35,549 bases of DNA from the NCBI GenBank assembly GCA_937895685.1, contig CALBMC010000066.1, positions 1 to 35,549 of the forward strand. Direction: 5' to 3'. This document shows positions 1-35,549 of this stretch, piece by piece; position 1 is the stretch's first letter, and each line of letters opens with the position of its first letter. The notes below the pieces were generated by a model. The model ran no database searches. It worked only from the letters and a program-made list of their open reading frames with translations, and was not told the origin of the DNA. The DNA is from an uncultured bacterium. GTDB lineage: Bacteria > Patescibacteriota > Minisyncoccia > Phycocordibacterales > UBA9973. Made by a program: the position numbers and the translations under genes.

Positions 1-261
1 AGGAAAAAGATATTTTTCTAATTTAAAGAGAAAAGAGCCTCTATCAACCTTAAGACCAGTATGGAAAACAGAAACATTTCCATATTCACCATCAACGGAC
101 TTATTATCTCTGAGCGCAATTAGAGAAAATTCAATTTCTGATTTTGAAATTCTTTTCACAGTCTCATGAACTGCAAGCTCTGCCCCACCGACAAACTCTG
201 GTAGATAAACCAGAGAAAATATTAAAACTTTTTTCTTTTTAAATTCGTTATTTAATGACAT
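1..261 (-). CDS. glycosyltransferase family 4 (GT4), N-terminal fragment; the gene runs off the left edge
   Basis: My own minus-strand translation from the ATG at 261-259 gives MSLNNEFKKKKVLIFSLVYLPEFVGGAELAVHETVKRISKSEIEF..., 87 codons with no stop down to position 1. The VY-P-x-x-GGAE N-terminus is GT4-like. It is absent from the ORF track because it is truncated. Confidence 0.55.
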   Translation of the reverse strand, partial: MSLNNEFKKKKVLIFSLVYLPEFVGGAELAVHETVKRISKSEIEFSLIALRDNKSVDGEYGNVSVFHTGLKVDRGSFLFKLEKYLFP

Positions 262-288
262 TGATTTTTATTTAAAAAATGGTATAGT
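261..288 (+). promoter_or_regulatory. candidate sigma70-type promoter (TTGATT, 16-nt spacer, TGgTATAGT extended -10) for the sugar transferase gene
   Basis: TTGATT lies at 261-266, TG at 280-281 and TATAGT at 283-288. The ATG at 303 is only 14 nt past the -10 box and has no SD. Confidence 0.4.
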
Positions 289-302
289 TTGCATACAAAT
301 TT

Positions 303-1589
303 ATGCAAGAAGCGAAAAGAATTATTGTCTTTCTTGGGGACCTAGGAACTCTGGTCATCTCCTTTTTCGCTACTCTCATAATAAGCTATCCTCGCGAACT
401 TAGCGAGCAGGCCCAAATCCACGCTTACCCTTTTCTTATCTTGTATTTTACTTGGATAATAATCCTTTACGTTTTCAACCTATATGAGCCGAACAACATA
501 AAACCAGGAATAGAGGTAGCAAAAACAATAGGATGGAGTCTTTTCACCTGCCTAACAATTGGAATAATTTTCTTTTACTTCATCCCTCTTTATGGAATAA
601 GCCCAAAGACAAACCTATTGATAAACCTTGGTATCTTTGGAGTACTCTTTGTTTTTTGGAGAAGAATTTGTTTCCGATGGTTTTCAAAAATATATAAAAG
701 AAAAATTCTTATAATCGGAGACAGCGTTTTTGCAAAGTACCTAGAAAATGTATACAGAACAAATCCTCATCTTGGATTTTCTTCAGCCGGAATAACAAAT
801 GACCAAGAAGAAGCAAAAAGAAAAATAGAGGAAGAGAAAATAGAATCAGTTGTAATTGAAGAAAAAGAAAATATTGAAATGCTAAGAAACTTAATTGCAA
901 AAAAAGTGACAATAATTCCTCTTGGAAGTGCTTATCAGACAATATTTCAGATTTCACCAATAGAACTAATCTCCCCTAGTGAAGCAATTTCTCTAGCAGA
1001 AGAAAAAGAACTCCTTATCTATAGATTCTTTTCTAGAATTATAGAAATAATTTTCTCATCAATAGTCCTAGTTGCAACTCTACCAATTACAATAATTTCA
1101 GCGATTTTAATAATGATCGAAGATAGTGGACCGTTTTTATACAAACAATCACGAGTTGGAGAAAACGGAAAAACTTTTCTGCTATACAAATTCCGATCTA
1201 TGAGAAAAGACGCTGAGAAAGACGGGGCTAAGTGGGCAGAAAAAGGAGACAACAGAGTAACAAGAATTGGAAGAATATTAAGAAAAACACATATCGATGA
1301 AATTCCTCAAATGTGGAATATCTTAAAAGGCGATCTTGCGCTTGTTGGACCTCGTCCAGAGAGACCAGAATTCGTTACAATGCTCGAAAAAGAAGTTCCC
1401 TACTATTTCCTCCGACACACAATAAAACCAGGATTCACAGGATGGGCACAAGTTAAATTCAGATACGCCAGAAACGTTGACGACTCAAAAACAAAATTTG
1501 AATATGATCTATACTATATGAAAAATAGAAACATTTTCATGGATCTTGGAATTATAATCAAAACCGCTCAGATTATTTTTACTCACTAG
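303..1589 (+). CDS. polyprenyl-phosphate sugar phosphotransferase (bacterial sugar transferase, WbaP/EpsL-like initiating enzyme)
   Basis: N-terminal TM helices are followed by the hallmark C-terminal block LYKFRSM...DEIPQMWNILKGDLALVGPRPERPEF...KPGFTGWAQV. Confidence 0.9.
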   Translation: MQEAKRIIVFLGDLGTLVISFFATLIISYPRELSEQAQIHAYPFLILYFTWIIILYVFNLYEPNNIKPGIEVAKTIGWSLFTCLTIGIIFFYFIPLYGISPKTNLLINLGIFGVLFVFWRRICFRWFSKIYKRKILIIGDSVFAKYLENVYRTNPHLGFSSAGITNDQEEAKRKIEEEKIESVVIEEKENIEMLRNLIAKKVTIIPLGSAYQTIFQISPIELISPSEAISLAEEKELLIYRFFSRIIEIIFSSIVLVATLPITIISAILIMIEDSGPFLYKQSRVGENGKTFLLYKFRSMRKDAEKDGAKWAEKGDNRVTRIGRILRKTHIDEIPQMWNILKGDLALVGPRPERPEFVTMLEKEVPYYFLRHTIKPGFTGWAQVKFRYARNVDDSKTKFEYDLYYMKNRNIFMDLGIIIKTAQIIFTH

Positions 1590-3661
1590 TTTTTTATTCT
1601 CTCCACCTTTGGAACAGTTCCCCAAGCAGGGTAATCACTTTCTGTTAGTTTAGGGAAAGTAACAAGAAGTAAATCTCTATATTCATTATATTTTTCTCTA
1701 TTTCCATCTTCCATTGCCACAATCATTCCTCTCATATAACTAGTCTTTTGGTAAGGGGCGATTTGTATTGCTTTATCTAGCATTTCATAAGAGAGCTCCC
1801 ACTCAGTCACAATTTCATAGACTTGAGCTAAAACCCAAAGCCCTTGAGGATTGTTTGGAGATACTTCAACTGCTTTATTTCCCCACTTTTCTGCTTCCAT
1901 TATGAAAGCACCTCTGTCCTGTTGTGGACTGAAATACGCGGCAAGATTATTTAGAGAAGCAAGAATAGTGAAAGTTCTTTGATAATAAGGAAATCTCTCT
2001 GCTCCTCTTTCTGCAAAGCTAATAGCCCCTTTCAAATCAGTTACAACCATTGATCTGTCTTCTGGGGTCATTTTCACAGCAGAGCTTGTAAATTTACTTA
2101 TTTGATTGAAAACCATTTCAGCTATAACTGGATTATCAGTGGAGTCTCCAATTGATATTACCTCTCCATTGTCATAAAGGGACATTCTCTCAACTGGATC
2201 TTTGGCTGTGGCAATTCTTACATATGATTTTGACTTAAAGGCTGGAAGGTAAGCAAAGAAAATAAAAGCCGTTATTAGCACAGCCCCGAAGACAAGAGGA
2301 GAAAAAGGGTGTTCCATTAATTGATAAAATTTACTCCCTCCCTCTTCATCTTTTTCATCACTAGAAATAAAAGAAACAAATCCGAAAGTAACCACAAACA
2401 AAATCAGTGGAACCATTGTGTCAAAAATAAATATATTTTGAATTAAATAAGAAATTAATAAACCACAAAGTAGAGATGCTTCTAAATTATTAATTTTAGA
2501 TTTTTTTCTAGCTAAATTAATCGAATAGAAGAGAGAGAAAATTAAAAAAGCAAAAGCGAGGGCACCGACAATTCCAAAGTTATAGATAATCTCAATGTAA
2601 GCGTTGTGTGGACGATCAACGAAGTATTCATTTAAATATTTTGGAGTAAGAATGATTGGATTAAAGTTCTTTGTAAATTCAGCTACGAACATTTCATGAC
2701 CCTGTCCAAAAATTGGATTTTGCTTAAATCCTTCTATTCCTATATCCCAATAAACAAAACGATTTGGCCAAGCAGCATCTGAGAACTTTTGATTAACGAC
2801 ATTTCCAGGAGTAACTAGTTTAACTATTCCAACAGACACAACCGCCAAAAGAATAACTCCCAAAACAATTCCTGAAAACTTCATTATCTTTTTGCTTGAA
2901 AAAGATAAATATAAGATAGCTGAAGATATTACCCCAAAGAATAATCCAAGGGCTGCACCTCTTGCCTCTCCGACAAGAGACATCACCCCATCAATAGTTC
3001 CATTTAAAATTCCTGGTGTATTTATAAAAATTGGACATAAAACAGACAAAAAAAAGATTATTCCAGCTACAATATAACCTTTTTTCTTTCCAAATATTTT
3101 AGGTAGAAGAATAAAAGAAGCAAACATTGGGAAAAGCAAAGATGCTCCTACAAAAGAAGAGTTACCTAGAGTGAACCCTCCTCCAAAAAAGTTACCAATA
3201 TTCTGATCAAAAAAAGTAAAGACAGCAATGATTGTCATCGATAAAGCAATACCAAGGTAAAGTTTTGCCCAATCCCTTTCAGTTTTAAAAATTGCTCTAA
3301 GCAAAATAAACAAAACAAACAAAGATGAGTAGAACAGGAGTCCTGTGCCTCTTTCAAAAGAAGACCAGAAAGAGTGTCCGAAATCTAATCCAAATATAGA
3401 AGAGATGAACATACAGCCAAGGAAAAGCAAAAATGAAGCTCCGATCATGTCTAACTTTGGAAACTTTACCTTTCCTAAGTGAACCGCATACAAAAACAAA
3501 AATAGGATAATAATTATTGACCCTTGAAAGAAGGCAGTCTTTGCACTAAAAAATGGGAAAAAATAATTTGGATTATAAACAAACGGAATAAAAGCAACCA
3601 AACCAATAATTAATGCTTTTAAGAAATTTATTAAACCGGACTCTTTTTCTGTTCTTTTCAT
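1586..3661 (-). CDS. O-antigen ligase/polymerase-like (Wzy_C family) polytopic membrane protein with a C-terminal TPR-like soluble domain
   Basis: It has more than 10 predicted TM segments and the Wzy_C-type loop DRPHNAYIEIIYNFGIVGALAF. A soluble tail of about 220 aa contains TPR-like helices (SPNNPQGLWVLAQVYEI...AIQIAP). Confidence 0.8.
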   Translation of the reverse strand: MKRTEKESGLINFLKALIIGLVAFIPFVYNPNYFFPFFSAKTAFFQGSIIIILFLFLYAVHLGKVKFPKLDMIGASFLLFLGCMFISSIFGLDFGHSFWSSFERGTGLLFYSSLFVLFILLRAIFKTERDWAKLYLGIALSMTIIAVFTFFDQNIGNFFGGGFTLGNSSFVGASLLFPMFASFILLPKIFGKKKGYIVAGIIFFLSVLCPIFINTPGILNGTIDGVMSLVGEARGAALGLFFGVISSAILYLSFSSKKIMKFSGIVLGVILLAVVSVGIVKLVTPGNVVNQKFSDAAWPNRFVYWDIGIEGFKQNPIFGQGHEMFVAEFTKNFNPIILTPKYLNEYFVDRPHNAYIEIIYNFGIVGALAFAFLIFSLFYSINLARKKSKINNLEASLLCGLLISYLIQNIFIFDTMVPLILFVVTFGFVSFISSDEKDEEGGSKFYQLMEHPFSPLVFGAVLITAFIFFAYLPAFKSKSYVRIATAKDPVERMSLYDNGEVISIGDSTDNPVIAEMVFNQISKFTSSAVKMTPEDRSMVVTDLKGAISFAERGAERFPYYQRTFTILASLNNLAAYFSPQQDRGAFIMEAEKWGNKAVEVSPNNPQGLWVLAQVYEIVTEWELSYEMLDKAIQIAPYQKTSYMRGMIVAMEDGNREKYNEYRDLLLVTFPKLTESDYPAWGTVPKVERIKN

Positions 3662-3664
3662 AAT

Positions 3665-4774
3665 TTATTTTGTTAATTCATCATATACCCGAAAAACTTT
3701 TTTACACATTAATTCTTTAGAAAAATTATTTTTAACTCTTTCTTTTTCTTTTTCACTTATCTGTAACAAGAAATTTGGATTCTCTAGTATCTTTCTAAAA
3801 AAATCTTGCATCCCCTCTACCTCTTGACCCTTTTTAACCAAAACCCCAGCTCCATCCTCTAATGCCTCTTTAATGCCCCCAACATCACTTGCTATAACCG
3901 GCAAACCATAAGACATGGCTTCTATTATGGTCATCGGGAAGCCCTCCCAGCGGGTCGGCAAGGCAAAGATATGAGAAGATTTATATATTTCACCAACCTG
4001 CTCATTTGGAACGTCTCCGAGCATTTTAACATCAATTCCCCGCCCTTTTGTTTTCAAGAAATCATCAATTATAAATTTCTCCCTACCTGAACCAATTATT
4101 GAAACCTGAAACCTGTCTTGATCTTCCTTTTTAAAACCACAGATGGCTTCTAGGATTTTCACAGGCTCCTTAGGTGGAACAAGACGTCCCACAAAAAGAA
4201 CTTTTATCTTCTCATTTATTTTAGGTAAAAAATAATTTGTGTTTTCATTAATCTCTATCCCATTCCAAATAACTTCTAATTTATTTCCAGAAAAAATAAG
4301 TTTCCTTTTTGCAAGATTGTAATCATTTCTTGAAACGGTAATTATTTTGTCGGTAAAAGGAGTTATGAGATTCTCCGCCAACAAAGCGATGGTTCTACGG
4401 AAAAAGGGTGTTCCCTTTGTAAAACTCCAGCCATGAGCTGTGAAAACTTTCTTAGCCAAACCAAAAGAAGCAATACGACCAATGAAACCAGCCGCTCCAC
4501 TGTGAGCATGGACTATATCCGGTTTTTCTTTTTTTATAATTTTTCTTAAAACCAAAACAGACCTTAGTTGTTTTATTGGGTTCCATGAGTTAGCAAAAAA
4601 CTTATTTTCTATAAATTTAATCCCGAGATTTTCTGTTTTACTTTTCAGCCACCCATCTCCACTAGAAATAACTGTCATATCAAATCCCAGTTTCTTCCCT
4701 TCTTCAAGAAGATAGCCCAAATGAACCTGCGCCCCACCAACTTCAGTTTTAGTAATTAAGTAAATTATTTTCAT
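3665..4774 (-). CDS. glycosyltransferase family 4
   Basis: The N-terminus reads GGAQVHL and the C-terminal GT-B motif reads PTRWEGFPMTIIEAMSYGLPVIASDVGG. It is separated by 3-5 nt from both flanking genes. Confidence 0.9.
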   Translation of the reverse strand: MKIIYLITKTEVGGAQVHLGYLLEEGKKLGFDMTVISSGDGWLKSKTENLGIKFIENKFFANSWNPIKQLRSVLVLRKIIKKEKPDIVHAHSGAAGFIGRIASFGLAKKVFTAHGWSFTKGTPFFRRTIALLAENLITPFTDKIITVSRNDYNLAKRKLIFSGNKLEVIWNGIEINENTNYFLPKINEKIKVLFVGRLVPPKEPVKILEAICGFKKEDQDRFQVSIIGSGREKFIIDDFLKTKGRGIDVKMLGDVPNEQVGEIYKSSHIFALPTRWEGFPMTIIEAMSYGLPVIASDVGGIKEALEDGAGVLVKKGQEVEGMQDFFRKILENPNFLLQISEKEKERVKNNFSKELMCKKVFRVYDELTK

Positions 4775-4779
4775 TTTAT

Positions 4780-6768
4780 TTAGATATTTCCGAATGGGAA
4801 TATTTCTATGCTTGGGAAACTTCTTATTTGATCTTCAATATGCTTTTTAACTTTCTGAGGCAATACAACGTTTGGATATTTATTCGCATAAGCATTGGCG
4901 TAATCCCAAGAACCTTTTAGATCCTTTGAATACAATTTTCCTAGAGCAACGAAGGCTGGAGCAACAGGATGATTTGGAGATTCCAGAACTGCACTTTCGG
5001 CAAGTTCAATACTATCCTTCACATTCCCTTGTCCCAAAACAAGCTGATATTGCAAGACATAAGCAAGATTTAGCTTTGCTCTAAAATCAAGAGGGTTTTT
5101 CTCTATTCTATTTCTGAATGTTTGTTCATATACAGAAAATTCTTTTTTCAATATTTCCACTTTTTGTTTATCCTTTAAGATTTCTGGATTTTCTCTTATG
5201 TCCTTTATAACTTGGAACATAACAAAGCGTGCAGAGTCATGAGCATAAGGAGTAAAATCCAAACCTCGAGAGAGCATCTCATTTCTCTTGGCTCCATCTT
5301 CAAGCTCAAAAGAAGCAAAGAATGATTGTTTGTTTGAACTAGTTGGTTTAAATAAAACAAAACATAAAGTACTAGAAACTAAAACCAAAATAACCCCAGC
5401 AACAACTCTTTTGTCTCTACTCATCTGAAAATCAAAGGTTGGAATAGACAAAATCTTTTCTTTATCCACGATTGAAGAAAGTAATGACAGAACACAGAAT
5501 ATATATACAGTTGAAATAAGAACATCAAAAGATGTTTGCAACTCAACAAAGTGAACAAGAAGAAGCAGTGGAATCAAATACTTATACCCGTCTTCACCGA
5601 AAAATATAACAAATAAATAAGCCGGCAAAATCAAGAAGACAAGTAGATAAAAAATAAACAAAACTATTCCCCCACCAATAAGGGTATCTAGGACAACATT
5701 GTGAACTCTATCGAACCAAATTTCTCCAACATAATCAGGCTGAGCCAATCTTGAGTCAAAGTATTTCTGATATCCATATTCAAAGTTTTCAATTCCCCAA
5801 CCAGTAACTGGTCTTTCTTTTATTGCATCTACCGCCATTTGCCAAACAATTGGTCTAGCAGCAGTAGACTCTGCATCGTACCACTGTCTTAATTTGCTTT
5901 GGTCATTGAAGAATTGTCCAAGTAAAACAGCGTACAAGGCAAAGAAGATTGCCACAGCACTTCCGGCAAAAATAAGACGAGTTTTTTTCTCTGTTCTTTG
6001 GTGAATAAACTTTAGAACTAAAACCACCACAACTGATAAAACTAAAACAAGAGCTGAAGTCCTAGCGGATCCAACAAGGTCAAAAACGTTAGATTCATTA
6101 CCAGAAACTAAAACTTCCCAATTGAAAAATAGTGGAGAGAAAAATATCAAAACAAGAGAAAACAAATCAAAAATTCTTCTTCCTATCATTCTTTCTTTCC
6201 ATTCATCTGCCAGCGCATTCAAAATAAAGAAAAACATTATAACTAGATAAAGTCCGGCATAAGAAGAGTTCCCTATTGTGTAAGCTTCTGCTCCGTAAGC
6301 AAAATATCCAGATTTAGAAAAAAGTGATATGTAACTAACTAAAGACATACCGACTCCTCCCAAAATAGAAAATCTCCTAATTATTTTCCAACCATCAAGA
6401 TCAATGAAGAATCTTGAAATTATATAGAAGGAATAAACCAGTGAAAGAAGAGCTAACCCTTGCATTCGGCTTTGATTGGACCAGACTGAATGAACGAAAT
6501 CTACACCGAAAATAGCGGTTATCCAAGAAGCTAGGAAGAATAAGCTTATAGATAAGTCTACAAGATTAAACCTGCTTTCTATCCTTCTTTTCGGGGCATA
6601 GAAAATAGACCAGAAACCAACAATAAATAGTAATGAAATTATTAATACTGAAAAAGCGATATATTTAGAGGTTGTAGCTGGAAATAGGTAATTTTCGAAA
6701 AAGACAAACGGGAAAATACCCAAAAATATTCCAACAACCCAAGCGATAAATTTCTGCATAAGAGCCAT
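4780..6768 (-). CDS. O-antigen ligase/polymerase-like (Wzy_C family) membrane protein with a C-terminal TPR-like domain; same architecture as 1586-3661
   Basis: It is a polytopic membrane protein with the motif DRVHNVVLDTLIGGGIVLFIFY. The soluble helical C-terminus reads LESPNHPVAPAFVALGKLY. Confidence 0.8.
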   Translation of the reverse strand: MALMQKFIAWVVGIFLGIFPFVFFENYLFPATTSKYIAFSVLIISLLFIVGFWSIFYAPKRRIESRFNLVDLSISLFFLASWITAIFGVDFVHSVWSNQSRMQGLALLSLVYSFYIISRFFIDLDGWKIIRRFSILGGVGMSLVSYISLFSKSGYFAYGAEAYTIGNSSYAGLYLVIMFFFILNALADEWKERMIGRRIFDLFSLVLIFFSPLFFNWEVLVSGNESNVFDLVGSARTSALVLVLSVVVVLVLKFIHQRTEKKTRLIFAGSAVAIFFALYAVLLGQFFNDQSKLRQWYDAESTAARPIVWQMAVDAIKERPVTGWGIENFEYGYQKYFDSRLAQPDYVGEIWFDRVHNVVLDTLIGGGIVLFIFYLLVFLILPAYLFVIFFGEDGYKYLIPLLLLVHFVELQTSFDVLISTVYIFCVLSLLSSIVDKEKILSIPTFDFQMSRDKRVVAGVILVLVSSTLCFVLFKPTSSNKQSFFASFELEDGAKRNEMLSRGLDFTPYAHDSARFVMFQVIKDIRENPEILKDKQKVEILKKEFSVYEQTFRNRIEKNPLDFRAKLNLAYVLQYQLVLGQGNVKDSIELAESAVLESPNHPVAPAFVALGKLYSKDLKGSWDYANAYANKYPNVVLPQKVKKHIEDQIRSFPSIEIFPFGNI

Positions 6769-6819
6769 TTTAGCAAAATCTGATCTTTTAATAAACCCCT
6801 CAAAAAAACTAGGAATAAG

Positions 6820-6847
6820 AAAAACCCCCGAGAAATCGGGGGTTTTT
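6820..6847 (-). terminator. rho-independent terminator of the surface-protein gene (usable in both directions)
   Basis: The 7-bp stem ACCCCCG/CGGGGGT (6824-6830 / 6837-6843) has a 6-nt loop and is flanked by A5 and T5 runs. It lies about 30 nt past the stop at 6880. Confidence 0.8.
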
Positions 6848-6879
6848 CCGTCGCTACCTGCGAACCAAACTTCTAGCTA

Positions 6880-8760
6880 TTAGTTAATAGCTATGTAGTC
6901 AGTCTTGAAGTCATCAAGATTGAATGTGAAGTCTTGGAATACAGATGCGCTGTCTGAAGAGTTCCATCTAACGTTAGCTAGCTTCAAGCGGTATTGACCT
7001 GCGCCAAGTGAACCACTGTTTGCAACAGTAACTGTTAGAGTTAGAGTCTCGTCATCAGAATCATTTATGTCAAAGTTTCCATTTCCTGAAAGATCAGAAT
7101 CTGAATCATTAACAAGTGTAGCTGTTACAGCTGATCCGTATTGAGGAGCTGTAAGTTCTGTTCCAGCCTTGTCAACTGTGAAGTCAACAGCAACTGTTCC
7201 AGCGTTTGAAGCGATATCAGGGATGTACATATCGTCATCGAATGCTTCAACTTTGAACTCAACTTGGAATGTAGCGATATCATCGTTTGATCCTGTTCCT
7301 GTTGTTACAGATTCAGAAGCAGATACAAATGTAACCATAATTCCTGATGAGTAAGCTGTCATTGTTTCTCCGATAGTTGTTCCTGTTTTGTCTGAGTTTT
7401 CAAGCTCTTCTCCGTCTTGATCTTCAACATCGATATCTGCTCTTTGTGTTGAACCAATTTGAGCTGCGATTGTTGTTCCTTCAGCAAATAGAAGTGCGTC
7501 TGTTTCGTTGAAATCAGCAGTAACTGTGAATTCAACTGTATCTCCATCCTCAACTGTTAAGTCAAGATTGTCGAAAGTAACTGTCATATTTGCACCTGAT
7601 GTAGCAACAGTTTCTACGTACTCTTCACCGTCAACTTCTAGAGTAACACTGTTGATAACACCATCAAGATCAGCCTCACTTGATTCGAAGTAAACTGGGA
7701 TTGAATCAAATACTAGATCTGATCCATCAGCTTCGATTTCTCCAATCAATAGAGTAACTCCATCTGTATCACTGTCTTCATCAACGTTTAATGTTGAAGA
7801 TTCTGGTGAATCATCAGCAACTGAAAGACTCATTTCAACATCGTTTGCTTCTGCAAATGTAGCAAAGTCAAACAAAGTGTCTAGAGGTAGTCCAAGGTCT
7901 CCTGTTGTTGAATCTGTAAATACTTGACCTGTTTGATCTTTGTATCTAACTTCTTCAATTTCTATAGACCAGCTATCTGATGTTATATCTCCTGAATCAA
8001 GGTTATCAAGAGCAGTAACTGCGATTGTTAGATCTGTATCTTCGTCAGCGTCTATGATTGCTGAAGAGTCAAGAGTGATTGTTTTTGACCAAACACCATT
8101 GTCTTCATTCATATCATCAACGTCAACTGAAGCTACTTCATCATCTCCGAACATAACAGAAATTGAATCTGCATATTCGTCAAAGTCTTCATCTCCACCT
8201 CCTAGGTTTTCAAGAGAAACCTTAACAGCTGTAAGTTGGATATCTGAATCTTCAGAAGCTCCGATGTTTGCACCGATAACTTCTACGTTTTCATCACCTT
8301 CTCCAACCTCTTCACCTGAAAGGCTTCCAAGTTCGTCTACAGATTCGATTGAACCAGCGTTTCCGTTGATTACAAAGCTACCTGTTGAACCTGTTCCAGT
8401 TGCTGTACATGTGTAACCTGCTGGGCAAGTTGCTGTACCTCCTGTAACTACTCCACCTTGAACTGCTTCAAGTTTTGCTTTAGTCATGTTTCCAACTAGA
8501 CCGTCGGCTGTTAGACCTTGTGCCATTTGGAAATTTTTAACTGCTGTGTTTGTTTTAGGACCGAATGCTCCATCAGCTGTAAGACCAGCTGCTGAATATG
8601 TGTTTAGAACTGTTTGCAAGTTTGTAACGTACATTCCGCTTGATCCAACTTTTAGAGTTGTTGTTCCAAAAGTTAGAACTTCTGCTTTTGAAACAGAAGC
8701 GAAAGCGAATACTGCAACGATAGCAACTAGCGTAACAGCCAATGCTTTAAATTTAATCAT
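6880..8760 (-). CDS. secreted, extremely acidic cell-surface protein with an N-terminal peptidoglycan-binding (PG_binding_1-like) domain; S-layer/envelope protein candidate
   Basis: Signal peptide MIKFKALAVTLVAIVAVFAFASVSKA|EV. PG-binding repeat LKVGSSGMYVTNLQTVLN...ADGAFGPKTNTAVKNFQMAQGLTADGLVG. A CPAGYTCT linker follows, then about 500 aa rich in D/E/T/S/V and beta-strand-like. Confidence 0.8.
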   Translation of the reverse strand: MIKFKALAVTLVAIVAVFAFASVSKAEVLTFGTTTLKVGSSGMYVTNLQTVLNTYSAAGLTADGAFGPKTNTAVKNFQMAQGLTADGLVGNMTKAKLEAVQGGVVTGGTATCPAGYTCTATGTGSTGSFVINGNAGSIESVDELGSLSGEEVGEGDENVEVIGANIGASEDSDIQLTAVKVSLENLGGGDEDFDEYADSISVMFGDDEVASVDVDDMNEDNGVWSKTITLDSSAIIDADEDTDLTIAVTALDNLDSGDITSDSWSIEIEEVRYKDQTGQVFTDSTTGDLGLPLDTLFDFATFAEANDVEMSLSVADDSPESSTLNVDEDSDTDGVTLLIGEIEADGSDLVFDSIPVYFESSEADLDGVINSVTLEVDGEEYVETVATSGANMTVTFDNLDLTVEDGDTVEFTVTADFNETDALLFAEGTTIAAQIGSTQRADIDVEDQDGEELENSDKTGTTIGETMTAYSSGIMVTFVSASESVTTGTGSNDDIATFQVEFKVEAFDDDMYIPDIASNAGTVAVDFTVDKAGTELTAPQYGSAVTATLVNDSDSDLSGNGNFDINDSDDETLTLTVTVANSGSLGAGQYRLKLANVRWNSSDSASVFQDFTFNLDDFKTDYIAIN

Positions 8761-9188
8761 AATTATCTTATCGTTTGTAATTTCGAGTTTCGTGTCTTTA
8801 TCACACGAACCTGCGAATTTGCGTGGTTTTAATAATAGAAGATGTTAGTTCGACAAAACTAACGATTTCTTCCACGCGTCTTCTTTTCTTTTTTAATAAA
8901 AAAGAAGATTTGCTTGGACGCTTAATTAAGGTGTCCAAACGATTGCTCTTTACTTTTTAAAGGTATAGAGCGCTGCCTTTGTCGACAGGGCATTTCAGAA
9001 AATAATTGTAGTTCCGGAAAATAAAAATCAAATAAAATTGACGTGGATGTCAAAGTTAAGTTTATTCTATTTTCAACGGGCATACCTTATTACTGAATAT
9101 TTTTTAGTCTGGGGTCAAAAAAGGCCTATCCCCAATTGACTTAGACTAAAAATTTGTACGATTGTTTTAACGCACTCGTACGCATTCG

Positions 9189-9217
9189 ATTATAGCTTTT
9201 TAGGTCAAATACTGCAA
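9189..9217 (-). promoter_or_regulatory. candidate promoter (TTGCAG, 17-nt spacer, TATAAT) for the surface-protein gene, implying a 5' UTR of about 420 nt
   Basis: The minus strand reads cttgTTGCAGtatttgacctaaaaagcTATAATcg, with the -35 at 9217-9212 and the -10 at 9194-9189. This is a motif match only. Confidence 0.25.
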
Positions 9218-9382
9218 CAAGAGATTTCTTGTGGAAAAGCCTTGTAAAATAGGGATCTAACCAGAAACCTTAACCGAAGCGACCAGCCTGTGGTGGTCAT
9301 TAATTATGACGGAAGACTTACCTTTTTATTTCAAGTTTTAAATTCTCAAATTTCTAAAAGACATTTGAAAACAAAGGGTTTT

Positions 9383-9416
9383 ATAAAGGACATTAGTAAA
9401 AGACAGTGTCCTTTAT
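9383..9416 (-). terminator. hairpin terminator candidate just downstream of the wHTH gene
   Basis: The 10-bp stem ATAAAGGACA/TGTCCTTTAT has a 14-nt loop and starts 4 nt after the stop at 9420. The downstream sequence is U-rich but is not a clean U-tract. Confidence 0.45.
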
Positions 9417-9419
9417 AGA

Positions 9420-10139
9420 TTAAAGGCCTGCTATTGAGTAAAAGGACCAGCGCTTCTTTCCTTGTCTTTGAATTTTACCTTCTGAAACAAGCTTATTTAG
9501 CTCTCTTTGAATTGTCTTATCTGACACTCCTGGGAAGTAATCAACAATGTCTTTTGTTGCTACTTTGCCTTGTTTTTTTATAAGGGACAAAACTCGGTCA
9601 CTTCTTCCACTTTTTTCTGGCAGATTGAAAGACTTTGTTTTAACTTTTTCCACTGATTCACTAGAGTTCTTTAAATTAACATTTTGAGTTTTTTCAACAA
9701 TCTTTTGATCCTCTTTTGAGAAAGAAAATTCTTCTTTTGAAAAAGAGTTGTTTAGTATAGTTGAAATAGCATTGTTGATAACTTCAAAGTTGTTTTTTGA
9801 CATAAAACCAGAGATGCTTAGAACTCTCAAAAACGAAGAAATTTTACTCAAATCTGAAACCAAAATTTCTGAAAGACGAGAAGTCATATTTGCCTCACCG
9901 ACAACTATATTTGTGTCGTTTACTGTCTTTAAACAATTTAAACAAACTTCCCTAACTGAGAGTTTTATTGGGTCAATGTCGTTTATGTGATTTGTGGCAA
10001 GATACACAACCGCTGAGAGTCTTTCTATCTTGTCCCTTATAGAATCGTTAGCCTTATCAACCCTATAAATAGAAACTATCGGGAAAGTGCCTGTGCTACT
10101 TTTTGCTTCCAATTCGTTGTTGTCTTTTATGTTGTCCAT
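9420..10139 (-). CDS. DNA-binding protein with a C-terminal DeoR-type winged helix-turn-helix; N-terminal domain of unknown function
   Basis: The C-terminus RVLSLIKKQGKVATKDIVDYFPGVSDKTIQRELNKLVSEGKIQRQGKKRWSFY matches a wHTH pattern. I do not recognise the N-terminal 170 aa. Confidence 0.7.
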   Translation of the reverse strand: MDNIKDNNELEAKSSTGTFPIVSIYRVDKANDSIRDKIERLSAVVYLATNHINDIDPIKLSVREVCLNCLKTVNDTNIVVGEANMTSRLSEILVSDLSKISSFLRVLSISGFMSKNNFEVINNAISTILNNSFSKEEFSFSKEDQKIVEKTQNVNLKNSSESVEKVKTKSFNLPEKSGRSDRVLSLIKKQGKVATKDIVDYFPGVSDKTIQRELNKLVSEGKIQRQGKKRWSFYSIAGL

Positions 10140-10251
10140 TAGATTTTTGTGTCTTTTTATTAAAAGATTCTGGTATTCGTGTGTCGATTATAGTCCTTGT
10201 TTGTCTTAATGCAAGAATCCATTTTTATCTTATTTTTAAAGAATATTTTTG

Positions 10252-10260
10252 TGATACAAT
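10252..10260 (+). promoter_or_regulatory. extended -10 box (TGaTACAAT) placed 9 nt before the ftsK start codon
   Basis: The sequence reads gTGaTACAATtatctaaatATG, with no SD and a predicted leader of 0-3 nt. Confidence 0.4.
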
Positions 10261-10269
10261 TATCTAAAT

Positions 10270-12450
10270 ATGGCAAAAAATAAACCTTCTGAAAAAAAGT
10301 CCACGGAACCAAAAACAACAAGAAAAACTAAAAATGAAGACTCCGGAAGTAACCACAAAAATTCAGTTGTGGGGATAATTCTTTTGGCGATATCATTAAT
10401 ATTTTTGATGTCTTCAGTTGGCTTTGCCGGACCAGCTGGAGCAAAGATTTTTTCAGTTGGAAAGATTCTATTTGGATATGGATACTACCTAATAATTATT
10501 TTCTTGGCTTGGTTTTCTCTTCACTTAATACGCAATAAAGATCTAGGTCAAATATCAAAAATGAAATGGCTTGGGCTAGTTGGAATGCTTGTCTCTTCTC
10601 ATGGACTATTAGAGATAATATTAAATGGCCACGGTGGTGGATGGCTTGGACTGGTTCTTGGTTATCCATTCTCTGCCCTATTTGATGTCTATGCTTCTTC
10701 TATCTTGCTTTTTGCAATCCTTGCAGCTAGTGCAGTTATTGCTTTCGAAAAGGGTGTTGATGCTGATGAGATAATAAATCTAAAAGGCCTTTTCTCTGGT
10801 TTGTTTAAAAAGAACAAAAAAATTGAAGATGACTCCTCATTTATAGAAGAACCTGAAGATGACAGCCCTTCATTAATACCTGAACCAGAGCCAGCCCCTG
10901 AAATAGAAGAGAAGAAACCTAAAGAAAAGAAAAAAGAAGAAGATGAATTTATTCCAGAAAGACAAAAATTCAAAGCAAGTGGGGCCTATGTTCCACCACC
11001 TATTTCCCTACTCGAGGAAGACAAAGGAAAAGCAAACGTTGGAGACATCAAAGCGAACGCAAATATAATCAGAAGAACTCTAGCAAACTTCGGAATCCAA
11101 GTAGAAATGGACGAAATAACAACTGGACCTACTGTCACTCGATATGCCCTAAGACCAGCTGAGGGAGTAAAACTATCTCGTATTGTTGCCCTTCAAAGCG
11201 ACCTTGGACTTGCTCTCGCGGCTCACCCAATCAGAATAGAGGCTCCAATTCCTGGTAAATCTCTAGTTGGTATTGAAGTTCCAAACAGAGTTAAATCAAT
11301 GGTTGGACTTGCAAACCTTCTCCGAGACAGTCAATTCTCTAGCGCACCGAAACCTTTAACTGTTGCTCTTGGAAAAGGAATTTCTGGTATTGGTAAATTC
11401 GCAAATATTGCCAAGATGCCACACGCCCTAATTGCCGGAGCGACAGGAAGCGGAAAATCTGTAACTATCCACGCCCTAATCACTTCCCTTCTATATAGAA
11501 ATGGACCTGAGGATCTAAGATTTATATTCGTAGACCCAAAAAGAGTGGAATTAACTCTCTATAATAAAATTCCTCACCTACTAACTCCTGTTATTACTGA
11601 TCCAAAGAAAGCAATTCTTGCTCTAAAATGGGCAGCCAAAGAGATGGAACGCAGATATAACCTTCTAGAAGAAAACTCCGTCCGAGATATAGAATCGTAT
11701 CAAAAGAATATATACGAGAAATACAAGGGAGATGAAGAAACCGCTCCAGAAAAGCTTCCTTATATTGTTGTTGTAATTGATGAGCTTGCGGATATTATGC
11801 AATCTTACCCGAGAGAACTTGAGGCGGGTATCGTTCGTCTAGCTCAAATGTCTCGAGCGGTTGGAATTCACTTAATCCTTTCAACACAAAGACCGAGCGT
11901 AAATGTTATCACCGGACTAATTAAAGCAAACATTCCTTCACGTATTGCTCTACAAGTTTCTTCTCAAATAGACTCTAGAACAATCCTTGATCAAGGAGGA
12001 GCAGAAAAACTTCTTGGGGCTGGAGACATGCTCTATCTAGGAGGAGAAATGGCAACACCAGAGAGAATTCAAAGTGCTTTCATATCTGAAACAGAAGTTA
12101 AAAACATTGTTAAATTTATCTATGAAAATAATGAGCCAGCTGTTCCTGGAGGAGAAATAGAGCTAGCTGGAAACGTCTCAGCCGAAAAAACAATCTTCGA
12201 TTCTATGATTGGAGGTGATGATGACGATGATGAATTATATGAAGAAGCTAGAGAAATAGTAATTGAAGCAAAGAAAGCCTCAACTTCCTTCCTTCAAAGA
12301 AAGCTTAAAGTTGGATATGCGAGAGCGGCTAGACTTGTGGATATGCTTGAAGAAAGAGGTGTGGTGGGTCCAGGAGAAGGATCTAAGCCAAGAGAAGTTC
12401 TAGAGTCCGTTCCTGATAATTCTCCTCTGCAAGAAGATAAGAATATATGA
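10270..12450 (+). CDS. ftsK: DNA translocase FtsK/SpoIIIE
   Basis: It has N-terminal TM helices, an acidic/Pro linker, Walker A GATGSGKS, Walker B VVVIDELAD, and the gamma wHTH domain TSFLQRKLKVGYARAARLVDMLEERGVV. Confidence 0.95.
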   Translation: MAKNKPSEKKSTEPKTTRKTKNEDSGSNHKNSVVGIILLAISLIFLMSSVGFAGPAGAKIFSVGKILFGYGYYLIIIFLAWFSLHLIRNKDLGQISKMKWLGLVGMLVSSHGLLEIILNGHGGGWLGLVLGYPFSALFDVYASSILLFAILAASAVIAFEKGVDADEIINLKGLFSGLFKKNKKIEDDSSFIEEPEDDSPSLIPEPEPAPEIEEKKPKEKKKEEDEFIPERQKFKASGAYVPPPISLLEEDKGKANVGDIKANANIIRRTLANFGIQVEMDEITTGPTVTRYALRPAEGVKLSRIVALQSDLGLALAAHPIRIEAPIPGKSLVGIEVPNRVKSMVGLANLLRDSQFSSAPKPLTVALGKGISGIGKFANIAKMPHALIAGATGSGKSVTIHALITSLLYRNGPEDLRFIFVDPKRVELTLYNKIPHLLTPVITDPKKAILALKWAAKEMERRYNLLEENSVRDIESYQKNIYEKYKGDEETAPEKLPYIVVVIDELADIMQSYPRELEAGIVRLAQMSRAVGIHLILSTQRPSVNVITGLIKANIPSRIALQVSSQIDSRTILDQGGAEKLLGAGDMLYLGGEMATPERIQSAFISETEVKNIVKFIYENNEPAVPGGEIELAGNVSAEKTIFDSMIGGDDDDDELYEEAREIVIEAKKASTSFLQRKLKVGYARAARLVDMLEERGVVGPGEGSKPREVLESVPDNSPLQEDKNI

Positions 12451-12803
12451 GTACTGAAAGCAAAAAATTTAGAAGAAGTATAACTTTCGGCTTTGTCTTT
12501 ATCGTTGCCCTATTCGTATACAGTAGAGCTCACGATGCCATCTCTGGAGCAAGACTGGTAGTAAAAAACCTAGAAGAATACACAGAAACAACTGAGCCTT
12601 TCGTCTCTATAGACGGATATATGAAAAGGTCTGCTGAAATAAGGATAAACGGAGTCTCTATACCAACAGACCAAAGCGGAAACTTCAACTATCCCCTTGC
12701 CCTCGGAACAGGTTATAATAGTATCGAGGTCAAAGGATTGGATTCTTTTGGTCGAACAAAAGTAGAAAATTTTAATATACAAGTGTTAAACAAGAATAAT
12801 TAA
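12447..12803 (+). CDS. small membrane-anchored hypothetical protein (one N-terminal TM plus a beta-rich ectodomain)
   Basis: Its ATG overlaps the ftsK TGA (ATGA at 12447-12450), and its stop lies 1 nt before the recA ATG. The TM segment is [14 protein letters not shown]. Confidence 0.6.
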
Positions 12804-12804
12804 T

Positions 12805-13857
12805 ATGGCAACAAAAAAGAAAGAAAAAGAACCAAAAGGAACAGAGTCTTCCCTATCAGACACACTGAAAGCAATCCAAACAAAATTTGGTGAAGGCTCA
12901 ATAATGATGCTTGGAGCTTCTCCAAAGGTAAACATAAACGTAATACCAACAGGAAGTCTTGGTCTTGATATGGCACTTGGAGTTGGCGGAGTACCAAGAG
13001 GAAGAATAATAGAAATATTTGGACCAGAATCTTCTGGAAAAACAACTCTCGCTCTACACATAGTAGCTGAAGCTCAAAAGACTGGAGGAGTTTGTGCTTA
13101 CATAGACGCAGAGCACGCAATGGATCCGGATTATGCTGGAAAACTTGGAGTAAAAATAAACGACCTTCTTATTTCTCAACCAGACACAGGAGAACAAGGA
13201 CTAGAAATCTGTGAATCATTAGTTAGAAGTGGAAAAATTGACGTTATTGTTATTGACTCTGTTGCTGCCCTTACACCAAAAGATGAAATAGAAGGAGATA
13301 TGGGAGCTCACCACGTTGGAAAACAAGCTCGTCTAATGTCTCAAGCTCTAAGAAAACTAACAGCAATAGTGGCACGAAGCAAAACTGTAGTTATCTTTAT
13401 TAACCAAATAAGAATGCAGATTGGAGTAATGTTTGGTAACCCAGAAACAACTCCGGGAGGAAAGGCTTTGAAATTCTACACATCTGTTCGTCTTGATATC
13501 AGAAGAATTGCTCAAATAAAGAAAGGTGAAGAAATTGTTGGAAGCAGAACAAGAGTTAAGGTAGTGAAAAACAAAGTAGCCGCTCCTTTCAAACAAACAG
13601 AATTCGATATAATTTATGGTGAAGGAATCTCTAGAGAAGGAGAAATAATCGCTCTTGGAGAAAAACTTGGAATCGTATCAAAAAGTGGAGGATCTTCTTA
13701 TTCTTATACACCAAAAGATGGAGAAGAGATTAAAATGGGACGAGGATATGACGCAACTAGAACTTTCTTGAAAGAAAACAAAAAGATTTCTGATACCCTT
13801 CTAAAAGAAATAAGAAAAAGATTTGGAGAAATTCAAGTTTCAAGCGCCGCAGAATAA
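12805..13857 (+). CDS. recA: recombinase RecA
   Basis: Matches include [29 protein letters not shown] (Walker A), [10 protein letters not shown] and [20 protein letters not shown]. Confidence 0.97.
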
Positions 13858-13861
13858 AGAT

Positions 13862-13897
13862 CTAAAAAAAAAACCGATCATCTACTAATCGGTTTCG
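13862..13897. terminator. shared convergent terminator hairpin (recA / 164-aa membrane protein gene)
   Basis: The 8-bp stem AAACCGAT/ATCGGTTT (13871-13878 / 13888-13895) is preceded by an A10 run, which gives a U-tract on the minus strand. The minus-gene stop codon sits in the loop. Confidence 0.6.
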
Positions 13898-14379
13898 ATA
13901 AAAACGCTATCTAATGGCGTTTTTGTTTTATCTTCTTTTTTAACTGGCATTAATAAGAATTTGAAAAAAATCATTGCAATGTTGCTAATGGAAAAAGAAA
14001 TGAAAAATATCCACAACCAGAACCCCTCCCCCATATCATGAGATGTTATTCCAGCAATTGCCTGATTCAACTCTACCAATGCCATCATATTTGATAATAT
14101 CGCCAGAAAATAAAAAGGTTTAAATATGCATCTTGGCAAAACTATTCTCTCAACTACTTCAACAAGAGTTTTTTCATTTTTAGTGTGAAAAAGTAAAAAG
14201 CCGGTTGTTGCGAAATTAAATAAAAAAGTTAACGCAAAATACATCATCGAACTTGCCTCTATGATAAACATCTGGGCTGTACTGAAAAACAGATATCCCT
14301 GAAAAGCCAAGAAGCACGCTCCGCATACCAAAACAATCCCAATAATGAAATTGTCTACTCTGGTGTTATTTTTTTTCAT
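13885..14379 (-). CDS. hypothetical integral membrane protein (about 4 TM)
   Basis: The ORF has hydrophobic segments throughout and its own terminator. I recognise no family. Confidence 0.55.
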   Translation of the reverse strand: MKKNNTRVDNFIIGIVLVCGACFLAFQGYLFFSTAQMFIIEASSMMYFALTFLFNFATTGFLLFHTKNEKTLVEVVERIVLPRCIFKPFYFLAILSNMMALVELNQAIAGITSHDMGEGFWLWIFFISFSISNIAMIFFKFLLMPVKKEDKTKTPLDSVFIETD

Positions 14380-14429
14380 AGATCAGATTTTGCATAACTA
14401 TACACCCTCTTTTTGCTTTTGTAAAAAGC

Positions 14430-14457
14430 TTGAAAAAAGTCCCAAAATGGCTATACT
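14430..14457 (+). promoter_or_regulatory. candidate promoter TTGAAA, 16-nt spacer, TATACT upstream of efp
   Basis: TTGAAA lies at 14430-14435 and TATACT at 14452-14457, followed by a GC-rich leader of about 77 nt. Confidence 0.45.
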
Positions 14458-14540
14458 AAAAGCAATTGCCCGGCCTTGAGAAGCCTCGGCGGAGCATGGG
14501 GGTTTCCCCTATTTTTTATTCCATAATCAGACCTATATTT

Positions 14541-15128
14541 ATGTCAATGCTAGAATACAACGAAATTCGTGAAGGAAAAGTAATAATCCACGAGGATGAG
14601 CCTTGGGTTGTTATTTCTTCTCACGTTTTCCGAAAACAACAAAGAAAACCTGTTAATGCTACAAAATTAAAAAACCTTCTATCTGGAAGAATGGTAGAAA
14701 TGAGCTTCCAAGCAACTGACAAAGTTGACCAAGCTGACTTAGAAAAAAGATCTGTTAAATTCTTATATTCAGCAAAAGGAGAATGTTGGTTTTCTGAGAT
14801 AAAAGATTCTTCAAAAAGATTCTCTCTAAAAGACGAAGTGGTTGGAGACAAAAAGAAATTTATGAAAGAAAACACTGAGGCTGAATTCGTAACATTTGAA
14901 AACGAAGACGGAGAAGAAGTGATTGTCAGCGTAGACATTCCGGTAAAGGTTGATCTAAAAGTTGTCGAAGCTCCACCAAGCGTTAAGGGAAACACAGCTC
15001 AAGGAGGAAACAAGATTGTAAAACTTGAAACTGGAGCAATGGTAAACGTTCCCCTCTTCATTCAAGAGGGAGAGACAATCCGAGTGAATACAGAAACTGG
15101 AGAATATTACGAAAGAGTTCAGAAATAA
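14541..15128 (+). CDS. efp: translation elongation factor P
   Basis: The C-terminus VKGNTAQGGNKIVKLETGAMVNVPLFIQEGETIRVNTETGEYYERV is classic EF-P. I moved the start from the track's TTG at 14466 to the ATG at 14541 (ATG 14547 is also possible), giving a protein of about 195 aa. Confidence 0.9.
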   Translation: MSMLEYNEIREGKVIIHEDEPWVVISSHVFRKQQRKPVNATKLKNLLSGRMVEMSFQATDKVDQADLEKRSVKFLYSAKGECWFSEIKDSSKRFSLKDEVVGDKKKFMKENTEAEFVTFENEDGEEVIVSVDIPVKVDLKVVEAPPSVKGNTAQGGNKIVKLETGAMVNVPLFIQEGETIRVNTETGEYYERVQK

Positions 15129-15140
15129 ATTATAAATCAA

Positions 15141-15167
15141 AACACCCACCGAATTGGTGGGTGTTTT
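15141..15167. terminator. bidirectional rho-independent terminator between efp and rpsR
   Basis: A perfect 10-bp stem AACACCCACC/GGTGGGTGTT with a 5-nt loop has T-runs on both strands. Confidence 0.8.
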
Positions 15168-15180
15168 GTAAACAACATTA

Positions 15181-15381
15181 TTATCTTGCGATATAAGGCA
15201 ATAGTGCCATAAATCTCGCTCGCTTTACAGCTAGAGCTAGGTTTCGTTGATTTTTTGCAGTAAGTCCAGTCTTCCCTCTTGGCATTATTTTACCACTTGG
15301 GTTCAAGAACTTTTTCAAAATATCAACATCTTTATAGTCTATATACTTTATGTTGTTTGAAGAGAAAAAATCCTGCTTCAT
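15181..15381 (-). CDS. rpsR: 30S ribosomal protein S18
   Basis: The match is [51 protein letters not shown]. Confidence 0.93.
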
Positions 15382-15410
15382 AATAATTAGATTAGATTGT
15401 TAAATTTTGA

Positions 15411-15869
15411 TTAAAATGGAATATCTTCCAAGTTTGCCTCATCATCTGGATAATCGATTGTTTCGATTCCTCCATCATCTTGAGGGCCATCGGCTTTTCC
15501 AGAATCTTTGTCTGGAGCACGATAGACATTTGTTGAAGGTCCCGCTTTTGGACCAAATTGCATTCTTTCTGCAACTATTTCTGTTCGATAATTCTTCTTT
15601 CCGTCTGTTCCATCCCAGCTTCTTGTTTGAAGGCGTCCTTCAATAAAAACTGAGCTACCTTTTTTCAAATACTGAGCTGCTAGCTCTGCTGTTCTGTTGA
15701 ACAAAACAACATTGTGAAAATCTGGTTGTTCTTGCTTTCTACCATCTTTGTCTTTCCAGACACGATTTGTAGCAAGAGACATAGAACAAACTTTTGATCC
15801 AGAAGGAAGGGCTTTTAATTCTGGGTCACGGGTAACGTTTCCAAAAACAAAAACTTTATTTAAATACAT
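15411..15869 (-). CDS. ssb: single-stranded DNA-binding protein
   Basis: The OB-fold N-terminus reads MYLNKVFVFGNVTRDPELK, followed by a Gly/Pro-rich linker and the acidic tail ending DIPF. It sits between rpsF and rpsR. Confidence 0.93.
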   Translation of the reverse strand: MYLNKVFVFGNVTRDPELKALPSGSKVCSMSLATNRVWKDKDGRKQEQPDFHNVVLFNRTAELAAQYLKKGSSVFIEGRLQTRSWDGTDGKKNYRTEIVAERMQFGPKAGPSTNVYRAPDKDSGKADGPQDDGGIETIDYPDDEANLEDIPF

Positions 15870-15918
15870 AATTTTATTTAGTTGTTAACTATTAATTAAT
15901 CCGGGCTTCCGCTCTAAA

Positions 15919-16416
15919 TTAATCCTTAATTACTTCTTCTGTTTCTTCTACAGTTTCTGTAGCAGAATCATCTCCAACAAGTGCTTCTATTTGCTTATCA
16001 ATTTCTTCTTGAGACAATTGAGGAACATCTTTTTCCTTTGAGGAATCTCTTTTTCCTTTTGAAGAAAACTTCTTTCCTGCAACTGTGTTCTCAGCAACTG
16101 TTTTAACTAGAAGATATCTAATTATTTTTGAATCAGCAGAAGCGTATTCATCTATTTCTAGAACAGCTTCTGGGCTCATTTCAAATTTTAACCAACCGAA
16201 AAAAGATCGATCAAATCTCTCTTTTTTGTTTTCAATATCCTTGATTACTGTGTATTCAAGACGACATTCTGTTGGGAATTCTTCTTGTATGAATGTTGCT
16301 CCTTTCTCTGTGATTTTATCTTTCAGAGAAAACACAACAGCTCCCAGTTCCCCTTCTGAAATAGTTGGGACAACGTGGTATCCAAGTTCGTAAACTTGTG
16401 TTTTTTCTTTATCCAT
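15919..16416 (-). CDS. rpsF: 30S ribosomal protein S6 with an extended acidic/lysine-rich C-terminal tail
   Basis: It has an S6-like core (YELGYHVVP...FFGWLKFEMSPEAVLEIDEYASADSKIIRYLLVK) and the conserved rpsF-ssb-rpsR context. Confidence 0.85.
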   Translation of the reverse strand: MDKEKTQVYELGYHVVPTISEGELGAVVFSLKDKITEKGATFIQEEFPTECRLEYTVIKDIENKKERFDRSFFGWLKFEMSPEAVLEIDEYASADSKIIRYLLVKTVAENTVAGKKFSSKGKRDSSKEKDVPQLSQEEIDKQIEALVGDDSATETVEETEEVIKD

Positions 16417-16441
16417 TTATTTTTAAAAATTTTGACTAAAA

Positions 16442-16490
16442 TCCCGCTTCGGACCAAGGCGGTCTGGTTTCAGGACCAGACCGAACGGGA
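16442..16490 (-). terminator. long GC-rich imperfect hairpin plus U4: the tatD terminator and/or the 5'-leader structure of the rpsF operon
   Basis: Inner 9-bp stem CGGTCTGGT/ACCAGACCG, with outer TCCCG/CGGGA and CTTCGG/CCGAA pairings. On the minus strand it is followed by TTTTAG, 25 nt before the rpsF ATG. Confidence 0.5.
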
Positions 16491-16497
16491 CTCGAAT

Positions 16498-16526
16498 AAT
16501 CTAACAGAATTAGCCCTTTATGTCAA
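16498..16526 (-). promoter_or_regulatory. candidate rpsF-operon promoter (TTGACA, 17-nt spacer, TAGATT) overlapping the tatD stop codon
   Basis: The minus strand reads tttTTGACAtaaagggctaattctgtTAGATTattcgag. The predicted TSS falls at the base of the 16442-16490 hairpin. Confidence 0.4.
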
Positions 16527-17277
16527 AAAACCGTCTAGCATTCTCTAATAAGGCAACCCGAACTTCTTCCTCTTCCAAACCCTTTATCCTAGCAATTGCC
16601 TTATAAACCTCCTCTACCATCCAAGGTTCGCAAGTTTTGCCTCTATGAGGCACTGGGGCGGCATAAGGAGCATCTGTTTCGGCCATTATTGACTCTAGGG
16701 GCAAAAATCTTATCACCTCGTCATAGTCACCCGAGAAGGTTATTGGTCCATCGAAACTCATTGTGTGACCTCTTGCGAGTGCTCTCTTTGCAATATCTAC
16801 ATTGCCAACGAAAAAATGAAAATTTGCCTTTACACCAGAATCTTCCAAAATATTCAAAACTTCTTCGTATGTATCCATACTTCCCTTGCTTGGACGTGCA
16901 TGAATCATAAGAGGCTTCCCTACTTTAATAGCGAGCTCAATATGCTTTTTGAAAATTTCCTTCTGGCGAATTTTTGACTCCTCACTTTCATTTCGAAAAT
17001 AATCCAAACCTGTTTCTCCTATCGCAACAACTTTTGGATTTTTCGCGAGCTCTTCCAGCTCTTCGTTCCATTCTTCTTCATGATTCGGATGTATCCCAAC
17101 TGTCGCATATAGAAAATCATTTTCCTCCGCAAGACGAACAGCTTCGCGACTTGTTGCGAGTTCTGTTCCAACTGTGATTGTCGCAACTCCACGCTCTTTC
17201 ATTCGTTCTATTACTTCATTTTGGTTTTCCAAAAGCGGTGAGAGATTTAGATGTGAATGTATGTCGATATATTTCAT
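16510..17277 (-). CDS. tatD: TatD-family metal-dependent hydrolase/DNase
   Basis: Matches include MKYIDIHSHLN, AIGETGLDY, LMIHAR and ETDAPY. Confidence 0.9.
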   Translation of the reverse strand: MKYIDIHSHLNLSPLLENQNEVIERMKERGVATITVGTELATSREAVRLAEENDFLYATVGIHPNHEEEWNEELEELAKNPKVVAIGETGLDYFRNESEESKIRQKEIFKKHIELAIKVGKPLMIHARPSKGSMDTYEEVLNILEDSGVKANFHFFVGNVDIAKRALARGHTMSFDGPITFSGDYDEVIRFLPLESIMAETDAPYAAPVPHRGKTCEPWMVEEVYKAIARIKGLEEEEVRVALLENARRFFDIKG

Positions 17278-17326
17278 AAGTTTATAGATTTTAGTTTAAT
17301 GGTTTAGGAAAAATAAGGCAAATAAA

Positions 17327-17351
17327 AAAGCCTGGGGTAAATCCAGGCTTT
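17327..17351 (-). terminator. rho-independent terminator after the 292-aa membrane protein gene
   Basis: The 9-bp stem AAAGCCTGG/CCAGGCTTT has a 7-nt loop and a T-run on the minus strand. It lies 6 nt after the stop at 17357. Confidence 0.75.
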
Positions 17352-17356
17352 AAAGT

Positions 17357-18235
17357 TTACACTGCGGTTGGTGTAACATTTTTCTCTGGCCTATATATTA
17401 GCCACTGAAAAATAAAACCGAGCCCCACAGCTATTACAGAAACCTGCCATAAATCAAGTTCCGTATATATGTTATACATGACTATATAGCATATAGCCAT
17501 AATTGGGTAAAATATAATTCTTATGCTTCTTTCCAGTGGATAACTGCCGTTATTTCTAGAAATCATAAACAGATAAAACGCAGCGCATGCAACAAGCAAC
17601 AGCCATGTTATGGTGCGATATGTATAGAAAGGGGTCACATCACAAGTGGCAGCAAGCAAAAAAATAATAGTTAACAGGCCCAAGATAAATGATACTGCTA
17701 CGGGAAGATCGCTAAACGCTTCATCTGCATACCATTTTCTAAATGATAACATTGAGCATCCGGAAAAAAATAAAATGGACAAAAGAAAAATAAGATTTTC
17801 TGCCGCAAAGACATTTTTCACATTTGAAATATGCTTCCCGTAAATTTTTTTATTTTCTTTATCCATAAACAAATTTAGTTTAACTTCAGTATTTTTTGCT
17901 ACGAAACCGAAATTTAAAAACTTCCTTGTATCATAAACTTCTTTGTATTCTATAGCTCCGTTTTCATATAGATTGCCCATCTGAATATTATTCAAATACC
18001 AGTTTGAGTCTGAGAGAGTAAAACTCTCGACTGGATACTCAAATGAACGGCGTATAGTGCAATTATTGATCGAATCGCAGGTCTTCTGATCGATCTGGAT
18101 ATTGTGTATATACCAGATCTCATTTGCAACCCTTTTGGTTTCAACCCCGATCTCTTTCGTATCGCGAGCGACTTCTGCTTTCACAGAAGAAGATAATGCC
18201 AATATTGTCATGGCAAAGAACATGATTTTTTTCAT
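17357..18235 (-). CDS. hypothetical protein: signal peptide, extracytoplasmic domain of about 130 aa, then about 5 C-terminal TM helices
   Basis: The signal peptide is MKKIMFFAMTILALSSSVKA|EV. An internal duplicated motif is present (EIWYIHNIQIDQ / SNWYLNNIQMGN). I recognise no family. Confidence 0.6.
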   Translation of the reverse strand: MKKIMFFAMTILALSSSVKAEVARDTKEIGVETKRVANEIWYIHNIQIDQKTCDSINNCTIRRSFEYPVESFTLSDSNWYLNNIQMGNLYENGAIEYKEVYDTRKFLNFGFVAKNTEVKLNLFMDKENKKIYGKHISNVKNVFAAENLIFLLSILFFSGCSMLSFRKWYADEAFSDLPVAVSFILGLLTIIFLLAATCDVTPFYTYRTITWLLLVACAAFYLFMISRNNGSYPLERSIRIIFYPIMAICYIVMYNIYTELDLWQVSVIAVGLGFIFQWLIYRPEKNVTPTAV

Positions 18236-18290
18236 AGTAATCGTTTTTGTTTTCCGAAATACTACAATATTTTATTTTATTAGTCAATAT

Positions 18291-19730
18291 TTATTCTACT
18301 CTCAAAAATAGAGGTTTTTCTGGTTTTTTGTTTAGTTTGATTTGTGCTTTTAGATAAACATTTGTCTCAGGCATTATCGGATTCAACATTCGAGCGATTG
18401 TATATAGTTCCAAAACAAGTTCAGTTATTATTTGTTTACCTTTTTCTATATCAACCTTCACAACCTTGAAAGGTTCTTCTCTCTGTATTTTTTCATCGAG
18501 CGCTTGGATTCTTTTCCAAACAAAATCACATGCTTTTTGTATATCGTATTTTTCTAGGTAATCAAAGAATTCTTGCGGAATTGAATTCTCAGGAATCTCA
18601 GGACACTTTTCCAAATATTTTTCAGAAAGAGTAAGGATTCTTGAAGTTAAGTTCCCAAGTCCGTTTGCTAGCCCTGCATTATAAGAATCTTTAAATCGCT
18701 CTAGCGTAAAAGGAGAATCTTCGAAGCTAGACACTTCTTTCAAAAGGAAGAATCGGAGTGCATCTGTACCGTATTCACGAGCAATATCTTTTGGATCAAC
18801 TGTGTTTCCAAGACTCTTACTCATCTTTACTCCACCATCTGCTGTGATGTGACCATTTACAACTATTTTATGAGAGTTTGGTAGCCCTGCAGCCATAAGC
18901 ATCGCTTGCCACATAGCACCTTGAAAACGAGTATTGTCCTTACCACAATACTGAGTCGGTGTTCCATTTACCCAAAATTTTTCAAATGTTTCCATATCAG
19001 TAGGATATCCAACGTTTGCTATATAGTTCACAAGCGCATCGAACCAAACATACATAACATGATCCGGATTACCAGGTACTGCTATCCCCCATGGCATTTT
19101 TAATTTCAGTCTTGATATTGAAAAATCTTGAAGTCCACGCTCCACAAAAGCTTTTATCTCATTGAAACGAAATTCTGGAACAATAAAATCTTGATTTTTT
19201 TCATAAAAATCTAAAAGGGGTTTTTGGAAAGCGCTGTATTTGAAAAAATAGTTTTCCTCGTCTATCAGTTCGAGCTCCATGTTTGGGTGATCAGGACACT
19301 TACCATCTACGAGTTCAGAATCTGTTTTTTCACTCTCACAACCAACACAATACTTTGTCTGGTAGTTTTTTAGATATATGTATCCATTTTTTTCTACAAG
19401 CTTCCAGAACTCTTGAGCAGACTTTATGTGTCGCTCGTCGCTTGTGCGGATAAAATGGATTTTGTCACTTACGCCAAAAAGTTTTACAGACTCATAAAAT
19501 TTCTCGACATTTTGGTCTACAAAAGTTTTTACATCCATTCCATGCTCCTCAGCTTTTTTAAAAATCTTGCTTCCGTGCTCATCTGTTCCAGAGTTAAAAA
19601 ACACCTCCTCACCAATTAATTCGTGATACCTAGCAATGGCGTCTGCACGCACAAACTCGAGCGCGTGGCCCATATGAAGCTCCGCGTTAACATACGGCAA
19701 TGTTGTTGTTATATAGAAAGGTTTGGACAT
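18291..19730 (-). CDS. metG: methionyl-tRNA synthetase (short form, no C-terminal tRNA-binding domain)
   Basis: The HIGH-type motif is LHMGHALE, the KMSKS motif is VKMSKSLGN, and the Zn-knuckle region is YCVGCESE...DGKCPDH. Confidence 0.95.
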   Translation of the reverse strand: MSKPFYITTTLPYVNAELHMGHALEFVRADAIARYHELIGEEVFFNSGTDEHGSKIFKKAEEHGMDVKTFVDQNVEKFYESVKLFGVSDKIHFIRTSDERHIKSAQEFWKLVEKNGYIYLKNYQTKYCVGCESEKTDSELVDGKCPDHPNMELELIDEENYFFKYSAFQKPLLDFYEKNQDFIVPEFRFNEIKAFVERGLQDFSISRLKLKMPWGIAVPGNPDHVMYVWFDALVNYIANVGYPTDMETFEKFWVNGTPTQYCGKDNTRFQGAMWQAMLMAAGLPNSHKIVVNGHITADGGVKMSKSLGNTVDPKDIAREYGTDALRFFLLKEVSSFEDSPFTLERFKDSYNAGLANGLGNLTSRILTLSEKYLEKCPEIPENSIPQEFFDYLEKYDIQKACDFVWKRIQALDEKIQREEPFKVVKVDIEKGKQIITELVLELYTIARMLNPIMPETNVYLKAQIKLNKKPEKPLFLRVE

Positions 19731-19740
19731 CAGTGTATTG

Positions 19741-19749
19741 ATATTACCA
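19741..19749 (-). promoter_or_regulatory. extended -10 box (TGgTAATAT) 10 nt upstream of the metG ATG
   Basis: The minus strand reads ttcTGgTAATATcaatacactgATG, with no SD, implying a near-leaderless transcript. Confidence 0.35.
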
Positions 19750-19838
19750 GAAGTAGAATTAGAATAAAAATCAGTTATTTCCCTACTCGTCCCGTAGCAT
19801 CCTGAGCCTGTCGAAGGATTGCTATGGGATAAAATTGT

Positions 19839-20894
19839 TTAGACATTATCTCTCTCAGACTCTTTCTTCTTTTCAATATCTCCCATGTATTCCATCAAGA
19901 ATACCGCGACTGGGATTGCAATAATCAAACCCCAAAAGCCGGCCAATTTTGCTCCAATAAGAAGAGACAGGATTGCCACAAGTGGCGGCACTCCTGTTGC
20001 TCTTCTTACGATAAGTGGGCCAATAAGATAATTCTCTAGTTGTTGCAATATGATAAAGAATGCTCCAGTCACAAGCATTAGTGTAAGTCCGCCATCAAAG
20101 AAAGACAGTGTTACTGCTGGAATAATTGCGAGGATCAATCCATATGGAATAAGTTCAGAAACGGCGGCTACTAGAGCAAGAATAAAAGCATAGTCTACTC
20201 CAATAATTAGAAGACCGATGAATGTTAGAAATCCAATTATGAGACCCAGAACCATCTGCCCCTGAACCCAAAGAGAAATTTTTCTTTCAACTCTGTTCCA
20301 AAGATCAACAACATAAGCCTCTTTTTTAAGTGGTGTAACTATTTTAAGAAATTTCTCAATTCCCTTCTCTTCTACAGAAAGATAAAAAGATATTATAAAA
20401 ATAAGGATTAAGTTAACAACTCCTCCGAAGATGAAGCTAACAGTTCCAAAGAATGTTCCAGAAACTCCATCAAGAAATCCTTTTGCTCCAGCAACCAGCT
20501 CTGCAACCGGCGCACCTCCACTTACATCATTTATGGCATTCTTTGCATCTCCAACAGAATTGATTGATTGAATAATATTACTATCAGGGAAAAAATCAGA
20601 AACTGATTTTATTAAAGAAGAGACTTCGCCTGTAAGAACCGGGACAAGTGCATAAAATAGCCCCGCCAAAATTGCGACGCCTAAAGCATAGACCATCACG
20701 ACAGCTGCCGTTCTTGGGATTTTTAGCTTAGTTAATCGATTAGACGCTGACTCTACAAAAGAAGCAATAACAATAGCCGTTAGGAAAATAAGAACCACGT
20801 CCCAGAGGAAAACGAACAGATAAATCATTATCCCGAAGAAAAAGAAATTAAATATAGTCGATCGACTAAGTGTGATGTTTATCTTGTCTTGCAT
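19839..20894 (-). CDS. AI-2E family transporter (PerM/UPF0118-type permease)
   Basis: It has about 8 TM helices, a characteristic length, and the C-terminal pattern ELIPYGL...GVPPLVAILSLLIGAKLAGFWGLIIAIP. Confidence 0.85.
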   Translation of the reverse strand: MQDKINITLSRSTIFNFFFFGIMIYLFVFLWDVVLIFLTAIVIASFVESASNRLTKLKIPRTAAVVMVYALGVAILAGLFYALVPVLTGEVSSLIKSVSDFFPDSNIIQSINSVGDAKNAINDVSGGAPVAELVAGAKGFLDGVSGTFFGTVSFIFGGVVNLILIFIISFYLSVEEKGIEKFLKIVTPLKKEAYVVDLWNRVERKISLWVQGQMVLGLIIGFLTFIGLLIIGVDYAFILALVAAVSELIPYGLILAIIPAVTLSFFDGGLTLMLVTGAFFIILQQLENYLIGPLIVRRATGVPPLVAILSLLIGAKLAGFWGLIIAIPVAVFLMEYMGDIEKKKESERDNV

Positions 20895-20913
20895 ATTAAA
20901 ATATTAACACAGT

Positions 20914-22188
20914 TTAGTCCCTGAGACGAAGAACCTTTTTCAACTTAACTTCATCGTGTCCTGGGCCCACAACAGCTAGATTAAGGCCCTCTTCCCTAAA
21001 GATAAGCTTTGCCACGCTTTGAATATCCTTAGCTGACACCTTTCTTATCTTTTTCTCAATCTCTTCAGGGGTCAATATCTTCCCACGAAGAACTTCTGCC
21101 CCACCAAAATACATAGCAGCATCATCACTAGACTCAACAGACATTCCAAGAGTCCCCACTGCATATTCTTTTGCCTTATCTAATTCTTTTTTATCAACAA
21201 GTTCAACTGTTAGTTTTTTACATTCAACCAAGATCTCTCGCACAACTTCTTCAAGTCTTTTGGTATCAACTCCAGCATTTATTTCAAAAACCCCATGATC
21301 TGTATGAGTGTCGTTACCTGCAAGAATATAATAACAAACTCCCATTTCCTCACGCATTTTTACAAACAACCTTGAACTCATTCCTTTTCCTAAGATTGTA
21401 GCTAGCAGATGAATTGCCATATTCCTCTTGTCGTGTAAATCAAAAGATCGGAAACCAAGAGCGATGTGTGTTTGATCACTTGCCCTCTTTCTGTAGGCTA
21501 AAACTGATGCAGTCTGATTTTCTATTACCTTTTTCTTTCCTTGTTTTTTAGATTTTTTAATATCACCAAAATATTTATTAGCAAGGGAAAGAGCTTTTTC
21601 ACTTTTTACATCTCCCGCAATAACAACAACCGTTGCCTCTGGAACATAATGCTGATCTCGATATTTAACAAAATCTTTTCTTGAAAAAGACATGACTGTT
21701 TCTTTGCTTCCAATTATGTCCCAACCCGCAGGCTGATCTCCATAAAGAGTTGTATATAAAAGTTTTGGAGCCAGAGACTGCGGAGTGTCTTCATACATGT
21801 TTATTTCTTCAATTATCACACCCTTTTCCTTTGTTATTTCTTCTTCCGGCAGAGTTGAGTTTTTATAGATATCACTAATTATATCTACAAACTTCTCAAC
21901 ATGATCATTGCTTCCTTTTGCGTAATATCCTGTGCACTCAGAACCCGTAAAAGCATTAGAGATACTTCCAAGTGAATCAAGCTCATGAGATATATCTTTT
22001 GCGGTCTTTCTTTTCTCAGTTCCCTTGAAATACATATGCTCAAGAAAGTGAGAAAGCCCTGAAGTTTCCTTTGTCTCATACTTTGAACCAGCTTCTACAA
22101 GAGTTAGAACTGTGCAAGTTGGATTCCCCTTCATTGGCACAGAAATAACCCTTATCCCATTTTTGAGTTTGAATTTTTTGTATTGCAT
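20914..22188 (-). CDS. M16 (pitrilysin/insulinase) family zinc peptidase
   Basis: The inverted zinc motif HxxEH appears in GLSHFLEHMYFKGT. The two-domain length is 424 aa. Confidence 0.9.
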   Translation of the reverse strand: MQYKKFKLKNGIRVISVPMKGNPTCTVLTLVEAGSKYETKETSGLSHFLEHMYFKGTEKRKTAKDISHELDSLGSISNAFTGSECTGYYAKGSNDHVEKFVDIISDIYKNSTLPEEEITKEKGVIIEEINMYEDTPQSLAPKLLYTTLYGDQPAGWDIIGSKETVMSFSRKDFVKYRDQHYVPEATVVVIAGDVKSEKALSLANKYFGDIKKSKKQGKKKVIENQTASVLAYRKRASDQTHIALGFRSFDLHDKRNMAIHLLATILGKGMSSRLFVKMREEMGVCYYILAGNDTHTDHGVFEINAGVDTKRLEEVVREILVECKKLTVELVDKKELDKAKEYAVGTLGMSVESSDDAAMYFGGAEVLRGKILTPEEIEKKIRKVSAKDIQSVAKLIFREEGLNLAVVGPGHDEVKLKKVLRLRD

Positions 22189-23493
22189 TTAGTTTATTTT
22201 TGAATTTAAGTAAGAAGAAAGGTTTTCAATTTTTATTCTCTCTTGAGAACCTGTATCACGGTCTCGAACAGTCACTTCCCCATCCTCCAGTGTTTCGAAG
22301 TCTACAACGATACAAAACGGTGTTCCAATTTCATCTTGTCTTCTGTATCTTTTACCAATGTTTCCATTGTCGTCATAAGCTACATTTCCAAATTCTTTCT
22401 TTAAGCTTACAAATATTTCTCTAGCCTTTGAAACAAGTTCTGGTTTATTTTTCAATAGTGGCGACACGGCACAAAGAATTGGAGCAATAGAAGGCTTGAA
22501 TTTCAGATACTCACGGACCTCTCCATTCATTTCGTCTTCCCTGTAGGCTGACAACATAAGAGCAAGAAAAGCTCGGTCTGCACCAAAAGAAGGCTCAATG
22601 CAATGAGGAATTATTTTCACTCCATTTTCTTCGTCTACGTAATCAAGTTTATGAGTTTTTAAATCGTAATCTGTTCTATAAGCCAAACCGAAAAGTTCTT
22701 TTCTTCCAAAAGGATAATCAAACTCGAAATCTATTGTCTTCTTTGAGTAAAAGGCTCTGTCTTCATCTGAAACTAGTAGTTCATGAGTTTTTTCTGGATC
22801 AATTCCAACTTCTTCAATCCACTCAGTCATCGCGTCTTTCCAAAAATCAAAATACTTTTCTCCATCTTCTGGTCGAACAAAATACTCTATTTCCATCTGC
22901 TCGAACTCACGTTGACGAAAAAGAAAATCTCTCGGAGTTATTTCATTGCGAAAAGCCTTTCCAATTTGAGCAATCCCAAAAGGAAGCTTCGGGTGATATG
23001 CATCTACTACATTTTTGAAATTAACAAATATTCCTTGAGCTGTTTCTGGACGAAGGTATGAGATCGCTGAAGAATCTTCGGACGCTCCAACTTTTGTCTG
23101 GAACATCATATTAAACTGTTTTGGTTCACCCAATTTGCCACCACAGTCAGCACACTTTTCTTTGTCTTCTATTTGGTCGGCACGAAATCTTTTTTTGCAT
23201 TTTTCACATTCAACCATCGGGTCAGCAAAATTGTCCACATGTCCTGTTGCTTGCCAAACCTCTTGTCGCATTAAAATAGCGGCACGAATACCAAACATGT
23301 TTTCTTGGTTTGAAACAAACTTTGTCCACCAAGATGTTTTTATATTATCGAGCAGTTCATTTCCCAAGTGTCCATAATCAAAAGCCCCTGCCAATCCCCC
23401 ATATATCTCAGATCCCTGAAACACGAAACCGCGTCTCTTGCACAGAGACACGATTTTTTCCATCACATTAGAATTTTCTTGATTTTCTTTCAT
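22189..23493 (-). CDS. glyQS: glycyl-tRNA synthetase (homodimeric class II GlyQS type)
   Basis: Matches include IVSLCKRRGFVFQGSEIYGG..GAFDYGHLG, YLRPETAQGIFVNF, FRNEITPR, SFGADR and the anticodon-binding tail. Confidence 0.95.
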   Translation of the reverse strand: MKENQENSNVMEKIVSLCKRRGFVFQGSEIYGGLAGAFDYGHLGNELLDNIKTSWWTKFVSNQENMFGIRAAILMRQEVWQATGHVDNFADPMVECEKCKKRFRADQIEDKEKCADCGGKLGEPKQFNMMFQTKVGASEDSSAISYLRPETAQGIFVNFKNVVDAYHPKLPFGIAQIGKAFRNEITPRDFLFRQREFEQMEIEYFVRPEDGEKYFDFWKDAMTEWIEEVGIDPEKTHELLVSDEDRAFYSKKTIDFEFDYPFGRKELFGLAYRTDYDLKTHKLDYVDEENGVKIIPHCIEPSFGADRAFLALMLSAYREDEMNGEVREYLKFKPSIAPILCAVSPLLKNKPELVSKAREIFVSLKKEFGNVAYDDNGNIGKRYRRQDEIGTPFCIVVDFETLEDGEVTVRDRDTGSQERIKIENLSSYLNSKIN

Positions 23494-23497
23494 ATCT

Positions 23498-25411
23498 TTA
23501 ATTTATTACTTTTCCTCCTGTATCGGCAACCCCACTATCAGTATACAAACTGGTTGTTAAGGCGTTTCTGGTTGCAGACAGGCTTTCTCCTGTAAACTTA
23601 TCCTTTCCAGTCAAAGTAGTCTTATTTATAACAGTCGGAGCAATTCCAACCTGAGAAACTGAAGGGATAAGACCCACCTGGAAGGATACGCTTCTGTGAC
23701 CTGAAGTATATCCTACACCTTTTTGGATATCTCCCAAATCCCACCTTATAGTTCTAGATAATTCATCAAAAGTTACATTTTCACTACCAGGAGAGACCTT
23801 CCCCTTCCAAGAAACATAGTTTGGTAAGGTTGCCTCAGCGACTCCACCACCGATTGTATTAGAAGAGTTAGCAACAGTCCAAGTAACAGTATATGTTGTC
23901 TCATTGTCTGCCTTCGGTGGGATTGGTCCAGTGTTTGTAAACGGACCCTCCTTGTGTGTTACCTCACCTGTTATAGAAAGATTTGAATTTACTTTTGCTC
24001 TAGCGGTTGTTGCATTTGAAACAGATTCACTTACTCCATCTGAAGAAGCTTTTGTTCCTTTCATTGAAATAGAAATAACTACTTCTGGGTTTGATATCAA
24101 CCCAACCCCAGGAGAATACTGTGGAAGTGGAGTGAAGTTAAACGACAAGGTTCCAGTCTCACCAGGTTCAACTGATTGGAATTTTGTGTAATTTGTAGAA
24201 TCCCAAACAATCGTGTTATCAAATGATCGGAAAAATCCACTGTTTACATCGATACTGTTTTTATCATATGCACTTCCTGAAATTGTTGCAGTTATTTCCG
24301 CTCCTATAATTCTGGTTGGTAAGTTATTTACCCACTCGATTTCAACTTCTGAATTATCACCTGATGGAACGGACACTGACTCACCAGAAGAACCATTTAT
24401 TTTTACAGTAGAGGCAAAGAAAGGTTTAACAATGTTGACTGTATGCAAATAAGAAGTAAGCGTAATAGCTAGAGTACTTGGATCACCCGGCTCTTCAATT
24501 CCAGTTTCAAAACGGAAAACCCTATCATCTCCATCTTCGCCAGACAAAGTTCCTTTTATTTCAATCTTTTTATTTGCTCCAGGAGGAATGTCCCCAAAAG
24601 ACCAAACATTGTCCCCCACGGTTGGTGTGATATCTGATGATTTATACAAGAAACCAAAAGGATAAGTCGCCTTAACAGAAAGATCTTCTATAACCTCTTC
24701 TGAATTTGAACTTACATCAACAACCAAGGTTATCTCTTGGTTGGAAGCTATTGTTTCAGGTCCTGTGACAGAGACTAGTATTGGAGCACTTCTAAGTGTC
24801 ACATCAAAAGTTGCCTCTTTTACGAAAATGGCGCTTGAATTCTTAACTCTATATTCAAGAGTTGCTTTGATTGTTTTGATACTTCCCTCTTCTCCAAAAA
24901 GCAAAACCTCACTTTCTTCTGTGACAGTATCCCGAGAAGGAACCTCTCCCAAAGAAATTCGCTCTCTGACTATCTCCTCACCTCCTACGCCAGCACCTTT
25001 CGGATAACTTATAATCAAATCAGCAAGCTCAAGAGGTAAACCATTTTTGTTTTTTATTTCCACCTGAATCGGAAGAGTCTCACCTCCTTCAGCAAAAGCG
25101 TTTCCAAAAATATTTATTTCTATGTTTTTGTCAGAAACAGTTGTTGTTCCTCTAAATATAGAAAGCCCGGCAACTAATAAAGCTAGTACGAAAAAACCAA
25201 CAGAAAATAAAAAGAATTTCTTTATGTGATGGTGTTTTACTTTTGACATAATATTTTTTGGCTCTTCTACTTCCTCTTTTATGTTCCAATTATCCTGAGT
25301 TTCTGGTTTTTTCTTTTCGTGCAATCCTTCAAATCCGTGTTTTTTCTGAGAAAAAATATTTGTATAAAGCTTTCTATTGGCCTTCTCAAGCCGATCAATA
25401 TCTTCTTTCAT
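23498..25411 (-). CDS. large hypothetical membrane-anchored protein (N-in, single TM, beta-sandwich-repeat ectodomain of about 540 aa)
   Basis: The TM segment is FFLFSVGFFVLALLVAGLSIF. It is followed by repetitive T/S/V/G-rich beta-strand sequence resembling Ig/CARDB-like modules. I cannot name a family. Confidence 0.7.
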   Translation of the reverse strand: MKEDIDRLEKANRKLYTNIFSQKKHGFEGLHEKKKPETQDNWNIKEEVEEPKNIMSKVKHHHIKKFFLFSVGFFVLALLVAGLSIFRGTTTVSDKNIEINIFGNAFAEGGETLPIQVEIKNKNGLPLELADLIISYPKGAGVGGEEIVRERISLGEVPSRDTVTEESEVLLFGEEGSIKTIKATLEYRVKNSSAIFVKEATFDVTLRSAPILVSVTGPETIASNQEITLVVDVSSNSEEVIEDLSVKATYPFGFLYKSSDITPTVGDNVWSFGDIPPGANKKIEIKGTLSGEDGDDRVFRFETGIEEPGDPSTLAITLTSYLHTVNIVKPFFASTVKINGSSGESVSVPSGDNSEVEIEWVNNLPTRIIGAEITATISGSAYDKNSIDVNSGFFRSFDNTIVWDSTNYTKFQSVEPGETGTLSFNFTPLPQYSPGVGLISNPEVVISISMKGTKASSDGVSESVSNATTARAKVNSNLSITGEVTHKEGPFTNTGPIPPKADNETTYTVTWTVANSSNTIGGGVAEATLPNYVSWKGKVSPGSENVTFDELSRTIRWDLGDIQKGVGYTSGHRSVSFQVGLIPSVSQVGIAPTVINKTTLTGKDKFTGESLSATRNALTTSLYTDSGVADTGGKVIN

Positions 25412-25432
25412 GAAAATAATTATAACACGAAG

Positions 25433-26008
25433 TTATAAATGGCTTTCGTATATTGCGTTTTTTATAGCTTCCAAAATCTTTTTTCTTGGCAAAGACAGAG
25501 GCGTATCCTCATTTACAGAATATTCGCTTGCAAGAATATCTTTAAATTCTAAATTATTAGCTATATAACCAAGCCTAAAAAGAGACCTGAGGTAAAAAAC
25601 CAATTCTATCTCACCAAGTTTTTCAGAAGAATGCCCCTTCTTTGTCGAAAAAAGGAGTGCTTCCAAATCAGAGTAAATTCCCTTTTCCTCTTTCTCCTTG
25701 TCTACCATTCTTTTTATAAAACGAAACGATTTGGAAACAACTCTGCGAGTTTCTTGATCTAAGATATTTATTCGGTCAACTGGTGTTGCTGAAATAATTC
25801 TCCAAACCTGTTTTCCTCTAACCAAGTCAACTTTTGAAATAGAGCCAATTTGAAGAGAGTATTTTAATTTTGACTTTGCACTACGAACACTCTTTGCAAC
25901 AGCACTTATCATCCCCAATTCTTTGGTAAAAAGCAAAATTGTCATGTCAGCTTCCCCAGTCGGGAAAGTGTCCAAAACTATAGAATTAGTGTGATAAATA
26001 TGATGCAT
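25433..26008 (-). CDS. recO: RecO-like DNA repair protein (short, lacking a zinc finger)
   Basis: The N-terminal OB pattern TNSIVLDTFPTGEADMTILLFTKELGMISAVAKSVRSAKSKLKYSLQ..S...V.LVRGK resembles the RecO N-terminal domain. The protein is 191 aa and contains no Cys. Confidence 0.6.
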   Translation of the reverse strand: MHHIYHTNSIVLDTFPTGEADMTILLFTKELGMISAVAKSVRSAKSKLKYSLQIGSISKVDLVRGKQVWRIISATPVDRINILDQETRRVVSKSFRFIKRMVDKEKEEKGIYSDLEALLFSTKKGHSSEKLGEIELVFYLRSLFRLGYIANNLEFKDILASEYSVNEDTPLSLPRKKILEAIKNAIYESHL

Positions 26009-26010
26009 AA

Positions 26011-26592
26011 TTATTCAATCATTTCCTTAAGTAATTGTGTCGCTTCCGGGAGATTTTCTATGTTGTCACTTTCAGTAAAATGGCCCATCTCGTGCATAAC
26101 CAAAGTTTTTGCCCCTAGTTTTTCTTCTAAAATATTTTTATTCTCTTCTACTGGAACATAGGGATCATCGTCAGAGAAAATAGCAGAAACTTTGTTTGTA
26201 TGTGTAGAAACTTTTGCAAAATCTATCGGGGTTTCGATCCAAGGTTTTGCAATTTCTGGATCCTCATCTTCATCTAGATTCTCTAGTGTAAGGTAAAACC
26301 AAGGTGCAATGAGCAAGACGCCTCCAACTTTTTTATCTGCTGGCAGAGTTTCAATAAATCGAATAACATTCTGACAACCGACACTGTGACCGACAAAATA
26401 CGTATCTTCATTTACCTCCCCTGTTGCTTCACCTAGTGCAAATACCCAGTCTTCTATTGTCGGAGTGTCCGGATGTGGCATAAGTGGCGCAATAACTTCG
26501 TATCCGGAAGATTGCATTTGTTCCCTTATCCATTTGAGCATCGGCTCATCTGGAGAACCAGACCAACCATGTGCGATGATTATTTTTTTCAT
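26011..26592 (-). CDS. alpha/beta serine hydrolase of the YdeN/RBBP9 type
   Basis: IIAHGWSGSP is present, with the nucleophile elbow GHSVG and the C-terminal HEMGHF. At about 190 aa it matches the typical length of that family. Confidence 0.8.
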   Translation of the reverse strand: MKKIIIAHGWSGSPDEPMLKWIREQMQSSGYEVIAPLMPHPDTPTIEDWVFALGEATGEVNEDTYFVGHSVGCQNVIRFIETLPADKKVGGVLLIAPWFYLTLENLDEDEDPEIAKPWIETPIDFAKVSTHTNKVSAIFSDDDPYVPVEENKNILEEKLGAKTLVMHEMGHFTESDNIENLPEATQLLKEMIE

Positions 26593-26594
26593 AT

Positions 26595-27104
26595 TTATTC
26601 TAACGGTTTAAAATTTTGTAAAAAAGAAAATATCTCTTGTCCAGAATTAAGAACAGAATAATTTTCATAATCTTTTTGGGAAAGACAATAAACTTTAATC
26701 CCATTTTCAATCATTGCATCAACCGTTGAATCAAACTCTATTTTGTTTGATACTTTAACTGGATTTTCAGAGGCCCATTCGTATCCATCGCCTTCGTCAA
26801 AGGCTTCATTTGGCAATTCATAAACTGCACCACCTTTATCTCTGTCTCTCAACTCTTGTTCAGTTAGTGGAAACACAGCAAAAACAACGCCTTTTATTTC
26901 GCCAGAGGAATAAGAAAAACCTCTCTCTTTACTCTTAAACATATAAGGTAATGCTTTCACAAGAGAATCTGTAGCAAAAACAAATTCTTTTTTCTCCTTG
27001 TCTTTTTGTCTTGTATTTTCTCTTGGCTCAAAAATCTCTATGTTTCTATTACCAGAACCATGATACAAAACAGGAGGTTTTTCAATTCTGTTTTCTTTTT
27101 CCAT
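26595..27104 (-). CDS. hypothetical 169-aa protein; possible minimal ADP-ribosyltransferase-fold (H-Y-E type) protein, unverified
   Basis: Its start codon shares one base with the ileS stop (TAATG, 27106-27102). Motifs are VLYHGS (13-17), EFVFATDSLVKALPY (40-54) and AVYEL (93-97). Confidence 0.6.
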   Translation of the reverse strand: MEKENRIEKPPVLYHGSGNRNIEIFEPRENTRQKDKEKKEFVFATDSLVKALPYMFKSKERGFSYSSGEIKGVVFAVFPLTEQELRDRDKGGAVYELPNEAFDEGDGYEWASENPVKVSNKIEFDSTVDAMIENGIKVYCLSQKDYENYSVLNSGQEIFSFLQNFKPLE

Positions 27105-30100
27105 TACTTTTCTATCTCAACTTTAAATCTAAAATCTTCCGGCTCATCAACAATCAATATAATTTCTCCACTTTCAGACTCAACGAAATCAACCTCTTTA
27201 GCAGAAACCATTTTCATAAACAGTTCTTCATTCTCTCTGATTAAAGCTTCACCCTTTGTGTCTGTTGAGACTGTTATTTTGACCAAATCTCTTGCATCCA
27301 TTCCGAGTTTCTTTCGAAGCTCTTGAATAGAGCGAACCAGTTCTCTGAAGTTTCCTTCTTTCTTGAGTTCTGGAGTAATTGTCGTGTCCAAGTTTATTGT
27401 TCCTTCTGGCAGTGACGCATCGTAGAACATTTCTTTAACATTAACCTCATCCAAAATTATTTCTTCATAATCTTTTCCTAAAGTCTCTCCACTAAAGTGA
27501 ACTTTTGAAAGTGGCTGACGAACTTTTACAGAAGATTTTTGTCGGGCTTCCAAAATCTTGGTAACAACATCTCTGGCTATTTCCATTTCTTTTAGCTCAT
27601 GGGCTTCTTCAAGTTCTTCAGCAAGATTATCTAGTCCTCCCCAATCAAGTAAGTGCACGCTTTCCGCCTCTTCTGGCAATTTAAGCTCTTGCCAAACAAT
27701 CTCTGACAAAAACGGCATTATTGGAGCAACTATTCTTGAGAATTCGCGAAGAACGTAAAACATTGTTACTTTTGCAAATTTGTCTCCGTCTTTCATTCTT
27801 TCTCTAGAACGACGTAAATACCAAGTAGAAATATCATCAACAAATTTTTCAACTGGACGAGAGGCTTCAACAAGATCATACTTTTCCATTCCAGACTGAA
27901 CTTCTGTTTTGAATTTATGCAAAAGAGCAACTGCCCATTTGTCCAAAACATTTTCTAACGAATGTGCATCAAACTCTGTCCCTTCAACAGAAGGATCTCT
28001 GTACAAATTATAGAACTGAAGAACGTTCAATGTTTTCTGACAAACACCTTTATATATTCTATCTACTGCCTTTTCATCAAAGTTTGCATCTTCACCTTTC
28101 ATTAGAGGACTCGACATAAGGTATAGACGAAGTGGATCAACTCCATATTTATCAAACAATATCCATGGATCTGGGAAATTTCCTTTTGACTTAGACATTT
28201 TCTGACCATCGGAGGCAAGGAGAGTTCCAGTGGTTACAACATTCTTAAATGGCGCACGGCCAAAGAGAATAGTTGAGATTGTGTGCATGTAGTAGAACCA
28301 GGTTCGTGTCTGTGCCACATATTCAACTACGAAATCAGCTGGGAACTTTTCTTTTTTCCAAGATTCATTTTCAAAAGGATAGTGTTCCTCCGCAAAAGGC
28401 ATAGAACCAGATTCGAACCAGCAATCAATAACTTCTGGAATTCTCTTGTATTCATTTCCTTCTTCATCTTCCAAAACTATTTCATCAATGTAAGGTCGAT
28501 GTAAATCAAGTTCGAAATTATCATTGTGAGGAAGTGGAACGAAGTCTAGCTTCTTAACCATTCCGTTTTCAAAATATGTAAACCCTATATTTTCTTGAAT
28601 CATCTCCAGTGCCTCTTCCCCGTTCAATCCATAAGCACCAGAAGTCATAGCCCAAAGTGGTCCTCCATGAGAAACTATCAAAAACTTTTTTCCAGAATAT
28701 GTTTTTTCAAGATCATACAAAACAGCTGTCATTCTCTTTTTTACATCAGCGGGACTTTCATCTCCGTTATCGTATTCCTTATAGAAATTTTCTACTGTCT
28801 TTGGGTGCTCCTTAAGAAATTCATCCCAAGTGCGCCCTTCCCAAGAATGAGCTCCAAATTCTCCAAGTCTCTCGTCTACTATTATCTGTGCATCTCGAAG
28901 AACTAAAATGTCTTTTACAATTTCAGCTGTCTCCTTTGCACGAATAAAGTTCGATGTGATTATAAAATCTGGCACAAAATCCAAGTTCTTAGCAGAATCC
29001 TCAACTTGAATTTTTCCTTCTTTTGTAAGATTGAAAGGTGATTTTGCGTTTGTACAAACAAGCCCTCTAATGTTTCCTTCAGTCTCACCGTGGCGCATAA
29101 GATAATATTCGTTCCCTGACTTTTTTGTTTTTTCTCGAAGATCTGTAATTGAAGAGATGAAAATAACCTTTCCGTCTTTTGATTTCCAGAATGGAAGAGG
29201 GCTCGCCCAATATCTATTTCGAGAAATGGTCCAATCAGGAGCTGTATCTAAAACCGCAGGGAATCTTCCCTCTTTCAAGTGTGCAGGTATCCAATTTATA
29301 TTTTTAGATTCTTCTTTAACTTGTTCTTTTATTTTCTGAATTGCCACAAACCAAGAAGGTAGAGCGTAATAAAGAAGTGGTGTATCACAGCGATAACAAT
29401 GTGGGTATGAGTGAATTATTTTTTCTTTTGCAAAAAGTGCTCCTGTTCCGGCTAAATACTTAATTATCAAAATATCAGAAGCTTGATGATCTTCTTTTGG
29501 TTTTACTTTTACTCCAACGAAATCTTTTACTTCATCTACAAAAGTTCCATCCGGATTAACGTGACGAATAAACGGAATATTGTGCTTATTTGCCAAATTC
29601 ATATCATCTTCTCCAAAAGCCGGAGCTTCGTGAGCAATTCCAGTTCCGGTGTCGGCAGTTACAAAATCAGCATGCCAAACTCTCCAAATATTTTGTTTAT
29701 TTGGCATATCAATATCTTTATAATAATCAAATGGAGGTTTATAGGCTTTTCCTATCAATTCTTCACCAAGAAATTCACCAACAACTTCATATTCCTTGTC
29801 TTTCAAAACAGTCGCAACTCTATCACGTGCAATTATTAAAACATCTTCTCCAACTTTAACTTTCTGATAGGTTAGTTTTTCATTTATCGCAATAGCAGTA
29901 TCTCCCGGCAAACTCCATGGTGTTGTAGTCCAAGCCAAAAGATAAGTCCCCGGTTCATCAATAAGTTCAAATTTCACATAAACAGATATGTCTGTTATGT
30001 CCTTATAGCTGTTGTCCATTGCAATCTCAGAGTTTGCAATCGGAGTCTCACAACGAGGACAATATGGCAGAACTCTAACACCCTCATAAAGAAGATCCTT

Positions 30101-30625
30101 TTTTGCAAGCTCAGATAAAGCCCACCAAACACTTTCAATGAAAGTGTTGTCCATTGTTTTGTATCCATTATCAAAATCAACCCATCTTCCAAGTCTCTCA
30201 ATTGTTCCCTTCCATTCTTCTGTATATCCGAGAACTTTACTTCTTGCATGTTCAACAAAGTTCTTAACACCAAGCTTTTCTATCTGATGTCTTCCGGAAA
30301 CACCAAGGTCTTTTTCAACTATATTTTCAATTGGTAACCCATGACAATCCCAACCCCATCTTCGGTCAACATGGAATCCGCGCATTGTTTTATACCGAGC
30401 AATAGCATCTTTGGCGGTAGATCCAAGCAAGTGTCCGTAGTGCGGAAGACCGGTAGCAAAAGGTGGTCCATCATAAAATATTTCATCCCCTTCAGCAGAT
30501 TCTTTATTCAAACTTTTTTCAAAAATATTTTTTTCCTTCCACAGTTTTAGAGCGCTTTCTTCAAGTGAAGCGTAATCTGATTTAAATCTAAAATTATCAG
30601 TTTTTTCTTCTTTGGGTTTATCCAT
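27104..30625 (-). CDS. ileS: isoleucyl-tRNA synthetase (eukaryote/Thermus-like type) carrying an internal histidine-phosphatase domain
   Basis: Motifs are PHYGH (61-65), the editing motifs TTTPWSLP and TGTGIAHEAP, DWTISRNRYW (464-473), DCWFESGSMPF (734-744) and KMSKS (809-813). Confidence 0.95.
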   Translation of the reverse strand: MDKPKEEKTDNFRFKSDYASLEESALKLWKEKNIFEKSLNKESAEGDEIFYDGPPFATGLPHYGHLLGSTAKDAIARYKTMRGFHVDRRWGWDCHGLPIENIVEKDLGVSGRHQIEKLGVKNFVEHARSKVLGYTEEWKGTIERLGRWVDFDNGYKTMDNTFIESVWWALSELAKKDLLYEGVRVLPYCPRCETPIANSEIAMDNSYKDITDISVYVKFELIDEPGTYLLAWTTTPWSLPGDTAIAINEKLTYQKVKVGEDVLIIARDRVATVLKDKEYEVVGEFLGEELIGKAYKPPFDYYKDIDMPNKQNIWRVWHADFVTADTGTGIAHEAPAFGEDDMNLANKHNIPFIRHVNPDGTFVDEVKDFVGVKVKPKEDHQASDILIIKYLAGTGALFAKEKIIHSYPHCYRCDTPLLYYALPSWFVAIQKIKEQVKEESKNINWIPAHLKEGRFPAVLDTAPDWTISRNRYWASPLPFWKSKDGKVIFISSITDLREKTKKSGNEYYLMRHGETEGNIRGLVCTNAKSPFNLTKEGKIQVEDSAKNLDFVPDFIITSNFIRAKETAEIVKDILVLRDAQIIVDERLGEFGAHSWEGRTWDEFLKEHPKTVENFYKEYDNGDESPADVKKRMTAVLYDLEKTYSGKKFLIVSHGGPLWAMTSGAYGLNGEEALEMIQENIGFTYFENGMVKKLDFVPLPHNDNFELDLHRPYIDEIVLEDEEGNEYKRIPEVIDCWFESGSMPFAEEHYPFENESWKKEKFPADFVVEYVAQTRTWFYYMHTISTILFGRAPFKNVVTTGTLLASDGQKMSKSKGNFPDPWILFDKYGVDPLRLYLMSSPLMKGEDANFDEKAVDRIYKGVCQKTLNVLQFYNLYRDPSVEGTEFDAHSLENVLDKWAVALLHKFKTEVQSGMEKYDLVEASRPVEKFVDDISTWYLRRSRERMKDGDKFAKVTMFYVLREFSRIVAPIMPFLSEIVWQELKLPEEAESVHLLDWGGLDNLAEELEEAHELKEMEIARDVVTKILEARQKSSVKVRQPLSKVHFSGETLGKDYEEIILDEVNVKEMFYDASLPEGTINLDTTITPELKKEGNFRELVRSIQELRKKLGMDARDLVKITVSTDTKGEALIRENEELFMKMVSAKEVDFVESESGEIILIVDEPEDFRFKVEIEK
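28526..29110 (-). other. histidine phosphatase superfamily (PGAM/CobC-like) domain inserted within IleRS (about residues 506-700)
   Basis: The domain contains LMRHGETEGN (R511/H512), FIRAKETAEIV (R562), DERLGEFGAHSWEGRTW (E585) and LIVSHGGPL (H653). It is in frame with IleRS on both sides. Confidence 0.75.
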
Positions 30626-30662
30626 ATAAGTACTTTAATATTATCAGCTTGGTCTTTAAACT

Positions 30663-30715
30663 AAAAATGCCCCTCGGGAGGGCAACGATAAAAAATCGGG
30701 TTCCTCCCTAATAAA
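30663..30715 (-). promoter_or_regulatory. T-box-like antiterminator/terminator switch in the ileS leader
   Basis: The minus strand reads UUUAUUAGGGAGGAACCCGAUUUUUUAUCGUUGCCCUCCCGAGGGGCAUUUUU. AGGGAGGAACC resembles the T-box core AGGGUGGNACC. GGGAGG can pair with CCUCCC, which is also the 5' half of the terminator stem GCCCU/GGGGC followed by U5. Confidence 0.4.
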
Positions 30716-30776
30716 GCGGGCGAATAATAATTGAATTATTGATAACCTGATTCATAAGATGAGTCTAACACTTTTG

Positions 30777-30823
30777 GCCAAAAAACAAAAACCTCACAGC
30801 AACCAAATGGTCGACGTGAGGGT
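30777..30823 (-). terminator. hairpin plus U-run terminator after the 77-aa ORF
   Basis: The stem ACCTCAC/GTGAGGG(T) (30791-30797 / 30816-30823) has an inner ACCA/TGGT pairing. On the minus strand it is followed by TTTTTGTTTTTT. Confidence 0.55.
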
Positions 30824-30832
30824 GTGCCCGGC

Positions 30833-31066
30833 CTAAGCGGGGGTATTTGCTAATTTATGAGCCAGATCGGGTCTGGCTTCAGAAAAGTTTTGAATAGTTT
30901 CAGCTGGAATATTCGCCTTGGCTTTCTGGGCCTTAGCAAGCATGGCATTCCACTGTTTCTCAACTTCCTTATCTTTTTTTGTTTTGTTGCTCAAAAGCAA
31001 ACAAAATAATCTGTGCGCAACTTCAAAGTGCGTCTTGTTCGGATTTACGGCATTGTTACTACTCAT
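30833..31066 (-). CDS. small hypothetical protein (77 aa, Lys/Ala-rich, predicted helical)
   Basis: It is on the same strand as the 274-aa ORF, 70 nt downstream of it, and has its own terminator. No family recognised, and coding status is moderately uncertain. Confidence 0.45.
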   Translation of the reverse strand: MSSNNAVNPNKTHFEVAHRLFCLLLSNKTKKDKEVEKQWNAMLAKAQKAKANIPAETIQNFSEARPDLAHKLANTPA

Positions 31067-31136
31067 AAAATATTCTTTTTTGGTTTCCTATGTTTATACC
31101 ACATATTCAGATTTTTGCAACAAAAAAGGCCCCTAC

Positions 31137-31961
31137 TCAAAAGTGGCCAATATTCTCTACCGTATTTATGATTACACCATTCTCGTCTTCAATGTGGAGC
31201 TGGCACTCGATACCAACTTTATTTTCAAAGGTTGCCCCACCGGACTTTTCCCAACCTTCGAACATACAAATAGAATCGATATATCCCGAACGGATAATTC
31301 GTCCGAAAAAATTTTGGAAAATTGTTTCAGTTGAAAATCCGGATGCAATTAACTTCTCAATAAACCGGTCAAAAGGTAGCTGGTCGAAAACCAAATGATT
31401 TTTTGAAAATTCATGAAGCTTTTTAAAAAATATTTTCAAATTTTCATTACGATAACTACCATCTTCAGTACCATTGCGAAGCGGACCAGAACAAAACCAC
31501 ACTTTTTGATCAACAGCAGGTGAAGTCGGCACCGAGGCCATCTTTAATACCTGTATTCTTCCCTTTGCGAGAGAATTTATTTTCTCTAAAATTCGCAAAG
31601 CAATTTTAAAAGCCTCTTCAAGGCCTTCGGAATTAAGGGGCAGACTTTCAACTGCCTCAATATCTTTGTGCGACCAATATTCATGTCGCATGAAATATTG
31701 GCTGAAGTATGGCCAGTATCCGGCCTTTCTCATCTCTTCTAAAACATTATACTCATCCCTTTCTTTTTCTCCGAGTTTAATAAACTCTATTTTTCGATTG
31801 TTTCCATTTGAGAAAAACAAAGCAGCGCGAAGGTCGATTGTGAAGTCTCCTTCTTCTTTAAAAAGTTTGAACTCGGGATGCATTGATGGTTTTGCTTCTA
31901 TTGCAACTTTCCAGGCTAATTCTCTGAGCTTTTGCTCATTTTCTTTGATTGTTAGGAACAT
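31137..31961 (-). CDS. hypothetical fusion protein: unknown N-terminal domain (about 1-150) plus a C-terminal DUF4406 / nucleoside 2-deoxyribosyltransferase-like domain (about 152-258)
   Basis: The C-terminal half reads KVWFCSGPLRNG...N...F and IDSICMFEGWEKSGGATFENKVGIECQLHI. This matches the DUF4406 pattern as I remember it: (V/I)Y(I/L)AGP..G near the start of the domain and L.GWE.S.GA..E near its end. Confidence 0.65.
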   Translation of the reverse strand: MFLTIKENEQKLRELAWKVAIEAKPSMHPEFKLFKEEGDFTIDLRAALFFSNGNNRKIEFIKLGEKERDEYNVLEEMRKAGYWPYFSQYFMRHEYWSHKDIEAVESLPLNSEGLEEAFKIALRILEKINSLAKGRIQVLKMASVPTSPAVDQKVWFCSGPLRNGTEDGSYRNENLKIFFKKLHEFSKNHLVFDQLPFDRFIEKLIASGFSTETIFQNFFGRIIRSGYIDSICMFEGWEKSGGATFENKVGIECQLHIEDENGVIINTVENIGHF

Positions 31962-32008
31962 AGATTTTAATTTTTCTTTACTCTAACACGAAAATCAGAA
32001 AAATCAAA

Positions 32009-33688
32009 CTACATCTTTTCAGGCACTTCTATTCCGAGAATATTGAGTCCGTTAGTTAAAACAATTTTTGTAGCCAAAGTTAGGGCAAGATTGTATTTTG
32101 CTTCACTATTTTCTAAATCAAGAATTTTAGTAGACCCATACCAACTATTGAAAGTTTGAGACAAGTTGAGCAGATAAGTAGAGATGTGATGTGGAGCCCA
32201 CTCCTCTATTGCAAGGGATACAACTTTTGGAAATCTAGAAATCATTTTTTCTAATTCACCAGTCTCTGTATCTGTTTGAATAATTTCAGGTTCAAGGCCA
32301 GCTTCCTTTGCTTTCATTAAAACAGAATTAGCTCTAACGGCAGTATATTGAAGATATGGGCCTGAGTCTCCTTCGAAAGAAAGTGAGGTATCTGGATCAA
32401 AGTTTATATCTTTACCCGCCATTGATTTTAAAATTGAAAATTTCAAAGAAGCGATCGCCACTCTATCAGCGGTCTCAACGTCTAATTCTGAAGACTTTTC
32501 TTTCACTTCGGCCAAAACAACATCAAGAACATCAGTTGCAAGCGGAACTCCACCAAGTCGTGAAGACATCTTTTGTCCTTTGAAACTCATTCTTCCGTGA
32601 GTTCGATGAACTGTTTTTTCTTTCCAGTCTTTATTTATTTCACTAACCGCTTCTAAGACAACACTGTAGTATGGCGCCTGTTGGTTATCAGTTATTAGAA
32701 TTGAAATATCTGGAGAAAATCTTTCGAATTTAAGGAAAAGAAGACCGATATCTTTTGCTTCATAGGTTGGAAATCCTTCTTTGTTAATGAAAACTCTAGT
32801 GTGTAATCCCTTCTCTTCTCCTTTGAAAATAATAGCTCCTTCACTTTCTTCAAAGACTTTGCCGATGTTTTCTCGAACAATTCTCTCTCCTTGTTCACCT
32901 GCCTCACTTTCAAAAATAAAATCTTCGAATTCTGAGCCAAGTCTTTTTGTTATATCTTTGAAATAAGAAAGATTTATTTCTTTACATTTATTGTAAAGAT
33001 CAAGAATCTCTCCAGGTGTCTTCTCGTACAAAACTTTTGTTATTTCTTTTACTTTTTGAACTACACTTTCATCCTCGTCGTACAGCTTTGTCCCTCGAAC
33101 ATAACAATCTCCTAAGTATGTAAGCTTTTCTCTTAGTGTAGGAAATGAATCGAGCTTTCCCTCTCCATCCTCAATTAAGATAAATAAAGCTTTCCCAATC
33201 CCTAAAGAAACATCAGATGGATAAGAAATTTCTGTAACGCTAGCACCAGAGAATTTAGCAAGTCTCGAGATTGCTTCCCCTATTGTGTTATTCATCACAT
33301 GTCCAATATGAAATGGCTTAAATAGATTTGGACTTGAATGTTCAACTAGTATTTTTTTATTTTTATGTTTTTCTGAAATTCCATAATTTTCCTTTTGCTC
33401 CAAAACATTTTTTATTTCACTAGAAAAATATTCTTTTGATAAAAAGAAGTTTATGAACCCAGGTTGCACCGCTTCTACTTTAGAGAGATATTCTGGTTTT
33501 ATTTTTTCTATTTCGGATACAATCTTTTGAGCTAAATCAAGCGGTTTTTCTCCTTCTCTTTTGGCCAAAACCATGGCGACACTAGTCGAAAAATCTCCGT
33601 TTTTATAATCTTGCGGAAACTCTATCTTCGGTTCTATGTCATCTATTTTAACAGCAGATTTTATTAGCTCTTTCAGCTTTTCTTCCAT
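32009..33688 (-). CDS. argS: arginyl-tRNA synthetase
   Basis: The HIGH motif is SSPNLFKPFHIGHVMN, the MSxR motif is KMSSRLG, and the DALR anticodon-binding C-terminus ends in M. Confidence 0.95.
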   Translation of the reverse strand: MEEKLKELIKSAVKIDDIEPKIEFPQDYKNGDFSTSVAMVLAKREGEKPLDLAQKIVSEIEKIKPEYLSKVEAVQPGFINFFLSKEYFSSEIKNVLEQKENYGISEKHKNKKILVEHSSPNLFKPFHIGHVMNNTIGEAISRLAKFSGASVTEISYPSDVSLGIGKALFILIEDGEGKLDSFPTLREKLTYLGDCYVRGTKLYDEDESVVQKVKEITKVLYEKTPGEILDLYNKCKEINLSYFKDITKRLGSEFEDFIFESEAGEQGERIVRENIGKVFEESEGAIIFKGEEKGLHTRVFINKEGFPTYEAKDIGLLFLKFERFSPDISILITDNQQAPYYSVVLEAVSEINKDWKEKTVHRTHGRMSFKGQKMSSRLGGVPLATDVLDVVLAEVKEKSSELDVETADRVAIASLKFSILKSMAGKDINFDPDTSLSFEGDSGPYLQYTAVRANSVLMKAKEAGLEPEIIQTDTETGELEKMISRFPKVVSLAIEEWAPHHISTYLLNLSQTFNSWYGSTKILDLENSEAKYNLALTLATKIVLTNGLNILGIEVPEKM

Positions 33689-33702
33689 AAAAAAGATTTT
33701 AA

Positions 33703-33733
33703 CACAAAAACACAGAACCCCACTTTCGTGGGG
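33703..33733 (-). terminator. rho-independent terminator after rplK
   Basis: The stem CCCCAC/GTGGGG has a GAAA loop on the minus strand and is followed by TTCTGTGTTTTTGTGTT. It lies 6 nt after the rplK stop. Confidence 0.65.
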
Positions 33734-33739
33734 CTTTGA

Positions 33740-34165
33740 TTAGTCTACGATTTGGATTCCTGCTTGTCTTGCACTTCCAGCAACGATTTTCATCGCAGCT
33801 TCAATGTCGTTGGCATTTAGGTCAGGCATCTTTCTCTCGGCGATCTCTTTTAGTTGAGCTTTTGTAATCTTTCCAGCCTTGCTTGTGTTTGGCTTTCCTG
33901 ATCCTTTAGCTACACCTGCAGCCTTGAACAAAAGGCTTGATACTGGGGGAGTTTTGATTACGAAATCATAACTTCTATCCTCATAAACACTGATTAGAGT
34001 TGAAACAATATCCCCTCTCATCTCGTTTGTTGCAGCATTGAACTTTGAAACGAAATCTCCAATGTTGATTCCCGCTTGTCCAAGTGCTGGTCCAATAGGT
34101 GGCGCTGGGTTTGCGGCTCCTCCTGGGATTTGCAGTTTTAGTTGTTTAATTACTTTTTTAGCCAT
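33740..34165 (-). CDS. rplK: 50S ribosomal protein L11
   Basis: Matches are [28 protein letters not shown] and [10 protein letters not shown]. Confidence 0.95.
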
Positions 34166-34296
34166 AGTTTAGTTTAAATTTATAGTTTCAAGTTTTTAAA
34201 GGGAACAAGAAACCCTTGAAGCTTTCCCGAACTAAATCGGGGCGTAACGGAATCAGATTAACAGAAAAGTGACTATTTGTCTATTTCTGTAATTTA

Positions 34297-34321
34297 AGAC
34301 TTTTCTACCCCCGAAAAGACT
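34297..34321 (-). terminator. weak hairpin after nusG (possible attenuator or terminator)
   Basis: The stem CTTTTC/GAAAAG has two outer pairs and a 7-nt loop. There is no clean U-tract. Confidence 0.3.
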
Positions 34322-34334
34322 CGTGGTCAAAAAA

Positions 34335-34880
34335 TTATAGTTTCTTGACCTGAAGGAAGTCTAATTCCACTGGGGTCTCACGACCGAACATTGAAACCAG
34401 AACTCTAACTTTACCTTTTTCGTTATCAACTGACTCAACTTTTCCTTCCAAGTCTTTGAAAGGTCCGTCAGCAATCTGGATAGTCTCTCCAACCTCAAGC
34501 TCAATATTGTGCTTTGGACCATCTTTGGTCATTCTAGAGAACAAGAAACTTACTTCTTCCTCAGAAAGCGGAACTGGGTTTACTCCCGCTCCCACAAATC
34601 CAGTTACCCGAGGGGTGTTTCGAACAACATACCAAGAGTCATCATTTACGATCATATCAACTAGGACATAACCAGGGTATATTTTTTCTTCTACCTCTAC
34701 CCTTTTTCCTCCTTTTACTTTGATCTTCTTTTCGATTGGAACAACGACATCAAAAATTTTGTCTCCAACTCCGAGAGATTCTATTCTCTGCTTAAGGTTT
34801 CGCATAACAGCATTCTCATATCCAGAGTATGTGTGTATCGCGTACCATCTACGTTCTACGTGTGCTTCTTGTTTTGCCAT
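34335..34880 (-). CDS. nusG: transcription termination/antitermination factor NusG
   Basis: The NGN domain reads WYAIHTYSGYENAV and PGYVLV. The KOW domain reads GETIQIADGPFKDLEGKVESVD. Confidence 0.95.
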   Translation of the reverse strand: MAKQEAHVERRWYAIHTYSGYENAVMRNLKQRIESLGVGDKIFDVVVPIEKKIKVKGGKRVEVEEKIYPGYVLVDMIVNDDSWYVVRNTPRVTGFVGAGVNPVPLSEEEVSFLFSRMTKDGPKHNIELEVGETIQIADGPFKDLEGKVESVDNEKGKVRVLVSMFGRETPVELDFLQVKKL

Positions 34881-34891
34881 ATATTAAAAAA

Positions 34892-35080
34892 TTAGAAACC
34901 AATAATCTTCTCAAGACCTTTTGTAAATATCAGATCGAAAAGTCCAAGCATATAAGCGATCAGAATAGAAATTATTATCACCAAAGCTGTAAGGAAAATA
35001 ACACGTGACTGTCTTGGCCAGTTAACATGGTGTAATTCTGTCTTTAGATTTTTGAAAAAGTTTGTCATAAATTTAAACAT
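34892..35080 (-). CDS. secE: preprotein translocase subunit SecE
   Basis: The 62-aa protein contains ELHHVNWPRQSRVIFLTALVIIISILIAYMLG and has the conserved position upstream of nusG. Confidence 0.85.
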   Translation of the reverse strand: MFKFMTNFFKNLKTELHHVNWPRQSRVIFLTALVIIISILIAYMLGLFDLIFTKGLEKIIGF

Positions 35081-35085
35081 TTTTA

Positions 35086-35103
35086 AAAGCCCCGCGGGGC
35101 TTT
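35086..35103 (-). terminator. GC hairpin plus T-run directly upstream of secE
   Basis: AAAGCCC-CGCG-GGGCTTT is followed by TTTTAAAAATG on the minus strand, downstream of the stop at 35125. Confidence 0.6.
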
Positions 35104-35124
35104 AATATTTTGATAATACCACTT

Positions 35125-35522
35125 TTAGCTGAAAATTGCAAATGAGCCCAAAGAAAGGAGAGTTAGAAATGTTATATGTCCAAGAAGGATAAACGGCAGT
35201 GCTCTCTTGAAGGGATAATCGACCAACGCAAGAGAAAACATAAGGATATCAGCCGGCATCGGGGTCAGCCCACCATAAATAAATATAAACAGAGGAAACA
35301 GTTTCCGGGGTCTTTTCCTAAACCAATTTTCAATTTTTTCTATTAAATTTTTAAAATTCCCATCTGAAGCGAGTCTCCCCTCCTTTCCTAAAAAATAAAA
35401 AAGGTAGTCCCCAATCGCAAGAGCTGGAGCTGCTGATAGCGCCAAAAGAAAAGGATTAAGTCCTCCGCTTGCAAAAAAAGCAGCTGGGCAATGACGAGGT
35501 TTGCCATTTCGTCGTGAATTGG
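35125..35522 (-). CDS. integral membrane protein fragment, tentatively VTT/DedA (SNARE-associated)-like; 5' end lost at the contig end
   Basis: The track's start at 35445 is a TTG. My translation stays open upstream (...NSRRNGKPRHCPAAFFASGGLNPFLLALSAAPALAIGDYLFYFLGK...) until the adapter begins. YGGLTPMPADIL resembles the VTT-domain loop. Confidence 0.45.
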
Positions 35523-35549
35523 AGATCGGAAGAGCGTCGTGTAGGGAAA
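35523..35549. other. Illumina TruSeq adapter sequence (assembly or trimming artefact)
   Basis: The last 27 nt, AGATCGGAAGAGCGTCGTGTAGGGAAA, are identical to the start of the standard Illumina read-2 adapter trimming sequence AGATCGGAAGAGCGTCGTGTAGGGAAAGAGTGT. Confidence 0.9.

What the first reader, a model, noticed from the sequence alone, without database searches (positions are those of the whole stretch)
28526..29110. Catalytically intact histidine-phosphatase (PGAM-like) domain nested inside the isoleucyl-tRNA synthetase catalytic core
The 1173-aa IleRS has all class-I landmarks in the normal order. In the IleRS sequences I can recall (Thermus-type: ...PIW, about 35 aa, HRPYVD...), only a short connective or zinc peptide links DWTISRNRYWASPLPFW (464-480) to LHRPYIDEIV...DCWFESGSMPF (708-744). 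Here about 190 extra residues (506-700) sit between them, and they read as a complete histidine-phosphatase superfamily domain. The domain contains LMRHGETEGN (R511, phospho-acceptor H512), SNFIRAKETAEIV (R562), DERLGEFGAHSWEGRTWDEF (E585 region) and FLIVSHGGPLW (H653). Every catalytic residue of the RHG family is present, so the insert is probably an active phosphatase rather than a decayed relic. The reading frame is continuous, and IleRS sequence resumes exactly where expected. This argues for a true domain insertion rather than a neighbouring gene or a chimera. I am not aware of any described aminoacyl-tRNA synthetase with an embedded phosphatase. Possible roles are all speculative: removal of 2'/3'-phosphates from tRNA ends, hydrolysis of ApnA-type or other phosphorylated nucleotide by-products of the synthetase, or phospho-dependent regulation. 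The downstream coupled ART-like ORF (26595-27104) may be functionally linked.
Basis: partly seen in the sequence, partly recalled or inferred. Interest (0 to 1): 0.85.

Follow-up and report, generated by a model that had tools for sequence, protein, structure and literature searches.

The report
Phosphatase domain nested inside isoleucyl-tRNA synthetase
A complete, apparently active phosphatase domain sits inside the catalytic core of the enzyme that loads isoleucine onto tRNA; this design is shared by over a hundred species of tiny Patescibacteria, relatives keep the same phosphatase as a separate gene beside the synthetase gene, and its substrate is unknown.

Summary
ORF 27104-30625 (-) encodes a 1173-aa type-2 IleRS. 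About 200 residues (505-705) form a complete His_Phos_1 domain (Pfam E 1e-32) inserted in the CP3 subdomain, where relatives have a linker of about 5-8 residues. It is not a chimera: independent assemblies give the same 1173-aa protein. All 120 best database hits and at least 125 species-level Patescibacteria genomes share the architecture at the same site. The catalytic residues R511, H512, R562, E589 and H653 are essentially invariant in about 350 embedded copies, including tandem copies. AlphaFold models the domain confidently as a PhoE-like fold.

New here: the closest free-standing relatives are encoded between argS and an insert-less ileS in about 23-25 of 28 loci, often with overlapping stop and start codons. 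The nested and separate forms almost never co-occur. This suggests that the domain derives from ileS's neighbouring gene and is its long-term partner.

The substrate is unknown. It is not a dPGM, CobC or SixA by curated cut-offs. My best guess (about 0.5) is a phosphatase working with the synthetase. The main rival (about 0.35) is an unrelated housekeeping phosphatase captured in a permissive loop. The ART-like ORF is not linked (0 of 80 loci). I found no published description.

The parts
27104..30625 (-). ileS: 1173-aa type-2 isoleucyl-tRNA synthetase with the nested phosphatase domain (stop codon 27104-27106)
   Evidence: Single ORF. TIGR00392 815 bits against cut-off 621. PF00133, Anticodon_1 and DUF5915 present. 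Best PDB match is IleRS2 8c8v, E 1.5e-203. AF2 model has pLDDT 86.6 and pTM 0.81, with Foldseek TM 0.81 to 8c8v.
29114..30625 (-). IleRS N-terminal part (residues 1-504): first half of the Rossmann fold, CP core, CP1 editing domain, CP2 and the first half of CP3, ending in ...DLREKTKKSG
   Evidence: Aligns to 8c8v 14-460 and 6ldk 17-499. The CP3 of Candida IleRS is residues 473-534 (PMC7191050). The TTTPW and GTGxxH editing motifs and Cys189/192/410/413 are invariant in 116 sequences.
30431..30442 (-). HIGH signature (H62-Y-G-H65)
   Evidence: Translation gives PHYGHLLG. Invariant in 116 relatives.
28511..29113 (-). Inserted segment, residues 505-705 (about 200 aa): a whole histidine-phosphatase protein plus a 12-20 aa C-terminal linker (DFVPLPHNDNFE)
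   Evidence: Boundaries come from insert-less relatives and from alignment with the free-standing homologues, whose residue 5 (N-x-Y-Y-L-M-R-H-G) matches N505 onward. The same site is used in all embedded relatives examined.
28571..29104 (-). His_Phos_1 (PF00300) domain, residues 508-685
   Evidence: Pfam E 1.1e-32. Closest PDB sequence is PhoE 1EBB/1H2E, E 2e-11. AF2 model of the insert alone has pLDDT 92 and pTM 0.90. Top Foldseek hit is PhoE 1h2e, TM 0.74.
29090..29095 (-). Codons for R511 and H512 (RHG motif; H512 is the predicted phospho-acceptor)
   Evidence: Codons CGC and CAC. R and H are present in 335 of 335 embedded copies that cover the position.
28940..28942 (-). Codon for R562 (second phosphate-binding Arg)
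   Evidence: Conserved in 346 of 346 copies.
28859..28861 (-). Codon for E589 (predicted general acid/base)
   Evidence: 344 E, 7 D and 1 A among 352 copies.
28667..28669 (-). Codon for H653 (second catalytic His)
   Evidence: 367 H and 1 Y among 368 copies.
27107..28510 (-). IleRS C-terminal part (residues 706-1173): rest of CP3 (LDLHRPYID...), second half of the Rossmann fold, anticodon-binding domain and C-terminal DUF5915 domain
   Evidence: Aligns to 8c8v 483-849 and onward. Anticodon_1 at 895-1041 and DUF5915 at 1076-1161.
28187..28201 (-). KMSKS signature (K809-S813)
   Evidence: Translation gives GQKMSKSKGN. K809, K812 and S813 are invariant and M810 and S811 nearly invariant among the 116 aligned sequences.
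32009..33688 (-). argS (arginyl-tRNA synthetase), the conserved upstream neighbour. In the split-gene relatives the free-standing phosphatase gene lies between argS and ileS.
   Evidence: Pfam Arg_tRNA_synt_N, tRNA-synt_1d and DALR_1. argS is present upstream in 60 of 80 related loci. The order argS|His_Phos|ileS is seen in L081, L087 and about 20 more loci.
25433..26008 (-). recO-like gene, a synteny marker downstream of ileS (not functionally implicated)
   Evidence: RecO_N E 4.9e-14. Present downstream in 60 of 80 related loci and in the split-form loci L081, L114, L120 and L124.

Best explanation
Shown: the window encodes an intact type-2 IleRS, with HIGH, KMSKS, the editing motifs and the anticodon-binding domain all conserved. 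A whole PhoE-like histidine phosphatase (about 200 aa) is spliced into the CP3 subdomain, about 30 residues after the APDWTISRNRYWA peptide, which in yeast IleRS lines the pocket for the tRNA 3'-CCA end. The phosphatase keeps the full catalytic set R511/H512/N518/R562/E589/H653. These residues are essentially invariant across hundreds of copies whose overall identity is only 30-45%, so phosphoryl-transfer chemistry is under selection. The protein therefore probably has three active sites: aminoacylation, editing and phosphatase.

Shown: the nearest free-standing relatives of the insert are encoded between argS and an insert-less ileS, frequently with overlapping stop and start codons. The nested and separate forms are almost mutually exclusive.

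Inferred: the domain derives from ileS's upstream neighbour, for example by tandem duplication of the gene pair followed by two in-frame deletions. The phosphatase is a long-standing partner of IleRS, probably a physical complex in the split form and a covalent tether in the nested form.

Inferred mechanism (my commitment): H512 attacks a phosphomonoester, forming a phospho-histidine intermediate that E589 helps to hydrolyse. The substrate is a phosphorylated species that would otherwise block the charging cycle. My first guess is a 2'/3'-phosphate or opened cyclic phosphate on the tRNA acceptor end, which the flexible CCA end could deliver much as it shuttles between the synthetic and editing sites. 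Second guesses are a phosphorylated nucleotide ligand or a phosphorylated residue of the synthetase itself. Rough probabilities: active phosphatase about 0.85; functionally coupled to IleRS about 0.5; tRNA 3'-end substrate specifically about 0.15-0.2.
For: Domain identity and fold.
Insertion boundaries and CP3 location: plus PMC7191050 and PMC7955072 (the CP2-3 linker ARDWNVSRNRYWG forms part of the reveromycin/tRNA-site pocket).
Catalytic residues: invariant in 335-367 embedded copies and in every copy of the tandem arrays.
Junction motifs: KKSGN-x-Y and F-x-P-x-PHN are conserved (S503 and N505 invariant; K502, G504, Y507, F695, P699 and H700 at least 90% in 116 sequences). AF2 gives pLDDT above 90 across both junctions and pTM 0.81 for the whole chain, which argues for a fixed rather than floppy attachment.
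Breadth: all 120 best hits carry PF00133 plus PF00300. At least 125 species-level genomes carry it, named Nomura-, Zambryski-, Taylor-, Adler-, Wolfe- and Yanofskybacteria or Paceibacterota.
Split form: argS|His_Phos|ileS in L081, L087 and L088. In the metagenome scan, argS is upstream in 25 and ileS downstream in 23 of about 28 distinct loci, with gaps mostly between -4 and +16 nt. More distant His_Phos genes (27-32% identity) are never next to argS or ileS.
Complementary distribution: 79 of 80 nested-form loci have no separate His_Phos gene in the flanks.
IleRS integrity: HIGH, KMSKS and editing motifs are invariant.
Against: No experiment and no geometric measurement supports coupling. I could not read model coordinates, so I do not know whether the phosphatase pocket faces the CCA path.
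The closest structures are all small-molecule phosphatases: PhoE, phosphoserine phosphatases, a riboflavin-pathway phosphatase and CobC. To my knowledge no histidine phosphatase is known to act on RNA ends.
The embedded domain is acidic (median pI 5.7), which is not what a nucleic-acid-binding module usually looks like.
Conserved gene order in compact Patescibacteria genomes also includes functionally unrelated genes, such as recO next to ileS, so adjacency alone is weak evidence.
Some free-standing homologues lack ileS downstream (L082, L100/L101, L105).
Confidence: 0.5

Rival explanations
1. Independent housekeeping phosphatase captured by its neighbour. The His_Phos gene happened to lie upstream of ileS in a frozen housekeeping cluster. 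A duplication-and-deletion accident placed it in a permissive surface loop (CP3). The separate copy was lost, and the nested copy is kept only because the cell needs that small-molecule phosphatase. There is no mechanistic link to aminoacylation.
For: All the nearest structures are small-molecule phosphomonoesterases. CP3 is a structurally variable subdomain whose topology differs between IleRS lineages (PMC7191050), so it is plausibly permissive. The argS-ileS-recO-glyS order is conserved without any obvious functional logic. The complementary distribution of the nested and separate forms is what simple replacement predicts. Some free-standing homologues are not followed by ileS.
Against: The association with ileS persists in two different genetic configurations across relatives that share only 34-60% identity. 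Stop/start overlaps suggest stoichiometric co-expression. The junction residues are conserved and modelled as ordered. Tandem amplification to 2-4 catalytically intact copies inside IleRS is odd for an unrelated metabolic enzyme. More distant His_Phos genes show no such linkage.
Confidence: 0.35
2. Regulatory or sensor module rather than a turnover enzyme. The domain binds a phosphorylated metabolite, or is itself phosphorylated on H512 (as dPGM is by 2,3-BPG). Through CP3, whose base flanks the active site, it tunes IleRS activity according to metabolic state.
For: CP3 anchor residues border the active site (PMC12077802; PMC7955072). The attachment is modelled as rigid. Conservation of the phosphate pocket is equally expected for a phospho-sensor.
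Against: The general acid E589 and N518 are also conserved, which is typical of turnover enzymes. The free-standing form in relatives cannot act through a covalent CP3 link. There is no precedent that I know of.
Confidence: 0.12
3. Artefact: an assembly chimera or gene-calling fusion of a phosphatase gene with ileS fragments.
For: None beyond the a priori possibility for a metagenome-assembled contig. Read mapping could not be done.
Against: The frame is continuous with no stop. IleRS resumes exactly at the expected residue. The identical 1173-aa sequence is held by NCBI and ENA, and nine further 1173-aa proteins in its 90% cluster come from NCBI, ENA, Logan and JGI. Eighty species-level loci and all 120 best database hits have the same join. 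There is no GC discontinuity.
Confidence: 0.01

Closest known systems
Type-2 (archaeal/eukaryote-like) isoleucyl-tRNA synthetase, e.g. Priestia megaterium IleRS2 (PDB 8C8V), Thermus thermophilus IleRS (1ILE), yeast and Candida IleRS (8WND, 6LDK)
   Same: It has the same domain order: Rossmann fold with HIGH and KMSKS, CP core with a Zn-binding Cys pair, CP1 editing domain, CP2, CP3, anticodon-binding domain and a DUF5915-type C-terminal domain. Sequence E-values reach 1e-203 and the model's TM-score is 0.81-0.89.
   Different: CP3 here carries a 200-aa phosphatase where those enzymes have a short connection. This lineage has also lost the CP3 zinc-knuckle cysteines that T. thermophilus and several insert-bearing relatives keep (PMC7191050).
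PhoE/YhfR broad-specificity phosphatase of Geobacillus stearothermophilus (PDB 1H2E/1EBB) and similar small histidine phosphatases (phosphoserine phosphatase PspA 4IJ5, CobC 6E4B/6NRU, riboflavin-pathway HFP 9MMH)
   Same: It shares the fold and size (about 190-210 aa), the RHGE-x-x-N motif, and the second Arg, Glu and His at equivalent positions. Identity is 24-30%, TM about 0.66-0.74 and Foldseek E about 1e-12.
   Different: Those are free-standing, usually oligomeric, small-molecule enzymes. This one is nested in a monomeric synthetase, or in relatives encoded between two synthetase genes. It reaches no curated equivalog cut-off, so its substrate cannot be transferred by homology.
CP1 editing domain of class Ia synthetases (IleRS, ValRS, LeuRS)
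   Same: It is the precedent for a second hydrolytic active site inserted into the Rossmann fold of the same enzyme and served by the mobile tRNA 3' end (established knowledge; described for IleRS in PMC11685878).
   Different: CP1 is universal, is inserted at a different point (the CP core) and hydrolyses aminoacyl esters. The phosphatase is lineage-specific, lies in CP3 and uses phospho-histidine chemistry. Any service by the tRNA 3' end is unproven.
Other bifunctional proteins with a CobC/PhoE-like histidine phosphatase fused to a nucleic-acid enzyme, e.g. the mycobacterial RNase H/acid phosphatase (NCBIfam NF005567, PRK07238)
   Same: The phosphatase half of that model is among the best NCBIfam matches of the insert (66-70 bits) and of the free-standing homologue P0244 (83 bits).
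   Different: That protein is an end-to-end fusion with RNase H, not a nested insertion in a synthetase. The scores are far below its cut-off of 326.
NCBIfam NF040702 'ileS_w_GNAT' (IleRS containing an N-acetyltransferase domain)
   Same: It shows that IleRS with an extra enzymatic domain is a recognised category in annotation pipelines.
   Different: The extra domain is of a different kind, and the match offsets (query 316-489 against profile 495-663) place it N-terminal of residue 316, so at a different position. The query scores 329 bits against a cut-off of 1999.

Membership tests
Histidine phosphatase superfamily, branch 1 (Pfam PF00300 His_Phos_1) | Profile match above the Pfam gathering score over most of the domain | tested here: met
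   113.8 bits against 21.7, residues 508-685 against profile positions 2-179 of 194.
Histidine phosphatase superfamily, branch 1 (Pfam PF00300 His_Phos_1) | N-terminal RHG motif with the nucleophilic His, plus a second Arg, a Glu general acid and a second His | tested here: met
   R511-H512-G513, R562, E589 and H653 are present. They align with the PhoE catalytic positions and are conserved in 335-367 embedded copies.
Histidine phosphatase superfamily, branch 1 (Pfam PF00300 His_Phos_1) | Alpha/beta fold of the dPGM/PhoE type | tested here: met
   AF2 pLDDT 92 and pTM 0.90. All top 50 Foldseek hits are histidine phosphatases or dPGMs, with PhoE at TM 0.74.
Histidine phosphatase superfamily, branch 1 (Pfam PF00300 His_Phos_1) | Phosphatase (or mutase) activity through a phospho-histidine intermediate | not testable with these tools
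   This needs an enzyme assay on the recombinant protein and on an H512A mutant.
Cofactor-dependent phosphoglycerate mutase (dPGM; TIGR01258, NF038349 and the PRK models) | Score above the curated cut-off of a dPGM model | tested here: not met
   NF038349 scores 58.7-62.8 bits against 225. TIGR01258 scores 20 against 81.7. The free-standing relatives score 84-86 against 225.
Cofactor-dependent phosphoglycerate mutase (dPGM; TIGR01258, NF038349 and the PRK models) | dPGM substrate-binding residues after the catalytic Glu (E-R-x-Y) and after the second His (H-G-N), as recalled from E. coli GpmA | tested here: not met
   The sequence reads E589-F-G-A and H653-G-G-P. The reference residues are from my own knowledge and were not re-derived here.
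Alpha-ribazole phosphatase CobC (TIGR03162) | Score above the equivalog cut-off | tested here: not met
   75-79 bits against 162.9.
Phosphohistidine phosphatase SixA (TIGR00249) | Score above the equivalog cut-off | tested here: not met
   26.8 bits against 74.5, with only the N-terminal 70 residues matched.
Isoleucyl-tRNA synthetase (TIGR00392 ileS) | Score above the equivalog cut-off | tested here: met
   815.3 bits against 621.4.
Isoleucyl-tRNA synthetase (TIGR00392 ileS) | Class I signatures HIGH and KMSKS, CP1 editing domain and anticodon-binding domain in the canonical order | tested here: met
   H62-YGH65 and K809-MSKS813. Editing motifs TTTPW (233-237) and GTGxxH (327-332) are invariant. 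Anticodon_1 lies at 895-1041.
Isoleucyl-tRNA synthetase (TIGR00392 ileS) | Type-2 subtype: DUF5915-type C-terminal domain and closest similarity to IleRS2 and eukaryotic IleRS rather than type 1 | tested here: met
   PF19302 at 1076-1161. 8c8v (IleRS2) has E 1.5e-203 against 1ffy (type 1) at 2.6e-83.
Isoleucyl-tRNA synthetase (TIGR00392 ileS) | Ile-tRNA(Ile) synthesis activity | not testable with these tools
   This needs an aminoacylation assay. I could not check whether the genome lacks a second ileS, because only a 35.5-kb contig is available.
NCBIfam NF040702 ileS_w_GNAT | Score above the cut-off and presence of a GNAT domain | tested here: not met
   329 bits against 1999. There is no acetyltransferase Pfam hit in the window protein.

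The most novel reading that the evidence does not exclude
IleRS of Paceibacteria-type Patescibacteria is a three-site enzyme. The CP3-embedded histidine phosphatase (or, in sister lineages, a separately encoded subunit made from the argS-hp-ileS operon) receives the flexible tRNA acceptor end and removes a blocking 2'/3'-phosphate, or otherwise dephosphorylates a ligand of the charging pocket. This would be a built-in 'end-healing' or licensing step for aminoacylation, a function not known for any aminoacyl-tRNA synthetase or for any histidine phosphatase.
Probability: 0.17. Interest if true: 0.9.

Novelty: new variant of a known kind. Interest (0 to 1): 0.68.

Why it matters
Aminoacyl-tRNA synthetases are among the best-studied enzymes. 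The inserted catalytic modules known so far (editing domains) all serve translational fidelity. Here a conserved, catalytically intact phosphatase sits inside the catalytic core of an essential synthetase and is shared by a large radiation of ultra-small bacteria, which points to an undescribed activity attached to tRNA charging. The separate-gene form in relatives gives a natural experiment: the two polypeptides can be tested for complex formation.

If the phosphatase acts on tRNA ends or on the synthetase, that would be a new step in tRNA charging or repair. If it is an unrelated enzyme, it is still a clean, datable example of how a neighbouring gene becomes a nested domain in an essential protein. 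It would also be a warning for annotation, because these proteins are currently labelled only 'class I tRNA ligase family protein'.

Tried and rejected
1. Misassembly or chimera: rejected. Read mapping itself was not possible.
2. Link to the ART-like ORF 26595-27104: rejected. There are no homologues in 80 related loci, only sub-threshold Pfam hits (DUF6886 at 25.6 against 27; ART-PolyVal at 18.6 against 31.2), and no PADLOC or NCBIfam hit.
3. dPGM, CobC, SixA or phosphoserine-phosphatase identity: none reaches a curated cut-off.
4. Defence-system relation of the insert: no PADLOC hit.
5. Single versus multiple insertion or fission events: neighbour-joining trees of the phosphatase domain and of the IleRS body have internal branches of only 0.01-0.03 and mix the two forms. 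I treat them as unresolved and draw no conclusion from them.
6. The first homologue search, with a 340-aa junction query, returned only proteins of 595 aa or less. The tool appears to cap hit length at about 1.75 times the query, so the many '500-aa' hits are fragments and not evidence for split ileS genes. The full-length query fixed this.
7. Equivalence of the insertion site with the LeuRS leucine-specific domain: considered from memory and dropped, because that domain lies directly before KMSKS whereas CP3 lies one beta-alpha unit earlier.
8. Isoelectric point as a clue to RNA binding: the free-standing neighbours of aaRS genes are basic (median pI 9.7), but so are unrelated free-standing His_Phos proteins (9.2). 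Only the acidity of the embedded form (5.7) stands out, and that is not diagnostic.
9. Geometry of the phosphatase pocket relative to the CCA path: could not be measured, because model coordinates are not exposed.
10. dN/dS: not attempted, because all available DNA relatives are species-level representatives with saturated synonymous sites.
Full report
**1. What is in the window**

The finding lies in a single uninterrupted ORF, 27104..30625 on the minus strand, of 1173 codons. The product is an isoleucyl-tRNA synthetase. NCBIfam TIGR00392 scores 815 bits against a cut-off of 621. Pfam finds tRNA-synt_1, Anticodon_1 and the DUF5915 C-terminal domain typical of type-2 IleRS. The best solved relatives are Priestia megaterium IleRS2 (8c8v, E 1.5e-203), yeast and Candida IleRS and Thermus IleRS. 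Type-1 enzymes are much further away. HIGH (H62-YGH) and KMSKS (809-813) are present, and the editing-site motifs are invariant among relatives.

**2. The extra segment is a histidine phosphatase domain**

- Pfam His_Phos_1 matches residues 508-685 with E 1.1e-32 (113.8 bits, cut-off 21.7) over almost the whole profile. The tRNA-synt_1 match is split in two around it.
- Against 8c8v, query 483 aligns with residue 460 and query 703 with residue 483.
- Insert-less relatives in the databases jump from query 498-502 to 705-707 with 5-8 residues in between.
- A pairwise alignment with an insert-less Patescibacteria IleRS reads ...ELERKSG-IKVS-DLHKD... where the window has ...DLREKTKKSG-[N505...E705]-LDLHRPY....

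The insertion is therefore about residues 505-705 (nt 28511-29113).

**3. Location of the insertion**

By alignment to Candida IleRS (query 18-500 = 6ldk 17-499) the insertion lies inside the CP3 subdomain. CP3 is residues 473-534 in Candida (PMC7191050) and 459-526 in yeast (PMC7955072). That literature describes CP3 as structurally variable between IleRS lineages. It also shows that the CP2-CP3 linker ARDWNVSRNRYWG, here APDWTISRNRYWA at 462-474, lines the reveromycin pocket that overlaps the binding site of the tRNA 3' end. The insertion starts about 30 residues after that peptide.

**4. It is not an artefact and not a one-off**

- The exact 1173-aa sequence is held by NCBI and ENA. Its 90% cluster contains 11 members, 10 of them of 1173 aa, from NCBI, ENA, Logan and JGI.
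- A full-length search returned 120 best hits of 1144-1232 aa at 55-91% identity. Every one carries PF00133 plus PF00300. Their source names are only 'class I tRNA ligase family protein' or 'isoleucyl-tRNA synthetase', from Paceibacterota, Nomurabacteria or Parcubacteria MAGs.
Eighty loci were fetched. Depositors named them Nomura-, Zambryski-, Taylor-, Adler-, Wolfe- and Yanofskybacteria, Minisyncoccia, Paceibacterota and generic Patescibacteria labels. Most carry one continuous 1100-1300-codon frame.
- In every embedded relative examined the domain starts 34-37 residues after the R-Y/F-W-A/G motif, and IleRS resumes at (E)LDxHRPYID.
- Several lineages keep the CP3 zinc-knuckle cysteines on both sides of the insert. 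The window's lineage has lost them.
- GC content is flat across the region.

**5. Is the phosphatase alive?**

I built a profile of the domain and aligned every copy found here: 381 embedded copies or fragments and 64 free-standing ones. Wherever the position is covered, the embedded copies give these counts:

| Residue | Conservation in embedded copies |
|---|---|
| R511 | 335 of 335 |
| H512 | 335 of 335 |
| R562 | 346 of 346 |
| E589 | 344 E, 7 D, 1 A |
| H653 | 367 H, 1 Y |
| N518 | 323 of 335 |

This holds although the insert is only 30-45% identical across the family, against 55-60% for the whole protein. AlphaFold2 with 116 sequences gives pLDDT 86.6 and pTM 0.81 for the whole chain. 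Residues 501-700 score 84-96, and both junctions are above 90. The insert alone gives pLDDT 92 and pTM 0.90. Its best structural matches are PhoE 1H2E (TM 0.74), phosphoserine phosphatases, a riboflavin-pathway histidine phosphatase, CobC, and then the dPGMs. PhoE is also the best match by sequence. No curated equivalog cut-off is reached for dPGM, CobC, SixA, PspA or GpmB. The dPGM-type substrate residues that I recall (E-R-x-Y, H-G-N) are absent. The fold and chemistry are therefore assigned, but the substrate is not.

**6. The new piece of evidence: the separate-gene form**

A search with the insert alone returned only eight short free-standing His_Phos proteins. The best three (P0241, P0242, P0244) are 188-194 aa at about 36% identity. 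Their genomic contexts are striking.

- On a 355-kb contig, P0244 lies at argS 4379-5998 | His_Phos 6001-6585 | ileS 6590-9454. That ileS encodes 954 aa, has no insert and has an intact CP3 zinc knuckle. An ORF, recO and a large protein follow, which is the same synteny as in the window.
- P0242 shows argS | His_Phos | ileS with 2-nt gaps.
- P0241 shows argS | His_Phos only.
- The alignment shows that the free-standing protein from its fifth residue (N-x-Y-Y-L-M-R-H-G) corresponds to N505 onward. Essentially the whole protein is present in the insert.

I then scanned metagenome contigs with an alignment of these three proteins and typed the neighbours. Among about 28 distinct loci with a free-standing member of this subfamily (34-100% identity to P0244):

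- argS is immediately upstream in 25.
- An insert-less ileS of 933-983 aa is immediately downstream in 23.
- The argS-phosphatase gap is mostly -1 to +5 nt, and the phosphatase-ileS gap is -4 to +195 nt (mostly 16 nt or less).
- The exceptions are L082, L100/L101 and L105. Two further loci end too soon to tell.

More distant His_Phos genes picked up by the same scan (27-32% identity) are never next to argS or ileS. Conversely, 79 of 80 nested-form loci have no separate His_Phos ORF in their 6-kb flanks. In those loci argS, recO, the 637-aa protein and glyS keep their order around ileS (60, 60, 60 and 49 of 80 loci). So one phosphatase subfamily is tied to ileS in two mutually exclusive configurations.

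**7. Interpretation**

Shown:
- An intact IleRS carries a complete, conserved PhoE-like phosphatase in CP3.
- The attachment points are conserved and confidently modelled.
- The architecture is old and widespread.
- Relatives have the same phosphatase as a translationally coupled neighbour of ileS.

Inferred:
- The insert derives from that neighbour. One route is a tandem duplication of the phosphatase-ileS pair followed by two in-frame deletions, which would yield N-half / phosphatase / C-half. Adjacency makes this route accessible.
- The phosphatase is a functional partner of IleRS.

I put about 0.85 on an active phosphatase and about 0.5 on functional coupling to the synthetase. I put only about 0.15-0.2 on the specific idea that the mobile tRNA acceptor end delivers a 2'/3'-phosphorylated terminus to it, by analogy with the shuttling between the synthetic and editing sites. 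Other coupled options are dephosphorylation of a nucleotide ligand or of a phosphorylated residue of the synthetase.

The main rival (about 0.35) is neutral capture of an unrelated small-molecule phosphatase in a permissive loop. The small-molecule nature of all structural neighbours favours it, as does the fact that conserved gene order in these compact genomes also links unrelated genes. The acidic pI of the embedded domain (median 5.7, against 9.7 for the free-standing neighbours) does not suggest a nucleic-acid-binding surface. However, unrelated free-standing homologues are also basic (9.2), so this clue is weak. A sensor or regulatory role (about 0.12) and an artefact (about 0.01) complete the list.

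**8. What could not be settled**

- Neighbour-joining trees of the domain and of the IleRS body have very short internal branches and interleave the two forms. The number and direction of insertion or fission events is open.
- The taxonomy of the split form is uncertain. Several such loci carry bacterial recO, but one insert-less IleRS cluster is labelled 'Candidatus Pacearchaeota archaeon' at NCBI.
- The orientation of the phosphatase pocket relative to the CCA path could not be measured, because model coordinates are not exposed.

**9. Comparison with what is known, and novelty**

Both components belong to well-known families; the membership tests give the details. The combination is what is new. 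Five differently worded full-text searches found no paper describing an IleRS, or any aminoacyl-tRNA synthetase, with a histidine phosphatase domain. The sequences themselves are public, and their Pfam content is precomputed in the protein database searched here. NCBIfam does recognise a different IleRS-plus-enzyme architecture (ileS_w_GNAT). I therefore class this as a new variant of a known kind.

On the other side, the breadth of the architecture, the conservation of catalysis and the newly found split-gene form make it a well-founded and experimentally tractable oddity. My score is 0.68.

**10.

The suggestion that the downstream ORF 26595-27104 is linked is not supported. Its ATG does overlap the ileS stop (TAATG). 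But it has only sub-threshold DUF6886 and ART-PolyVal hits, no PADLOC or NCBIfam hit and no homologue in any of the 80 related loci.

Noticed in passing
Related proteins P0276, P0288, P0305, P0315, P0362, P0381 and P0386; locus L157 2787-7160: Some IleRS relatives carry two tandem His_Phos_1 domains at the same CP3 site, giving proteins of 1379-1468 aa. One (P0276, probably truncated) carries four. Every complete copy keeps RH(G/A)-N-R-E-H except the third copy of P0276, which has Ala in place of the Asn.
   Followed up: partly
L170 5001-8201 (protein P0385, 1066 aa): This IleRS-like protein has an IS200-type Y1 transposase domain (residues 340-461) in the editing region, a His_Phos_1 domain (680-854) and a C-terminal GNAT domain (935-1063). 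It has no anticodon-binding domain. Its genomic context is different (ProRS and an SLH-domain protein nearby). It may be an IleRS paralogue with another function.
   Followed up: partly
window 26595-27104 (-): This 169-aa ORF has an ATG that overlaps the ileS stop codon (TAATG). Its only hits are weak and sub-threshold (DUF6886, ART-PolyVal), and it has no homologue in 80 related loci. It looks like a lineage-specific accessory gene wedged between ileS and recO.
   Followed up: yes
window 31137-31961 (-): This 274-aa ORF lies between argS and ileS, exactly where relatives have the free-standing phosphatase gene. It is not a phosphatase. It has no family assignment apart from a marginal DUF4406 hit, and no homologue in the related loci.
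   Followed up: partly
window 18291-33688 (-): Four aminoacyl-tRNA synthetase genes lie on one strand within 15 kb: metG-like 18291-19730, glycyl 22189-23493, ileS and argS. The order argS - ileS - recO - 637-aa protein - glyS is conserved in 49-60 of 80 related loci.
   Followed up: partly
L049 4546-7875, L067 4570-7833; proteins P0011, P0022, P0034, P0103, P0374: A subset of embedded phosphatase domains lacks about 30 residues (profile positions about 88-120) between the catalytic Glu and the second His. This is the region that forms the substrate-covering cap in PhoE-like enzymes, so their active site may be more open.
   Followed up: no
window 28511-29113 versus free-standing homologues (L081 6001-6585 and others): The embedded phosphatase domains are acidic (median pI 5.7, n=92). 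The free-standing copies next to argS and ileS are strongly basic (median 9.7, n=28). Unrelated free-standing His_Phos proteins are also basic (9.2).
   Followed up: partly
window 29171-29188 and 28448-28480 (CP3 flanks of the insert); L001, L069, L076, L093, L123, L125: The window's lineage has lost the four CP3 zinc-knuckle cysteines (WKSKDGK... and ...LEDEEGNEYKR). Several other insert-bearing lineages, and the insert-less L081 enzyme, keep C-x-x-C ... C-x-C around the same site.
   Followed up: partly
L094 5579-8377 (IleRS cluster P0401-P0408): An insert-less IleRS that follows a free-standing phosphatase gene belongs to a cluster labelled 'Candidatus Pacearchaeota archaeon' at NCBI. Either the split arrangement also occurs in DPANN archaea or those MAGs are misclassified.
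   Followed up: no
L060 1577-2410: This is the only nested-form locus (1 of 80) that also has a separate ORF with a His_Phos match (278 aa, E 5e-11), lying upstream of its ileS.
   Followed up: no
window 303-6768: A cell-envelope glycan cluster lies at the left end of the window: a Bac_transf sugar transferase, two large Wzy_C (O-antigen-ligase-like) membrane proteins and a GT4 glycosyltransferase. A 626-aa protein with a peptidoglycan-binding domain follows.
   Followed up: no
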